Source of the DNA: Psammoneis japonica
Taxonomy: Eukaryota
Assembly: GCA_008632985.1 (NCBI GenBank)
Contig: QPGO01000004.1
Coordinates: 620,001 to 684,000, forward strand
Reading direction: 5' to 3'
DNA length: 64,000 nucleotides
Shown here: positions 1 to 64,000 of the stretch, piece by piece
Layout of the letters: each line of letters begins with the position of its first letter
How positions within the stretch are numbered: the stretch's first letter is position 1
The notes under the pieces: generated by a model
Told to the model about the DNA's origin: nothing
Database searches by the model: none
What the model saw: only the letters and a program-made list of their open reading frames with translations
Position numbers and translations under genes: made by a program

Positions 1-70
1 GAGCCGTGGTGAAAGCCAACGTGCGCTTCGCCGTGGCAAACAAAGTCATCAATATGCAACGTTTTTTCAT
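1..70 (-). CDS. 5' end of a probable signal-peptide/plastid-targeted protein running off the window start
   Basis: ATG at 70 reads MKKRCILMTLFATAKRTLAFTTA, resembling a signal peptide plus an 'AF' cleavage motif. Only 23 codons are visible. Confidence 0.3.
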   Translation of the reverse strand, partial: MKKRCILMTLFATAKRTLAFTTA

Positions 71-584
71 TCCGTCCGTGAGGATGTAGGTATTCAAGCC
101 AGTAGCATAGGGCTAGACACAACTTTTCGTTGCTACACTTTGAACTTGCTGCACCGTCACAACCATCATCTTCTTTCCCTTCCTACAGTATTTTTTTTTT
201 CATTATGTCGGCGGTTGCTGGAGGGAGTTCTTGAGTCACGGATGACGTCATGTTTAGTCCCGCATCAACTGTGGTCACGAGTCACGACTCGCACTGCGAG
301 AACATAGGAGATGAAGACACGATGACACGACAGAAATTCGTTCTGTTCTGACAGCTGTTGCTGTCACAACTCATGACACAACTGAAGAAGCGTTGGAGGC
401 ACGATCAGTCTCTCCAAACACCTGTTCCTATTCATATTGAAGGCTTTTAGGCTCTGAAGTATGTTGGTAAAGCAAAGCGTTGCGCTTGTCCGGAGAAAAC
501 CGGTGCTCGGAATTTTCGGGCCATGTCAACAATGACCATGCCTCAGCAACATGAGAGAACACGTCGGAATCGTCGTCCAAGCAG

Positions 585-1636
585 ATGAATTTGTTCACCG
601 CTATCAATGACGCCATGTCCATTGCCCTGCAGACGGACCCCACTGCAATTGTGTTTGGGGAAGACGTTGCTTTCGGCGGTGTCTTTCGTTGCTCCCAGAA
701 TCTTCGAGAACAATTTGGAGAGAGCCGTGTCTTTAACACGCCCTTATCTGAGAACGGAATTGCCGGATTTGCCATTGGCTATGCTGCCATGGGAGGAACG
801 TCCATTGGAGAAATCCAATTTGCCGACTATGTGTTTCCTGCGTTTGATCAGATTGTGAATGAGCCGCCAAGTTTCGATACCGATCAGGGAATCAGTGGAA
901 CTGTGGAGGACTGACATTGAGAGCACCCTGCGGAGCTGTGGGGCATGGTGGACACTACCATAGCCAAAGTCCTGAAGCTTACTTTGGACATACACCAGGG
1001 ATTAGAGTTGTAATGCCAAGAGGACCTAAAAGTGCGAAGGGGCTTCTATTGAGTTCTATTCGTTGCAATGATCCGGTGATTTTCCTAGAGCCAAAGGTAA
1101 GCATGTGAAATCTTCTTAGAAGTCCTAACCATTTGTTAATATGACAAATCCTGACGCTTCTTCTTTCTCTGTAGGCCTTGTATCGTGCCGCAGTAGAAGA
1201 AGTTCCCGAGGGAGACTATGAGCTACCTTTGGGAAAGGGCGAAATTCTAAGAAGCGGAAGCGATGTAACAGTTGTCGGTTGGGGTGGCCAATTGCGAGTT
1301 TTAGAAAAGGCTTGCGACTTGGCATTACAAGAGGATGGAATACAGTGTGAGCTCATCGATTTACAGTCTATACTTCCCTGGGATGTGGACTTGGTGGAAC
1401 AAAGCGTCCGAAAGACTGGAAAGCTCGTTGTTAGCCACGAGGCTCCAATTACGTGCGGATTTGGGGCTGAGGTGGTCGCCTCGATTCAAGAGAGGTGTTT
1501 TCTCTCGTTGGAGGCTCCCATCCAGCGGGTATGTGGATATGATACTCCGTTTCCTTTGGTGTTTGAAAAGCAGTATATTCCGGACGAGCTGAAGAATCTA
1601 GAAGCTATTCGACATGTTGTGGATTTCGCCGAGTAG
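585..1636 (+). CDS. BCKDHB: Branched-chain alpha-keto acid dehydrogenase E1 beta subunit
   Basis: Motifs [46 protein letters not shown] and [14 protein letters not shown] intron at 1097-1174. An apparent 1-bp deletion near 862 joins VNE to AAKFRYRSG. The true start lies upstream and is unresolved. Confidence 0.93.
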
Positions 1637-1885
1637 AGATTGAATTAGATATCCAGCTAAGATTCGAGAATTTGTTACAGGTATGGTAGGTTTGTTGCAA
1701 AATTTGCTACAGACTAGATTGCTCGCATACGCGTGATAAAACACACGCCCTGCGTCAGTCGCTGCGGACTCTACCCTTCACCATCCAACCTGCATCTGGA
1801 GAAGGAGCGCTCCTAGTTAGCTAGAGTCTCTGCTCTCAGCTTGACGTGGAAACACCGGCACTCATTGTATTGTAGATGCATGTCA

Positions 1886-3459
1886 CTATTCGTCGCGACG
1901 AATGGCAGGGTGGGCCTTGCACCACGCCAAACGTTCTCGGGCAGCGGCGGCCACCTCCTCCCCGTCGATGTCGGCGTGAGTCCGATAGTAACTAGGGTAA
2001 AGAGGTCCCAACAAGAGGTCGGACGGATGTCGGAGGGCCTGCCATAAAGTGGGCGTCACTCCGAGTTCGTCTCCCAGCTCCTCGATGACTTCGTGCGTAA
2101 GATCATACGTTGTGTGCTTGCCTTGCATCCTAATGGTCTTGATGGCCTCGGCACCCTTTCGGACGTCTGACTCGGCCGGTCGAGGGATTTTTCCTGACCA
2201 AATTGCGGCCACGTATCTGGCTTGCATTTCCACGAGGGGAAACTGGGCACCGAAACAATCCGTCTTGGTCACGGCCAGATTGCGCACGTCAGGTACGAGC
2301 GTTCGTTTATAGGCCGCCACGTCCGTCATGCCAGAGGGTCCAACAAAGGCACCCATTTGTTTCTGAAAGTCCTCCGTGAAAAAAGACAAATCCAGACCTG
2401 TATAGCCGGTGGCCGATATGATTGCGTCAAACTCTTGCGAAGTGCCGTCGATGAAGGTGACAGTTTTACCCTCGGCACTGACAAAATTGGGTTTCACGAA
2501 GAGTCGTTTTTCCTGAACCTCTTGTATGTATCCAGAGGTGTATGCACACGCCATCTCCTTCATCGAGGCTTCTGGGTCCGGCACGACATCTGCCGGCGCA
2601 TTCTCCAGTGTCAGCTGAGTGGGATAATGTTTGAGGGTGTCGGCCTTGAATGCCGACAAAACGAGACTCTCAGGCAGGTAAGGCTTGAGCCAAAGACCCA
2701 ACCTCTTGAAAAAGGCCAGTTCAAGGGAGGTCCCGCCTCGGTGAACTTGTCCAGCAAATAGTGGGGCCGCCGAACGGAGTTCACCACGAGTTCGGCGCCG
2801 TACTGCTTTCGACTCAGGTGACATGCAATGTCAGAGCCGGATACTGCCCCACCGACCACCAAGACGCGTTGTCCACGGAAATCCTCGAGAGAATTCACCT
2901 CCTGACTATGCAAAATTTTACCGGTGTAGTTTGAGAGCTTGTCTTTTAGGGGCATCTTGGGAGTGGTGAAACGTCCGTTGCAAAGGATGACAGCGTCGAA
3001 CTCTTCCTCTTGTCGTTTGCCGCCCTTAGCCTTGATGGTTGTAACGAGGAAATTTCCTCCCATTTCGTCGGAGGAGCGACTAATGGAGGCTACGGTTGTC
3101 CCAAGACGAAAGCGTTCCGACAGTTCAAAGTGATCCGCGTAGGCCCGGAGATAGGCACCCGCCTCCTTTTGACTCGCAAAAAAGCCGCCTACCTCTTCAG
3201 CGTCTTGCATGCAATAATCCTCGGCGTTCCAGGCAAAGTCGGAAAACTCCGACGTGGAACGGGTTGTGTTGAGCGTCAGCTCCTTGTAGACACCCGAGTT
3301 GCGATTGTTTATGCACCACATGCCGCCAATCTCGTCGCGACGCTCAAAGGCTGTCGGCTCGAGACCGGCGGCAAGGAGTTCCTTGGTGGCAGCCAAGCCC
3401 GCGGGACCCAATCCGACGACAGCCACCGTTTGAATCCTGTTTTTCTCATCTGGAGCCAT
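1886..3459 (-). CDS. Flavin-containing monooxygenase (FMO-like)
   Basis: GLGPAG FAD motif, FERRDEIGGMW, YTGKILHSQ FMO signature, VLVVGGAVSGSDIA NADPH motif and DAIISATGY. Two ORFs are joined by a frameshift near 2737. Confidence 0.88.
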
Positions 3460-3752
3460 TGTTGTAGCGTCCGCTTTGTTGTTCCAACGAAGAATGGCAA
3501 CGCATCATCAAGAATTCGTTCCGTTGCATTCATTGCAGAAAAGAAAGAACAGCAAGGAACGAAAAACAAAAAAATGAGGGTGCGCCGCACATTGAATCAT
3601 CCAGAATATCTTCAACTTGAACCTCCTGACAACAGACAAACACCAAACAAGAGGAAAAAGGACGAAAATAGTAATTTCGACAATTTCCGAATTTCGACAC
3701 AAAAATGGTTGATTTCGACCTAGCTCTCGCTCTCACCCATCACAAATTCACT

Positions 3753-4803
3753 ATGATGATATCCAAATCGAGTGGTACCGTCATGATTCGTCTCGTGCCC
3801 CCTGAAAAGCTACTGGCAACCCTGGTGCCAATGAGGAGCTTGCTGTGCGTCGTTGCATCCCGAGATTTGCTTGGTTTGGCAGTTTCAGATCCGTACCTGG
3901 GATCGGGTCGCCCTTTAGCGCCGGTGTCGTCAGGGGCAGATTTACCAGCCATTGTGAGCGAGAATGGGGTTGGCGGTTTGCTTTGGGGATTACCTATGAG
4001 TGAGAAAGACACGCAGGAAAATGCAAAGATTATTCGAGAAATGACCATCAGGGAATGCGAAATTGATTTGCCCCAATGCACCGTTGACGACGGCATCACG
4101 TGGGAAGAAGCTCGCATCGAGGCGCAAGCCGAAGTGGAAATGTGGGAAGACGTCGTGTTTGAAGACAATAACCTTTCCACTGAAGCAGCTATAGTTCTGA
4201 ACAATTTCCTCTGGGTTCATACGGGTGGTTGGAGGAACACATTTGGATAGGATTGCTAGAGGGAGTGATTGTTATTTTGCTGCCGATGCTGTGCCATGCA
4301 TGCCGGGACAGCCGAGCGGCCCATTCATCTTAATCGAACCATCGCAGAAAGTGGCTCCGGAATCTTTTTCTGGACTTTTGATAGTGACGGCTGTGAGTTC
4401 ATTGATGTGGAAACCATTCGCCCAGTTCTAGGCTACTATGTAGTGGTTACACCAGGCATCCCGACATACGTTGACGCATGCGTGACAGCTCAATTCGATC
4501 TAGGCGCATCCAATGACTGCACTTCTCATGCCGTACGACCGCGGTGATATAATTTGAACATGGTTGTGGGATATCGGCCAGCGATCCCTCTATGATTTTT
4601 ACTTAACAAGATCTCAAAGACGCATCACAAGGAATGGACTTGGCGTAGAATACATGGTGATGAATGACATTCAAGCTGACCCAGAGGGCAGTTTCGGTAC
4701 TATCGGGTTTGAAGTCGACACGTATAAAGATGCGTTTACTGGACGTTCGAGGGCAACGGATATACCATTCGAGACTTGCAGAATTCTTTGTGATGTTGTA
4801 TAG
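3753..4803 (+). pseudogene. Hypothetical protein broken into several frames (pseudogene or assembly indels)
   Basis: Consecutive protein-like ORFs (3705-4250, 4269-4547, 4564-4803) on the same strand. No family recognised. Confidence 0.3.
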
Positions 4804-6097
4804 ATTTTGGCATCGTTCAAGTCCTACTCCAGAAACTGGAACTAACAAACGTTGTAGGAAACGGCGTTCTTGCCAGAGAAGTAAACGATGTCTACCACGC
4901 CACCATTTGGCAGAATGGTTGGACACACTTATGGTAGATGCAACGTCCAGGTCTCATGCTGCGTGTAATTGTTGGAAACGTCCATGGACGACAGAGTTGC
5001 GTTCATAAGTGTAGCGCGTAAGAAGTCAGAGGGGAATATTTCTGTGCAGGCTGGGTCGGGCAGTACAACTGAATGTGGAACATGTAGTGATGGACTAGAG
5101 TAGGCTACATCAGCGGCAGAGTACCTTAAGGAGGATATGGGAGCTTGAGGTCTTGTTGGGGTGTCAAGATATTGCCAAGTGTTTTCATTGGCAATTGTTT
5201 CGCGACTTGCGAAGCTTCTGCAACAAAATGCGGTTCGGGAATCATCCAAGAAGAGGTATTTAGGTGGCCTGATTGGCAATTTCGCGCCTGACCGCAAAGC
5301 CCTCGACAACAATCGGTGACTACGTACCTAATGTAGACAAAGTGAAGGTGGTAGGTGGTGCAGGTTATTTTCAATGTTATAGACACCAACCCAGGCCGAT
5401 GAGAAGATATAGAGTGCCAAGTTCCTGAACTCCTTGCCGTGGACCGTATCAAGGGACAGCGAATGAGCCTATCAATCTTGATCAAGTTTCGGCGTCCTCG
5501 TTAGGTGGCTATTCTTGGGCGGTTGAGAACGACAAGTGTACTTTGGTCGACGCGGAAATTCTCCATCCAGTTTAACGGCTACTCTTGGTGGAGAAGCCCT
5601 CAGAGACTACGCTACCGTCACCGTCATACCGAAAGCCAGGGGCAAATTGAACCTAAAGATACGCAAGCATCTTCTGACTGTCAAACTCTAGTTGAAACCA
5701 GTCAGTACAGTACTCTGAAACAGTCATGGAGACTGAGCAACAAGCTGTGGTTTATTAAGAAGTGGCTTAAAGGACAGGCTGATTCTAATGTCTGGATGAA
5801 GCAAATGTCCAGGAAAGAAAAGCTTGTCATCGACGCCACAGTTGATCAGGTGTTGGTCCTCCTGAATCAATGCGAGGGGCAGTTTTGTTCCAAGTTACAG
5901 CAGAGAAGATTAACGCAGCGCTGCTCTTTTTTAGCATGTTCATCAGCGAGAACCGCATTTAAGGCTACACAAGTATAAGAAAGCGACTGTATCTACTGAC
6001 AACCACATGCATAGGATGCACTACGTTGTAAAAACACACACATACCCTAGGAGTACAATAGGTCAGTTGAAGCACTCGACGCGAGCTACAGTATTAG

Positions 6098-7663
<1,566 letters not shown>

Positions 7664-7832
7664 ATTCGTAGCTGGTATAATCGCGATAGCAAGAAAACTA
7701 AAAAGCACTTTCTTTGCTGTAAACAACCCTTACTGTAGTCGTATATGATATCATTTAAAAGTATCAACTACTACGTGTTCAATTTTCTACACATTGGCAA
7801 GATCGAATCATGCCGAACCGCATTGCTCATTC

Positions 7833-9166
7833 TCAAACAGTAGCCTTGGCGACAAGAGCACCATTCTTATCCATGGCTTCCGCTACCAAGACGGCATTCA
7901 GGGCGGCTCCACGCAACAGTTGGTCCCCACTGACAAAGAACTCAATTCCATTATCAAAGACAATGGACTTGCGAAGTCGGCCAACCTCCACATCATATTG
8001 TCCGGTGGCTGTGAGAGGCATTGGATACTCGAGGTTATCGGGGTCGTCAACGAGCTTGACACCCGGTGCCTCTTCAAGAGCCTTACGAGCGGCGGCGATA
8101 TCCACAGGCTTTTCGGTTTCCACAACAATAGCCTCCGAATGAGCGCGGTATGTGGGGATACGGACAGCAGTACAGCTGACGGGGAAATCATCTGGCAAGT
8201 CACAGATCTTACGGGTCTCCCATGTAACCTTCATCTCTTCCTTGGTGTATCCGTTCTCCTGGAACTTGTCAATCTGCGGAATAACGTTGAAAGGCAGAGG
8301 ATGGGCAAAGATCTTGTTCTCTGCGACATCTCTTTCGCCACTGAGAACCGTACGAGTACCTTCCTGAAGTTCATCCATACCGGGCTGTCCAGCACCAGAG
8401 GCGGCTTGGTAGGTGGACATGAGAACCTTCTTGAGCCCAAAGAGCTTGTGAAGAGGCCACAAAGCCATGAGGCCAATGGCAGTCGTACAGTTGGGGTTGG
8501 CAATCAATTTGTAGCCTTTCGTCGCATCGCCGTTAATTTCAGGAACACACAAGGGAACCTTGGGGTTGTAGCGGAAAGCAGACTTTATGGCGGCAGAAGA
8601 AAGAAATAGATGTGACAACGACATGTTAGCCAAAGGCTTCGAGCAGGAAAAACGATGCAGTCATACTCTTAGGAATTGAAACATACCGAGTTATCAATCA
8701 CAACAGCTCCATCATCTCCCGCTGAGATAGCTTCCGCATGTTCTAGAGAGAAATCTCCACTGACAGCCAAGAAAACAACGTCGCATTCTCTCGCTTTCTC
8801 AACATCGAATAGTTCAACATCAATTGTACCGTACTTTTCAGTCTCGATCTTGCTTCCCGCAGACCTGGAGCTTCCAAAGATGCGGAGGGATTCAACAGGA
8901 AAGTTTCTGTTCTCCAAGCACTGGCGAATTTCCTTTCCAACAGCTCCAGTGGCACCGACAATCGCAACCTTGTAGGACATTTGGAGAGGGCTGCTTGGGC
9001 TGGATCGGGAAAAACGCTGAGAGCTTCGGTTTACCGTGAAGGACGACCTTGAAAGAGCTGAACGAGGCTGGAGGGATGAATGAGTGACTCCAAAAGCAGC
9101 TTCAGTGGTATGGAAAGAGGCTGCAGCAACGAACAAAGCAGCGACGGCTCCGTATGAGAACTTCAT
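7833..9166 (-). CDS. asd: Aspartate-semialdehyde dehydrogenase, plastid-targeted
   Basis: [20 protein letters not shown] spanning intron 8583-8686, catalytic [16 protein letters not shown] and [13 protein letters not shown]. Bipartite presequence (TEAAF). Confidence 0.95.
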
Positions 9167-9744
9167 TGTAGCTTCTGGTTTGTTTTGTGATGTCCGATGT
9201 TCTTTTGGCTTTTTTGGGTGGAGTTCGGACGCGCGTGTGTGTGGCGTCGGATGGAATCTGAAAAGCGCGCGCTTTCGCAGCCGCACAAATCCCAAAATCT
9301 TTTTCGGAAGGCGCCGGGTCTGTCTGTTTTCCTCAGATAAGAAGTATGGATAGAGTTCAGTCTATTGAACTTTCACATCTTGTTTTACCGGTATGTAGTC
9401 TTTCTTTACTTCTACTTTGAGTTGCTGGTTGCTGGAAGATAAGAACGAGACAATGGACGACGCACTAAAAGAGAAGAAGCGCATCATGAACTACTCCAGA
9501 GTAGTCGCTACACATTATTTGTTCCGCATTGCTTTTCCGCGATGAAGCAGTGTAAAGAGATTTGTTTTCGCTTTTGGGCATCCCATAACAAGAATCAACG
9601 CTCAAGTGAAGAAAACAGAGACTGTGATAAACAAGTATTTTCTATGTCTACAATGTATGGACTCAACACTCCTCTCTTGCCAACTTGACCCGCGATAGCT
9701 GTACTGGCGCCTTCATTTGCAACCAAGAACCTTTCTGTTCGTGT

Positions 9745-10192
9745 CTAGCCGAAGAAGCCTCCCTTCTTTTTCGTTTCAACTTTTCCACTAGCTGATCCCT
9801 TTGGCACTTTCTTGAAACGACGCTTCACTGAACCACATGGCGGACAGCTCCAGTTGTCTGGGAGTTTCTTCCACGCCTCTGGTCCTTTTGTAAACACATA
9901 GCCACAATCCTGCATCATCAAGGGAAAACGAAGCAACGTAAGTCAACCATCGAATTTAGTAGGCTCTCGGAAGGAAAACGATTTCAAGCGAGAAACGTAT
10001 ACTGATTCTATAACGTACCAAGCAGACGTAGTCACCCGGGCTCCCATCATCTTTTGGACCAAAGAACATATTCAATTGGCTGGTGCTTCTTGGCGCCGCT
10101 ACTACTCGATTCCCGACAAAGGCAGAGGAAGAAAAAGCACTGACATTGCAGGCCATAAGAACCGCAAGGATGATAGCGAAAACACTCTTCAT
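9745..10192 (-). CDS. Plastid-targeted rubredoxin-like protein
   Basis: YVCL|DCGY...LPDNWSCPPCG (two CxxC motifs) across intron 9910-10018. Signal peptide ends VSAF. Confidence 0.9.
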
Positions 10193-10558
10193 TTTCAAAA
10201 GGCTGATTTCGGTAAAAGTGGGGTACAGAAGCTTACAGGTGAATAATGAGAATGGTGTGAATTGCTGATGTTGTAGACTCGACTTTGGCTGATGACACGA
10301 TTGATGCTGATGATAAGACGTATCCACGTCAGCCTCCAAATAAATGTTGATGACGCAAAAGCGCGGGGAATTTGTGGCGCGCACAAGCAACCGTCCGCCG
10401 ATGGTGAGAATAGATGCCCGCAATCTCCAACTCCGCTCCGCTTCTGCATGCTTCATCTCTGACTTTGAACGCAGCAGTGCCGATAAGCATCACCAACTTC
10501 TTCTGAAGAAACCGTTTTGTCGAATGCTTTTATTTTTTGTCGCCATCTTCTGTGAACC

Positions 10559-11513
10559 ATGAGTAGCTTGGGCACAAGAAGGTTTTTCGTGTTGACGAAT
10601 CGGTACCGTCGTGACTTTGCCATAACTGCATCCCAAGCGAGTTTCAGCACGACGCAAGAACCAGCAACGAATGAGAAAGGATTCTTAGCTAAAATGTGGG
10701 ACAAGTACTCGATTCAAGGTCAAAACCGGAGGATTGTATTGGGAGAACACCTGTTCCGAGCCGCGCAGCAACGCTCCAACGACCCGTAAGTGTTTGAGAT
10801 TTTTCTAGTGTCGGTTGAAAGATATGATGCCCTGTATGTTTCTCATGCTTTATCTTGTACGTAGCGCTTGGTATCACCCAGGAAGAGTCGGAAGAGAGTT
10901 TCGTCCTCGTCACGCCATCTTGACAATGCATATCTGGTTTCTTCACAAACGCCTCATTAGCGATAAGCAAGATCCGAGTTTCTCGCTGTTGATTCAGGAA
11001 GAACTGTTTGATATTCTTTGGCATGACACAAAATCACGTATACGCGCCGAGGGTGTGAATGAGTTGACGGTGAACAAACACCTCAAAGATGTTCAAGCGT
11101 ACACCTTTCAACATTTATGTCATTACGACCACTGCTACACAGAACTTCTCGACAATCCAAAGGAGCGGTTCGAAACCATTGGAGGGTTGGTGTGGCGTCA
11201 CATCTTGATGCAAGATGAAGAGGCGCATGATGACTTTATTAAGAGATTGGCACATTATATTGAATTCCAGTACAACAACATTTGCACCGAGCTCCCTGCC
11301 GAATACTTTCACGAGGGTCGCATTGCTTGGGGTGAAATGCCTGATTTTTCCGGGATGAAAGACAACTCTGGCAATCTTTTGGAAGACAGCCCAATGCATG
11401 AGGATGATTTGCTGCCTCCCGGATGGCTCAAGAACTTGACGGACAGTGGAGAACCTTACTACTGGGAAGTAGCAACTATGAAATCACAGTGGGAGAAGCC
11501 GAAACGATCATAA
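10559..11513 (+). CDS. Ubiquinol-cytochrome c reductase chaperone (Cbp3/UQCC1 family) with C-terminal WW domain
   Basis: Cbp3-like core HAILTMHIWFLHKRL...LFDILWHD...YDH. WW motif LPPGW...PYYW...SQWEKP. Intron at 10786-10864. Confidence 0.8.
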
Positions 11514-11921
11514 AGGCTCTGTTCTCGTCCAAAGTATTAGTTTGAGTTGTACTCACTCCAGCGTAAGACCCTCCAAACAACAAACAACTATCTTTGCTCT
11601 TCTCTAATCTTCTCATGTTTTACCTCTAGTAGCTAGACTTACCGGCACTGAAGAGCGAACTGTTTGGATGAGAGACGGACGCATGTTTGTTGTGGCGTGG
11701 CGTGGCTAGGCATGCTTTATATTTCATATTTGTACATGAAGCAAGATAATAGAAGTTATTTTTATACATCATTGAAGATCAATGAATAGCTAATATTTTC
11801 GAAATTGGGAAGGGAAGAGCTTTTCCGCGCCGAGATCATTTTTCCAACACAAACATCAATGACATGTTCATGTTGAATGTTGTTGCTACGCTGCGCATCA
11901 CTCATACCGTAATAAGTTTTC

Positions 11922-13418
11922 ATGTTCACGATGATGCAAGGAGGAAACATATTTCCCATTCCGAGTAGCAATGCCTGCGCCGTGTTTGTTCCTTCGCCCA
12001 ACCTCGGGGATGCCGCGAGTCTCGAGCACATGAACAAGCTCTTCAAGGCCCGTCAGGCTTTCTCGCAAAACTTTCTTTTTGCCACGGGTGATTCCCATAA
12101 TCTAGACAAGGAACGGATTTACCACGAACTCTACCAGGACATTAAGGCGCACGCAGACTTTTGGTTCACTCGCGTTTTTTGTCCAGAAATGGAGTCCAAG
12201 TATGCCGAGTGGACCTTGGGGATTCTGGGAACGCTCGCCACGATCCGTAGGCAGCGAGGCGACGTCAGAGCTTGTCTGGAGATCTTGAAGCTAGATACCA
12301 AAGTACTTGAGGTCTATCAGAATATTGCCGACTACGACAACCCGGCCGAAAGAGAGTGCGTACGGGGACTAACCTACAAGTATAACTTGATTGTCGTCAA
12401 TGCCAACAGTCAAGCTCGCAACAGAGAAGTTGCACTCAAAGCCTTTCGCGACGCAGTTGTTTATGAAATCGAAGAAGCATACACCTTTGAGCAGCAAAAT
12501 TTTGGATACATGCTTCAGCGTCTTGGGGATAAGGACGAATACATGACTATGGAGCGTCTCAACAGCACTCCGGATGAGCTCATCTGGTCGACCTTGACGG
12601 CCATGATGGGTATGAGCCCATCGACCGTGAGCCATCTTCCCGTTGAGCCCAAGCTTTGTGACTATTGCGGCACAGAAGAGGAAATGTGCGGAGACATGAT
12701 GCGGTGCTCGGCTTGTCAAAAAGCGTTTTATTGCAACAAGGAGTGCCAGAAGCTGCACTGGAAGACGCTTCACAAACCCGAGTGTCGCGGCAAGCTGTAC
12801 AAAAAGGTCAAAGTTGGTGCGGAATCCATCAAGACTGCTGCCAAGATAATGACCAACAACTATGCGGAAACGGTGAGAAGGCATACGGGAGAAACAGTTT
12901 CCGATGAGAACAAACAAGCTGCGTTTCCGTGCCTTGTCAAACTCCTGAAGGAATTTCTCTTGAAGCATAAAGAGTTTAATTCGGGAAACGGCTTTTCTGA
13001 CATGCCCCGAGATGCCGAGTTTCTCGCCGAAGTCTCAAAGTACTTTGAGCAACAGCGTGGATACGAAGACTTAGTCGTAATCCATCAAAAGCCCGAGTGT
13101 CGTCGTCACCGCGCGGCGGTCACGTCGCCCGATAGAGAGAACGAGGTTCTCGTTGACGATGACACCCTTTTGGACTTTGCCCGAGGCTTCATGTCGCAAA
13201 TGAACCCACACTTTCGAGAACTTGGAGTGACAGTCGAGACGACGGATGAAATCGTGCATGCAGTTGTGTTGACCTTGAAGGAATACATGCTCTCCAATCC
13301 CGAGTACAATTCGTATCGAGGTTTCACCAAGCTGAAGAATAGCAACGAAGCCCGAGATGCAGCTGTAACGACCATTACAGATATTTTGGTAAGGAAAGGT
13401 CACGTCAGCGACGACTAG
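11922..13418 (+). CDS. MYND zinc-finger protein
   Basis: CDYC...RCSACQKAFYCNKECQKLHWKTLHKPEC within a 498-aa intronless ORF. Confidence 0.85.
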   Translation: MFTMMQGGNIFPIPSSNACAVFVPSPNLGDAASLEHMNKLFKARQAFSQNFLFATGDSHNLDKERIYHELYQDIKAHADFWFTRVFCPEMESKYAEWTLGILGTLATIRRQRGDVRACLEILKLDTKVLEVYQNIADYDNPAERECVRGLTYKYNLIVVNANSQARNREVALKAFRDAVVYEIEEAYTFEQQNFGYMLQRLGDKDEYMTMERLNSTPDELIWSTLTAMMGMSPSTVSHLPVEPKLCDYCGTEEEMCGDMMRCSACQKAFYCNKECQKLHWKTLHKPECRGKLYKKVKVGAESIKTAAKIMTNNYAETVRRHTGETVSDENKQAAFPCLVKLLKEFLLKHKEFNSGNGFSDMPRDAEFLAEVSKYFEQQRGYEDLVVIHQKPECRRHRAAVTSPDRENEVLVDDDTLLDFARGFMSQMNPHFRELGVTVETTDEIVHAVVLTLKEYMLSNPEYNSYRGFTKLKNSNEARDAAVTTITDILVRKGHVSDD

Positions 13419-13644
13419 GGCCCTAGGGACTTTGTGTGAAGTTGTGGCGTATTTGGGGCTGTCCATGGGTGGCATGTGCAGCTTGTGTACGATACATAAT
13501 CCTTGGCATTTAGAATTGTTTGTGTTGAAATGTTGCAAAATTTGCGTCGTTCTTTTTTTTCTTTTTTTTTTTTAAAGCAAGACAGTCGGTCACAGAGCTG
13601 CTGATGGGTGTCATTGAAGCGTCTGGATGTTGCAACTTTTATAA

Positions 13645-14437
13645 GTTGGTGAAAGGCAGGATTCGCAACTGGACAAGAGACGCCACCAGCCGGACATCGA
13701 CTGAGGAAGTGTCGGGCATTGGGAGGGATCATCATGTCCATGCACGCAAAATGCTTGTGAGCACTGTTGATCAACTTCCTTGAAAGTGACTTGGTCTCTC
13801 TCAATTGGTTTGAGTCATTGCTTGGACCAGGTTGTGAACAAGTGATCCAGAGGAGCCACACTGTCCAACGGCCATCTTTGGCCTGTCAAAACAACCCGCA
13901 GCTGGAAACCCATGTGCCAATGACAAGCACAGCAGGGCCCACCATGATGGGGTTCCTTTGCCACACATGGCATGACAGGCACTCGACACTGAACACCTCT
14001 TGTCTTTTTCTTTCCTGTCTTTTGTCTCTTCTCAAATGGAGTCTGCTGGGGGGTGGGGGNNNNNNNNNGGGGGGGGGCAAGCAAGGTGCTGGCATTGCAT
14101 GACAGCAGTGTGTGGCATGCAGCAAGGCTCAGTGCCTTGGCACACTCACACAGCTCTTCACTGTTTTCAACACCAAGCTGAGAAAAATGTCTCTGGCTTG
14201 TTTTTGTTGTGTTGTGTGCATGGCATTGCTGTGGTTGTGTCAGAGGGCAGCCAACTTGTGCCCAGAGAGCTTTGCAACAACACAGTCATTTCAAAATTTG
14301 CTCAATGCCAGAAGAGTCAAAAACATGCTCACACACACACTCAAAATTAGATGCTGCACATGTGCCACACATTCATGCACCACATTTGTCTTTTCACCAG
14401 CTTTCACCACCATTCCAAGAATCGCTGCAGATCTCTT
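13645..14437. mobile_element. Degenerate repeat, left part of the older sequence into which the copia inserted (contains assembly gap 14060-14068)
   Basis: TpA- and CpG-poor with no credible gene. A weak piggyBac-like peptide (QHNKNKPE, cf. QYNKxKP) occurs on the minus strand. Family uncertain. Confidence 0.45.
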
Positions 14438-14713
14438 TGACAGAAATTGAAGGCAAATGGCAAGAATTCAAACAACAACTCCTTGCTGCTGTCTAAATGG
14501 CAGATGAGTCTCCGCTCAGAGACCGTTGCAGGAGCCGAAAGACGTGCAAGTCGGTGTGATCGGGCTGCTGTCATTGTTCTTGTGAGCCTTGTGGCTCGAA
14601 AGCAAACTGCATCGCACGCGAACGCGCGGAACTAAAGCACACAAAACTGTGCGCGGCAAACTAAACAGCGCGCGACATTTCGTGCGCACCTGAATCCTGT
14701 TCAAATCCTGTCA
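14438..14713 (-). repeat. 3' LTR
   Basis: TGACAG...CTGTCA termini. Direct repeat of 21269-21544 with 13 substitutions by manual alignment. Confidence 0.96.
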
Positions 14714-14724
14714 CTCCCCAGTTT
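14714..14724 (-). other. Polypurine tract
   Basis: The minus strand reads AAACTGGGGAG immediately before the 3' LTR. Confidence 0.7.
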
Positions 14725-17700
14725 GCTTGAGGAGTCACAGAAACAGATTCGACTTCGGATGAAATGAAGTTCCAGAACATGAGGGGGCAGAGAAGGTCCC
14801 AGATTTGGGAGCAACCCCAATGCTTGCTGAGGATGTCAGCAGGGTTGCGGGAGCCTTCGATGAAGTGGAACTCAAGGCAACCAGAGGCAATTGCCTCACG
14901 CACACGGTGGAACGACAGTGCGGTGTGTCGCTTGTGTAACTTGGAGTGCGGGATGGTGGCACTGTCTACAACTGACTTGTTGTCACCGAACATGCAACTG
15001 ACATTACGGATCGGGACGCCAAGGTGGCGCAGGGTGATGTGCAGGTCAATGATCTGCTCGACACAAGTCCTTGCGGCAACAAATTCAGACCCGCAGGTCG
15101 CAGTCTCCACGGTGGCTTGCTTCTCAGAGAACCAATCAGCCGGGAATTTGTTGAGGAAGTGGAGCATTCCCATGACAGAGCGTCCGGTGAGCATGCAATG
15201 GCACAAGTTTGCATCGACGTAGTGGGTGGCAGTGACGAACTTGCCAAGGGGCAGTGGAGCGTCCTTTGGGATCATCTCTTCTGCTTCGCCGTACATGGAA
15301 TGCATCCATTCACAGGCTGGAGCAGGGAGATCCGAATGGTCGGGCTCTTCCGTGCGAACGCGGAGAGCACCGTGTCGCATCTTGGAGAGGCACCCACAGA
15401 CGCGTTTGGCACGATCCAAGTGGCCTTGACGGGGTGCAGCTCGGAAGCTAGAGAGTGACATGACGGCCGTGGCAATGTCAATTCGACCAAGGGACACTGC
15501 CCATTGGAGTGAACCAACAAGAGACTGGAACTTGTGAATGCCATCGGGTCCCAGCAGTTCGGAAGTGTCCAGTTCGGGGTGGTCACCCTTCTCCAGAGGT
15601 GACAGGGCGTTGGTGGCAGGTTTCTCCCCAAACAGTCAGGCGCAGCTGTCGACCATGCGCTCGATGTACTTGCGCGGAGACAGGCACAAGGTTCCGTTGG
15701 GATCCCAGGAAAAATCGCAACCCAGATGGAACTCAATGGGTCCCGCACCCTTGAGCTTGAACTTGCACTTTTCCGTGAGAGCATCGACGAAAGATTGAGG
15801 GTCCTTCATGGCAGTGGCGAGGTCATCCACACAAACGGCAATGTGTTCACAGTGGTCGCCGTTCCTGCGCATCCAAATGTCGGGTTCGGCGCGGCAGGGG
15901 AAGAAGCCTTCAGCTCGCAGGCAGTCGGCGAAGCGCTCGTGCCAGCGGAGACCGGAGCTGCACAGTCCATGCAGGGCCTTGTGGATGACAAGGATGTGTC
16001 CTTCGAGTTTGCCAAATTTGGGTCTGGCTGCAATGTAAAGCTTCTCCTTGGTGGTGGCTTCAAGGCAGGCATTGCCAATGTTGGTGGCCCATGTCTCCAA
16101 CTCGTTGAGTTCGGCCAGGAAAATCATCAGCCGAAGGCCACGGAGGGAGACCACTCCTGAGTAGACACCATCGACAGGTGCGTCCGTGAGGTGCCCGTCG
16201 GCTACGAGTCGTGCCTTGTGGCGACCGTCGTGTTTCACATCGTGCACTGGGTGCACTCGGATCTTCTTGTGTCCCACAGGAGGAGTGGAAGACTCGAAGG
16301 GCCCGCAGTCATGGAAGACTTTGCATTCGTCGAGTTGGCCCATCTCGAGATTAGTTGCGTCTCCCCATTTGCGGTTGCCGTTGCGTTCGTCTAGTGACAT
16401 GGCGTGTTTGTAGTTCCGGGGAACTTTGCATCCGCACTTGTGGCGAGGTGCAGTGTGGAAGGAGCAAAGCTTGGCTTGGTTGGCCATGCGAAATGGCTTC
16501 TTTTGGTGCCTCGCGATGGTGCGGAACCGCTTCCAGCCATCCGTGTCGAGGAGTCCGTTCTCTCGTGCATAGATGGCGCAGGTGACGGGGTCGTCCTTGG
16601 CGATGATGGCAAGAGGCTCGGACGTGATCTCCCCACTTTCCCATTCAAGCATGATGTTGTAGCTTGAGCCTTTCCAGGTTGGGTCATGAGGCTTCAGAGG
16701 TCCTTCGTGTGACACGATGCGTCGAAATTTCCAAACAGTGGTGTCTTCGTCTTCTTGCTCAATGTGATTCATGATGTCATTGCAGGCAAGGACTTCCTCG
16801 TGTTCGTCGTTGTTGACAGAGCAGACGAACTTAGTGAGCTCGGGATTGCCGTTCACTTTCCATTCATGGTCTTCGACGGCCTTGACGATGTGAGCTCTGT
16901 GGCGTTGTCCATCCTCTTGTGGTGTCCTGATCTCCCCATCAGGAGAATCGATGGGGTTGTCGTCATGGCGAGATTTGATGATGGGTTCAGGTGGCTCCCC
17001 ATCAGGAGGATCAAGACGCAGGTTTCGAACGGCAGGATCGGTGGCAGCGGAGCGGATGTTGGATCGGTGGAGGATCTTCTGAGTCTCGTCAGAGAGAATC
17101 TTGAAGGTCATCTGGTGGCCGACGTGCTCAGCAATGCCAACGAAGCGTCCACGCAACTCATGGGATTCGGACAGCCAATCGGAGTCATCGAGGTGGAAGC
17201 ACACGGGTTCCCACCAGTGAAAGCGAAGCAATGGGCTGATGTCCGGGGTGGAGCCAGTGAGAGTCTCGAGGGGCGTGCGCCAGTGGAGACGTGGGGACGC
17301 TGTGTGGTTGAGCATGAAGCACACATGCATGAGCGCCAGCAGCCATGTGTGGGCGGGCGAACCAAAACGATCCATGACAGTGTTCGCCATGCGCTTCACG
17401 GTCTGGCATCGACGCTCGGCAAAGTTTTGGTGTTGCTGGTGAGGCTCACTTTGCCAGCTGGAGATGAAGAGGGCCCGCAGGATCCCGAGCACTTTGTTGC
17501 TGATCTCAACTTGAGCACGGTCGCCAATGAGTTTGGATGGGGCACCACGCTCACGGATCTGATCCTCGAGTGTGTTGACAAACTCTTTGTCTGTCTTGGT
17601 GCCGCAGACGTCAGTGACGGTAGACTCGGTGCCAACAAACAGTTGGGCACTGGTGCAACCAGAGTCGACGGCCAGGGTGTCGGCATGAACGGTGTCAGTG

Positions 17701-20326
17701 GCGACAGGCTCGTTGCGGCGGTGCACATTAAGGGCGGGATTGGGTGATTTGTAGGCCTTCCTAAGGTGTGCACCGGCGGGCATGCGGGCGTGCTGCGTGG
17801 TGCAGTCAAAAGTACGACGGACCGTGTCGGCAGGTGGGAAGCCAAAGTGAGGCCGAAGAGACTCGAAGGGCGGGTCCTTGGGCTGTGCATTGCGCTCCGG
17901 GGGCGGGACGTCGGCGTCCTTGGGGTCAATCGCGTGTGGGTGACACTCGTAGAACACGTCGTTGTTCGGAATGAGGTGATCATCGAGGGCGGACGCGTGA
18001 TCGGCAGACAAGGAAGCGGACATGATGGTCTCGTTGACAACGACACGATGACGGCAGTTGCTGCACTCGTCAAACAGGTTGGCAGTGGGATCGTCCTGTG
18101 GGTCAGAGATCGCGTCGTACCACTGGTCGTCATCAGTGACAGAGTGATCGAGGACGGAAGGATCCCATGTGTCATCACCGGTGAGGATGACATGGGGCAG
18201 GGTGTCCCATTCGGCGTCAGTGCAAGGTCGCATGGCAACATGAGGCAGGCCGGCCTTGATGTCAATGGGGATGACACAGCCACCAGGAGTGGCAACACGT
18301 TGCAAGCCGTTGGGCACCTTGACAGAGCGATCGTTGACATCCTGTTTGTGCCATTCGAGCTGGCCACAGGAATGGATGGTCTTGCCCTTGCCCGTGCATG
18401 CGCACTGATGGAGGATGGCGATGACGGGACCACGCTGGGTCTCAATGACGGCACCAGTGGTGACAATGGGATGTCCACCAATTGATGATCGTCAATGCCC
18501 TGAACGTCGACTTGGCAAGAGGTGCGTGCAATGATGCGAACATCGTCGCCAGCAATGCCGCCGTTGGCCCCACGATCGACTAGAGCGCCAGTGCGTGCGG
18601 AGCGATGAGCAGAGGCAGAGCAAATGACATTGTGGTTGTTGACGCGGCGGCAAGTGCGGCCGTTAAGTTCCATGTCATCGGCAGAAGCTGGCGGGGTAGA
18701 GGGAGTGGCGGATGGCCCCGGTCGACCAGCATTGGGGGCTTGGTTAGGAGACAACAGACGGTGCAGATCACCGGGTGGCAGTGGCTTGCGCTTGGTGAGG
18801 TGCGCCAGGATGGGATTGTCCGAAGTGGCACCCACATTTGGAGCGGAGTCACCAGAGTCAGCAGGAGTCGTGTTGGACAAGTTGACATCACTGACACTCC
18901 CAAGGCGTTGGTCGTGAAGGTTGGCCATAACGGACTCATGGCAGTTGCTGTTTCGCGGGTTACGGGGAGGCGGACGAGAATGCGCAAGGATGATCGCCTT
19001 GGAGGAATGGGGCAACGAATCCCAAATCCGTTGGTGGTCGGGAGGGAGACGTTTCCATTGGTCACCGGTGAGGCTGGGACCACGGGTGTGGGCAGCATTG
19101 GCTTGAAGGACGTCAATGTCACTGTCAATGTCGTAGAACACATCGTCGGACGGTTCCTCGGAGTGGACGTCGTGTGCGTGTGTGGCACGTCGGGGAGCTC
19201 GAGGTGTCGTCTTGGGTTGAAACGCACTGTCGCATTGGGCTGCCGCGGAGAGGAGCAAGCCACAGCATTGATCGCATGTGAGGCTCTTGCCACTCTGCGT
19301 GCGATGCTGATCAGCTTGGTTCTTGACAGCACGGAGTTCCTCGACAGGGTGCACGGCATTCTCGAGCATGACGCGCTTCTGTCCTTCAGAGAAGTGGTCA
19401 CTGGCCGGGATGAGTGCCTCGCACTTGCGCAACTGATCTTGCCAATGAAGGATGAACCCGTGGGTCGGACCTTCGCACTTGCGCAACTGATCTTGCCAAT
19501 GAAGGATGAACCCGTGGGTCGGACCTTTCCAAGCACCATCACCAAGATGTGCGGTGGCAAGGTGCATTGGCAGGGTGGAGGACTCGATGGATGCGCGGGT
19601 GGAGGCGAGCGCGCACTCAGACAAGGCGCGGCAGACGGTCTGTGCGTCAGAAGACCCCACATTTTCGCGGATGAGAGCCTTGCCCTTGTCGGTGAGAAGG
19701 ATGCGTTCGAAGACGGCGAACATGCACATTTGCTGTTCAGCAAAGAGCAGTTTGTCTTCGGGGCTGGTCGGTTTGTACGACGAGTCTAGAATGCACTCGA
19801 CGTCTTGGGCACGGGCTTGTGCCACAAGTGAGATGTGCCAAGTGTGCCACTGCTTGTCGGATTTGAGAGCCGTGAAAGCAGTGGGATCACGCTTGATGCC
19901 TTGCTTGAAGTCCCGCACTGGGTCACGTGCCTTGGTCGGGTTGGTGACATGCGGAGGTGCGAGGGGTGAGCTGCCAATGGACACAGAAGACATGCAGTCG
20001 GGGCTGAGGCGGCAGGCAAGGAACTCGTCATGCGCGAACAACGAGGAGTCATTGGCAACGTCAAGACCTTTGTGTGCTTTGACAATGCACAGACTAACTG
20101 GAGCTGCCAACATGTTCTTACAACCACGGGGCAAAGGGATCACATTAGCGCCGTTGTCGCACTCAAGCGAGTCGATTTGGGGCGGCATGAATGTGAACAG
20201 TTCTTGACACGAGTCCATGCCGTCTTGTGCCAAAGCCAAACGGAGAGGGCTCCCAGCACCTTGGGCAAGCACGGTTCCAACAACGTGCTCGAAACCATCG
20301 GTTTGTTGCTGACGAGTGAGAACCAT
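14714..20326 (-). pseudogene. Hypermutated gag-pol polyprotein
   Basis: Start MVLTRQQQ at 20326. Protease LVDRGANGG. Integrase ATDT..., GDRAQ and QNFAERR. RT KHDGRHKARLVA and CVDD (from YVDD). RNase H KQATVETATCGSEF and NPADILSKHW. One frameshift near 18469 and one TGA at 15636-15638. Confidence 0.93.
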
Positions 20327-21268
20327 GGCAGACAAAAGTGGTGTCAGGACAAGCAATTCTTGTTGGGAAGCGAAGGCAGGCTTGAAGCTTGGGTGAGAAT
20401 GGACTTGACTTGAAACAGACTTGACTTGAAATCTTGATCTATCTTAAAATCAGAAGTCGCCGGGCTTTGCTGTCCCGTTCGTTGTCAAGTGCTAAACTTC
20501 CTATCCAGTCCGCAGAGTTGTGCCGGCATGTCCGAACCCGCAGCTGGTGGCGCTTTGGGTTGCTTACGAGCGGAGTGGCGGGTTGTAAACCCCTGCAGGC
20601 AAGCTGACCAGAGGTGGACAAGACCCCCGAACCGTTCTTATTTTGTGTCGGTTGGATTTCCCGATCAGGCTGGCCAGTTGACGCAGGCGTCAGGCGCTGT
20701 GGACGAACGAACAAACGCAGGAAAGAAGCACCCTCGCCCCAACGCAGGCTGCAATCACGGCTGCTTGCTCTCACAGTCGTCCTCGTGGACCCAGCAGAAC
20801 TGTGGAGCACCAGCAGTCCGGGGTGGATCAGGTGCAATGGACTCGGTGTGCTTGCAGAGTGGCAGCAAAACCGCAGTCCGAAGAGTGGGCACAGGTTCTT
20901 GGCCGTGAAGACATGCACACACACACATGTCTTCAGCGACGAAGATCCTTGAATGTGCAGGGTTCTTGACCGTTGACCGATGAATGGGCATGTCAAGGGA
21001 TGAGGATCAAGGGTGGACTTGGACATGACCGTTGAATGCATGTCTTCAGCGATCAAAGGCAGCACAATCAATCCAGATGTCCAGCAGCAAGGAGACTTGA
21101 TGGTGACGTTAACTTCCTGCCGATGCCCTGGTGTTGAATGCGCGTAGACTTGCCGATGCATGTAGAACACACACGGAGGTCCACGTAGAATTGAAACAGC
21201 ATCGTTGGTAAATCAACGACGACGATGGCGGTTGCTCAATGGGTTGACAATGAGCAAGACTGTCAACC

Positions 21269-21544
21269 TGACAGAAATTGAAGGCAAATGGCAAGAATTC
21301 AAACAACAACTCCTTGCTGCTGTCTAAATGGCAGATGAGTCTCCGCTCAGAGACCGTTGCAGGAGCCGAAAGACATGCAAGTCGGCACAATCGGGCTACT
21401 GTCATCATTCTTGTGAGCCTTGTGGCTCGAAAGCAAACTGCATCGCGCGCGAACGCGCGGAACTAAAGCACACAAAACTGTGCGCGGCAAACTGAACAGC
21501 GCGCGACATTTCGCGCGCACCCAAATCCTGTTCAAATCCTGTCA
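21269..21544 (-). repeat. 5' LTR
   Basis: Matches 14438-14713 and is followed by the TSD CTCTT. Confidence 0.96.
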
Positions 21545-21549
21545 CTCTT

Positions 21550-22510
21550 GATTTGTCATCTCTGCCTGTGATGTCTGCAGTGTGGCCACACCAGCATGTG
21601 ACAAGTGCAACACACATTGAGTGTGTTTCTTTTTTGATGTGTTCCAGTCCCAGGTGATGCATGCAACGACAATTCATTTTGAGTGCAAATTGTGCTCTTC
21701 TCATCTGGTGTGAAGCATTTTCACAAAAAAACACTTGAGCACATGGGCTTTTGTGGGTGTCCAAAGCATGGGCAGTTGGGTGGGTTTTTTGTTGGCATTC
21801 AATCCTCACAGACTCAATGCCAATTGTGCAACAGTGCATTTTGCATGGTGAAGCCTTCGCAGACAGAACACCTGCTGCTGCTGCTTCAGAAACATCACAC
21901 CAAAAAATTTGTGCCAACACATGTGCAAACATTCAAGAACACATGCAAGTCTTCAACATCATTGCAAAAAGTCATGTGTTGTGTTGCAATTCTTTTGTTG
22001 CAATGAAAAACTTTGATGGCGCCACAGAAACAATGATGTTGTGTGACACTGAGGCGAGTCTTGTCAGCATTGCAAAACATTGACACTTGGACAAACTCGT
22101 GCTTTTGGTGGCAAAAGCTTGGTCGCAAGTCAGAAACCACACAAAAGTTGAGCAAATGCCACATGTGATTTGGTTCACACATGGCTGGAACACATCTTTT
22201 GTTGCTGGCGCACTCTCTTTCCTCTTCTTTGTCTCACTTCGCTCCTGGCTGGGGGGCTTTCAAGAAGGGGCGGCACACACAGGCGGTTTCTCCAGCAACG
22301 TGAAAATTTGACTAAGACTGCAGAGACACAACAGCACTTTTTGGATGGGAGAAGTTTTGAGTCCTTGTGGGGTCACCTGGGTTGCAGCAGCAGCAAGTTG
22401 TTCGTCAGCTCGGCTGACGGTGTGGCAGCAAGCAGCAAACTGAGCCACGGTGGCCAAGCCAGCCATCACTTCTGGCAATTGACACAACCAAGATCAACAA
22501 GCCAGCGCCA
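21550..22510. mobile_element. Degenerate repeat, right part of the sequence interrupted by the copia
   Basis: TpA almost absent and CpG-poor. It joins the left flank at the TSD. No recognisable gene. Confidence 0.45.
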
Positions 22511-22841
22511 TCTACTCTAGCTAGAACAAGCAACAAGCACAAGGCAAGCAGCGCAAACGACAAGCGCAAACAGCAAAGTTCAAGACTGGAGGTCGACGAA
22601 CACCAGCCCAAGAGCCAAAGGTAGGAAACTGATGGCACAGAGCTTCGAAGAAGAGCCCGCAGAAACCTCCAGCTGACACGCGTAAAAATCTACGAACGGA
22701 CAGTATGCTTACGTCATGATTTTTCAACTGCATCCATCCGATGCCGACGAGCGACGAAGATCGACGACGCGACACAAATAATTTGACTCTAACAGAGGCC
22801 AACGTAAGCTCTCTTTTTATTGACTGAATACATCGCTGATC

Positions 22842-23492
22842 ATGGCCGTAAGTTGTCTTTTTGCCGAATATGTGCCCTTGCAATCAGTATGAGAATTTTG
22901 AGCTCTTTTTCTTTTTTGAACGAGCAAGGATAACGATGAGGCGTTTCCACTACTATTTCTACGTACTTCTGTACTGTTTCATCGGCATGTGTCTGTGTCG
23001 CTTTGAATCTCAACTTTTTGTTGCTCTTATCGCTTGATTTTCCAGCGTTCTCGTCGTGGAGGAGGAGGTGGAAGTCTCTTTGGTAGCCGTAAGAAGCCGG
23101 CTAGTTCGTCAACTCCGGCCCGCCGTCCACAAGCACCCCCGCCGGCTCAACCTCAGCAGTCAGGTGGAGGTATGATGAGTGGGATCGGAAGCACGATCGC
23201 CCAGGGAATGGCATTTGGAACTGGTAGTGCGATTGCTCATCGTGCCGTTGGTGCGGCAGCTGGCGCCATGTCTGGAGGTGGAGAAGGACAGGTCGAGACG
23301 CAGCAACCCTACGACACCATGGGCGGTATGCCCCAGCAGGACAACACGCAGCTCCAGGGTGCATGTGCACAGGACAAGCAGATGTTTTTCGAGTGCCTTC
23401 AGGTGAACAAGGGCGATCAACAGGCTTGTTCCTTCCTTTACGAGACTCTGCAGGCCTGTCAGCGTAACGAGAACCAGATGTCGTTCAGCTAG
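22842..23492 (+). CDS. CHCHD2/CHCHD10 (Mix17)-like mitochondrial twin-CX9C protein
   Basis: STIAQGMAFGTGSAIAHRAV signature and C-terminal CX9C pair. Inferred 6-bp first coding exon ATGGCC, then intron 22848-23045. Confidence 0.9.
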
Positions 23493-23616
23493 AATGGGCG
23501 CTTTATCGCGTAAATCTGCGTTGGGTTACCGTATGACTCTAGTTGTAAAGGTTTCAGGTTATTAGAATGAGATGGTTAACTTACTGGTGATATTCACCAC
23601 CATACTGCATGATCAA

Positions 23617-26600
23617 TTACTTCAAAAAGAGCAAGGGATCATGTTGCGAATCCTCTTGGTTTTGAGACGAATTGCGTCTTCCGGTTGGAGTTTGCTGACC
23701 CATGCTTGACGAACTCCCACGATTCATTGCTATTGGCACTGTCTGCTGGTTTCCGTAGGACTTTTGCCGTGTGGCCTGCTGAGGCATTGGTGGAAAGAAC
23801 GCCTGTGGCTGCTGCGCGTACTGCATCTGTGGCTGGCGGCCTTGCTGCTGCTGCTGCATCATTCGTATTTGAGCCATCTGTTGCTGTTGAAATTGTTGCG
23901 GGCTACCATATTGCTGAGGCTGCTGCATCATTGGCGACTGCTGAGGTTGAATCTGCTGCATTGCCACATGTTGTTGCTGCGGTGACGGAGTTTGAACCTG
24001 TTGCTGCTTCAAAAACTGGTTGTATTGCACCGTTTGCTGCTCCATGCTCTGCGCAGTCTGTTGCTGAGAGAAGCTGGTCCTGATTCCAATCGGGACGGGA
24101 GTTGGCTGCTGCTGTTGCACGAAGCCACGGGGTGGTGTCTCCACAGTTTGAGTAGGCATAGTTGCTGATGATTCCGATTTCTTTGATTCTGTTTTTGACT
24201 TCGAGCGAGACTTTTTCGCGCCTTTAGATTTAGAAGTGGGACGGCGTCCACCAGTGCCCGAGGTACCGGAAGAGGAGGTCGACTTTGCCGCCTTTTCTGT
24301 CTCTTTCGATGTCTTCTGTTTAACAGGAGCTTCAGATGCAGGCTCTTGCTTGGATGTTGACGCCGAGGCCCGCTTCCTCGTTTGCGGAGGAGGCTTCGTT
24401 GGGAACTTATAGCCAGCCAACAACGTCGCATCGTTGGTACCAAGTGGATCATTCTCCACATACCCACTGATGGGTATAGCTGATGGATTTGTTTCCGAGA
24501 GACTAGTGGCCTGAGCAACTGCCGAAAGAGGAGCAGTCAGTGTCCTAAGCAGCGAAGGGGCTTTGATGAAAGCCGATGTCTGGCGTCCGGGTGCAGAACA
24601 AATTTCCGAAAGGTTTCTCTCGAAGACAGGAAAGGAAGAACGACACGGGAGTATAGTTGACCGGGATTTGTCCACTGGGACATCCAAGCATAGTTTCCAT
24701 CCTGGTTCCCCCCAAGAAGACGTGGAACGTGGGCCCGGAACCGCCGGTAACGGATCCGAGGAAGCTGCCGGGAAAGCAGCAAGCAAAAAGAGCTGTTCAG
24801 CGGCAATATCCTGGTCCAAGTTGTCACTCGTCAAATGGCTCCTCGAAACTACAACAACTTCCTTTACGGAATCTTTCAGACCTTGTAACGTAGAGGTCAT
24901 TGGAGGTCTCAGGACAATCTGTATGCGTCGATGATGCATTCTTTGCCACAGACTTCGCTTCAAAGGAGGGGAAAGAAGGGGTAGAGTTTGCACCCAAGTG
25001 CTACTAGCGTTGCTGCTTCGTTTCTGATTCAGCTGCTCCCTTCGCTTGTTTGCGGTTCGGCGTAAAACAGCAATGACATCCTTCACACGGTTTGAAGCTC
25101 GTTCCAACTCAGCCGCATCAGAGGCTTTACTTCTCCCACCTTTAGGAAGCTTTCCGTCTTTTTTCAACGCTTTCTTCTTCTTCAGCATCGCGGCAGCTGC
25201 AACAGACGCCTTTTGCGTCTGCTTCACGACCACGTTCATTTTGTGTAGATGCCCTTTGGCCTCCGCAAATGTTGCCTGGACCGTTTTCTCCCTCGACTCA
25301 GTCGCTTCTACATTTGATTTGTATCTCATCATGGCCTGCATTAGTTTCTGCCTGTCACTAGGATTAGCGGTCATGACGGGATTATCGTCTTGAAAAGGAT
25401 AACAAAAGCAATTGTCAGATATCTCATGGGGATAAGCGCAGTTATGTTTGACTTTCGATTATCTCACCGGCACCGAAATAATTCTTGAACTTGGTCCGAA
25501 AATCTTGAAGTAGCTGCTTTCCTTTCTCACTTTCTTTCTTGGCTTTCTCCACAGCTGCTTCGCACTCTCTTGCTTCGGCGTCGGCACGAACACGGTTTTG
25601 CTCTGCCTCCGTGACCAGTTCACTCAGCTTCAAGCATTTCTTCTCGAGGTCGGCAATACTAGCCTCCTGCTCTTCTTTCATTGACACGGCTCTTTCAGAG
25701 GAAGCAGTCACGTCGCTCGTCCGCATGTCTGTAACAACACATTTAATATGTCCACCTTGATTTGCAGTCGCCTCACCAAAATCAAAACGATCCCCAATTG
25801 GGTTCTCCCCACAAATTATAGAGTGAAGAAAAATCCGAGCCTTCGGTCCCCAAGGCATGAAGTCATACTCAGCGTCAGAGGTTTCTTTTTGCCCGGATTG
25901 ATTCTTCTGACTTCCGTCCTTCTTCGCGTTGGAATCTATCAACGACGACATCCATAGTCCCTCGTTATGAATTTCCACAGAGAGCTGCTTTGGAATCACA
26001 TTCATCAGACTCTTTCTGTGTTTGCATCTTACTGCAGCTGCGGCGTTCGATCCAACCTTCGATTGAAGCGGCTTGATGCCAGAATGATTCAATGTGGTAG
26101 AAGACAACTTTTCCAAGTCTTTTTTCTCTGGGCCTGCGCCTGATGACTCTAGATCACTATTCTTCTGCAAAGTACCTGGCTCAAGCGCTTTCAGCATAGC
26201 AAGTAGAGCTTGTTTCTTTTTCTTCATTTGTTCCAAATGACGATGGAGGTGTCGCTGTCGCTGCTGCTCGGAGTTACTGTGCATTCTAGCGAGCATTTTG
26301 CTCATAATATGCTCTCGTTCTCGCTTCTTTTTCTCGTGGTGGGTGCGACGCTTCTCTTGCTCTCTCTTGTAGTCTGCCTCACACTGCCTTTTCACTTCTT
26401 CACCTTTCGCGTTGAACTCCTGTATCTGACGTTGCTGCTTCGCTTGAAGTTGCTGCGTTGTATTCGCCCACTCCGCATTTGACACTTGCTCCGAAACACC
26501 ACGCTGACGAACCTGTTGCTGATGCTGCACCATGGCCTTCTGTAACTCATGACGATGTCGACGTGCGAGCAACTTGAGCCCATGATTTATCTTCCCTTGG

Positions 26601-28060
26601 TTATTGGCAGTCTTTTCTTTATACATCTGAAGAAGGTCCTGGAGGTCTTTATTTTCTTCTGCGCTTATGCTGGTCCGCATCTTCTCGAAATTCCGATCAA
26701 GCGAAGCTTGCTTTTCTTTGAGGTTGGAGTCTATGATTTTCTTGATTTCCTCCATACCAGACTGTTCCTCCTCTTGAAGTCGAGAAAGGTCCATAATAAT
26801 TCGTTTCTTCTTGTTTTTTCGACAAAACTCAGCGTATGCCGGGTCCTGCTCCTCGTGAGTGTCTCTGTAGAAATCGAGATAGTCATCGTGCTCATCGAGA
26901 CCTTCGGTTGCATCCTCCACGTCGCTCACAGATATGTCACCAGAAAACGATCCGTAAAGCCTTTCTTCGAAATCTCGTATAGTATCTTCATAGTTGCGCT
27001 TCTGGACAAGCGACGCTGAAGCTATGAGTTCGTTTGATTCGACTGAAGGACCGTTCATATTCACAAATATCTTTGGCACTTTTCGCTTGTTCTTTCTTGA
27101 TCCTGAACCACGTTTTCTCTTGCGTGGAAGTACCATATCCGGAAACGCATCCTGTAGCTCCTCGGCTTCTTCTTCCGGTGTCTTCTTTGGCTTCGGAGGT
27201 GGACGAGTCACTTTGCTAACCTTCGGAGTCCCTTGGTCCGCGGACGAAGTCTTTTCCGGACTAGAATCCTCTGTGCCGCTCTTCCCTTGGTCAGGTTCGC
27301 CGGTGTCTCTGTCGGTGGTCTTGTTTTCTGCGATACCAACACCATCGATATTGGTATTTTCTGAGGACATGGTGCGGTTCTCTTGTGTCTTTCCTTCATG
27401 TGTCTCTCCTTCAGTCACCATTGTCTCTGGGACTTTGACTGCGCCATCTGCCTGCCCCCCTTCACGTTCATCATCGATATCCATTGGGTCTGCTGGCGTT
27501 TGCGCTTCGGCAGAGGTTTCCATCGGCACGACATCTTCTGACAGGGGCTCGCCTTTTATAGTTTCCGGTGCTGGAGGTGGACCTTTACTCTTATTATTTG
27601 AGAACGCATCTGGAGGCAAGAATTCATCAGACGACGAAGGTCCAGGTGCTGGTTGAGTAGCGAGAGACTCATGGTCAACCTCATTTGCTTGAGGGTGTTT
27701 GCCGACTGTCGATGGGTCTTCTACGCCCATTTGTTTCTTCGTTTCGTCTACATTCGCGTCGTTGACTTTAGGTGTGACCTTGTACGTGGCCAAAGCGCCT
27801 TCACTTAGCTGTGATGGTTGGCTTGCCTCGGGTGTGGGACCTTGCTGATCTAGTCCAGAAGATTCCTGTAATTTCGTAGCGTCGCCCTCCTTGTTGTCGG
27901 TCGAGCTCTCAATGTGTGTTTGGGGCGATTCCGTTTTTTCCAGCTTGCCCGGACTCTCTTTAGGATGTGAGGTTAAGACGGAACTCCCTGGGTTCTCTAT
28001 CAGCTGTTTGCGTTGCTTCAACTGGGAAAGAGGAGTGTTGTCGTCTTCTGAGTCCGACAT
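23617..28060 (-). CDS. Large hypothetical protein (acidic disordered N-terminus, coiled coil, Gln-rich C-terminus; probably nuclear)
   Basis: Long ORFs of 892 and 585 aa joined in frame by GT-AG intron 25389-25467. NLS-like PRKRKR. Confidence 0.8.
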
Positions 28061-28300
28061 TGATCTTCCTGCACTGAATGCCTTTAAGACTCGAGATTTC
28101 TCCTCGTACAAGCGAAACACCTCTTGGTATTATGTGATGGAGGCAAGTACACAAGCGATTCACCTCTTCCTCTTTATCTCACGATGATGTGATGGTTGAG
28201 AGTGGAGAAAAACAACCTGAACTCTTGAATGCGGAAATAAATAAATTGAAATACAAAAAGGTGAATTTACTATTCGTTGACCTCTTGTTGAGGATAAACG

Positions 28301-28470
28301 CTTCTCTACTCTACTGTAGATAGAGACTCTACTCTACCAATATCTGAGCTTGTGACTCTACTACCTACCGGTAGCTAGAGAGCTCTAGACTCTAGTAGAG
28401 CTCTTGTAGACTAGAGTAGAGCTACCTATCCTTAGCTACTGTCCGTAACTGTAGAGGTCAGAGACTGGTA
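28301..28470. repeat. CTA/TAG-rich low-complexity intergenic tract
   Basis: Dense CTCTAC, TAGAG and CTAG units. Confidence 0.6.
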
Positions 28471-28686
28471 AGAGTGCTTTTTTTCTCTCCCACACTCAAG
28501 CAAGAAAACGCACAAGGGCCTATTCTTTCAGTTGAGAAGATGGAATTCTATTTGTATTCGGGTTAGGTGCAGTGTGAAGTACGAACAGCTGGAAAGCTGA
28601 AATACATGTTGCTTGTAACATGAAATAATGCAAACTGTATGCTGGGCGATCCTTGCGCTCAAGTCAAAACCCGTCTTGTCAAGTCG

Positions 28687-29859
28687 CTACACCGAATGAC
28701 ACGATGAAGAATGGCTCCGTGCCAAGTCAAACTGAAGTTTTTCGCGCAGTTCCGGAACTTTACTAACGACGTGTTCATCGTACGGCCGAGCTTCATAATC
28801 GATGTGAACGAAGCACCGCTCCACTTCCTCCCGTCCCTCTATCTCATATTGAAGGTCCATTCCCAAATCGTGACTTTCAAACAAGAGGGTTTCGCGCGCC
28901 ATTACAACTTCAAGTTCAACTAAAAATTTGGGTCCAAAGTGATAGGCGCGACAGACATCGACCGTCATGCGTTCATCAAAGTTTTTGGCAATCTCTGTTA
29001 ACTCCTCGATGAATTCTTCGGGCGCCACCTTTCCTGTGAGGTGTTCTATCTGTTCCTTACCAGTGGTGTACCAGCTAAAGATGATGTATATTGAAATAAT
29101 AATGGCACCAACAGGATCTAAGAACCAAAGATCATGCGACCCGAGTGCAAATAAGAGAGCAACTGCCGCAACGGAGTTCGAAAGGGCATCATTCCAGTGA
29201 TCTTGCGCCAAAGCCTCGAGAGTGGGATCTGACAACCTGATGCTTTGTTTTCCTTTTCGCTCTCCTGCTCGTTCACGAAAAGGATCACCAGCAGCTTTCT
29301 GACACAAGACGAGAAGAAACAACTTCACCAAGACAATAACAAGCATCGTCCAGAAAGCACTCATTCCCACTTCATCGTCAAAACCTTCTTGTCGGATAAA
29401 AAGAGATTCAAGGGATTCCTTAATCACCTCGAAGGATGCCATACCCATGAGAGCTGCGCAAGTCAGAACACCAACAGGTTCCAGCCTAGAAGCTCCTGCA
29501 GGGTACAGCCCGCTGCTTCTCTGCAGTGAAGAGTGCTTTTCTGTGTAGCTCAAAACCATCTGGGAAACCACATCTAAAACTGAGTCCACTAAAGACGCGA
29601 GCACACTGAGACTTAGCGTGCGCAAATAGGCAATCAGTTTCGTCGCTGTGATAATCAAGTTGACGTATAAACTCAAATCAATGGCTAACCGGCGAAGCTT
29701 TGTTGTTCTGTTTGAATCCTCGTTTTCGCTAGCAGTAGCATCCCATGATCTCTCTGACGCCGTTTGATTCGTTTCTTTCGTCAGGAGAGCGGTTTCTTCG
29801 ACGGTACTTCCATAATCTGTCTCGAAATGAACTCCGGCCTTATCTGTCATGGTCGTCAT
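28687..29859 (-). CDS. Cation diffusion facilitator (MTP/Mn-CDF-like metal tolerance protein)
   Basis: SLSVLASLVDSVLD, RLEPVGV, AQDHWND, DPVGAIIIS, RAYHFG and EVERCFVHIDYE. Confidence 0.93.
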   Translation of the reverse strand: MTTMTDKAGVHFETDYGSTVEETALLTKETNQTASERSWDATASENEDSNRTTKLRRLAIDLSLYVNLIITATKLIAYLRTLSLSVLASLVDSVLDVVSQMVLSYTEKHSSLQRSSGLYPAGASRLEPVGVLTCAALMGMASFEVIKESLESLFIRQEGFDDEVGMSAFWTMLVIVLVKLFLLVLCQKAAGDPFRERAGERKGKQSIRLSDPTLEALAQDHWNDALSNSVAAVALLFALGSHDLWFLDPVGAIIISIYIIFSWYTTGKEQIEHLTGKVAPEEFIEELTEIAKNFDERMTVDVCRAYHFGPKFLVELEVVMARETLLFESHDLGMDLQYEIEGREEVERCFVHIDYEARPYDEHVVSKVPELREKLQFDLARSHSSSCHSV

Positions 29860-31429
29860 CAGTGTTCAGCGGGGTAGGGGGCGGAGAATGATGTCTCGTC
29901 GATCGAGTGATGAGGAGGAGTACTAGTCGTCTTCCCTCTTCCCCTCTTTTGTGTCGCCCTCAAAAAGGCAATGCCGCGCCACGTACGTCAGAACATACTG
30001 AGAAATGCGTGGAAAGTGACCTTGTGGTGACAATTATTGCCCCTGAGACGTGGCAAAATTGGGTGCAACAATGAATCTCGGTGAGGAACAAGCTGAATCT
30101 TCTGGCAGTCCTGCCGCACAGTGCTGCGTAAAGCGGTGTTGTGTGCTGCACTTTGACGTGTCACTCCGCTGGATTAAAAGTCAGCGGTGCATCCTCAACA
30201 AAATCTGAGACCTCGCACCTTCCAGTGCTCTCTGCTGATTGCTTCTCTGCCATGGATGACCTTTTCCCTGATGACCCCACCGAATGTTTTCTTGGCAACC
30301 CCTGTCGCTGAGCCCCTCTCCAAGTTTCTCTGCCACCCTGATGACCTCGTGCCTTCTCTCTGCCGTCCATTCCCACACCCCACTCTTCGACTCTGCCCGC
30401 GCCTTGTGCCCCCAAGACACCTCTCCTCTGTTCTGCTCTGCTGCCACCACAACTGTCTCCGTGCCTCCCTCTGCTGTTCCCTTCCCCATTCTGCACCACA
30501 GGCTCTTCACAGCTCAACATCTTGAAACAGATGCTCGTCTGCAGAGACGAGAGCTGTCATTGAGAAAAGCCATTGCTCTGCTGGCAGAGCTGTGTTGGCA
30601 TTTGTCAGCAGCCCTGTTGACATTGTTTGACAAAGCTTTGGAGTTCATGGTCATGCTCTCCTCTTTTTCTGCCAGCAGCACAGAGTGCCCAGCAGCACCT
30701 TCCTTTTTGCCGTGCACAAGAAGCACTGCAGCGGAGCACAGTGGGCTGCAATGGGCACCCCCTTGACTGAGTCCGGGGCACAAAAAATGGTGCAGTGATT
30801 TTTGGCTGTGCTGTGTGGCATGGTGCACTGTTCAGCCCCAGCAAATTAATGTCAACAAAAGGGAGTCTTGCCTTGCTGTGTGTCAGGAGGCTTCCTGCGC
30901 TGCTTCGCACACTTGCCTTGGCAGTGTGCGTGCAATGGCCATGGGTTGCCAAAGGTGTCAACATGCAAACTGTGAACTTGTGCAATGACAGGGGCCTGTT
31001 GATGCCAAACAATGACTCCAAAGAGTGAGATGAAAAAAACAAAGGTGAAAAATTAGAAACTGGCAACGGCAAAAATTTTCTTGCAACCAGTCACCCGTCG
31101 CCCCTCACCAGGAGTCAAAACATCTTTTCTTCACAACCCATCCCAGTTTTTTTATGATTCTCATGGTCCAGATGTTCCAACAACTTCTGCTGCTTGCATC
31201 AATCATGTCACACCTGAGCACCTTGCATCCAGGGAAAACTGATCTCCCTGTGGCGTGGCAACCACAACGCCGCCAGACACATCTGTTGCTTCAGCACTGA
31301 CATCCTGCAAATCACAAATGTGCAGGTTGGCACACAATCCATTGTCAGAGCAATCAACCATGTCATCAAACAAGCATGCTGCACCCAATGCACACTCCAC
31401 AAAATGCTCTGCATGAGTGCGATGAGTTC

Positions 31430-32070
31430 TCTCTCTTGCAGCTGTGCTGTCCAAGAACTCCACCAACTCATCAAAGGCATGGTCCAAAATTTTGAAACTT
31501 TGCAGGGTTGACTGGCATCACCATTGATGAGGTGCAAGATTGCAGATGACATCACAGATCCAGGCTCTGCTTGGACTCAAAGAGCAAACAACACTTGAAA
31601 TCTTTGTTGACTTCCTCCATCCAAGCCATGATTTCTCAGATCTTTGTGGGGCTTGGCTCCTTGAGAACACATTGCAGATGCCGCTTCTGACTCTGAAGTG
31701 CATTCTCAGGAACAGTGTGGTTGGAGAGGCAGTGCTGCCATTTTTCAAAGGCTCCTTTGTCTTCAATGTTCATCACCTTGTTCTCAAAAACTCACAGAGC
31801 ATTCCCTTGCAACATCATGTGCACAAGTTGGAACTTGTCACCGGCTTGTTTCTTGACACTCTGGCCCACCACAACTTTGCTGAATGTTTTTAAAAATTTG
31901 ATGTGCTTGGGAACTCTCTGCTTGTCATGGCACTCAACATTGATCATGTGGGCATGACTCTTCTTGTCTTCTGGATGAAAACACTGCTCCATCTTGAGAC
32001 GTTGGCTTGGTTTGAGCATCTTTGGCTTGGAAATCAACTCAAGTGGCATGGAGGCAATCTTCTGCTTGAT
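31430..32070 (-). mobile_element. Ty3/gypsy-like gag remnant
   Basis: Fragments KFQLVHMMLQGNAL, FPENALQSQKRHLQ and DHAFDELVEFLD resemble gag proteins of diatom gypsy-type elements. Recognised by motif recall, not by a search. Confidence 0.5.
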
Positions 32071-32549
32071 GGTGTGCTTTGTGGCAGATGCTTGAGGTGA
32101 AAGCTTCATTTTTGTGTTTTTGCATTTTGCAGTGTGCACACACAATGCACTGTGCTTGAAGAATGAGTGCAAACCAATGAAAGCAGAGCAAATCACAAAA
32201 AGTGGAAATCATGAGATTGGATTTTGCTCTGTGATTTTGGGTTTCTCCAAATGAGTTCTCAATGCCCCCCAAGCATTTGCACTGCTTTCACAGAGCAAAA
32301 GCCTTTTGAAAAATCTGGTCATTGCAACAGATTGTCTTGATGTGACCAATGTTGACATCTTGTGTGTGAACATTGTCTGTCAATTGTGTTTGCAATTTTG
32401 GACATCCAATCAATTCTGTGTGATCAATCTGACCTTCTCACACATCCTTCACAATTGTCACATGACTGACATGTGCATCAGTGTGCAACTGCAAACAAGT
32501 GCAATTTCTTCTGCTCAATGATGCTTGTTGCCGCTGCACCTCTGATCAA

Positions 32550-32776
32550 TCAAGTTACATGTGGACACATCATTCATGGTGCAACCTCAGAGGAGGAGTT
32601 TTGAGCATGGGCAATGGAGCAGTGCAGAGGCTGTGTCAAAACACCAGAAGCTCAACACCCAAAGCAGCACAGAGGCTGAACCCACAGAAGTCAATGACAC
32701 AATGACCATGATTCTGTGGACAAAGTTTTTCATGGATCATCAGGGGCATCCAATTGACAAGAACAAAATTGTTTGA
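32550..32776 (+). mobile_element. Ty1/copia RNase H fragment
   Basis: HVDTSF...SKHQKLNTQSSTEAE...ILWTKFFMDHQGHPI. Confidence 0.85.
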
Positions 32777-33359
32777 TCCAACTGATGCCAAGTCTGATGC
32801 CACCAACAAGTCTTGCTCCAAAACCAAGGATGGATCTCACCGTGGTCCCAAAAATGGTCATCAATCTGGCATCAAGTGATCTGAGTCTGACAAGTGGTGC
32901 AATTGTTGCAAGAAAACCACTCACAACATGGACCAGTGTTGGGTCATCAAAAGACTGGCAAAAAAAAGCTTGGAGAACACTGAACAAAACCTGAAACAGC
33001 AATTTTCAAATGGAAGTTGCACGTGGTGCTGTCATCATGATGCTCTCAAAAGGAAGAGTTGTTGAGTGCCATGATCACTCAGCCAGTCAACAAATCTCTC
33101 ACCAAGACAAGTTCCTCCACAAAGATTCAGAAGTGCAAGAGTGAGGAACATGACTCAGACACCCTCAGTGAGGAAACCCATCAGTTTGAAAAATGACTTG
33201 CAGTGATTCTGAGGAATGACTGGCACTTGCAGAGGAGTCTTGTGCATTGTGGGACATTGGGGAGCCCGGGAAAGGGCTGGAGCAATTCATGCCAGTCCAG
33301 TGGTCATTGCTCACATGAGTGCTTCCTTGGGAAAGGAGAAAAATGAGCATCTGGGCTGC

Positions 33360-34385
33360 ATGTTCTTCTTGACAGTGGAACATCATCAACCACAATTCTG
33401 CACAAGTTCACGGCAAAGTTGAGAAATGAGAAATGTGCTGCCAAGACTTGGGAAACCAAGGGTGGGTTCTTTGCAACTGACAGCCAATGCTCAGCTCAAT
33501 TCTCACCGCCTGAATTTGATGAGCATGAGTTCATTAAGAAGACGGCACATGTTGATGACACACTGCTGCTTCTTCAAGACATGACATGATCATGCGACAT
33601 GACTTGATCAGCATGAGTTGATTGGGAAGACAGCACATGTTGATGACACACTGCTGCTTCTTCAAGACATGACATGATCATGGGACATGACTTGATCAGC
33701 AGTCATGGAGTCACACTTGGTTTTGCAAATGAAGAAAGCAAATGGGAAGATGCAGGCGCACCAATGAAAAATGCCAACACAATCTTTGATGCCAAATTGT
33801 TCAAGCTGAGTGCTGATCACATTTTAGAATCTCACGCTGTGAATCACCTCAATGACAGGATCCAAAAAAAATCCTTGATGCTGACTGCCATGCTGCCAAA
33901 CTCAACAATGTGACTGCTGCAGCAACACATCTGACCCCAGAGGAACAGAAGCAACCAAACTTTCTCCTCAAAAGATTGGAACCTCTTTTTGATGGTTCTC
34001 CAGGTGAGTGGACAAGGAAGCTGGTGGATCATGATAAAAGGTGTGTTGTTGTCACACCCGAATTTCAGCACGCCCTTTGAGACATGTGCTGATGTGAGCA
34101 ATTCTCAGTTGGGAGTGGCCACAATGCAAAACAGCAGTCCTGTTGCCTTCCACAGCTGCAAGTCAAATGGAGTGCAGATGTGACACCCTGTGACAGAAAA
34201 AGTGCTTCTGTCCACATGTGTGTGTGGATCACAAAAATCTCACCCATGAGAATTTCACAATGGACAGAGTCATGTGTTGGCATCTGATGGTTGAAGAATG
34301 GCTGCAGCTCCAAAGTGATCTGTCTCAAGGGTGACAAAGCCAACGTCATTGCAGATGCAATCAGCTGGCTCACTGTGAAGGAAAT
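33360..34385 (+). mobile_element. Ty3/gypsy pol remnant (aspartic protease and RNase H; RT largely deleted)
   Basis: Protease LDSGTSSTTI, WETKGGFF and RHDMIMGHDL. RNase H LLSHPNFSTPFETCADVSNSQLG...PVAFHS, DHKNLT and NVIADAIS. Confidence 0.8.
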
Positions 34386-34994
34386 GGACACTCTGTGCAG
34401 CATTCCATGCACGTGCTGCACAGAGTGGGAGAAAAGATCTTGCTGGAGAAAGATTCTCAAAAATTAGAACAGCTCTGTGCCTTGTGCTGGGCCTCATGAG
34501 ACAACAACGGCACACATGGCACCGTGCTGTGCAGATCAAATGTGGTGATGTCATTGACACTGTCAACATCAGTTGAGCAGCTCCATTTGTCAAATGACCC
34601 CAATGTGCAATTGAGGAGGTGAGTGCAGCATGTGTTGCTGAGCATGCTCATGTTCACAACTGTGTGTTTTTGCACAGCGTGTGTCAATCATGCAACAATC
34701 ATGGATGTGCGCAAAGGTCATGTCAATCCCACAGAATTGATCAAATGTCCAAAATTGCAAACACGATTGATGGACAACTTTGACACACATGACATCACTG
34801 TTGGCTGCATCTGGACAATCTGTTGCCAATGTCAGATTCTCTGAAAGGCCTTTGCTCTGCAGGAGCAGTGCAAAAGCTTGGGCCATTGAGAGCTTGTTCA
34901 GAGAAACCCAAAATTGCACAGCAAATCCAGTCTCACAATTTCCACTTTTTGTGATTTGCTCTGCTTCATTTGCACTCATTCTTCAAGCACAGTG

Positions 34995-37900
34995 CAGAGG
35001 TCCTTTGTGCTCAGCATGGTGACTTCCTTTTGTGTCCTGTTCAGGTGCTTGACACAACAGAGACCAGCTTTCCCCAGTCCTTGTTGGTTGGCTTTCTGAC
35101 TTGTGTGAACCATGCTGCAAATGCAGGGTGCACATCCACAGCCTCTCTTGGACACAAACAGTCCCTTGGCCACCCACCACACAATGTGGAGCATCATCTT
35201 TGCTTCATCAGCTGGCAATCTCATGCAGCTGGTGTCAAGTGGGTTCTCTCCAGCTGGTGTCATGGCAGCATCTGCAATCTTGATCTCTTCCAGGAGCTGT
35301 TCAGTCATGTTGCAAATGCTGTTGGTCATGCAAACTTTCTTCACCTTGCCCTTGGGGCTGAAGTCCAGGACCATTGTGAGGTGATCATGCTTCTTCCTTG
35401 TGTTGCAACAGCTTCACCATGGCTTCCACACATCTTGTCAAGCCAGCTTGGAATTTTGTCATTTGCTTTTGGGTTTAACATGGCTTGACAGCAGGTCATC
35501 TACATGGAAATGTGTGGCACGCCACTTGCCATTGACTGCTTGATTGGCAATGTGCAGATTGTGTGGGTTGAATTTGACCCCAATTTTTTCTAAGTCCTTG
35601 CAAAGTTGCTTGTGCCGCAGCAGAGTTGTGACCAACATGCCACACACAGCTCCAATGTCTTGGGTGCAGAGGACTCTCTTCCCCTTTTCCATGACCACAT
35701 GTGATCCACACAGGCCAGGATTGATGCTGCTGACATGTTGACCAACACTCGTGCAATCTTCATCATGAGTCAGTCTTCACCCTCCTCAGGTTCCAAGGCT
35801 GGTGTCCAAATGAATGTGCTTGGCACAAAAGCATTCATCACATCACATGCTCTTCTTCTGTGGTGTCAACCATGGCTGTCATCAGCATTCCTTCCAATGA
35901 TGTTGTCAGGCTGGCTGAGTTGTCCTTGTCCAGCCATTCTCTGGTCAGTTTTCCATTGCAGACCGCCTGCCCTTTCACACAACCATCTTGTTTCTCCACT
36001 GGGGACATCCAGGCAATCACAGCCTTGGCCCTCTCAGTTGGAGTCATGTCTTCAACTGACATTGGTGCAAAGCACAACCTGTCATGGGGTTGTCTGATCT
36101 CCTTCTCCGAAGCATCACACCCTTTCTGGTCAAATGCTTTTGGGCCTTCATGCAGCAAATGCTGCTGGGCAAAGGAAATGCCCTTTCCTCCCAATTGGAG
36201 TCAGCCCTCAATCTTGCACATGAGTTGTGCCAGTGCTGTTGCTGCTTCCATGTCATGCTTGATGTTGTCCTCTGGGTTGGGACACTCATGTTCATTCACA
36301 AGTGGTGACAGTTTTTGAGTTTTGCGGTGTCTGCTGTGGTGTCTGCCACTCCCGCAAATTGAACTTTCTTCCCTTGGCATGTGTTCTTGTGTTTCTGAAT
36401 GTGTGCTGTGGTGTGGAAGGCTCTGCCAGACCTGGTCCTCCCAGCAGCCAGTCATGTCCATTGCCTCATCTGCTGGTCTTTCTGCTTCCCATCTTTTGAC
36501 TTCTTGGCATTCATTGTCTTTGACTCTCCTCACTCTTTGCCACCCTTGTTTTCTTTGGCATTGTTGCAGCCATCGCACCCCTTGTCCTTGATTTCATTGC
36601 TCTCATGCTGTTGATCAGGGCTGGATCTTTCATCCACTGGGATCTCATTTGCTTCTTTGCACTCTTCACAAGAGTCCCTGCTTCATCTTTGCTGTCATCA
36701 TCTTCTGAGTCAGTGATGATGTTTCTGGTTTCATCTTCATTTTTCTTCATTTGCATCTTTGTCATCACTTTCATCTTCATTGCTTCCCACCCCTGCAGCC
36801 CAACCTGCGCTGCACAGGTTGTCTCTGTGTTTGCCTTTAAATTTAAAATCTTTGATCCCTTGTGCTGTGGCTGTCTTCTTGACTGCCCACATGTGTGTGT
36901 TGGTCAGGGGTGTGACAGTGGCCTGCACTTGCAGGGATTCAGAAACTTGTCCATGTGCAGGTTCATGGTGCAGTGGCTGCCCTCAGCAATGTCAAAGCAT
37001 GGTCACAGACACATGCTGTCAATGCCATGCATGTCCAGCATGGTGTTTTTCAGGTTGTTCTCAATGTGAGGCAGGACAAATTTCCCAAAGGCAAACTCAA
37101 AGTGCTTGTCACAGTCAAGGTTTCTTCATTGCACAACAGTGGGTGTGGACTGAGCATGTCAGAAATTCCTTCTTTCTGTGGGTGCATCTTCAACACGGCA
37201 GTGACATTGATCATGGTGTTCTTGTGCATCAACTTGGGTGTCATCTTGCAAGGCAGATGGTGCACAGTGGCTTGAGTTTGCTCTTTGTGGGACTCAATGC
37301 TCCTCTCAACTTCAGGAACATGGTCCTCACTGTTGGTGTTCATGGACATCAGTTCCAAGTTCACACCATTGGCAACTTCTGCCAGCATGTCCTTGAACTT
37401 GGGATCACACTCAACAAAGTCAATCTTGAACAAAGCCATGTTGTGCTGTTGGAGGATCATGTCCAGCACATCAAACACATCAACATGCTTCTTGGACCTC
37501 AGTCTCACACTTGATTGGCACTCAATCATCTCATGTGTTGCACGCAGCACCCATGCAGCACCTCAACTCCACATGTTTCCATGGGATCAATGCAGAGGAT
37601 CATACCTTCTCTCCTCTTCTCATGTGTTCAAGGTGGGATGGCTGCAATGTTGCTCCTCTCATGGGAGCAATGTGCCCGCTTGGTCTGGCTTTTTAAAGCA
37701 TCTGTTGGTGGACCCCAAATGGCCACCATGCTGTCCACATCTTTGGGTGTGATGGACAACTTCTTCACCTGGGTTGAACACAAAAATGACTTGAACTCCC
37801 TCACACTGGGACTTCCAGGAGCCTTGCAGCATGGTCTGAGAGTGCTTGCTCAGTGCTTGCTGCCTCTCTCTTGGTGCAGCCCATGGAACTCTGTTCCATC

Positions 37901-39200
37901 ATCAGAGCCACAGTTCCAGATGCACCCCTGTGCTTCTTGTTTCTCTTTTTCTTGACTCACTTTCTTGGAGATCTTTTGCATTGTTGAAGAATTCCTGGGT
38001 TGGCACAAAAGCATGTGGCCCAATGCCATTGACTCTGAACACTGCGACTTGTTTGCCAGTCTTCTTGTCTGGCAGCCACAGCTCGTCCACCACTCAGCTG
38101 GCATGTGTTGCACAGCATTTGCTCTTCACATCCTTTGAACTGAGAATCTTTGCCATCACATTCTCTGATCCAAACTTCATGTCTCCCCATCCAGGCATGG
38201 TGCAGTCCTTGTCTGGGGCATCCACTCCTGCACTCATGGGGATGGACCAACCCCAAACCCCAACCCTTGCCAATCAAACATTGTGCACTGGTCTCTGGCT
38301 GCTGCTGCGCTGAGGGTGGAATCGTTGTCAAGGATGATCTCTTCCATCTTGATGCCCACACTGGCTCAGCTCATGCTTGTCTCTGGTCTTTCATTTGCCA
38401 GTTGCAACCCATGCCATGCAGTGCTCCTGATTTGCCTGGAGCAGGTTGATTGGTCAGATCTGGCAGTGTCAACACTCATGTTGTTGCTGTCCACTGATGA
38501 GTGGTCATCATTCCCAACATGTGTTTGTGCATGACTCTGTCCCTCAATGTCCAGCTTCCCTCAGGCATTCTTGATTCAATTGTCACACGCAATGTCTTTT
38601 TGATGCTGCTTGCAGTCCAGGGACTTGTGGCTCAGTTTGCCACAACAACAGCGACACACCACAGCATCATTCTGGCTGCTCTTCTCTGAGCATGGCTCTG
38701 GTCCTTTGTGTTGTCAGACTGACAGTTGTTCTTGTCATTGTTGTTGCCATTCTTGCCATCTCTTCCTTTGTTTTTCTTCCTCATGTGCAAATTGCAAGGG
38801 TTGTTGTCTTTCAGACAGTTCAGCAATGCAGCCATTGCCTCCTCAGCAGTCATCTAAAATCTTGGCAAACACACATGTCTTGCTCTCTTTGAACTGCTTT
38901 ACTTTCTCATGGTGGTCACTCAGCTGTGCTTTGTGCTTGAACTCCAGCTCCTTGTCCTTGTGCTCTTTCTTTTGCAGAGCATCCCAGCAAACTTTAGCTG
39001 TTGTGTCTGATGGCACAGTTGCTTGTCCCCTTCTGCCACACTCACCAAGTGCACTGGAAGTGTGGGTTGGCTGGCACCAGCGCAGCCAGCAAAGGAGTGA
39101 CAGCATTTAAAAATTAGAGCTGTCATTTTTTTGTGGCACAGTTGCTGCGGGTGCTTTTAAGGTGGGTTTTTGGGATCAAAATTCTTGCATTTCATGTCTT
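34995..39200 (-). mobile_element. Old degenerate Ty1/copia element (gag-PR-IN-RT), different lineage from 14438-21544
   Basis: Protease IILDNDST (~38330). Integrase EDHVPEVERS (~37310). RT KQDGCVKG...NGKLTREW (~35960) and FHVDDLLSSH (~35500). Many frameshifts. Confidence 0.85.
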
Positions 39201-42200
39201 CTAAAGAACTTGCCATGTGCACACCATGTTCGTGCTCCTTCTGCATGCAACAGACAATGATCTTCTCTTTGACATCTTCTCATGTGGCATTGCAAGGAAG
39301 TGTTGCTGTTCAGTGATGAAGGATGGAGCTTCATCTCATGCTGAAATGCTTCTCAGTGTTGGTCTTCTTCTTTGAGTTAGATTGCCTGTGCCTCTTGTCA
39401 CCTCTGCCATGACCACAACTTTGGCCTCTTCGTTGTTTGTTCTGCCACCTCCTCTGCCACTCAGTGTGCAGGCATTCAGTGTTCAACTGACTGTGTGCAG
39501 GCCAGCACATGAAAGCACTGAGTGCAGCACCAGAGCCACTTTTTGGAGAGTGAATGTTGAGCCAGCAAGTCAATGCAACCAAAATGGAATCCTCTCAGGC
39601 TTCCTGCACCACTTGAAACACTTGCCTCAGTGATCTGCAATGGCTGTGGGTTGCCAAAGGTGTCAGTGTAAACTGCAAACTTGCATGACGACAGGCACCT
39701 GCTGATGCTGAATGACAAATTGTGCAAACCAAATGAGGGCTCACTCCAAGGAGTGAGATGAAAAAACAAAGGTGAGAGGTTGGTGATGGCAAAGCTTTTC
39801 TCACAACAACAAGCCACCCAGCAAACCATGTCAGAAGTCAAACATCTTTTCTTCAACCCACCTGAGTTCTTTGTGACTCCCATGATCTGGATGTCAAAAC
39901 ATGCCCACAGAAGCATGTGTCTGCTGCAAAGGACAGCAGAGCCTTGAGATGAGAGAAAACTGGCCTTGTTGACTTTTTTGAAGTTTTTGCAAAAAAGTGG
40001 AGAAAAAGGACTTTCTGGTGGCACAAAAAATTGTCAAAACTGGGAGTTGTTGTCAGAGAAATTGCCCTCTGTTCCATCTGTTAAAAAAACTTTTTCTGCT
40101 TGGCTCTGCACACAGCTCTCATGCACAAGGAAAATGTGCATCCGCCAACCTTGGCACAACCATGGCATGGCACATTTGGGTTGATTGCCGCTGAGGCTTG
40201 TGGTGTGAAAGTTGCCAACACACAGCATTCAACCAAGACACAGTGAGAGCAAATTGTTGAATGCAGCACAGGCTGTGCTCAAGGCATGCTTTGCTGATTT
40301 GCTCAAAAGCTTTTCCAACAATCAACAATGAACTGCCTGCTTGCACTGCCAGGAAGGAGCTTTTTCTTTCTCTTGTGATTTGCTGGTGTTGTGTGTTGTG
40401 GCACAGCTGTGCAGCATGCTCCACGCAAGGTGGCGCATGAGCACAGCTGCCATTGCACTTCATTGTCATGGGATGGATGCACTCCAGCTCTGGGTGGGAC
40501 CCAGAGTGCTGCTGAACTGTGACACTGATGTTTTTTGTTGTGTGCCACATGTCATGCAAGTGCATTTCCACATGACTTTGGTGGAACTTTGTGTCATTTT
40601 GCAGTGCAGTTGTTGAGCAATCCATTCAACAACTGACTTTTGACAGTTTTTTGTGCAAAGCCATTCTTGAACATCTGCAGAGTGGTGCAGGGTGCAGGGC
40701 AGGGCAGATTTTCAAAAACTTTGAGTGTGCAGAGGCACAAATGCACTGCAAACTTGGTCATTTGTTCGTGTGTGTTGAAGACAAACATGCCCAGCATTGA
40801 CAGAGTGCACAGTGCAGAGATCACATGCAGAACTCTGCAGGCCCAGAAACTTTTTTTCAAAAAACTCAGCTCCATTCTGTGTGGTGGGATCAGTTGATCT
40901 CGTGCTTTTTGCACAGGGCTTTTTGCACCTTCCCACTCAACAACAGTGCTCTCCCTCCGAAAAGTCCACACAGCTGCAGCAGCTCACCTGCACACACTGC
41001 TTTTTCTGTTGCAAATGTTGCAGCATCAGATTGTGTCAGAGGCTTGTCGCAAAACATGCACTTTTGCACCCTTCGCTGGCTGTGTTTGTCAATCATTGCA
41101 TTTGCTGTCACTGTCACTGCTCACAAACTGGTTTTGTGTGCACTGTTTTTGCCTTTGTCTTGAAAGGGCTTTGGCGCATGCTGCTGCTGCTGCTGCTGCA
41201 GCATGAACCTGCTCCATTGTCAAGCTGGGGCAATGTTGACTGCAAGCCATCTCAATGCCCAAGAGAGTGTCTTGTGTTTTTTGCTGAAGGAGCTGATTTT
41301 TCAGCAGCAGATGTGCATTGCATGTCTCTGGAAGACACCAGTGTGGTCAGGCACAAGTTCAAAGGATGCAAATGCAGGAGGTTCGTGCTTTTCCAAAGCA
41401 AAGTCCCCAGAGAACAAGGGCTTTGCCAATGCTCAAATTCCAGCAAAGCAAGGCTCTGGCACAGCTTTGTGAACAGGAGCTGGCAAATGGCATGAACCAA
41501 GCCACCAGCACTGATGCCAGAGACAGTCTTGTGTCACCCCAAATGCAATGAATGTTGTGTGTGAAAGCCTTTTTCAGTCAGCTGCCAGAGCGCATCAGGC
41601 TCCATCATGGTTTTAGATGCTTGCAACTGTTGCCAACTGCCTGTGCTTGTCAGGAGAGAGGAAAAACAACCAAACAACACTTGCCAGCAACCCACAGCAG
41701 ATGTCTCACACAAGTTGTCAACGACCCCCAGAACAACATCCCCACCATTCATGGATGCAATGGATGCTGCCTGCATTCCTCTGCTTCCTGCTTCTGACAG
41801 ACCCTGTTTGCACACCACTTTGCACAATCTTTGGAGCTTTTCTTCCACTTTCACCTGCTGTTTGGCTCTTTTGTCAGCTGTCAATCACATGAAATGTGCA
41901 AGCGCCATTGTCCTCAAATGTCGACTTTTTGCTGTGCAGCCATTTCAGAATTTCAGCCACAGTTTTCACTGGCAATTTCACAGCATGTGAAACCACTGTC
42001 CAGCAACAGAAATTTGGTGGAACACTTTGCACAGCAATGCACACATGTGTCTGTGGCAGCAACCTGAGCAAGAGCCTGCCACTTGCTTCATGTGGTGAGC
42101 AGGCTCCACATCAACTGTCAACCAAGTGGAGCTCAAATTGCTTGACAATGTCCTCATGCAGCCCTTGTGTTTTGCCCCATTGTTTGGGCACAACAATGGA

Positions 42201-43338
42201 GCAGTTTCACACTGCAACAGCATGCCAAAACCCTTTCAAGACAAAGTGAAAAAACAGCACACAAACCAGCTTGTCAGTGGCAGTGGTGACAACTGCGAAT
42301 GAAGCGATCGACAAACACAGCAGATGGCACACAAGTGAGTTTTCATGACAATCAGGGTTTTTTGCATTGACCCTTTTTTAGTGTGGTGATGGGCTGCCTT
42401 GCCTCCCTCAACTGATGCCACAACAGCGTGCACAGAACAGAGACAGTGCGAGCACAAAAGGTGAGCCGCTGCAACTGCGGGTGTGCCAGAAAGGGGGGGG
42501 GAGTTTTGTTGTCAAGTGAGAAGGTGCAAAAAGCCTCATGTAAAAAGCACAATGTGTGTCTGTCCATTCTTCATGTGTCTCCACAGAAAAATGGTGGGCC
42601 GAAAGTTGTTCATGTCACACGGAGTTCCAGAACGCGTTTGCGGCAGCACCGCTTTTTGTTGGGGCACCTTTCGATGATGGTGCACAGCGGTGATGTGGAG
42701 ACCATTGCAGTGGCCTTTTTGCATGAAAAAAGAGAGAACCGATTGAGGTGGAGGCCGGTGTGAGGCTTTTTTCTCATCCATCCGAAGGTTTCAGCTGTTG
42801 GGGGGTTGTGGTCGACGGGGGGGGGCAAAAAATGAAGGGCAGCAATCGGGTGTCAACAGAGTGTCATCGCACCCTGACACTCTGACACTAATGCTTAACA
42901 GCAGTTTTCTTCCCAATTAAGAGTCCTAATGATCTTCGAAATTTTTAATTAAAAATAATATTGTGTATGAATTTAATATTACATTCGCTCATGTTGAATT
43001 AAGAATTGACGCCAAGGTCAGTATGTTTCCTACGCTCCTCACACGTACTTCTTGTCTCGCGTGCGTCACACTTATTTCCATTTAACGCGCGAAAAATGCC
43101 GCTGAGCGAATCAATCTGTCGCACAGAAATACGCATCGGATGCATCACTCATTTTTCTTGACACCGCCTTCTGCCCAACGCGACACTCACGAATCATGAT
43201 CGGAACGAGAAAGCGAGCAGCCGAATATTAGTTTCTGTGACATTCGTGTCAGTAGCAGCAGCCAATCACGGCTGGGGCGACGGGAGTTCGGCGTCACTTG
43301 TAATCACATCCCATTTCTTCACCACAGGAACACCGAAA

Positions 43339-43971
43339 ATGCCCAAGCTCTCTAAACGACGTGCAGTTCACCTCGATGGATCAGCAAGAGCAACAGTGCC
43401 GAACTTGACAGCGGCACCAAGACAGGTTTCGTTTGAGTCGTCTGATGGAGACGGATCAGTTTCGTGCGCCTCACCAAAACTCGAAGGTCTTTCCCCTCCA
43501 AGATCCCCGGTCTCATCTTCTGCATCAATACAGAGATGTGCTCTTCGGAGACCATCAACGTCCTTCTCCTTATCAAGTTTGGTCATGACACCACCCCAAA
43601 CACGTTCGTGTGATACTTCGCCATTACCTCATTCATCTCCATCACAGGATGGCAACAGCAGTTGCTATGCGTGGGGTCAGTTTGTGGATGTAATCCCTCC
43701 TGGCTCACCTGGCGACGACCACGAGAATGTGGTGTTTCACCCTGGTTCTCCTGGTACTGAAGTGTCCAAGAACTGCCACGAACCATATCGGCGCGGAAGA
43801 CGCCGCCATCGCCGCCTTCTCAAGCAAGGCAGCAACGATAAGCCAGATAGTGGATTCCTTCCTGGCTTTGTCCTTTCGATTCCTATTTCACCAAGACGGG
43901 AACAAGAGTCTCTTCAAAGCGAACTCCGAGCGATGAAGAGGAAAACTCATGCGATTTTGTTAACGCAATGA
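43339..43971 (+). CDS. Hypothetical Ser/Pro-rich protein
   Basis: 210-aa ORF in normal-composition DNA containing a short WGQFVDV motif. Confidence 0.55.
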   Translation: MPKLSKRRAVHLDGSARATVPNLTAAPRQVSFESSDGDGSVSCASPKLEGLSPPRSPVSSSASIQRCALRRPSTSFSLSSLVMTPPQTRSCDTSPLPHSSPSQDGNSSCYAWGQFVDVIPPGSPGDDHENVVFHPGSPGTEVSKNCHEPYRRGRRRHRRLLKQGSNDKPDSGFLPGFVLSIPISPRREQESLQSELRAMKRKTHAILLTQ

Positions 43972-44812
43972 AGCGCATGCGTGTTTAAAGGGCCGCGAGA
44001 ACCAAGCTGCCCAAGACGCCTCGTGTGGCCGACAAAATGTACAGTACTCCCAGTGTTGGACACGAGAAGCGTTACACAACTGCCTGCGAGCACAAGAGGA
44101 CTCGAGTTTCATCAAGAATTTGCACCTATTTTCTTTTGGTGCTGCCGTGGCTCGTTCCTCAAGAAATCCTGAAGCAACGTCTATGGATAGGCAACGACCT
44201 GCCATCTGCTTTCAGGTACTGAAACAAGACTGCTGTACTAGGGTTAAACACAGCTTCTGTAAAATACTAGAGATCATAATATTCAAAAAGCATGTTTGCA
44301 TACTTTTAGCTGTTCGCTTCACGAGCTACATACCGTAGCCACTAGCTAGAGGTACTTCTAGAGCAGAAACACCGCGAAGATCAACACTGCAGTCACTGGT
44401 CTACTATTAGCAAGGTCAAGGGCACAAACGAAACGCTTCCTTATTTTGTTTCAGGCTCTGTAGGGATGAGCTTCTATTACCATTGCATATTGCATTAGCT
44501 GGCTGTAGAGACTTACTGTAGGAGGGTTCTGACCAATTGCAGACCTCTCAAGCTGCGCTGGGAGTGGCCTTCGCCAAGTTGTCACGAACCTCTTCCAGAT
44601 CGACGAACCCTCGAAAGAACGAACGCATGACGCACGGCTTGAGGACCCAAGCGCGACGCGTGCGCGCTGCGGCTCGCTGGGGTGGAACAAAACTGTCTGT
44701 CCGCTTGTACGGCTCGCGGCATTCTTTTCGGTTCGACTGAGATCGTCCATGATACTTTTGCGTTTTGCGTTGCGCTTGTCGTCGTCGTTATAAGTTTCCA
44801 TTCATTCCTACA

Positions 44813-45590
44813 ATGTTCGAGGCGGCGCCATACATGGAGAATCAGCAGGATGAGATGCCAGGCCTGAAAAAGGGCGAAGTGTCGACGGGAACGACAATTA
44901 TGGCGGTCCCCTTTGAAGGTGGTGTCGTTTTGGGTGCGGATTCGAGGGTGTCGACTGGAACCTACATTGCCAATCGCGTTTCTGACAAAATCGCTCAGCT
45001 TTCCGAGCATATCTTTTGCTGTCGTTCTGGAAGTGCTGCCGATACTCAGGCCATTTCGGACTACGTCAAGCATTACCTAGCTCAGCTCACGTAAGTGCGA
45101 CTGTATCGATTGTGAAGATTCTGTCTGTTAAATAAATATGTTCTCAGTCGATGTTGTCTCGTTGTTCACTACTTTTTTCGACAGTGTCGAGACAGGCAGG
45201 CAGCCCACAGTCAAGACGGCTGCTCACCTTATGCGACGCCTCTGCTACGAGAACAAGAATCAGCTCATGGCAAATGTGATTGTGGCTGGTTGGGACAGTG
45301 TGGAGGGAGGTTCTGTCTATAACATTCCCTTGGGAGGCTCTTGTATAAAGATGCCATTTGCCATTGGCGGTTCTGGATCTACCTACATTTATGGTTTGAT
45401 AGATTCGACCTTCCAGGAGGGCATGTCTGCCGAAGATACGAGGACTCTTGTCAAGAAAACCATTGCTCATGCCATGGCACGGGACGGAAGTTCCGGTGGT
45501 ATCATTCGGACAGTGGTAGTAACTAGTGAAAACAATGACAGGGACTACACTCCTGGTGACCAGCTTCCTTATGGACCGGGTGGGTGGTAA
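44813..45590 (+). CDS. PSMB6: 20S proteasome subunit beta-1
   Basis: [11 protein letters not shown] catalytic Thr, [24 protein letters not shown] and RDGSSGG. Intron at 45091-45184. Confidence 0.96.
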
Positions 45591-46162
45591 ACTCCTAACA
45601 TACCTCAGTTGCAGTTGGCCGCTCTTGATACTAAACTTTTGGTTGATTCATGTAGTACTTTGCATCGGTTCAGTCTTAGTTAGACTATGTCGAATATAGT
45701 TGGAGTGATACGTCCAACTCTATGATGCAGCTTTCTCCACCATGTTGAATCGATTCATTCCGCTCCTTATTCTCTGCGGTCCCTTCTTTATGGAAGTACA
45801 AACCCCCATCCGTCCCCTGCTATCCCTGCTATAAGTGCATCAAACTAAAGCTACCCTTTCTTGTTCAGCGGAAACAGCCCTCCCAGAGCCGTGTTGCATC
45901 AAACGTACTGTACAGGCAACCCCCCTTGCTAGTTACGGCACACCCTTCACTTTAAACACTCGTATCGATGAGATCAACGAAGAAGTTGTTTCCATCACTC
46001 CAATGCGAGGAATACGTACTCCGGAATCTCGGCATGAATCGCACCTCAGCAAAAGAAGAAAAAGCTTCGACAAGTGGATCGCTAGTAGCAACTGGACATG
46101 CCGAATAGTATACTACATCTTGGTGCTCCTTTGCATGCTTACTTTCTTCGCGGTCGAAACCG

Positions 46163-46975
46163 TCACCGTAGAGATGTCGCTCTACTCCAAAATTGTATCG
46201 ACGAAAGCTTTTTGGCTCTTTCGGCAGAGAGCGCATCTGCTCTATCATATTGAGCTCTTATCCACCTGGAAAGCTTTCGGTCGACAGAGATATTTGCATA
46301 TGAGTACGAGTACTTGTGAGATTCGAACTGATCAAGCATGGTCTTGCAACGTTCAAACATTTGGTCCCACGTAACTCGTTCCGAGTTAATGCTAAAGCAG
46401 AACCCAATCTCACGAAGACGCGCCTGTCGTTCCACAGTCATTTTATTTTTCTTCAGCAATTGCCGCTGATTCTTGACCCACGTGGCTAGCTTTGGATTTT
46501 CTGGATACTTTTGAGGCACGGAGCAGTCGCCTTTTTCGTCTTTGTATGCACATAGCTTGGCGAACATTATATTCCAAATACCATTCTGAACTTGCCGTCT
46601 GTTACTCTCATGTTTTGGAACGCTAGTCTTTCGAGTTTCTGGTTGCAGCTTAGCCTCTTCTCTTGGTCGTTTTGCTGGTCGCTCATCAGACGCTGGTGCT
46701 GTCTCTCCGTTTGTTTGTGATTTACTTGTAGACTCGTGAGTGTCTGGTTGAGGCTCTGTCTTTTTTCCTGATCGTTCCGCTGGCCGATTTTCAGAGACTG
46801 GTGATGCTTTTACCACCCATTTTCTTGCTGTTTCTCTTGTCCGTTGTTTACTCGGTACCTTGTACCCTTCAATCAATCGGTGTCTTATCCTGCCGGTTGG
46901 ACGCTTCGATGCCTCACATGGTTGTGCACGTCGTTTTTTCTTCAGCGGTGTCGACTTCAACAGCTGTGGCGGCAT
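46163..46975 (-). CDS. Helicase-associated (HA) domain protein
   Basis: WNIMFAKLCAYKDEKGDCSVPQKYPENPKLATWVKNQR...LREIGF, plus a second degenerate repeat. The 5' end is uncertain. Confidence 0.8.
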   Translation of the reverse strand: MPPQLLKSTPLKKKRRAQPCEASKRPTGRIRHRLIEGYKVPSKQRTRETARKWVVKASPVSENRPAERSGKKTEPQPDTHESTSKSQTNGETAPASDERPAKRPREEAKLQPETRKTSVPKHESNRRQVQNGIWNIMFAKLCAYKDEKGDCSVPQKYPENPKLATWVKNQRQLLKKNKMTVERQARLREIGFCFSINSERVTWDQMFERCKTMLDQFESHKYSYSYANISVDRKLSRWIRAQYDRADALSAERAKKLSSIQFWSRATSLR

Positions 46976-47327
46976 TATCTTGCGGTTCCTCGTTCAACGT
47001 TAGCTTGAGCAATGTCTGTGACATGTGAAACCGAAGGACCGCGTTCCGAAGGAAAAGTTCGAACGATCAACGAGAACACGACCACTTCTTCCCATCCCTT
47101 CACGTGATTTTGTGGCGGGAAGAACGCCCATATTGAATAATACCTTCGTAATTGAAGATAATTTAATCTTGTGATGCCCGTACTGAAAGTGCGTGCAATG
47201 TACGTGCCTCCCGTGTGCGTACGTCGCGTGCGACGGCGTGAGAAAGAGAAGTGCAACCGCTGGATGGACAACGGCGTGAGAGAGTTGACGTTGACGGCAG
47301 AGTTACTTACTTGTGGCGGAGTTCAGA

Positions 47328-48186
47328 ATGTCGTGGAAGGCAGGCTTATCACGACACCTCTCGGTGCTTCGCTTCTTTGCATGCCCCGAGAGTCCTTCTT
47401 CTCGTGGTGTAATGTGAGTCCTCGTTTGTCGACAGTTCGTTCGGCTTATGAAAATACCTCCGCACAGATTTTTTATATGAATTACACTATTTTCTTATTC
47501 GAATTCATAATTACCTTATTCAACCGTTTTCTCGTATTGTGGTTGGCTGATGTGCTCTCATGATTCTTCATGATGAATGTTTGTTTGCTTTCGACAGGAA
47601 ATGGTTTGGGGATAACTACCATGAGCTCAAGATGCTCAATCCAAACCTGCCACTCTTGTTGCGAACAGCGGAAAACGCCATGCCAGCAGTTACAACTGAA
47701 TTGGATTTCATGACGGACGATTTGCTAAGATACATGATTCAAGGAGGCAAGTTTCGTGACGAGAACGGCACGATTGCTGAAAACCGCGTCGAAGCAGCCA
47801 AAGCCTATCTCGCAACGGATTGGGAGACTATGCGGGCAGAACGCTGGTCCTCACCAGGATTTGATCCCGAACGTCCCAACTTGGAGACTTCTAATCCCGA
47901 CTGGAGGGATGACCCGAAAGTTGCTCAGGATCTAAAGCTCTATTTGGAGCTCAAAGACGCAGCTGAAGAACAAATGAAGGTGATTCAGAGCGGACCCAAC
48001 AACGAGTATACACGTGCTGAGAACGCGCTGCTGATGTGCCAAAGGGTGGATTTGTGGTGCGCCGGACCGTCGGAGGTTGAGGCTGCTGTAAGACACTTGT
48101 ACAAACTTGGAGAGAAGTTCAACGATTTGGAACCCGACTACCCTGAATACATTACTGAGTTTTACCCCGGTGTTTCGGACTTGTAG
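47328..48186 (+). CDS. NDUFA2/B8-like (L51/S25/CI-B8 domain) mitochondrial protein with a large insertion
   Basis: Exon 1 MSWKAGLSRHLSVLRFFACPESPSSRGV, intron 47414-47597, exon 2 NYHELKMLNPNLPLLLR. Confidence 0.75.
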
Positions 48187-48342
48187 TAAACTATTGGCTG
48201 ACATTGACAACCAATATTCGCAGTTGTGAAGTAGGATTGTAAGCTTCACTCTATCAGTTTCTTTATTTTTTACGAGTAGCAACAGAATCTTGTGAAATGC
48301 TATTTTGAAGTTTTTTATTCGTTGGTTCATCGTATACTACCC

Positions 48343-49817
48343 TTATCCATCACCTTCTCCACGGGCACGCTTTGGGGGCTTAACGTTGTTGTCAAAGGAT
48401 TCTGTCGACTTACTTTCCTTGTCCGTTTGGGTGGTTTGAGGCTGCCCTCCTTTGACTAGTTGGATTCCTCGTGTAGTGTTCGAATCGTCGTCCTTGCTTG
48501 TTTTCCAGTGAATATGTATGTTTCCTCCACCGACTGCCTCTTTCCTTATATCGACAATTGGCATCCGAGCATGGAGCGTCTCATTTGAACCACAGCCTCC
48601 AAGTGGCCAAACGAAGTCACGGGTTGCCGGTTCTCGATTGCTCCATGATTCTGGAGCTGCGAGAACGACAATGCGACGCACCTCTTGCTGATTTACTTGT
48701 TCAGTTCTGAACAGGTGTTGTAATCCATTCTTGCTGACCTTTGATAGCTTCTCCAACATACTTTCAGGAAACAAATCAACATCGATTGGCTTGTAGTTCA
48801 GCCAAATGTTAACCAAGAAGGTCACTCTTCGGTGCCTCCGCCGCAACAACCGCAATTCTGCAGACCCCATTGACCTTTCGCTTGATTTAGAATCCAGAGT
48901 GCATTGTTTTTCTTCAGGTATCATGCACTGGCGTTTAAAAAGGTCGGCTTCCATCAAATCCGGTGGTGCTGCGTGCAAATATCTTCCGTCGAAGCTAAGA
49001 TGCTTGCCCTGCTTTGGCCAGCTAAGAAACCCAAACGTACCCTCGCCTCCCTCTCTTGATTCGTTCGGCGTTACCCATTCTCCCGTAAAAGTGTCTACTC
49101 GACAATTCATCGCAATCGTCGGAGCTCCAATGTCTGTAAGATACGTGACTGTAGAAATATGAGGATGAACATACATGGAACCTCCCATTAGCAATCTTAG
49201 TTCCTCATCCTTGTCCCAATGAAACGAAATGCCTGTTTTTGACATTTCGTCAGGGTCAGAATCATGCATCGAGTATCTTCTTCCAGAGGGCGAAGGACGA
49301 AGCTGAACCCACCACTCTGCACCCGACGTGGATTCATCATACACATATCCTTCGGGGACGTGGTGATGGAAAACGTCCAGAGCCATCTGTTCCAACCTGC
49401 ATCTTGGCTGCGTCACGCGTCACGAAAGGACTTGAGAACGGTAGCGTAAAGGAAATCTCAAACAACGATTCTGAGAAATGTCCTTACCTTTGTCCCAACA
49501 GCATCAATCCAGAACGTTCTCGGTAGCAGCCCGCAATCGGCAATCTAGTCGAAGAATAAGATGGGTGTGTAGTTGAGAATGCATGGCATCAGCAACAGGG
49601 TATGGATGAGCTATTGGTTACCTACTTCACAGTCATAGAGCAACTCATCCAGAAGATTTTGATCAGAACTTTCGGAATCCACAGCAAGAGCTGTAGCTAC
49701 TGTTTTGCACGAGTAGTCGAGTTGCACATCAGGTTCAGCATCCTTTTTCGCCGTGGACACAGTAGTTTTGTCATAGGTTGTACGACCATTGGGATCAATA
49801 TTCAACTCAAGCTCCAT
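48343..49817 (-). CDS. Hypothetical protein, possibly 2OG-Fe(II) oxygenase-like
   Basis: GAEWWVQLR, FHWDKDE (HxD), STVTYL, FDGRYLH and RRVTFLVNIW. Upstream exons are only approximately resolved. Confidence 0.65.
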
Positions 49818-50169
49818 CGTGAAGGATAAAAGCGGGTTTTGCTTTCGTTTTATGTTGTCGTTCGAATGTTAGGATGCCGCAGATTCTATCATCTATCATG
49901 GCCATGTCGGTGTCGGAAAAAACAAAAACTTGATGATGTCAGTTTGGCTGTGGAATGACGTCATAGTACGAGAAGAATTGCGTAGATCCTACGGGGATGG
50001 TTGGAGTGAATCTTGGCCGTTCAAAAGATCGGAGGGAACTTTTCCGTACGTAAGATCCTACGCAGAATAGTACTGGCTGACAGCGGGCCAATCTTGCGAC
50101 GTTGGCTGCATTTTCCTGCTCGTCAAACTCTTGTTGTTGTTACTAACACCTCTTCTCATTATCTTGATC

Positions 50170-51330
50170 ATGTTTGCCGCTACTCGTTCAGCTTTCTCGG
50201 TTGCCTCTCGTGCCCGAATTCTCAGTGGACGCAGGTGAGAGATTTTCTGCTCTTTTCGTTTGCCGCGAGAAGATGCTAGTTATTTGTTCCTCTCTTTCTC
50301 ACTGTTTTTCGATTTCTTACTGCTTTCTCGTCAGCTTTGCTGCCGTCCAAGCTGCCGACAAACACACTCTCGTTCTTGTGAGGCATGGGGAATCTACATG
50401 GAACCTAGAAAACAAATTCACTGGATGGGTCGATGTGCCACTCAGTCCCAAAGGACACGAAGAGGTGAAGGAAGCTGGTCAGCTCCTGGCGGCGGAGGGC
50501 ATCAAGTTCGACGTTGCTCACACTTCCCTCTTGAAGAGAGCTATTCGTACACTTTGGCACGTGCTCGAGCAGACTGATCTCATGTGGATTCCTGTTCAGA
50601 AGGCTTGGGAGTTGAATGAACGCCACTAGTAAGTCTCCTCATCCTGTGTGTGTGTTGTGTGTTTGTTCTCGTCATGAATGATGTTCTGACGTGCTGTGCT
50701 TACGTTATTCCTCTGCAGCGGCGGTCTACAGGGTTTGGATAAGCAGGAGACTGTCGACAAGTACGGAAAGGATCAAGTATTGGTTTGGCGTAGATCGTAT
50801 GACGTTCCGGTGAGTGTTGTCGGCGCTGTTTTGAATGCGGATGTCAATTATCAAAGCCGCATCCATTCCGATTCTGGTTGAGGAAACTCATTTTGTATTA
50901 TTTCGCTATATCTTTCAACTATTAGCCACCAACAGTTGACCCATCTAGTGAACACCATCCTTCAAACGACCCGCGTTATGCTGGTAAGGAGTTCGCCCAC
51001 GACTTCACGGAGTCGCTCGCGACAACCTTGGATCGTGTCGTTCCCTACTGGGAAGAATCCATCGTGCCTCAGATCAAGGATGGAAAGACGATTCTTATCG
51101 CCGCACACGGAAACTCGCTCCGAGCTTTGGTAAAGCATTTGGACGACATTGACGAGGGAACAATTGCTGAACTAAACATCCCAACTGGCACCCCGTTGGT
51201 TTATGAACTGGACGACAATCTCAAGCCCATTCCCCAACCCAACGCCATTGCACCTCTTCAAGGACGCTACCTTGGCGACCAAGATGCCATTCGCGCACGG
51301 ATCGAAGGAGTCAAGAACCAGACAAAGTAG
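50170..51330 (+). CDS. PGAM: Cofactor-dependent phosphoglycerate mutase with a mitochondrial-type presequence
   Basis: [36 protein letters not shown] and LNIPTG. Introns at 50235-50334, 50629-50718 and 50810-50925. Confidence 0.95.
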
Positions 51331-51930
51331 AAAGTCGTCTTTTCTGTGGAGGGATTTCTACCTTGTTTTTTTTGGGCGCATGGGATTCGGCGGTTTAGAC
51401 TTGTCAATCACCGGTGTTTGTTATGGATTGCAATCGAAAATCAGATACAGCCTAAACTGTTACTATCTTCAACCTTGTTTAAAATAATAATTCTTTTTTT
51501 GTAACTTCGTTCGTCCAAAGTTACTTGAAAACTTTTTGTTTGTTAGTTGCTCCGTCCCTCTTTGTCTATTGTAACTAGAAAGTACTACGGTAAAGTTGGG
51601 AGTGGACAGATTCTTCGGTTTTCGTTCCGTGATCACCCCACTGTACCGGTATCTCCGGCATTCCTAAAGGCCGAGGAGCACAGACCAAAAGTCCTCGTTT
51701 TCCAACTTGAAACTGCAACGGACGCGCACACGCGCTATGGTACTGTACTGTACGTATTGTACGCTGATTGACATGACGTCGTCTGTGCGTCATCATCCAC
51801 GAGTGACATGACGACTGACTCACAAGCAAGATGGCGGGAAAAAACAAAAAAACGGCGACGATAGAGAGCGGACATGGCATGATGCATCGTCCCGCCCGCC
51901 ATTTTTACTGAATCGCAAGAGCACGCTACC

Positions 51931-52913
51931 ATGATGATTCCCTTGGCAAAATTGTTTCTTCTTCTCCTTGCAATTTGCGATTGCCGAGCTTTTTCAGCGC
52001 CTGCACTTAACCTTAATTTCGACACAGTTCTCAACAGCTTCGGAAAGACAAACTCGCTTGAGTTCAAGTACACACATTTGGAAGTCAATGGAATGCTTTG
52101 CGAGATACCTCAAGCCGACATTTCGATAGCTATTGACCCAATCGCTTCCCAGTTGGACTTTGGTATTCCTTGGGGTTATCGAGCAAACAAAAAGTTTATT
52201 AACGAGCTTCAAACGTTAGAATTGATCGAAAAGGCGCGGCCTGATGTGGTTTGCTATCAATGGGTCTGGATGACCACACACATCTCCCCACCCTCAAGAA
52301 AATTGTAGACAAAATGCCAAATCTGAAGTTTGTAGTTGCCCCTAGTGCCGAGAAGAAAGTCGCTTCGATTCTCCCCAATCCAGAGTCGCAACTCACCGTG
52401 CTCAAACCTGGCAACTCGATTTCGATTGAAAAGTCTGCCGCCACCGTCACGATTACTGCTACGGAAGGAGCCCTTGTTGGTCCTCCATGGCAGGCACGGG
52501 AGAATGGGTGGCTTATGGATGTCGGCACATCTGCCAATGAAATGAAGATTTATTTTGAACCTCACGCCGACGTTAAACTTGACAGTCTCGCTGGCGTACA
52601 AGCAGATATCGTCATTTCCCCAGTTAAAGAGCAAAGCTTACCTGCTCAAGTCCCAAAGCCAGGCCAATTCACTCTTGTTTACGGGGGTCAGCGTACTCTG
52701 GAAATTGCGGAGTATCTTGGAGCTTCTGTAGTCATACCTCTTGGCAACGGCGATTTGGATACTCAAGGTCCTTTGGCAGAGTTGGTGTCTGCGACAGGAA
52801 GTGCAGACGAATTCGAAGAGCTAGTATCGAAGTGGAATGAAGGGAAAGATGAAAGCGAGAGGATACGTGTTGAGAGAGCTACTCCTGGTATTCCCTTGAA
52901 GGTTAACATTTGA
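51931..52913 (+). CDS. Metallo-beta-lactamase-fold protein, probably plastid-targeted
   Basis: Signal ending CRAF. Motifs IAIDP, GLDDHTHLPTL, GALVGPPWQARENG and IYFEPH. Frameshift near 52250. Confidence 0.8.
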
Positions 52914-53277
52914 AGGAATCGCCTAACTTTTGACCAGATTCAAGATAAATTACATGTTACTCTCTTCTAAGTCTGATCACCACAGTAAGAATAAACTCTT
53001 TAGGTCGAAGTTCACCGTTCAATTGATCACAAGTGTCAGAGCATGGACCTTGCAGCAGCCAGCTAGACCTACTGTGAAACAGCTCAAACGAATCGTGCTG
53101 ACGTGGTCGCGGATTCTGAGATGGATGCGCGACCAATTCGTCATTCAGTTCATCGCTCCTACCTGCCTCTCTCCTCTCGCTCTCTAGCTATCTCGCGGCT
53201 CGTGCGGTGTCCATCGCATCGCGGTCCATCGTCCCTCAAGTGATGCACATGCAGGGACGAAAGTCGATGCTGGAACG

Positions 53278-55196
53278 ATGTTACGATCAATATTGTGTCT
53301 TATTCTTTTTCTTATCGCGAAAAGTAGCCATGCATTCACATGGTGCTCCCCCAATTGTCGCACCAGCGGCGATTGCATTGCTCAATCGCGCGGCAGTCGC
53401 GTATCTCTCTTTGCTGCCCAAGAAGACACAACAGCGAGATCTAATGGCGATGTAGAAGTTGTCGACATTGCGATTGTTGGGGCGGGAATCGGTGGGTTGT
53501 GCGCTGGTGCCATCTTGAATACGCTCTATGGCAAGACTGTCAAGGTTTTTGAATCCCATTATCTTGCTGGAGGATGTGCCATGCGTTCGACAGGGTCGCC
53601 GAAAACAATGTAACCTTTACCTTTGACTCGGGACCGACAATTGTTTTGGGGTGCAGCAAAGAACCGTTCAACCCACTTCGACAGGTACTCAATGCGATTG
53701 GACTTGGCTCAGAGGTTGAATGGATTCCTTACGATGGATGGGGGATGATTGAGAATCCCGGGCAAACAGAAGAGAAACGATGGAAAATAGAACTGGGACC
53801 AGATGTGTTTGAAGACGGACCGCTGATGGAGTTTGCTGAGCCCTCCGCCCAACTTGAGTTTGAGGAATTGCGCAAAGTTACGAAGAGCCTCGTAAGTGGA
53901 GCTGTCGAGATTCCTGCCATGGCAATGCGGGCAGGCAAATCCGCGTTGATCCCGCTACTACGATACCTCCCTGCACTCGTAGGACTCATTCAAATGGGAG
54001 ATCTATCTACCGGAACATTTTCTCCATACATGGATGGTCCTTTGTTTAAAGTAAAGGATCCTTGGCTTCGAAATTGGCTGGATGCTTTAGCGTTCTCGCT
54101 GTCAGGCCTCCCAGCGTCGCGAACATCAGCCGCAGCAATGGCATACGTTTTGTTTGACATGCACAGACCCGGTGCTGCGTTAGATTATCCTAAAGGCGGC
54201 CTCGGAAAAGTGATTGACGCCCTTGTAAAGGGCGTTGAACAGGGAGAACAGAATTCTAAGGTCCACCTTCGGAGTCACGTGAGAAGTATTGATACCACTG
54301 ATGATGGAGAAAAGGCAACTGGCGTTACGCTACGCAGCGGCAAAAAGATCTTAGTACGAGACGGAGTCATTTGCAACGCCCCAGTGTGGTCTCTGAATAA
54401 ACTCATTCTTAACAAAAACGCCAAGACTATCCTTAATGGCGGAGTTACCCCTTCGGTTCAAAGCCGTGAACCAAGACAGACTTGGACAAGTAGAAGCAAT
54501 GAACGAAGCTCAATTCGTTGGACTCGTGAAGATGGTCATCCCTCTGATGAGAGTTTACTTTCGAAATGTGATACGTCAGAGATGACTGGATCATTTTTGC
54601 ATTTGCATCTTGCGCTGGATGCTTCTGGGTTGGATCTTGACTCCATGGAAGCGCACTACACCGTGATGGATCGCGGTCTTGACGGAGACGACAATGATGG
54701 TCCCTGTGGAGAGCTCAACATGATTGCCTTGTCAAATCCATGTGTCATCGACAGCTCCCTTGCACCAGAGGGATACATTGTAGTGCATGCTTATGGAGCC
54801 GGCAATGAGCCATACAAACCATGGGAGAATATGAAACGAACATCGCCAGAATATCTTGCGATGAAGGAGAAGCGAGCCGAGGTGCTGTGGCGTGCTGTTG
54901 AGAGCGTCATTCCAGATGCTCGGAAGCGGGTGGTTCTCGATCTGATAGGATCTCCTCTAACGCACGAAAGATTCCTAAGAAGGCCGAAGGGCACGTATGG
55001 TTCTGCTACTGAAGACTATTTGAAGGATGGAAGTACTCCAATCAATGGTCTCATCCTTTGCGGCGATTTCATCTTCCCTGGGATTGGCGTTCCAGCTGTG
55101 GCGTTGAGCGGCGCGAGTGCGGCAAATGCCATGGTGGGTCCTTTGCAACAGTGGCGCTGCCTAGATGACCTGAAACGAAACAACCTAATACAATAA
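53278..55196 (+). CDS. Carotenoid isomerase (CRTISO)/phytoene dehydrogenase-like FAD oxidoreductase, probably plastid-targeted
   Basis: IVGAGIGG, ESHYLAGGCAHAF, FDSGP, YPKGG, GSPLTHERFL and FPGIGVPAVA. Signal ending SHAF. Frameshift near 53580. Confidence 0.88.
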
Positions 55197-55239
55197 CACC
55201 ATACGCAAGAAACTCAAGCTACAATAATTCAACGACGCT

Positions 55240-57619
55240 TTAGACACTAGTCCCGAACGACTGCCGAATACCCCTGGTTAAATGCGTGGACAAATCGGCT
55301 AATGAGCACAACCTCGCACCAGTTTCCTCCGACATGTCATCGTCTTTCTCACCATCGGCAACGTCCTCGATGACACAGATGCTGGCAACGTGACCGTCCG
55401 GTCGAACCAGCACTGCCTTTGGCTTCGTCCCAAGTGGACGTAGCATCGGCCTCAGTGCGGACTTGCTATCTACGAGCGTCAAGAAATTGCTTTGTTGTGG
55501 AGGCTCCTCTGATGCACTAGCATCCGATACAACATTAACCATCTGTAAAGGAACACCAAGTGGCGAGATGCACCTACTTATGTCTTTCGCAGCTGCTGCA
55601 TCGCAATCGACTAGAAACAGAACGAATGAGGGCGCAAGCTGCGATTCTGTCACTGTTGGCCCTTCCCGTAGTTGAGCGGACATATCGGTCGTTGTCACAT
55701 AAAATTCATCGCCAGGTCTCCCACTATTGTCAATTTGCACTAAGTGCGGGTACAAACTTTTCACAACGGAAGGACGAGGAGACATGACCCTCATTACGGC
55801 GTGTGGGAACAAGAATCCTACACGAACTCGAGGCGAGTACCCTGCTGTGTCACTTCCACCACCAACATTTTGTAGAGGCTCGCTCGTATCTACATCCTTC
55901 GCGTAGCGGAACCCAAGCTCATACATAGGGAACAAAAGAGGAAGTCCCGAGCCCGTCTGCAGAAATCCCAACACATTCTGTTTTATTAGCTTACCGTGAA
56001 TACTGTTGTCACTTTGGAGAGCTCTGAGTGGCAACATCGCAGTCTTTACCAAGGTCCTAAATGTTTCCTGTCGAGCTGTTAGTGGTAGAAAAGAGAATGG
56101 CGGCGACGATAACAATGACATCAAAGCCTGTGGGTGCTGATCGTTCAGATAGCATGCCTTGGCGAGTTTCAAGGTGCGATTGTAATTTCTTACAGATAAA
56201 GCCGCATTCTGTTGTGCCACAGATCTACGCTCTTGTTCGTATTGCCGTAGTGTCGGTCCAGTTATTTCTTGTTGCTTTGTTTCATTCCCAGCGCTGTTGT
56301 CATGTAGCCAGGACAACCGCCACGCAAGATTGTAAACATCTTGTAGCCCAGTGTTCATCCCTAGACCACCAGCAGGCGGAAATACATGAGCAGAGTCTGC
56401 CGTGCCAAAAGAAAGGAGAAAACGTTATTGGTAAACAAAATTTAAGGAGGAGCCATTCTCCGTTTTCGACGCGCCAACATCAATTCTTACCTCCCGCGAG
56501 AACACACCGATCTCCGAAAACGTACTTATCGGCGATCAAAGAGCTCATGGTCCAGGGTCTTATGGACACTATTTCCAAGTCTTTATTCGTCGTGGTTTCC
56601 TGCGGGACGCCGAGAGCACATTCCACCATATTCCGCACCTTTTCCTCAGAAAAGTCCTCTTCAAGCGTTTGATATGGCGGAAAGAATGGTATTTGTAGAA
56701 CATACTCACCCACATCATGACAAACAACAACGGCGACAATAGAGCGATGATAGATAAAGTGCAACATGGCGCTCCTGTCACCCGAATGAAGCTTGTTTGA
56801 GAGGGACGCACTTGTTCTAATGTGGACATTAACAAGGCTTTGTATGTGCTTCTGTCCCTGCAAGCCAATCTTCCACACTTTGCGTCGCAGTGTTGAGTTC
56901 GCTCCATCGGCAGCAACCACAAATTTGGTACGAATGTTTTCACCATGTGCTGTCGTGACAGATATCGGGAACTCAGGATCCTCGTCGTTTTGTTTCACGC
57001 TTGCTACGGTTGCTCCGTACTCCACCAATGTACCATCACCAGCGTTCTGTTTCGCAGACTGCCATAAGATTCGACAGAAGTGATGTTGGGCCAAATGTGC
57101 AACGGAACATATGCTCAGAGGAAGGTTTTGGCAATCATCAGTCTCGGCCTCGGTCATGACGTAGTTTTCATCCCCTCGCCTCGTATCCGGTAACAATTTT
57201 CCATTCCCATCCATGTTGGCCTTGAGAGGAAAATCAACCGGGTGACGTACACGTGCCATGGAATTCGTCATGGATGATCCCCATTGAAAATGATTCCAGT
57301 TGGAAACTGGAGGGACTTTGTTCCACACCTCTTTGTAGACATTCGGTAGTGCATGCCGAAGAATTTCCATTGTTCGTGTGTTTAAGAAATGAGCCTGCGG
57401 GTGTGCAAAGCGCTGGTCGGGCGTCTGGCTCTCTAACAACACCGAAGGCGTCCCATACAACGACAACAAATTTGAAAGCAACAAACCTGTCGGACCCCCT
57501 CCAACAATTACAACTGACGTCCTTTTTGCATCACCGAAAGTTTGTGAGCTCGTTGAGAGCACCCGCGACCTACGAGTTGGATGGGCGCATCGTGATAACC
57601 ACAAGCTAGTCGCTGCCAT
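55240..57619 (-). CDS. FAD-dependent aromatic monooxygenase (FAD_binding_3; dichlorophenol monooxygenase-like)
   Basis: IVGGGPTG, HPQAHFLNTRTME, ADGANS, LAG|DSAHVFPPAGGLGMNTG across intron 56397-56490, and VRPDGHV. Confidence 0.9.
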
Positions 57620-57923
57620 ACCTAACAGCGATGCCCAGGATGCATACTAATGAATCAGGGCTGATGCTTTGGGGGTGCAGCTGGGATTGGATTGGACGGT
57701 TGATGCCTCGCGTTCGTTTGCCGGTTGTCATTTTTGGATTCTGCAAAATTCCAAAATGAGGTGGCGGCATCTTTTTGAAACCCCCGCGATTTTCGCGCGA
57801 AAGAGAAGGCCTGCTCAACCGGGCGAAGGCCAGAAGGACATTTTTTAGTCGAACGTGTCCGTCCGCAAGACAGGAGATCGAGAACGCGTCGATCACAGAA
57901 ATAGGGCCCTAAGGTCAGCGGCA

Positions 57924-59099
57924 ATGGCCCCAAGAAAACGACGGCAAAACCAAGCTAGTCATACGAAAAAGAACAAGAAGATCACATCAAACGGAAGAAA
58001 AGAAAGGTCAATAATGAATCAGCAGAAGAATAACAAGTCATGGATTTATGGGGCATGCGTGTGGGGAGCGGCGGTGCTGTTTGTTCTGTCACTCGTAGGA
58101 ATGGCCCTCTGGCTAACCCAAGATACATTCTTGGAAGGCGATCCGGCTGAGGATATGACGAAAAAGATCGCCGTCGACAAGAAACCAGCTGGTCCACTCG
58201 TTGCTTCTCCAGGAACTTATGAAGTTCTGGAAACCTTGCCACATGACAAGAACGCCTTTACGCAGGGTCTCACTTATGCGAACGGGAAACTGTATGAGGG
58301 TACCGGTTTGTACGGAAAGTCAGAACTACGGCACGTTGAACCTGAAACAGGAAAGGTGCTAAGCTCATTTCCGCTGGAACGGAAATTGTTTGGTGAGGGT
58401 ATTACACTTTTCACTGACGATGACGGCAATGAGCTCCTCATCCAGATAACTTGGAAGTCCCAGAGGGGGTTCATCTACAACGCTACTTCCCCTGAGAACG
58501 CTACGTCGTTTGAGCTCATAAGGGAATTCAATTTCAGCACGACGACTACACAAGGATGGTATGTAAATTTTCTTGATCCTGCCTGAACTCTTCAAAAATT
58601 GTTGTTGTGTATTCGCATGCTGTCCTTCAGTGACTCACGCGGAACCCCCATGCTATCTTTTATTTTACCCGGAACTAGGGGTATCACGTACAACGAAGCA
58701 GACAAGGAATTCATGGTTAGTGACGGATCGCACTGGATTCATTTCTGGGACCGCGATACCCTCAAACAGAAACGTAGGATTCCCGTTGTTTTAGTTCGGG
58801 AAGAAGTTATCAATGCAACAACCACTGAGCTGAAGCAAGACCGTGTGAAGAATTTGAACGAATTAGAATTGGACAGTGAAGGATTCATCTTGTCCAATGT
58901 ATGGTATAGAGATGTCCTCCTTAGGATTGACCCTACCACGGGTTACGTCGAACGAAAGTATGACTTCTCAGAGTTATACACGGACCGCATTCGCACTGCG
59001 GATTGTTTCAACGGCATCTCTGTTACCGAAAACGCGGACGAATTTTATGTGACAGGAAAGCAATGGCCAAACATGTATCGCGTCAAACTATTTGTATGA
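57924..59099 (+). CDS. Glutaminyl-peptide cyclotransferase (plant/bacterial type) with an N-terminal membrane anchor
   Basis: HDKNAFTQGL, EGTGLYG, FGEGIT, QGW|GIT across intron 58559-58678, LNELE, NGI and TGKQWP. Confidence 0.92.
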
Positions 59100-59242
59100 A
59101 TTTCAGAATTGAGGCTATCGTGAAATTAAACAGGCTTTATTTTATGCGCTTTCTACTTGTTTGCAAGTTCTGGGCTTGTTTTAAAAAAGTATCGGTGTGG
59201 CTGCGATACCTGGTATGCCTTAGACTGTAACTCTACTACAGC

Positions 59243-61139
59243 TCAATACCTCGATCGACGCCGGCGCCATTTGCCTTCTACAACGTTGCACGACCACTCT
59301 TTTGGCAGGTCCTCCATTCCAACATTTTCGTCGATTGTTCTGCCGGTCAGCGCCCAGAACAAGTCTGCAGACGCCATGGCCTTGATTTGTTGCAAGACGA
59401 GGTTACCTAACTGTCCGTCCCTGGAACACTTGAGAAAAATTCGTTCCACAATCTGTCTCCTCGAATCACAGTCCGGCATTTGTTTTTCGCACACTTTCAA
59501 GAATGTGCCATACGTGACTTGGTCAGGTTTACCAAAGGGTGAATCTTCCAATTCACGAAAGAGCGCGTGAGCGATTTCCAACGCCCTGTTCTGCTCAAAA
59601 ATATCTCCCGTGGTGAAGGCACAGGCGTTCAATACCGCGTTGAATATCACAATATTCGGTCTGACGGCGTTATTTCCCTCCCCATATAGATCTTTCATGT
59701 GCTGCAATATGTTGTAGGCTCGTTCCGCCTTGTCGTGGCTGTGGCTCCTTGCCCATGCTGTTTGAAAAAGAAACGGTGAGAAAAGCCAACCAAAAAGAAA
59801 GCCCGCATGGAATTCACTCACCATTGATTAGAATGCTGAAGCTAAAAACATCGGGGCTAACACTCTCGTTGCCTTCACGGTAGAGTGTCTCCATGAGGTC
59901 GAGAAGAGCTTCCGCTTTAAAAGCTGCATCCTCATGTCGAGTTTTCGCCCACGCATTGAGTACGGAATTGAAGCTTCTGACGTTTGGCTTGGCGTCGACA
60001 TTCTCTCCCGTCTCATACAACTCTTCCATATGGCGTAGCAGTGCCTCGCATCTTTCAGCACTGTATTCTTCACCACTTTTAGCCCACGCGTCAATCACAG
60101 CATTAAAACTAACCGTTGTGGGCTTCATGTCTTCTTCTCCCGCGCTGTAGAGATCCTCCATCTTTTCTAGGATTTCCTCGGCTCGCTGCGCAGACCCTCT
60201 ATCACCACAATTGGCCCATGCTGTAATTACAGAGTTGAAATTGATTGCATTGGGTTTGACGTCACTATTTCCGTCTTCGTAGAGCGATTCCATCCTACTA
60301 AGGCAATCCTCGGCGCGTTGTGCTGCCCCGTACTCTCCGCTCTTGGCCCACGCATTGATAAGAGCATTGAAACTACGCGCGGTGGGGCGGACATCTGGAT
60401 CTCCCTCTGCGTACTTCTGCTCCATCAAATTTGAAAACTGTTCAGCCTTTGTTGCGGCTCCGGGTGCTCCGCTGTTGGCGTAAGCCTCGACAACAGCAGT
60501 GTACGTATATGTGTTCGGTTTCACACCTTCGTTCTCCCCAGAAAGATACAACTGTTCCATATTGTGAAGAATCTCTTCAGCAATATCACCAGCGTCGACG
60601 CGGCCTGACCGAGAGATTGCATTGATGACCTTTGTGTAGCTACGCACGTCGGGCTTAATGCTCGGCATAGTGGAACGATGTGACTGACTGTTGAGCTCTT
60701 CCATACGATTCAAAAGGGAATGAGCATGCTCTGCTGCATCAAGTTCACCAGACAAAGCCCATGCGTCAATGAGCCAGTTGAAAGTTTTTCTATCAACCTT
60801 CATACCGCGACTACTGAGGGTGTCGCTGCTCCCTGACCCGTCTTGATATCCGTCTGCGGTCACACGCAACAACTGCTCTGTACGCTTTCGTAAGAAATTG
60901 GCGTCTCCCATGGCTGTATTCCCCTTCTTGTTTCTCTTTTTGCGATAATTCCTTCGTCTGCCACCTTTTTCGCCGTTGGAAGCTGTCGCTTCTGCTTGTG
61001 TTAACGTTTCTGTGGAGAGGCGTCTAGTACAACTTCCATCGTACTCTCGTCGCGTATGCGAATTAATTACAGAAGTAACAGTAAACCCTGCCACTGGTGA
61101 CAGGGAAAGTAAGAGGAGAATAACCCGCCTGCGTGTCAT
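59243..61139 (-). CDS. Pentatricopeptide repeat protein, probably organelle-targeted
   Basis: Tandem repeats of the form KPxxxSFNxxIxAWAKSG...AE.LL..ME. Intron at 59758-59821. Signal peptide ends AGF. Confidence 0.92.
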
Positions 61140-62061
61140 GCTGTACGATCCTGTTGAAGCGGTTCTATTGAAAGATGCTAGGCTGTTCTGTGGGAGAACC
61201 GAGAACCAACCGTCCTCCGACGCCCTTACAGTATGAACGAGCCAACAAAGTATGAGACTCCTCGCAACAAAGTCTACCGCGTGAATAAGCAGACGCTTCG
61301 TATACGTGAACAGGTCCGTTCTTGCGACCGTCAATTATGATGTGTCACAGCAAGATGCCATGGGCGTGTTGATGGTGTGCCGAGCGATAGAGGCGAGTGA
61401 GAGCGAGAGGCCGGAGAGGTGTGAGAGCGCGCGAGCAGGTGCCGCGGCACCTCGGCGGGTGCGGGTCTTCAAGAGAATCCCAGTATCTTCCTACGCATTG
61501 TACATACGCTAGTTTGTACTACAACATCTGTAGATAGAAGGCAACTTCATTCAGTCTCAGTCTGTCGCCAAAGTACGTCATCAGCTTCCGGGTTTCCTAT
61601 TTTTCCTAGAGACAGCTAATTTTTTTAAGGTGTAAAAGTAGGGCCTGATGAGGACCAGTATGTTGGTCCAAGTAAGTTGTGGTCGTCGTGCTAATGGTGT
61701 CGGTTGAGGAACAGTATGATAGGGCATGCAGCGAGAAACGAACCGATGCACTCGTCCAGTAAAAGCGGAAGCAATTAAACGGGATCATACCCGTTGCCAA
61801 CCAGTACGGTAGGCCTTAAAGCAGATTAGCAATTTATTGGTAATCTCCCTCTATGGTTCGACCTTGTTTGAACGACTGATGAGTACCTGGGAAAAATCAC
61901 GCGAGATCTCGTTGTATGGTACGATAACTCTAGTCTGGTTCTCGTCGTCAGTTACTGTAGACTACATTAGCACATTGTCAATTGCGCCCCTGTGCGCACA
62001 AAACTTCCTCCAGTTTATATTAGCTTACTTCCCAAGACTGCTCAGGCACCTGCCGCACAGC

Positions 62062-63314
62062 TCAGAAGAAATTAGGAATGATGCTGGGCACGGTTCTAAC
62101 GTATTCGCGATAATCCGGATCTGCGCCATATTTTGAAGTCGCAAGTTCCACAGTGTTGGAGATGGTTCCTGAAGCTTGTCCATTAAATAAGGTCCACATG
62201 AACCACGGCGACAAGAGCGAGTAGACCACTCTTCTGTAGCGCATGATCTTTTTCAACAAGGATGCATCTGCGGGGACTGGCTCAATCAACGCCGGTGCAT
62301 TCATCACAAAAATCCCAGCCCAGAGAAGCAGATTCCCAAAGTAGTTAGGGTGTTGACTAATCGACCACAGTCCTACACCGCAGAACTAAAAAAGAAATGG
62401 AAACACTGGAGTTAGACAATGATAGACGACAACTAGTAGCTACCGGTAAGTCGATTATTTTTTCACTTACCTTTTCCGGATTAGCATTTTTGAAGGCAAA
62501 TTTCTGAAGGTCAGCGATTGTTTCAATCAACAGACCAGCAATGTACATGGCTAATCCGCTAAAAAGTGTTACTTTATTCCCGGGAGCTGACGACGTTGTT
62601 CCAAGCGCATGGGGTAGGGAGCAAGCAATGCCCCAAATGGTAGACACAAACCAGAAGGTTGCTGTGTTTTAATCAGACAAGAGAAGGAAAGTTAACAACT
62701 TGACATTCCAAAGTCGAAGTTGTGCTTTCGCTGAAAACGCAGCACTTACCAGTTCCACTAGCAGTTGAGAGCACATCCTCAAGGCGCGAATCAGGGCCTT
62801 TCTGAAGAACGCGGTTAAAGAGAAATCCCGCAAGTTTGATGCCCCATAGAGCGACAGCTGCACTGGATACTTTGACACGTTTTGGTATGTCCCCACCATC
62901 AAGTAACATTGGCAATGCAGCAACCGCGAAAGCACCTGTACCCAAGAGATCAAGATGAACCTGCGTGGATGACACCATGCTTATCAAAAATCCGAGGAGG
63001 TTGATACGTAAAATCACGTTGTTGTATTGCCAAAGCGATGATCTATCAAACGAAACCTTAGACATTGGAAGGCTTGAAGATGACTCGCCCCCACCACGAG
63101 GAGTCTTCGAGATTGACGACTTTACAGTGTCTAGCGATTTGCTACCGCCCGGTTTCATCAGCGGGGATCTCAGGATCCCGGTAGGATGCGAAGCTCGACC
63201 AGTCTCGACTGCAAACGCCTTGGCTACGGTCAGCGAGCAAATCAGCGAAACTAAAGCTATCACCGAACATCCAGCTCTACCAAAACAAACTCGGCGACTT
63301 CGATTTACGACCAT
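62062..63314 (-). CDS. DUF1295 / steroid 5-alpha-reductase-like membrane protein
   Basis: DLLGTGAF, WGIKLAGFLF.R, ETIADLQKF, QHPNYFG and KYGADPDYREY..TVP. Two introns, near 62665-62749 and 62385-62470. Confidence 0.85.
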
Positions 63315-63549
63315 GATGGACAAGGCAGGATGACGCTTTTTTGAACTTACAGGCAGCTTTTCACTTGGGAAAGAGCGCAGAAGCGAAGAGTGCATACCCC
63401 ATTTTTTCATTTTTCACACAACATCAAACATCACGGATGGATCGCGCTTTCAAATACTTTTCATATTCAAGGAAGGATACGAATTAACGTTGGCATCTCT
63501 CACATTCAAATAACATTCGTAACTGGTTTTGTGCATTTAATCTACGGTC

Positions 63550-64000
63550 AAAGTTTGTCTGTCTGTCACACCACTGGACACGTGGCAACTTTCATTGACT
63601 GCCAGTGGACAGCTGTGGATGCTGCACATGGCGGATGGTGGAGTGTGGAGGAAAAGGTTCTCAAATGTAATCTCCTGCAGAAGTGCATGTGACCTCATGC
63701 AGTGCACAAGCATTTGATGACCCTCGCTTGCAAAAAGAAGATGCCTCGCTGCTCTTTTTGAAAAAGTTTGTGCCCCCCAGCACCACCACAGCTGCCACAG
63801 AACAAGCGTGCTGCAAGGTTGCAGAGCACCAGAAACCATCACCATGCAAAAATGTTGTGTTTCTTGGGGAAGCCCCCATGAGAGAAAGTTTGCACCTCCC
63901 CAGGAATGTGAGAACACAAGAAGTGTTTGCGCAGAGGAGCACCAGGAGGAACTGTGCAGCGAAAAGAGAGTTTGAGCTTCCCCAGGAACAGCCCCCCGCA
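63550..64000. mobile_element. Start of a third TpA-depleted repeat island
   Basis: Abrupt loss of TA and CG. Imperfect internal repeats of the form AAGTTTG..CCCCAG. Confidence 0.6.

Follow-up and report, generated by a model that had tools for sequence, protein, structure and literature searches.

The 64,000-nt window analyzed here (contig QPGO01000004.1 of the diatom Psammoneis japonica, positions 620,001 to 684,000) contains a retrotransposon that is strongly depleted in TpA dinucleotides and lies among genes that are not. This raises the question of which process removes a single dinucleotide from one class of DNA. An earlier note on this locus proposed a TpA-specific A:T>G:C mutator that acts on repeats at the DNA level. 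Its starting observation, a single TA in 17101–17700 beside about 41 CG counted by hand, is exact (1 TA and 41 CG), and the neighboring genes are richer in TA as it stated. The element is presented first, followed by the evidence for the direction, timing, and extent of the change.

Positions 14438–21544 are a complete Ty1/copia LTR retrotransposon on the minus strand of this diatom genome. The features of the element and of the TA-poor tracts in the window are as follows:

13643–14437: left half of an older tract that is TA-free and poor in CpG and is interrupted by the copia insertion; 1 TA (O/E 0.02), CG O/E 0.20
14433–14437: left target-site duplication, CTCTT; same 5-mer at 21545–21549
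14438–14713, minus strand: 3' LTR, 276 nt, ends TGACAG...CTGTCA; direct repeat with 21269–21544
14664–15635, minus strand: C-terminal pol frame (end of the reverse transcriptase and part of RNase H), with SEK, TATCGSE, and LRHLG in its translation
15639–18491, minus strand: pol frame, protein P0001, 951 aa from stop to stop, with an integrase-like part and an RVT_2 reverse transcriptase
21269–21544, minus strand: 5' LTR, 276 nt; direct repeat with 14438–14713
21545–21549: right target-site duplication, CTCTT; same 5-mer at 14433–14437
21545–22312: right half of the same older tract; 0 TA, CG O/E 0.28
30176–42888: second block of degenerate repeats, nearly without TpA and CpG

The two direct LTRs with TG...CA ends, the 5-bp target-site duplication, and an RVT_2-type reverse transcriptase with an integrase-like region upstream in the same polyprotein are all characters of Ty1/copia elements. 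The RVT_2 match covers residues 738–948 of P0001 (Pfam, E 3e-21), and 99% of the protein can be aligned with polyproteins of copia type that carry PF07727; no Pfam model of an integrase or protease alone scored in P0001. Among the 1074 homologues found, the best have 43–63% identity, and no close family copy was found in the protein database (top identity 63% for long proteins and 76% for short ones). A scan of a viral contig collection found no relative of the element. The summed depth of the copia family is about a thousand-fold that of single-copy DNA; these depth data, and the variant data below, come from contigs, not reads, of one public sample that is possibly the assembly's own source. 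A search for public runs listed four entries, all from this sample and one study, and none with RNA data.

The element has 53 TA (O/E 0.16) and 483 CG (O/E 0.87). CpA and TpG are enriched (1.4–1.5 in the element and 1.9 in the block at 30176–42888), and AT, AA, and TT are not depleted (0.95, 1.09, and 1.10), in line with the persistence of these steps in the earlier note. The flanking genic DNA has a TA O/E of 0.52–0.59 and 38.6 TA per kb. A simple explanation would dispense with any special mutator and trace the TA poverty to the family itself, to its ancestral composition or to selection that disfavors TA. The host DNA is itself at a TA O/E of about 0.58, and some TG/CA states are common to both LTRs (position 14572), as this explanation would have it. 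However, the TpA O/E ranges from 0.49 to 1.02 among related copia loci in metagenomes, at or above 0.49 in 80 of 80, and even if the element had the lowest of these values (0.49), a count of 53 TA or less would have a Poisson probability of 1e-24. Moreover, catalytically conserved Tyr residues are destroyed, TA is found at the same places in other copies, and the LTRs diverged at TpA after insertion. Intrinsic TA poverty is thus a highly unlikely explanation. The earlier note had named a Tyr-poor, TA-free family consensus or active copies as one sign that its proposal was wrong; the relatives and the other copies are neither. Most related copia loci in public collections (97 of 98) have ordinary TA content; the process is thus by no means a general one.

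The direction of the change is seen in the conserved residues of the polyprotein. The 893-aa ORF at 15636–18317 (minus strand) does have only the nine Tyr residues counted before, and all the altered motifs quoted in the earlier note are present in the element (CEHIAVCVDD, GNACL, KALHGL, VHPVHD, LIGD, SEK encoded by TCT GAG, TATCGSE, and LRHLG). Of the proposed ancestral forms, YEYIAVYVDD, GNAYL, KALYGL, LISD, DWYSKKQ, TATYGSE, and LRYLG match the consensus of 19 homologues, whereas VHLVYD does not, the consensus being VHLVFD. Based on 80 homologues, 15 of 18 conserved Tyr columns are altered (nine to Cys, four to His, and one each to Phe and Trp) compared with 21 of 342 other conserved columns (Fisher p 3e-14), the ancestral residues being those of homologues with just 43–63% identity. 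A second alignment has 16 of 21 conserved Tyr changed to Cys or His. Conserved-residue replacements number 36 and comprise 16 single TA>TG/CA changes, 10 single CG>TG/CA changes, and 10 others; this copy of the element thus also carries a CpG>TpG/CpA component. Both products of TpA are represented, with Tyr>Cys to Tyr>His ratios of 9:4 and 11:5 in the element (two alignments) and 7:7, 6:6, and 4:5 in three other Tyr-poor homologues, or 28 versus 23 when the four sequences are pooled. A long-range strand coordination of the TG and CA products was considered and dropped; the products alternate within 20 nt (Y881C, Y883H, and Y887C).

Comparison with other copies of the family gives the same direction. 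YpR steps hold 33 of 40 places at which the element varies from other copies (p 3e-5), these being the 40 best supported of 844. At 12 of the 40, the element has TG or CA and 27–98% of the other depth has TA. At position 15125, the SEK site, 90% of the other-copy depth has a Lys codon, and the homologue consensus is SKK. T-A-Y sites were lost 2–3 times faster than T-A-R sites. These variants could in principle stem from sequencing or assembly, e.g., from systematic miscalls at modified TpA; on some platforms, base modifications can give rise to miscalls at particular motifs, and the platform used is not on record. Yet copies with TA and copies with TG/CA coexist side by side in the same public-sample data, contigs from public runs (records of 338 and 8877 nt) reproduce the junctions with 0–1 differences, and unrelated assemblies have the same signature. 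Such an artefact is the least probable of the explanations considered.

The two LTRs, which were copied from one template, provide the timing. The 13 nucleotides at which they differ fall in nine sites, and each difference is a transition within a YpR step (p 2e-4). At four of the nine sites a TG in one LTR faces a CA in its partner, compared with 0.05 such pairs expected from CpG decay, and at three of these four the other copies read TA. When losses are counted per lineage and site, 10 of 16 TpA, 3 of 44 CpG, and 0 of 132 other (non-YpR) positions were affected, such that the per-site loss of TpA is about 14 times faster than that of CpG. Position 14572 has CA in both LTRs and TA in 34% of the other-copy depth, and part of the TA loss may predate this insertion. 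As both strands are affected and the changes occurred after integration, the process acts at the DNA level. The mutator proposed in the earlier note is supported by three lines of evidence, namely the loss of conserved Tyr, the LTR–LTR differences, and the copies that retain TA.

These results also bear on A-to-I hyperediting of retrotransposon transcripts at the RNA level, with the edits fixed by reverse transcription. The affected element is indeed a retrotransposon, and ADAR-type enzymes favor a 5' U (bioRxiv 10.64898/2026.01.13.699255). However, ADARs are known as metazoan enzymes. Moreover, editing of this kind would precede integration and mark the transcribed strand only, whereas the two LTRs of this insertion have diverged at sites derived from TpA despite their shared template, the two strands are affected about equally as judged from Tyr>Cys and Tyr>His, and non-coding debris and a satellite are TA-free too. 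RNA hyperediting is accordingly very improbable.

The depletion extends beyond the element to 13643–14437, 21545–22312, and 30176–42888, with sharp borders at 13642/13643, 22312/22313, 30175/30176, and 42888/42889. A run of nine N is found at 14060–14068, within the first of these tracts. On the right side of the element, the summed depth is 288 in 21545–22312 versus 64 for single-copy DNA from 22339 onward, and TA is back at 22313. In the second block, positions 30176–42540 have 28 TA (O/E 0.03) and 92 CG (0.13), with TG at 1.87 and CA at 1.91, and the summed depth of the covered part of the block is 200–6000 versus 64. A Pfam search over 111 frames of this block gave sub-threshold matches only, and the sole protein trace is one such match, to RT_RNaseH_2, at 33935–34180. 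Wherever depth exists, TA-free tracts coincide with above-single-copy depth. The TA-free segment 13668–14125 has no paralogue among the public-sample contigs, so the term repeat-targeted is not established for every tract. Both TpA and CpG have been lost from the older repeat debris, which leaves CA and TG as almost the sole pyrimidine-purine steps there.

The same signature is found at a second locus, contig C4 of G001, a separate public contig with two further copia elements. The first of these has no TA in 7001–12000 and 0% Tyr. The second has a TA O/E of 0.2–0.3, and its LTRs differ at three sites only, two of which are CA/TG pairs, with 22 of 22 CpG intact. Since young elements lose TpA and keep nearly all CpG, TpA loss need not await CpG deamination. 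This is relevant to error-prone patch repair, in which a Pol-eta-like polymerase would be drawn to the T:G mismatches that arise from 5-methylcytosine deamination in methylated repeats and would miscopy T at WA. The hotspot of Pol eta is WA and its commonest change is A>G, and the same tracts do lose TpA and CpG. Nevertheless, AA and TT are undepleted (O/E 1.09–1.24), the changes are almost purely transitions, and CpG is kept in young elements (3 of 44 lineage-sites lost at the first locus, and none of the 22 CpG sites differing between the LTRs at the second). Patch repair is an improbable explanation, if somewhat less so than RNA hyperediting.

The statement in the earlier note that no system of this kind is known is outdated. 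In the chlorarachniophyte Bigelowiella natans, TpA hypermutation affects integrated NCLDV and virophage DNA (Mettrop et al., bioRxiv 10.64898/2026.01.13.699255). In mutation-accumulation lines of this alga, two viral regions together had 231 mutations; 230 of them were A>G or T>C, and every one of these 230 lay on TpA. The mutation rate of the tracts is episodic and currently raised about 1000-fold (same preprint). In both cases the changes at TpA are transitions only, to TpG or CpA, and affect both strands; a CpG component is also present here. A further likeness is the confinement to repeated or foreign tracts with the host neighbors spared (the flanking genes described above). The hosts differ, B. 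natans belonging to Rhizaria. The targets differ as well, as the B. natans tracts are single-copy viral insertions with TpA roughly halved, whereas here an LTR retrotransposon of very high copy number and old repeats have lost 84–99% of their TpA. The T-A-Y preference and the accompanying CpG loss are not described for B. natans in the part of the preprint used here. It is likely that the copia family is subject to a post-integration, both-strand TpA>TpG/CpA process and that this is the process of B. natans. That preprint, from 2026 and on one alga, is the sole report of the process that the searches turned up. Literature searches returned no report of the TpA-loss signature for diatoms or LTR retrotransposons, and a search by terms within the founding diatom copia paper (PMC2806351) found no mention of the signature. 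Hence the kind of process is already known, and its occurrence in a diatom and in LTR retrotransposons is new to the searches made. Its near-saturation in LTR retrotransposons of this diatom and its presence on an unrelated public contig indicate that it is not peculiar to one strain or to viral insertions.

Three other processes resemble the one described here in part. Fungal RIP changes C to T, mostly at CpA, and thereby makes TpA and lowers GC. As in RIP, dense transitions in a dinucleotide context are confined to repeats, destroy transposon genes, and end at sharp borders; unlike in RIP, the changes here are A:T>G:C, destroy TpA, enrich CpA/TpG, and raise GC. The decay of 5-methylcytosine at CpG likewise turns a symmetric YpR step into TpG or CpA on either strand in silenced repeats, but it is incapable of removing TpA; here it is a minor component in the element and complete in the old blocks. 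ADAR/APOBEC editing of animal retroelements (e.g., PMC4866542) is also deaminase hypermutation that becomes fixed in copies, but it acts on RNA or cDNA before integration and is strand-specific, whereas the changes here are post-integration and on both strands.

The specificity for TpA, the direction of change, the action on both strands, the post-integration timing, the confinement to repeat tracts, and the T-A-Y preference are shown by these data. In the likely sequence of events, a complete diatom Ty1/copia element of a very deeply covered family inserted into an older repeat. After integration, a locally confined process turned TpA into TpG or CpA on both strands and removed about 60–85% of the TpA of the element. 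A slower CpG>TpG/CpA decay ran alongside, as expected from 5-methylcytosine deamination in silenced repeats. The agent may be an enzyme that acts on DNA in silenced or repeated chromatin. In the favored chemistry, put forward tentatively, an ADAT2/TadA-like deaminase with a requirement for a 5' T would convert adenine to hypoxanthine. The neighboring genes have ordinary housekeeping domains in Pfam, with no deaminase or dioxygenase among them.

Thymine oxidation is another possible chemistry, less likely than adenine deamination but ranked close behind it once the process-level reading is accepted. A TET/JBP-type dioxygenase would mark T at the palindromic TpA in silenced repeats (5-hydroxymethyluracil, then 5-formyluracil), and the oxidised T would at times pair with G at replication, giving T>C, which is seen as TA>CA or, from the opposite strand, as TA>TG. 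On this view, the disappearance of TpA would reflect a second epigenetic mark that decays in parallel with 5mCpG. In dinoflagellates, TET/JBP homologues produce 5hmU, which is concentrated in repeats and silences transposons; a preference for replacing the thymine of TA and TC was found in older work (PMC11572971). The principal mutation caused by 5-formyluracil is A:T>G:C, via mispairing with G (PMC7051996). In addition, TpA and CpG disappear together in the oldest repeats of the window, and the T-A-Y preference corresponds to R-T-A on the T strand. Dinoflagellate 5hmU is a TA-favoring, transposon-silencing base modification of repeats within the SAR supergroup, but it is a mark rather than a mutational signature, and the part of PMC11572971 considered reports no link to TpA loss. 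TpC is undepleted here (O/E 1.19 in the element and 1.04 in 30176–42888), unlike in the dinoflagellate pattern of TA and TC, and a literature search on 5hmU and diatoms found no paper linking the two.

More speculatively, TpA-directed A:T>G:C hypermutation could be an old pathway common to distant SAR lineages (Rhizaria and stramenopiles), resting on enzymatic modification of TpA in silenced DNA. The modification might be the work of a DNA adenine deaminase devoted to this task, or it might be a heritable thymine mark that, next to 5mCpG, forms a second epigenetic code written in dinucleotides. Such a pathway would, in some diatoms, act on families of about a thousand retrotransposon copies, and faster than methyl-CpG decay. 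An enzyme found in nature that introduces A:T>G:C changes into DNA at one defined dinucleotide would be of interest to both genome defence and base editing. A genome such as this one, with very many independently mutated copies, could allow the spectrum, the wider sequence context (the preference for T-A-Y over T-A-R), and the enzyme to be resolved. Two consequences concern annotation. As all 13 LTR differences lie at hypermutable steps, dating of insertions by LTR divergence is invalid in such genomes, and TA-free DNA, which is without TAA and TAG stop codons, has long spurious ORFs in all frames.

The earlier note had counted one TA and about 41 CG in 17101–17700, and exactly these numbers were recovered. 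Across 14438–21544, the observed/expected (O/E) ratio is 0.16 for TA (n = 53), 0.87 for CG (n = 483), and elevated for TG (1.37) and CA (1.52), while AT, AA, and TT persist as that note had stated (0.95, 1.09, and 1.10, respectively). The flanking genic DNA on both sides has TA O/E of 0.52–0.59 (38.6 TA/kb). The TA depletion extends past 14438–21544 into further tracts, as listed here together with the features of the element.

Features of the TA-depleted region
13643–14437: TA-poor tract; 1 TA, CpG O/E 0.20
14438–14713 and 21269–21544, minus-strand element: LTRs, 276 nt, TGACAG...CTGTCA
Flanking the element on both sides: 5-bp target duplication CTCTT
Within frame 15639–18491, minus strand: RVT_2 reverse transcriptase (E 3e-21)
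21545–22312: TA-free tract; 0 TA, CpG O/E 0.28
30176–42888: second repeat block (block 2), 12.7 kb; TA O/E 0.03, CG O/E 0.13, TG and CA about 1.9

A complete Ty1/copia element in minus-strand orientation spans 14438–21544 and is inserted within an older TA-free tract. Among the contigs of one public sample, summed depth over the element is approximately 58,700–161,300, compared with 64 in the single-copy flank; these sums include relatives at least 80% alike, such that the ratio to the flank is not an exact copy number. The copia family, with such relatives counted in, is therefore very abundant. At the right border, TA returns at 22313, and depth drops from 288 to 64, as in single-copy DNA, in the bin starting from 22339. 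Block 2 has a summed depth of 200–6000 over its aligned part in the same type of comparison (contigs of one public sample). It contains 28 TpA and 92 CpG sites, and CA/TG are almost its sole pyrimidine-purine (YpR) steps. With a sub-threshold RT_RNaseH_2 trace at 33935–34180 as its sole domain trace, block 2 reads as old transposon debris; an 88-nt tandem duplication is located at 33516–33691. No paralogue contig from the public sample aligned on the TA-free 13668–14125, so repeat status is established for some tracts and not for all. With this exception, the TpA process is confined to repeat tracts. A run of nine Ns (14060–14068) sits in this TA-free flank and is either an assembly gap or sequence that was withheld. 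At the window end, TA density is ordinary through 63668, and the final 332 bases (63669–64000) lack TA and may be the edge of a further hypermutated repeat. Long ORFs occur in all six frames because the stop codons TAA and TAG have been lost; the numerous ORFs are a by-product of this loss and do not indicate genes.

Whether the low TA content is ancestral or mutational was addressed by four independent tests, based on homologues, codons, other copies, and relatives. The 893-aa ORF has nine Tyr as reported before, and all peptide strings cited in the earlier note are present in the translation. Among the best 120 of 1074 pol homologues (43–63% identity), mean Tyr is 4.0%, compared with 0.95% in the window pol; the corresponding values are 1.19% and 3.36% for Cys, and 3.51% and 5.78% for His. 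When the window pol was aligned with the first 80 of these 120 as listed, 360 columns were at least 80% conserved. Of the 18 Tyr columns, 15 are altered in the window pol (to Cys in nine, His in four, Phe in one, and Trp in one), compared with 21 of the 342 others (Fisher p 3e-14). A second alignment gave Cys/His at 16 of 21 Tyr columns and alterations at 23 of 352 others. Four of the five comparison homologues have no Cys/His at Tyr columns (0/17, 0/24, 0/29, and 0/29), and the fifth, P0076, has them at 5 of 28. A single TA>TG/CA change accounts for 16 of the 36 replacements at conserved residues, and these include changes across codon borders (for example, Ser>Gly and Ile>Val following a T-ending codon). 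Ten others are explained by a single CG>TG/CA change, and ten fit neither type.

The comparison with other copies rests on the best-supported 40 of 844 variant places among the aligned contigs, and these concur with the protein-based inference. YpR steps hold 33 of the 40 (50% expected; p 3e-5). The window copy has TG/CA at 12 places where TA is found in 27–98% of the other depth, and at 14 places where CG is found in 62–100% of depth. Conversely, it retains TA at four places (TG/CA in 27–60%) and CG at three; the remaining seven are other transitions. The Lys of SKK is restored in 90% of other depth at 15125, and Ser775 in 98% at 16169. Metagenomic copia relatives (80 loci) have TA O/E of 0.49–1.02, none near 0.16.

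The two LTRs of a single insertion are identical at the outset, and their differences thus date from after integration. The LTRs differ at 13 nucleotides in nine sites; all 13 are transitions within YpR steps, which comprise 144 of the 276 positions (p 2e-4), and none of the 132 non-YpR positions differ. Four sites are TG in one LTR and CA in the other, whereas 0.05 such pairs are expected from CpG given the observed CpG loss (3/44 lineage-sites). Other copies carry TA at three of these four sites (14556, 14558, and 14692; 27, 43, and 30% of depth, respectively). Therefore, after integration, one ancestral TpA was converted on one strand in the first LTR and on the opposite strand in the second. 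TpA was lost at 10 of 16 lineage-sites, a per-site loss approximately 14 times that of CpG. Together with the homologues, codons, and other copies, the LTRs bear out the mutator proposed in the earlier note at the process level: the process is TpA-specific, transition-only, two-stranded, post-integration, and faster than CpG decay. In all four cases of TG versus CA, TG is in the left LTR and CA in the right (14555–14692 and 21386–21523). This same-sided pattern could hint at short-range strand coordination, but it would arise by chance with a probability of 1 in 8, and the products in the pol region alternate within 20 nt.

Tyr>Cys reports a sense-strand A and Tyr>His an antisense A. Their ratio in the window pol is 9:4 or 11:5 in the two alignments, and 28:23 in total for four Tyr-poor sequences. 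Because both occur, sense-RNA editing is ruled out as the origin of the changes, and a process acting on DNA is indicated.

The earlier note knew of no such system; however, one of this kind has been described once before, in another lineage. According to a 2026 preprint on Bigelowiella natans, two integrated viral regions received 231 of 302 mutation-accumulation mutations; 230 of these 231 were A>G or T>C, and 230 of 230 were on TpA. The rate was about 1000 times the genome rate, and the process was active in a subset of lines only. Reverse transcriptase and DDE domains were overrepresented among TpA-poor coding sequences, and an ADAT2 homologue was proposed as the candidate enzyme (bioRxiv 10.64898/2026.01.13.699255). 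The literature search found no report of TpA depletion or hypermutation of transposons in diatoms, and a term search of the founding diatom copia paper (PMC2806351) found no mention of the signature. The present case adds to the B. natans one a diatom host with retrotransposon rather than integrated viral targets, near saturation, as well as proof from the LTRs that the process acts after integration, a context preference, and an independent replicate (public contig C4).

For the chemistry, adenine deamination by a hypothetical deaminase that needs a 5' T is tentatively favored, and the enzyme would act on DNA within silenced chromatin. H3K9me3 and DNA methylation are described on diatom transposons (PMC4504042, PMC2806351), and the CpG component here is consistent with such methylation. 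Thymine oxidation at TpA ranks second and is rather unlikely, although it has relevant precedents. Dinoflagellate 5hmU is a product of TET/JBP enzymes that is located on repeats, silences transposons, and has a reported preference for TA and TC (PMC11572971), and 5-formyluracil leads chiefly to A:T>G:C changes (PMC7051996). Pol-eta-type repair synthesis ranks after thymine oxidation and is very improbable.

Ordinary genes, most of them uninterrupted, lie nearby; they include TIP49/RuvBL2, a cation-efflux protein, PPR, semialdehyde dehydrogenase, and a proteasome subunit. RuvBL2 is 77–81% identical to named diatom proteins and falls within diatoms in a FastTree phylogeny of 19 sequences, in which the non-diatoms include chrysophytes, Nannochloropsis, and one oomycete. 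The pol relatives include a Fistulifera solaris protein. The host is therefore a diatom and not B. natans.

In three sequence sets, TpA survival varies with the number of strands reading T-A-Y.

TpA survival with T-A-Y on two strands, one strand, and neither
Window copia: 0.04, 0.15, 0.37
Block 2: 0.004, 0.015, 0.18
First copia of contig C4: 0.20, 0.28, 0.49

All three sets are fitted by an additive two-rate model in which the T-A-Y rate is 2.3–3.2 times that of T-A-R. TpA sites with a following pyrimidine on at least one strand are lost two to three times faster than Y-T-A-R. The preference is a lead rather than a measurement, as the expected TA/(TA+TG+CA) for each NTAN context was borrowed from 80 copia relatives. 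The final TpA survivors are CTAA/TTAG, CTAG, and TTAA (14438–21544, 30176–42540, and 1–6772 of the C4 locus L102).

Three other proteins among the best 120 of 1074 homologues, 49–57% identical to the window protein, are Tyr-poor with Cys/His replacements.

Conserved Tyr replaced in Tyr-poor homologues
P0097: 14 of 18
P0053: 12 of 29
P0117: 9 of 22

In P0053, four Tyr residues became Arg, which suggests an additional step from TG or CA to CG. Contigs filed under bacterial MAGs gave 18 copia matches, of which 17 have TA O/E of 0.46–0.98 and the one inside C4 has 0.00. This 25.6-kb contig is plainly eukaryotic.

Features of contig C4
First copia: LTRs 98% identical; TA O/E 0.18–0.28, CG about 1.0; Tyr 0.91%
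Second copia: 7001–12000 without TA; CG about 0.45; 857-aa frame with 0% Tyr
Satellite: 183 bp, 43 copies, 98% alike; neither TA nor CG

The frame of the second copia carries GNACSEA, KALCGL, and CHECIAVCIDD. Only three sites differ between the LTRs of the first; two of these are CA/TG pairs, and the 22 CpG all remain intact. The decay order is common to the window and C4, with TpA lost first and CpG afterwards. Identity between the two is 64–71% and limited to short RT segments; by this measure the C4 copia is a different family, probably from a different organism. Multiple copia loci (L081–L098) occur in several bacteria-labelled MAGs, with seven in one Sphingobacteriaceae bin and three in one Weeksellaceae bin; these contigs are eukaryotic and were mis-binned into bacterial genomes.

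Follow-up and report, generated by a model that had tools for sequence, protein, structure and literature searches.

Loss of TpA by context-specific transitions, most likely after integration, in a Ty1/copia retrotransposon of the diatom Psammoneis japonica

A Ty1/copia retrotransposon in the genome of the diatom Psammoneis japonica carries transitions that turn TpA and CpG into TpG or CpA, and the changes that distinguish its two long terminal repeats (LTRs) most likely arose in chromosomal DNA rather than during reverse transcription. The element lies in a stretch of 64,000 nucleotides (assembly GCA_008632985.1, contig QPGO01000004.1, positions 620,001 to 684,000, forward strand), which is called the window here and to which all coordinates refer. 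We read it as a recent copia insertion from a high-copy diatom family that was afterwards altered by two context-specific transition processes, both ending in TpG/CpA, and we assign this reading a probability of roughly 0.7. The direction of change, its dinucleotide context, its action on both strands and its specificity for individual copies follow from the comparisons of LTRs, homologs and family members described below.

The element is 7,107 bp long and lies on the minus strand, with 276-bp LTRs and a 5-bp target duplication. Its features are as follows.

14433-14437, no strand: left target-site duplication CTCTT; the same 5-mer recurs at 21545-21549
14438-14713, minus strand: 3' LTR, 276 bp, with TG...CA ends; reads TG on the plus strand at four of four reciprocal sites
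14544-14692, no strand: span holding the 13 differences between the LTRs; the partner position lies at +6831
14661-15635, minus strand: C-terminal pol, RNase H region by homolog alignment; a 324-aa open frame, in a frame other than that of the reverse transcriptase (RT) part
14714-14724, minus strand: likely polypurine tract, purine-rich and read by eye, directly upstream of the 3' LTR; the sense strand ends GGGGAG
15621-18470, minus strand: pol, with an integrase-like part followed by the RVT_2 reverse transcriptase (tblastn of residues 630-1596 of homolog P0005)
18464-20287, minus strand: gag-like N-terminal region (tblastn of P0005 residues 15-631), in a frame other than that of pol
21269-21544, minus strand: 5' LTR, 276 bp; reads CA on the plus strand at four of four reciprocal sites
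21545-21549, no strand: right target-site duplication CTCTT, matching 14433-14437

A repeat finder returned one direct pair (start-to-start distance 6831, 95% identity), which was trimmed to TG...CA ends to give the LTR borders, and no further LTR-like pair was found in the whole window besides 14438-14713/21269-21544. The matching CTCTT outside both LTRs indicates a single insertion event, and the minus-strand open reading frames set the orientation of the element, so that the left LTR is the 3' LTR. Alignment with the full-length homolog P0005 places 20287-18464 in one frame and 18470-15621 in a second, and the C-terminal piece of pol (14661-15635) occupies a third. The 951-aa frame matches Pfam RVT_2 (PF07727) at E = 3e-21 over residues 738-948, and the copia-type RT, the direct LTRs with TG...CA ends and the 5-bp duplication together place the element in Ty1/copia. 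Upstream of the RT, no integrase profile matched at E <= 0.001; homologs align with that region over its entire length, and we read it as a putative integrase. Neither the gag-like region at 18464-20287 nor the frame at 14661-15635 gave a Pfam match. The gag-like region contains a 54-bp tandem duplication that is missing from some other copies; contigs from three small sequencing runs (X2-X4, see below) skip 54 bases at 19418-19473. Relatives of pol reach at most 63% identity in the protein search and at most 68% among metagenome loci; nearly all are metagenomic, the best named one coming from the diatom Fistulifera solaris. With a diatom as host (see the RuvB-like 2 gene below), the element is a diatom copia-like retrotransposon.

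Alignment of the two LTRs gave 13 mismatches (14544, 14555-14558, 14567, 14575-14576, 14616, 14663, 14683 and 14691-14692) with no indels and no transversions, that is, 13 of 13 mismatches are transitions, at an identity of 95.29% and a divergence of 4.71%. Grouped by dinucleotide, they comprise four reciprocal TG/CA pairs (14555/6, 14557/8, 14575/6 and 14691/2), three sites with CG facing TG or CA, and two with TG facing TA (14566/7 and 14662/3). All fall on pyrimidine-purine (YR) dinucleotide positions, where 13 of 144 differ, as against 0 of 132 non-YR positions (Fisher p = 2e-4), and 8 of the 13 are packed into 33 bp (14544-14576). The LTRs are poor in TA (observed/expected ratio, o/e, 0.19) and not in CG (o/e 1.1), with 19 CG common to both. 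Control pairs were sought in 80 related metagenome loci, which yielded seven, two of them long and diverged enough for use; both have ordinary spectra: L015 shows 11 transitions beside 5 transversions and 2 indels, and L053 shows 68 transitions beside 33 transversions and 21 indels. Recomputation returned the same two 276-bp LTRs, the same offset of 6831 and the same 13 differences, confined to transitions in TA/TG/CA/CG, on which the original prediction had been built, and every example string it had quoted was found in the sequence. Its proposal that each LTR mutated independently after integration is supported by the presence of derived states in both LTRs of one insertion. Since inherited or RNA-level changes would enter both LTRs, the differences between them arose later. 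It had also warned that dating by LTR divergence (~4.7%) would overestimate the age of the element, and with no difference at any of the 132 non-YR positions this holds.

The reciprocal TG/CA sites could in principle descend from either TA or CG, and the original prediction had left both origins open. We compared them in a model in which sites mutate independently in each LTR, TG and CA are equally likely outcomes, and double events that reach the same state are invisible. A CG origin of the reciprocal sites leaves 19 sites unchanged, 3 hit once and 4 visibly hit twice, which fit poorly (logL -10.6 for CG). A TA origin leaves 2 sites unchanged, 2 hit once and 4 visibly hit twice, corresponding to about 10 ancestral TA and a loss of about 70% per LTR, with CpG loss at about 7%. 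The total logL is -6.7 for TA origin versus -11.9 for CG origin, a likelihood ratio of about 180, under the supposition that all CpGs mutate at an equal rate; a few hypermutable CpGs could imitate the outcome. At the CpG loss that the single-hit sites imply (about 0.07-0.15 per site), 0.06-0.29 visible reciprocal sites are expected, and four were observed (P 7e-7 to 2e-4). The modelled loss of 70% of TA per LTR agrees with the loss of conserved tyrosines in the element (14 of 18, below). Within this model, TA rather than CG is the better supported ancestral state at the four reciprocal sites.

The coding part of the element gives the direction of change. The pol frame was aligned with 60 homologs, and 344 columns with at least 80% agreement were retained, at 35 of which the window copy departs from the consensus. 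Among these 35 columns are eight Tyr->Cys and four Tyr->His replacements (TAY->TGY or CAY); read from their codons, a pair of Ser->Gly replacements and one Thr->Ala, each preceded by T, are further TA->TG changes, and about ten more columns show CpG-type changes (Arg->Cys/His/Trp, Pro->Leu, and cG->cA at the first codon position). Conserved tyrosine columns are changed in 14 of 18 cases, and no other residue exceeds 4 of 29. The window protein contains 0.9% tyrosine compared with 4.0% in homologs, and cysteine and histidine are elevated. Against the intact homolog P0005, 58 aligned tyrosines resolve into 8 kept, 24 read as Cys and 15 read as His, and the same count over 80 metagenome relatives gave maxima of 2 Tyr->Cys and 8 Tyr->His. 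The 24 Tyr->Cys and 15 Tyr->His changes, which represent the two strands, are balanced (binomial p = 0.20), and no pattern emerges in their order along the element (Fisher p = 0.19, runs z = 0.53). In the element interior, o/e is 0.15 for TA, 1.35 for TG, 1.56 for CA and 0.86 for CG; TA o/e is 0.55 and 0.40 in the flanks with the neighbouring genes, and about 0.4-0.97 in genes overall. GC content is 57% in the element versus 48% in its flanks.

Other copies of the family provide a second point of comparison. Family contigs were taken from a public run (X1), which may itself be the source data of the assembly, and from three small runs of the same sample (X2-X4), and were aligned to 14100-21200. 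The element attracted 13,269 X1 contigs. Summed word depth, which is not copy number, is about 43,000-125,000 on the element, about 270,000-330,000 on the LTR and 58 on the unique flank, a sign that the family is very abundant. Variants among copies comprise 378 transitions and 39 transversions, and 37 of the 40 variant places listed, out of 424, are transitions in YR dinucleotides. Five codons illustrate the tyrosine positions.

Codon 887: TGT in the window; TAT in 86% of family depth; Tyr in 114 of 116 homologs
Codon 750: CAC in the window; about 60% TGC, 29% TAC and 11% CAC in family depth; Phe in 70 and Tyr in 49 homologs
Codon 694: TAC, kept, in the window; TGC in 53% of family depth; Tyr in 84 of 117 homologs
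Codon 883: CAC in the window; 78% CAC and 22% TGC in family depth; Tyr in 111 of 118 homologs
Codon 475: CAC in the window; 80% TGC and 20% CAC in family depth; Tyr in 58 and His in 25 homologs

Codon 887 lies in the RT motif that we take to be YVDD, its tyrosine reading Cys in the window copy. TA survives in family contigs at codons 887, 750 and 694. At codons 883 and 475, no TA-bearing contig was found among the variant places listed (40 of 424), so part of the TA loss may come from source copies that were already mutated. The second kind of change is seen at nine of the listed places (15707, 16019, 16025, 16082, 16427, 16456, 17057, 17161 and 17173), where the window has a private TG or CA and at least 89% of family depth has CG; the CG majority also encodes the residue of the homolog consensus. 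Set against family contigs and homologs together, the window sequence shows that TA->TG/CA and CG->TG/CA changes are both specific to single copies. In the LTR, the variants among the places listed are 14556 G>A (34%), 14558 G>A (49%) and 14572 C>T (34%). At 14572-14573, TA occurs in 34% of family depth and CA in both window LTRs, and the variants at 14556, 14558 and 14572 are hints of TA-bearing copies at these places. A few sites do not fit: 17045, read against the homolog consensus, looks like a TG->TA change, the window-private transitions at 17739 and 21013 lie outside YR context, and 20035 is CG in the window and TG in all aligned contigs. The window letter is absent from every aligned contig at 17739, 19976 and 20035.

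The signature extends to other DNA in the window, in three regions.

13643-14437, no strand: left insertion flank, an older stripped patch, with 1 TA (o/e 0.02) and 10 CG (o/e 0.20)
21550-22512, no strand: right insertion flank, an older stripped patch, with 1 TA (o/e 0.01) and 16 CG (o/e 0.30)
30176-42888, no strand: block of 12.7 kb stripped of TA and CG, with TG/CA at about twice expectation

The left flank has a gap of 9 N (14060-14068) and is single-copy by word depth (58 in the bin 14100-14336). CG o/e in the flanks (0.20-0.30) is far below that of the element (0.86), which indicates that the element landed in an older, already stripped patch and leads us to reject a spread of TA loss outward from the copia element. 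In the core of the 12.7-kb block (31-42 kb) there are 1-6 TA and 2-9 CG per kb, compared with about 40 TA and about 55 CG in genes; between 32 and 42 kb, o/e is 0.01-0.09 for TA, 1.66-2.21 for TG and CA and 0.04-0.17 for CG. Its borders are sharp, and the TA-poor zone exceeds the CG-poor zone by roughly 0.4-0.7 kb at both ends. The block appears to be the end state of the same process. Among 16 open frames in it, no Pfam family matched at E <= 0.001, and a lone match at E = 0.049 was put down to chance; a tblastn search with 120 homologs gave no copia pol fragment there (0 of 173 HSPs outside the element), and a protein-atlas look-up gave weak integrase leads (0.85-0.91). TG and CA show no run structure in the block (z = -0.16) and alternate slightly more than expected within the copia element (z = 2.39), with controls equally variable, and from these run statistics strand-coordinated mutation clusters were rejected. 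Elsewhere in the window, a RuvB-like 2 gene (6098-7663) has its best named matches in Attheya, Eucampia, Ditylum, Thalassiosira and Skeletonema, all diatoms, at about 75-81% identity, which marks the host as a diatom.

The same loss of tyrosine recurs in three (P0068, P0083 and P0105) of 120 homologs, which belong to other data sets. Of 17 conserved tyrosines P0068 retains 2, the others including 8 His and 5 Cys; the retained counts are 9 of 22 in P0083 and 9 of 19 in P0105, the remainder being mostly His or Cys. With three homologs elsewhere sharing the Tyr->His/Cys change, a base-calling artefact at modified bases is unlikely to be the sole cause. None of the 80 metagenome loci came near the window copy (TA o/e 0.33-1.0), and the locus with the lowest TA o/e (L065) also had the highest share of Cys + His at Tyr positions (0.35).

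The sequence of events that we propose would begin with the recent insertion of a Ty1/copia copy at CTCTT. A dominant process would then convert TpA to TpG or CpA, equivalent to turning A:T into G:C at the adenine of TpA on one strand or the other, and would remove about 70-80% of TpA in the window copy; acting separately on each LTR, it would leave the four reciprocal TG/CA and the two TA/TG sites. A slower process, CpG->TpG/CpA, would account for the three sites with CG facing TG or CA and would most simply be deamination of methylated CpG. The enzyme behind the dominant process would, by analogy with the proposal made for Bigelowiella natans, be a DNA adenine deaminase, and the host would presumably direct it defensively against repeated or foreign DNA. 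A wider reading sees in this a diatom defence resembling repeat-induced point mutation (RIP) with the opposite chemistry, in which TpA-directed A-to-G change on integrated retrotransposons and other selfish DNA proceeds to saturation, works together with CpG methylation and is shared with Bigelowiella, old and widespread in SAR; we put this forward tentatively, with the odds somewhat against it.

Decay of methylated CpG alone, with CG ancestral at the reciprocal sites and the TA/TG sites put down to second or unrelated mutations, is an improbable account of these data. CpG->TpG/CpA change is real in the window copy, as the nine places with at least 89% CG in the family attest, many related metagenome elements are CpG-depleted (CG o/e down to 0.10), and the LTR is rich in CpG, with its 19 shared CG. 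However, such decay predicts only 0.06-0.29 visible reciprocal sites where four are seen, and CG has held at an o/e of 1.1 in the LTRs and 0.86 in the element where TA o/e has fallen to 0.19 and 0.15, respectively. It also leaves unexplained why 14 of 18 conserved tyrosines are lost and why codon 887 is TAT in 86% of the family and TGT in the window. Editing of RNA or of single-stranded cDNA during reverse transcription, in the manner of ADAR or APOBEC3, is very improbable. It would find some support in the LTRs, where the four reciprocal sites are all sense A->G in the 5' LTR and sense T->C in the 3' LTR, as textbook-scheme reasoning would expect from deaminated plus-strand strong-stop DNA together with an exposed minus strand, and where the strand table reads 5/0 versus 1/4 (Fisher p = 0.048). 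This p value ignores the built-in opposition of reciprocal sites, four of which would agree in direction by chance with probability 1/8, and in the element interior the strands are about equal (24 versus 15, p = 0.20; runs z = 0.53). Edits in RNA would be copied to both LTRs, so the LTRs would not differ, and non-copia DNA in the window bears the same signature at saturation. Additionally, the process in B. natans occurs in resident single-copy DNA, according to the preprint (bioRxiv 10.64898/2026.01.13.699255).

It is possible, if unlikely, that the LTR differences reflect assembly mosaicism or gene conversion, that is, that assembly or polishing mixed several copies or that ectopic conversion placed a short tract into one LTR. 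The family offers ample material for this: word depth is higher on the element than on the single-copy flank by a factor of about 730-5,600, with 13,269 contigs, both TG-type and CA-type states at 14556/14558 are present in it, and the clustering of 8 of 13 differences in 33 bp is compatible with one conversion tract. About 29% of sampled 31-mers from 14200-15400 are absent from the best run, and the three positions whose window letter occurs in no aligned contig (17739, 19976 and 20035) point the same way. Against this, a contig across the flank-LTR junction (14126-14463) agrees with the window at every position and has single-copy depth, and window-private letters occur near single-copy depth (about 66 at 16025, 36 at 17057 and 119 at 15707, with the flank at 58). 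Moreover, the variation that would have been shuffled is itself nearly all YR transitions, so that only the argument from independent LTRs would fall and not the hypermutation. The reading of a recent copia insertion followed by two context-specific processes remains the one we prefer.

These observations have consequences for the study of diatom transposons. LTR-divergence dating is unreliable in this genome, the whole of the 4.7% lying at hypermutable sites with 0 of 132 ordinary sites changed, and diatom transposons would be assigned insertion ages and 'burst' histories that are too old. The process also deletes TAA and TAG stop codons and replaces Tyr by Cys or His, with the result that dead elements keep very long open frames, as seen on both strands of the window element; such frames can mislead gene prediction and counts of 'intact' elements. 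LTR pairs and tyrosine codons offer a natural read-out of the process in any genome or metagenome. Targeted hypermutation, which has just been described in one rhizarian alga, would be extended to diatoms and to retrotransposons, and a natural TpA-specific DNA adenine deaminase, if real, would be relevant to genome defence and to base-editing enzymes.

Several known systems can be set beside the window element. Editing of retroelement RNA or cDNA of the ADAR/APOBEC type, which the B. natans preprint also takes up, marks a single strand and is fixed before integration. It resembles the present case in the 5' U/T beside the edited A and in the clusters of transitions in retroelement copies, and differs from it in that here both strands are struck and the two LTRs of the window element are not alike. 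RIP changes C to T mainly at CpA, which creates TpA and lowers GC. In both RIP and the window element, repeats are degraded after integration and the divergence between copies is inflated; however, the window element does the opposite in losing TpA and gaining GC, and it does not fit the RIP pattern. In fungi, RIP is described as the degradation of repeats by post-integration, dinucleotide-specific transitions (PMC7296669 and the discussion of the B. natans preprint). Diatom transposons are reported as CpG-methylated in PMC9998398, which makes CpG decay beside TpA loss plausible. The methyl-CpG decay of silenced transposons is matched here by copy-private CG->TG/CA changes and by CpG depletion in the old block and in relatives of the element, but it covers a minor part only, the loss of TpA and of tyrosine codons being outside its reach. 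As a Ty1/copia-type element in a diatom, the window copy resembles the Copia-like CoDi elements (Maumus et al. 2009, PMC2806351); a term search of that founding paper gave no occurrence of dinucleotides, point mutation, LTR divergence or insertion age. Among the papers listed by literature searches on diatom transposons, RIP and algal hypermutation, no report of TpA hypermutation in diatoms was found.

The closest parallel is the very recently described TpA hypermutation of B. natans, with which we file the window case by analogy. As described in the preprint (Mettrop et al., bioRxiv 10.64898/2026.01.13.699255), two integrated viral regions in B. natans mutation-accumulation lines mutate about 1,000 times faster than the remaining genome, 230 of their 231 mutations being A->G or T->C and all at TpA; TpA-poor, CpA+TpG-rich genes and clusters in that genome are enriched for reverse transcriptase and DDE domains, and its authors propose that an ADAT2-like adenine deaminase is responsible. 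The two cases differ in several respects. B. natans is a chlorarachniophyte and thus a rhizarian, whereas the host here is a diatom, a stramenopile; its targets are viral, whereas ours are an LTR retrotransposon family and a 12.7-kb block; and its evidence is experimental, whereas that from the window is comparative. Depletion is deeper in the window, with TA o/e of 0.01-0.15 as against 0.45 in the B. natans viral region, and CpG, which is lost in parallel here and is treated as a second process, has no counterpart in B. natans, where GC->AT change is almost absent. What the two share is the core of the signature as seen in the giant-virus and virophage DNA of B. natans: A:T->G:C change at TpA that ends in TpG or CpA according to strand, is restricted to foreign or selfish DNA and runs well above the background rate, with TpA lowered and CpA+TpG raised, in blocks.

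The copia element lies inside a patch of about 1.75 kb (13643-14437 and 21550-22512) in which each side retains a single TA and has lost most of its CG dinucleotides, with a CG observed/expected ratio of 0.20-0.30. The patch is thus older than the insertion, TA and CG loss being already present in the DNA that received the element. Its left portion (13643-14437) is single-copy by word depth. An assembly gap of 9 N is present at 14060-14068, 370 bp to the left of the element.

A second, much larger region of the window, the block at 30176-42888 (12.7 kb), is nearly devoid of both TA and CG, with 1-6 TA and 2-9 CG per kb in its core (31-42 kb), and its TG and CA dinucleotides reach about twice the expectation. 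At each end, the TA-poor zone extends about 0.4-0.7 kb past the CG-poor zone. Two repeat structures occur within this block:
33516-33691, two tandem 88-bp units, 93% alike
32268-32447 and 34703-34882, a 180-bp inverted repeat, 76% complementary, with arms 2,255 bp apart

The host genes identified in the window are as follows:
6098-7663, RuvB-like 2
11916-13418, MYND zinc-finger protein
28687-29865, cation-efflux transporter
53553-55196, amine oxidase
55240-57646, minus strand, FAD-dependent monooxygenase (FAD_binding_3), in two adjacent open frames
59814-61334, PPR protein
The FAD_binding_3 monooxygenase is probably split into its two frames by an intron or a frameshift.

Within the LTRs, the TA dinucleotides that survive are those at 14494, 14633 and 14662 and their partners at +6831, all in the context CTAAA. 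A CTAAA-like site at 14691-14692 is altered in both LTRs, and because of this, no clear sequence rule for TA survival in the LTRs emerges from these sites.

The element carries long open frames on both strands, with overlapping frames:
16713-17747, plus strand, very long open frame
17748-18485, plus strand, very long open frame
18584-19789, plus strand, very long open frame
17396-20443, minus strand, very long open frame
Such frames are consistent with TA removal having erased the stop codons TAA and TAG, and they could be mistaken for genes. The gag-like region and pol are in different frames, with the change at about 18464-18470, and at about 15636 pol shifts again, its final stretch being read in a third frame. 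The frame change may be either a defect or the way the family is normally organised. An extra G after 18467 is found in all contigs of X2-X4, three small runs of the same sample, and in 4% of the depth of the public run X1. In the gag-like region, a 54-bp tandem duplication at 19418-19473 causes an 18-residue peptide to occur twice; the X2-X4 contigs skip this duplication, and some other copies of the element therefore lack it.

The same signature is found in other data sets. In three of the 120 homologs of the element (P0068, P0083 and P0105), which are copia-like and come from other environmental data sets, conserved tyrosines are likewise lost to His or Cys, and one metagenome locus, L065, has a TA observed/expected ratio of 0.33, the lowest among the 80 loci fetched. 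Judging from the tyrosine loss and the low TA in these sequences, the process seems to be present in further organisms as well.

What the first reader, a model, noticed from the sequence alone, without database searches (positions are those of the whole stretch)
30180..42885. Two-stage decay: the old island lacks both TpA and CpG, the young element lacks mainly TpA
Seen: 36001-36600 has 0 TA and 4 CG by manual count, versus 1 TA and about 41 CG in 600 bp of the intact copia. Established: diatom TEs carry CpG methylation (DNMT5), and 5mC decays to TG/CA. Inference: TpA loss is much faster than CpG decay and separable from it. Both processes end in the same TG/CA-rich sequence, so the TA:CG ratio could serve as a relative clock for repeats.
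Basis: partly seen in the sequence, partly recalled or inferred. Interest (0 to 1): 0.75.

Follow-up and report, generated by a model that had tools for sequence, protein, structure and literature searches.

The report
Two-speed mutational decay of diatom transposons
In this diatom genome, jumping-gene DNA is rewritten after it lands: TA steps turn into TG or CA about 13-15 times faster than CG steps decay, so young copies lack TA and old ones lack both; a similar TA-directed process was reported in 2026 in an unrelated alga.

Summary
The counts are right: island TA/CG o/e 0.03/0.15, copia 0.16/0.87, host 0.58/0.97. An independent run's contigs reproduce the island. The copia is not intact (CVDD for YxDD, stop, frameshift). 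LTR pairs of 37 family copies show post-insertion TA>TG/CA change on both strands, about 13-15 times faster than CpG decay and about 120 times faster than other transitions. These are two concurrent decays, not two stages, and they rise together in young copies (rho 0.72). They are separable: 16 of 80 metagenome relatives lose CG but keep TA. The proposed TA:CG ratio is U-shaped (0.69 host, 0.11 young, 0.27 old), so it is no clock; the two values read separately sort DNA into three age classes. Also found here: a per-strand rule (A in TAY fastest, TAA slowest) and strong sparing of 5' LTRs (23 versus 190 one-sided hits). The signature is known from Bigelowiella natans (Mettrop 2026 preprint), and this scan noted it before on other pieces of this genome. 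The enzyme is unidentified; chromatin-guided adenine deamination is my lead hypothesis.

The parts
30176..42888 (.). Old nested repeat island lacking both TpA and CpG
   Evidence: Two-state segmentation; o/e TA 0.03, CG 0.15, TG 1.85, CA 1.91; nearest copies mostly 66-80% identical
36001..36600 (.).
   Evidence: 0 TA, 4 CG, 78 TG, 55 CA
31450..34996 (.). Rearranged old repeat family A, probably a Ty3/gypsy-type LTR remnant. Piece 31450-32447 lies inverted relative to other copies
   Evidence: Strand pattern of matches; family label inferred from the RNase H-like match below
32146..32471 (-). Terminal repeat of family A, arm 1
   Evidence: 77.6% identical to 34682-34996; 15 transversions in 305 columns
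34682..34996 (+). Terminal repeat of family A, arm 2
34043..34222 (+). RNase H-like retroelement remnant
   Evidence: PF17919 E 2.6e-5, 24.6 bits, below the curated cut-off of 29.8
34997..38850 (-). Old repeat family B; copia-type reverse-transcriptase remnant recognised by eye only (HVDDLL)
   Evidence: Many copies at 66-77%; no Pfam match and no tblastn match of 120 outside copia proteins
30176..30420 (.). Left island edge: TA gone, CG kept
   Evidence: 30201-30400: 0 TA, 8 CG
42300..42888 (.). Right island edge: TA gone, CG kept
   Evidence: 42601-42800: 0 TA, 10 CG; a TG/CA allelic swap at 42681-42682
14438..21544 (-). Young but broken Ty1/copia LTR retrotransposon, the comparator; at least 40 copies at 95-96% identity
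   Evidence: target-site duplication AAGAG at 14433-14437 and 21545-21549
21269..21544 (-). 5' LTR (276 nt); spared from TA loss across the family
14438..14713 (-). 3' LTR (276 nt); the 13 counted differences from the 5' LTR are all YpR transitions
15648..16280 (-). RVT_2 reverse transcriptase domain; motif tyrosine reads Cys (codon 15831-15833)
   Evidence: PF07727 E 3e-21; 116 of 118 outside homologues have Tyr there
13643..14437 (.). Older TA- and CG-poor DNA into which the copia inserted (left part)
21545..22512 (.). Older TA- and CG-poor DNA into which the copia inserted (right part)

Best explanation
Two separate, context-specific mutation processes act at the same time on silenced chromosomal repeat DNA in this diatom. 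(1) Ordinary CpG decay, CG>TG/CA, about 9 times the background transition rate per base; that it comes from 5mC is inferred from other diatoms. (2) A targeted TpA process, TA>TG/CA, about 120 times background. It hits each strand independently, prefers an A followed by a pyrimidine (TAT, TAC > TAG > TAA), stops once the TA is gone, accumulates after insertion, and is held off from 5' LTRs. Shown: direction, rates, context, post-insertion timing, 5' LTR sparing. Inferred: guidance by chromatin state rather than by sequence duplication. Most likely chemistry (about 45%): deamination of the adenine to hypoxanthine by a TadA/ADAT-type enzyme, as proposed but not shown for B. natans. A miscoding modified base on the T or A of TpA is the main alternative; TA is palindromic, so sequence cannot tell which base is hit. 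Result: TA is gone by roughly 0.5% pairwise transversion divergence and CG is near its floor by 2-4%, which gives a coarse three-class age scale.
For: Direction: at 10 Tyr columns conserved in outside homologues, 30 copies hold TA 130, TG 107, CA 63 of 300 codons (an 11th column, TGG in all 30, was dropped). Arg CG is kept in 285 of 300, His CA in 210 of 210, Cys TG in 89 of 90, Trp TG in 179 of 180. Post-insertion: 37 of 40 elements had two LTRs, 32 with matching target-site duplications; 295 of 627 LTR pairs differ at TA columns, including 82 CA/TG swaps, against 73 of 738 at CG columns. Per-base ratios TA:CG:other transition:transversion = 119:8.9:1:0.22. Both strands: 191 TG and 186 CA events, no same-strand coupling (0.502 versus null 0.494). 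Context: a four-parameter per-strand model fits 10 residual-TA classes in 430 old windows (T 2.87, C 2.35, G 1.21, A 0.31). 5' LTR: TA hit only in the 5' LTR 23 times, only in the 3' LTR 190 times (p 7e-34); 29 of 37 elements keep more TA at the 5' end. Order: 0 of 1771 500-bp windows have CG o/e <0.4 with TA >0.35. LTR-calibrated rates predict CG survival of 0.20 at 4% and 0.06 at 7% transversion divergence; the island has 4.9% between its repeats and CG o/e 0.15. Spared duplicates: six rDNA loci, a 99% identical silicon-transporter pair and a broken methyltransferase-like duplicate, L146. The same dinucleotide signature was measured de novo in B. natans on silent single-copy DNA.
Against: No enzyme or modified base is shown. 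The five TadA/ADAT-like matches are about what any eukaryote needs for tRNA editing (my knowledge); no expansion was seen. The TAY preference only loosely fits TadA: one paper calls TAC its motif but also says the 3' base has a small effect, and another found no downstream preference and no genomic editing for TadA-8e. In LTR columns G, not A, is the slowest 3' base (0.10 versus 0.15; 17 columns). The rates come from one family, from the 39 copies most like the window copy, and from 13 transversions (95% interval 7-22). Body columns mix inherited and new changes (intercept 0.46). Spared genes are also under selection. No methylome or chromatin data were seen. CG is also somewhat spared in 5' LTRs (26 versus 47, p 0.019), so the two processes share some control.
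Confidence: 0.75

Rival explanations
1. Same targeting, different chemistry: a heterochromatin-deposited modified base at TpA (an oxidised thymine such as 5-hydroxymethyluracil or 5-formyluracil, or a methylated adenine) miscodes during replication, as 5mC does at CpG. This rival concerns only the enzyme step of the best explanation.
For: Accumulation is gradual and strand-independent and tracks CpG decay and private substitutions (rho 0.72 and 0.51). Both decays are patchy over about 200-400 bp. The genome has 27 C5-methyltransferase matches, and diatom DNMT4 is related to fungal RID with unknown function (PMC9998398 passages).
Against: No Tet_JBP match (that search's controls rang nowhere, so this is weak). 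I know of no C5-methyltransferase chemistry that gives T>C. Hypermutation in B. natans was on in only 11 of 15 lines.
Confidence: 0.3
2. Homology-triggered 'reverse RIP': duplicated sequence is recognised by pairing and mutated in episodic one-strand bursts, as in Neurospora.
For: Targets are mostly repeats. A multi-copy methyltransferase-like gene array (L141-L143, L147) is TA-depleted with CG o/e 0.46-0.91. RID-related genes exist in diatoms.
Against: No strand polarity per copy (chi2 17.7, df 31) or per LTR. The 5' LTR is spared although it is the most repeated part. rDNA, a 99% identical gene pair and a broken duplicate are untouched. The B. natans NCLDV target is single-copy.
Confidence: 0.12
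3. Editing during the retrotransposition cycle (RNA or cDNA, ADAR- or APOBEC-like), before integration.
For: Some TA loss precedes CpG decay (intercept 0.46). The 5'/3' LTR asymmetry could arise from how the two LTRs are synthesised.
Against: Both directions are equal between LTRs (191 versus 186). Loss grows with age proxies and goes to completion in old DNA. A non-retroelement gene array is hit.
Confidence: 0.07
4. General causes: GC-biased gene conversion, repair deficiency in heterochromatin, selection against TA, or an assembly artefact.
For: Host DNA is mildly TA-poor too (0.58). The run used for checking may be the assembly's own sample.
Against: A>G outside TA is rare (44 of 17,099 site-copies), and TG/CA products almost never go on to CG (6 cells). 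The changes replace conserved tyrosines in broken copies. Contigs of run X1 match the island.
Confidence: 0.04

Closest known systems
TpA-specific hypermutation in Bigelowiella natans (Mettrop et al., bioRxiv 10.64898/2026.01.13.699255; parts 1-4 of 5 read, supplements not seen)
   Same: TpA>TpG/CpA transitions on both strands, confined to foreign or silent chromosomal DNA; TpA-poor, CpA+TpG-rich clusters that include transposon domains; enzyme unknown, ADAT2 proposed.
   Different: Rhizarian host, not a diatom. Measured de novo on integrated giant-virus and virophage DNA (rho TpA 0.45 there), whereas here whole transposon islands reach 0.03. The main text has no occurrence of diatom, CpG, LTR, trinucleotide or clock, so the rate relative to CpG decay, the 3'-base rule and 5' LTR sparing are not described in it.
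Repeat-induced point mutation (RIP) of Pezizomycotina (features recalled; RID/DNMT4 link from PMC9998398 passages)
   Same: Dinucleotide-specific transition hypermutation that disables repeats.
   Different: Opposite direction (RIP makes TpA from CpA). No one-strand bursts here, and duplicated genes and 5' LTRs are spared.
CpG decay of methylated transposons; DNMT5a-dependent CG methylation of diatom copia elements (PMC9998398, passages)
   Same: CG>TG/CA loss in repeats at about 9 times background accounts for the slow component.
   Different: Does not account for TA loss. 16 of 80 outside relatives show CG loss with normal TA.
TadA/ADAT and ADAR adenosine deaminases
   Same: A>G outcome with a 5' U/T preference; UAC/TAC motif for TadA (passages).
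   Different: Native substrates are RNA. No enzyme has been linked to the pattern here.

Membership tests
B. natans-type TpA hypermutation | A:T>G:C transitions restricted to TpA, both strands | tested here: met
B. natans-type TpA hypermutation | Confined to foreign or repeat DNA, host genes spared | tested here: met
   selection on genes is a confound
B. natans-type TpA hypermutation | Acts on chromosomal DNA after integration | tested here: met
   LTR-pair discordance
B. natans-type TpA hypermutation | Ongoing de novo rate about 1000 times background, active in only some lines | not testable with these tools
   needs mutation-accumulation lines; the historical average here is about 120 times other transitions
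B. natans-type TpA hypermutation | Targets transcriptionally silent DNA, single-copy included | tested here: inconclusive
   TA loss within 400 bp of copia ends in 9 selected flanks, but the one flank searched genome-wide is itself repeated; no expression data
B. natans-type TpA hypermutation | Same enzyme (ADAT2-like candidate) | tested here: inconclusive
   a 243-aa TadA-like frame with HAE and PCVMC exists; orthology and activity not tested
Fungal RIP | C>T transitions, mainly at CpA, creating TpA | tested here: not met
   TpA is destroyed; His CA codons unchanged in 210 of 210
Fungal RIP | Strand-polar bursts per round | tested here: not met
Fungal RIP | Triggered by sequence duplication | tested here: inconclusive
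   gene array hit; rDNA, transporter pair, L146 and 5' LTRs spared
Fungal RIP | Needs RID and the premeiotic stage | not testable with these tools
   27 C5-methyltransferase matches, not assigned to families
5mC-driven CpG decay | CG>TG/CA about tenfold over background in repeats | tested here: met
   8.9-fold
5mC-driven CpG decay | 5mC on these repeats; DNMT5 present | not tested
   no methylome; DNMT5 not identified among the matches
Ty1/copia LTR retrotransposon (14438-21544) | TG...CA LTRs, 5-bp target-site duplication, RVT_2 | tested here: met
Diatom host | Silicon transporter family | tested here: met
   24 PF03842 matches, best E 2e-208; supports a diatom but does not prove it alone

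The most novel reading that the evidence does not exclude
A diatom lineage runs a chromatin-guided DNA adenine-editing genome defence. An enzyme reading TAY converts A to G across all silenced repeats, is kept off still-active 5' LTR promoters, works independently of DNMT5 methylation, and is the same pathway as in Bigelowiella. That would make it a natural DNA adenine base editor shared by Stramenopiles and Rhizaria and lost or muted in most lineages.
Probability: 0.3. Interest if true: 0.9.

Novelty: new variant of a known kind. Interest (0 to 1): 0.7.

Why it matters
The genome holds a large fossil record of a mutagenic process that I found reported only once, in a different supergroup, with no enzyme known. 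The record supplies what that report's main text lacks: a sequence rule (TAY > TAG > TAA), a rate relative to CpG decay, and a positional rule (5' LTR spared). These give a fingerprint against which candidate enzymes can be tested, in a group with established gene knockouts. Practically, LTR-divergence dating in such a genome overestimates age unless YpR sites are masked. Dead elements also keep long open frames, because TAA and TAG are erased, so they can be mistaken for intact ones, as happened here.

Tried and rejected
TA:CG ratio as a monotonic clock: rejected, U-shaped. One-strand bursts: none; adjacent-site direction agreement was only 0.54 versus 0.52 and may reflect shared ancestry. 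Leakage into unique flanks: TA o/e 0.07-0.25 within 400 bp against 0.49-0.60 beyond, in 9 of 30 flanks selected for normal distal TA. Left open, because CG is also low there (0.41-0.97), 2 of the 9 had repeat hits, and the one flank searched genome-wide matched three other places and no empty allele. Tet_JBP: no match, control uninformative. Phage collection search with an island piece: no match. Pfam on 10 island ORFs: none; six-frame read-through: RNase H-like matches only. No RNA holder listed. Generality: 79 of 80 metagenome relatives have TA o/e of 0.44 or more, but one search pattern requires a Tyr and short-read assemblies can collapse copies, so this is weak evidence of absence. Literature searches: diatom+TpA+transposable, diatom+transposable elements+TA dinucleotide+depletion (no paper), diatom+RIP, TpA+hypermutation+transposons, diatom+6mA, Bigelowiella+TpA, diatom+CpG depletion+DNMT5 (60), TadA context, TpA depletion+transposable elements+algae. 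In the listings shown, only the B. natans preprint described this signature; most subscription journals are not in the library. The arbitrary genome sample is 3 stretches of 50 kb out of 8 planned, and the surroundings of the methyltransferase-like array were not read.

Full report
1. Observation. The counts hold. Positions 36001-36600 contain 0 TA and 4 CG. The island 30180-42885 has 29 TA and 107 CG (o/e 0.034 and 0.148), the copia 53 and 483 (0.16 and 0.87), and host DNA 1614 and 2329 (0.58 and 0.97). Contigs of public run X1 match island pieces at host-like depth with 0-6 other letters per piece, so a long-read base-calling artefact is unlikely. The run may be the assembly's own sample, and its library type is not on record. 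The host is most likely a diatom: 24 silicon-transporter matches.

2. Anatomy. The comparator is a Ty1/copia element at 14438-21544 on the minus strand, with 276-nt LTRs and an AAGAG target-site duplication, inserted into older decayed DNA. It is not intact: CVDD where 27 of 32 copies have YVDD, an in-frame stop, and gag and pol in different frames. The island is a nest of at least two old repeat families, mostly 66-80% identical to their nearest copies. It includes an RNase H-like remnant (E 2.6e-5, below the cut-off) and a terminal-repeat pair with 15 transversions in 305 columns. The copia-type label of family B is by eye only. In three arbitrary 50-kb stretches, TA-poor segments cover 1%, 38% and 57%.

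3. Direction and specificity. TG and CA can come from either TA or CG, so the change must be polarised. In 32 full-length copies, 224 columns hold TA 2600, TG 2701, CA 1761 and CG 6; 526 columns hold CG with 6.8% lost; no column mixes the two. Against 120 outside homologues, 10 conserved Tyr columns have lost TA in 170 of 300 codons, to both TG and CA (one further column fixed for TGG was dropped). Arg CG codons are lost in 15 of 300, and His, Cys and Trp codons are almost unchanged. A>G outside TA occurs in 44 of 17,099 site-copies. This excludes a general drift to GC.

4. Timing and rates. Of 40 elements, 37 had two LTRs. LTR pairs differ at 295 of 627 TA-column comparisons, including 82 cases with TG in one LTR and CA in the other, and at 73 of 738 CG-column comparisons; there are 13 transversions and 29 other transitions in 10,122 columns. 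Per base this gives TA:CG:other transition:transversion = 119:8.9:1:0.22. Across copies, TA loss spans 19-83% and CG loss 2.5-13.6%, with rho 0.72 and a median rate ratio of 14.8 (range 8-29). These copies are the ones most like the window copy, body columns include inherited changes, and the calibration rests on 13 transversions (interval 7-22).

5. The clock. The rates predict TA survival of 0.07 at 0.5% pairwise transversion divergence, and CG survival of 0.45 at 2%, 0.20 at 4% and 0.06 at 7%. The island (4.9%, CG o/e 0.15) fits. Of 1088 TA-poor windows, 820 had a relative; median CG o/e falls from 0.87 below 0.3% to 0.24 at 1-2% and 0.08-0.11 above 2%, while TA falls from 0.13 to 0.03. The windows overlap, and the youngest bin is mostly one family (315 of 360). 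The ordering is therefore real, but the ratio is U-shaped: 0.69 host, 0.11 copia, 0.27 island, and 0.10 rising to 0.64 across bins. Above 1% divergence CG does not track age (rho -0.09, n 355). Seven of 294 old windows keep CG above 0.4, and 43 windows are near-identical duplicates of already decayed DNA. The two values, read separately, sort DNA into fresh, young and old.

6. Separability. In this genome 0 of 1771 windows have low CG with normal TA. Among 80 metagenome relatives, 16 have CG below 0.5 with TA above 0.4, and only one has TA below 0.4. CpG decay thus occurs without TA loss elsewhere. The search favours unmutated copies, so rarity elsewhere is not established. Island edges keep CG where TA is gone (pooled over 16 junctions).

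7. Mechanistic constraints. Events between LTRs are 191 TG and 186 CA, with no same-strand coupling. Residual TA in 430 old windows, compared with 279 host windows, fits an additive per-strand model set by the base 3' of the A: T 2.87, C 2.35, G 1.21, A 0.31. The 17 LTR columns agree that pyrimidines exceed purines but put G below A. The 5' LTR is strongly spared: 23 versus 190 one-sided TA hits, and 26 versus 47 for CG. rDNA, a 99% identical transporter pair and a broken methyltransferase-like duplicate are not hit, while a multi-copy methyltransferase-like array is. Apparent leakage into flanks is unresolved. I infer a distributive process guided by chromatin state. Adenine deamination is my lead (about 45%). 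TadA's UAC/TAC motif resembles the rule, although the same papers report a weak or absent 3' preference for evolved TadA (passages of PMC8065034 and PMC12296453). A TadA-like frame exists, but tRNA editing would need one anyway (my knowledge). A miscoding modified base is the main rival.

8. Comparison with what is known. Earlier notes of this scan reported the same phenomenon on other pieces of this genome and named a preprint; I used them as leads only. Mettrop et al. (bioRxiv 10.64898/2026.01.13.699255; parts 1-4 of 5 read; supplements not seen) measured TpA>TpG/CpA hypermutation in Bigelowiella natans on integrated viral DNA (the NCLDV region silent and single-copy) and proposed ADAT2. The main text does not mention diatoms, CpG, LTRs or trinucleotide context; their Table S2 may bear on context. 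The diatom process meets the signature, target and timing features of that system; identity of the enzyme is untested. It is not RIP: opposite direction and no strand polarity. CG methylation of diatom copia elements by DNMT5a is described for Phaeodactylum (PMC9998398, passages) and was not tested here. Nine literature searches listed no diatom report.

9. Verdict. The feature is real, and the fast-TA, slow-CG reading is right and now quantified. The ratio clock and the 'intact' label are wrong. It is a new variant of a kind reported once: a new supergroup, transposons genome-wide as targets, with a context rule and 5' LTR sparing that make the mechanism testable. Interest 0.7.

Noticed in passing
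L141-L143, L147 (G000 C297, C301): A multi-copy C5-methyltransferase-like gene array, 88-96% identical between copies, is itself TA-depleted (o/e 0-0.2) with CG 0.46-0.91. Whether it rides in a transposon is unknown.
   Followed up: partly
L146 versus L137 (G000 C10): A broken duplicate of a C5-methyltransferase-like gene, 85% identical to the intact one, shows no TA bias.
   Followed up: partly
L224 (metagenome contig): The only one of 80 relatives with low TA (0.32) and Cys or His at 3 of 10 conserved Tyr columns; 67% DNA identity to this family. A candidate second host of the process.
   Followed up: partly
window 42920-42980: A half-depth contig differs at seven sites just outside the island edge; three are TA>TG or TA>CA, though one of these lies in a two-base change.
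   Followed up: partly
L091-L129 flanks: Most copia copies sit in TA-poor DNA: flank TA o/e is above 0.35 in only 4 of 36 5' flanks and 2 of 37 3' flanks. None of the 32 matching target-site duplications contains TA.
   Followed up: partly
G000: 24 silicon-transporter matches, including three tandem domains in one 1511-aa frame on C38 and several broken copies.
   Followed up: no
L049, L052, L159: Old repeats (5-8% transversions) that lack TA but keep CG o/e 0.5-0.75: exceptions to the age scale.
   Followed up: partly
window 63544-64000: Start of another TA-poor island (TA 0.04, CG 0.30).
   Followed up: no
window 19419-19527 and 33516-33701: A perfect 54-bp tandem duplication in the copia gag frame and an 88-bp duplication in the island.
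   Followed up: no
window 1886-13418 and 28687-63413: Ordinary host genes by Pfam: FMO-like, TIP49/RuvB-like, zf-MYND, cation efflux, HA-domain, amine oxidase, FAD-binding monooxygenase, PPR, DUF1295. Nine N at 14060-14068.
   Followed up: no
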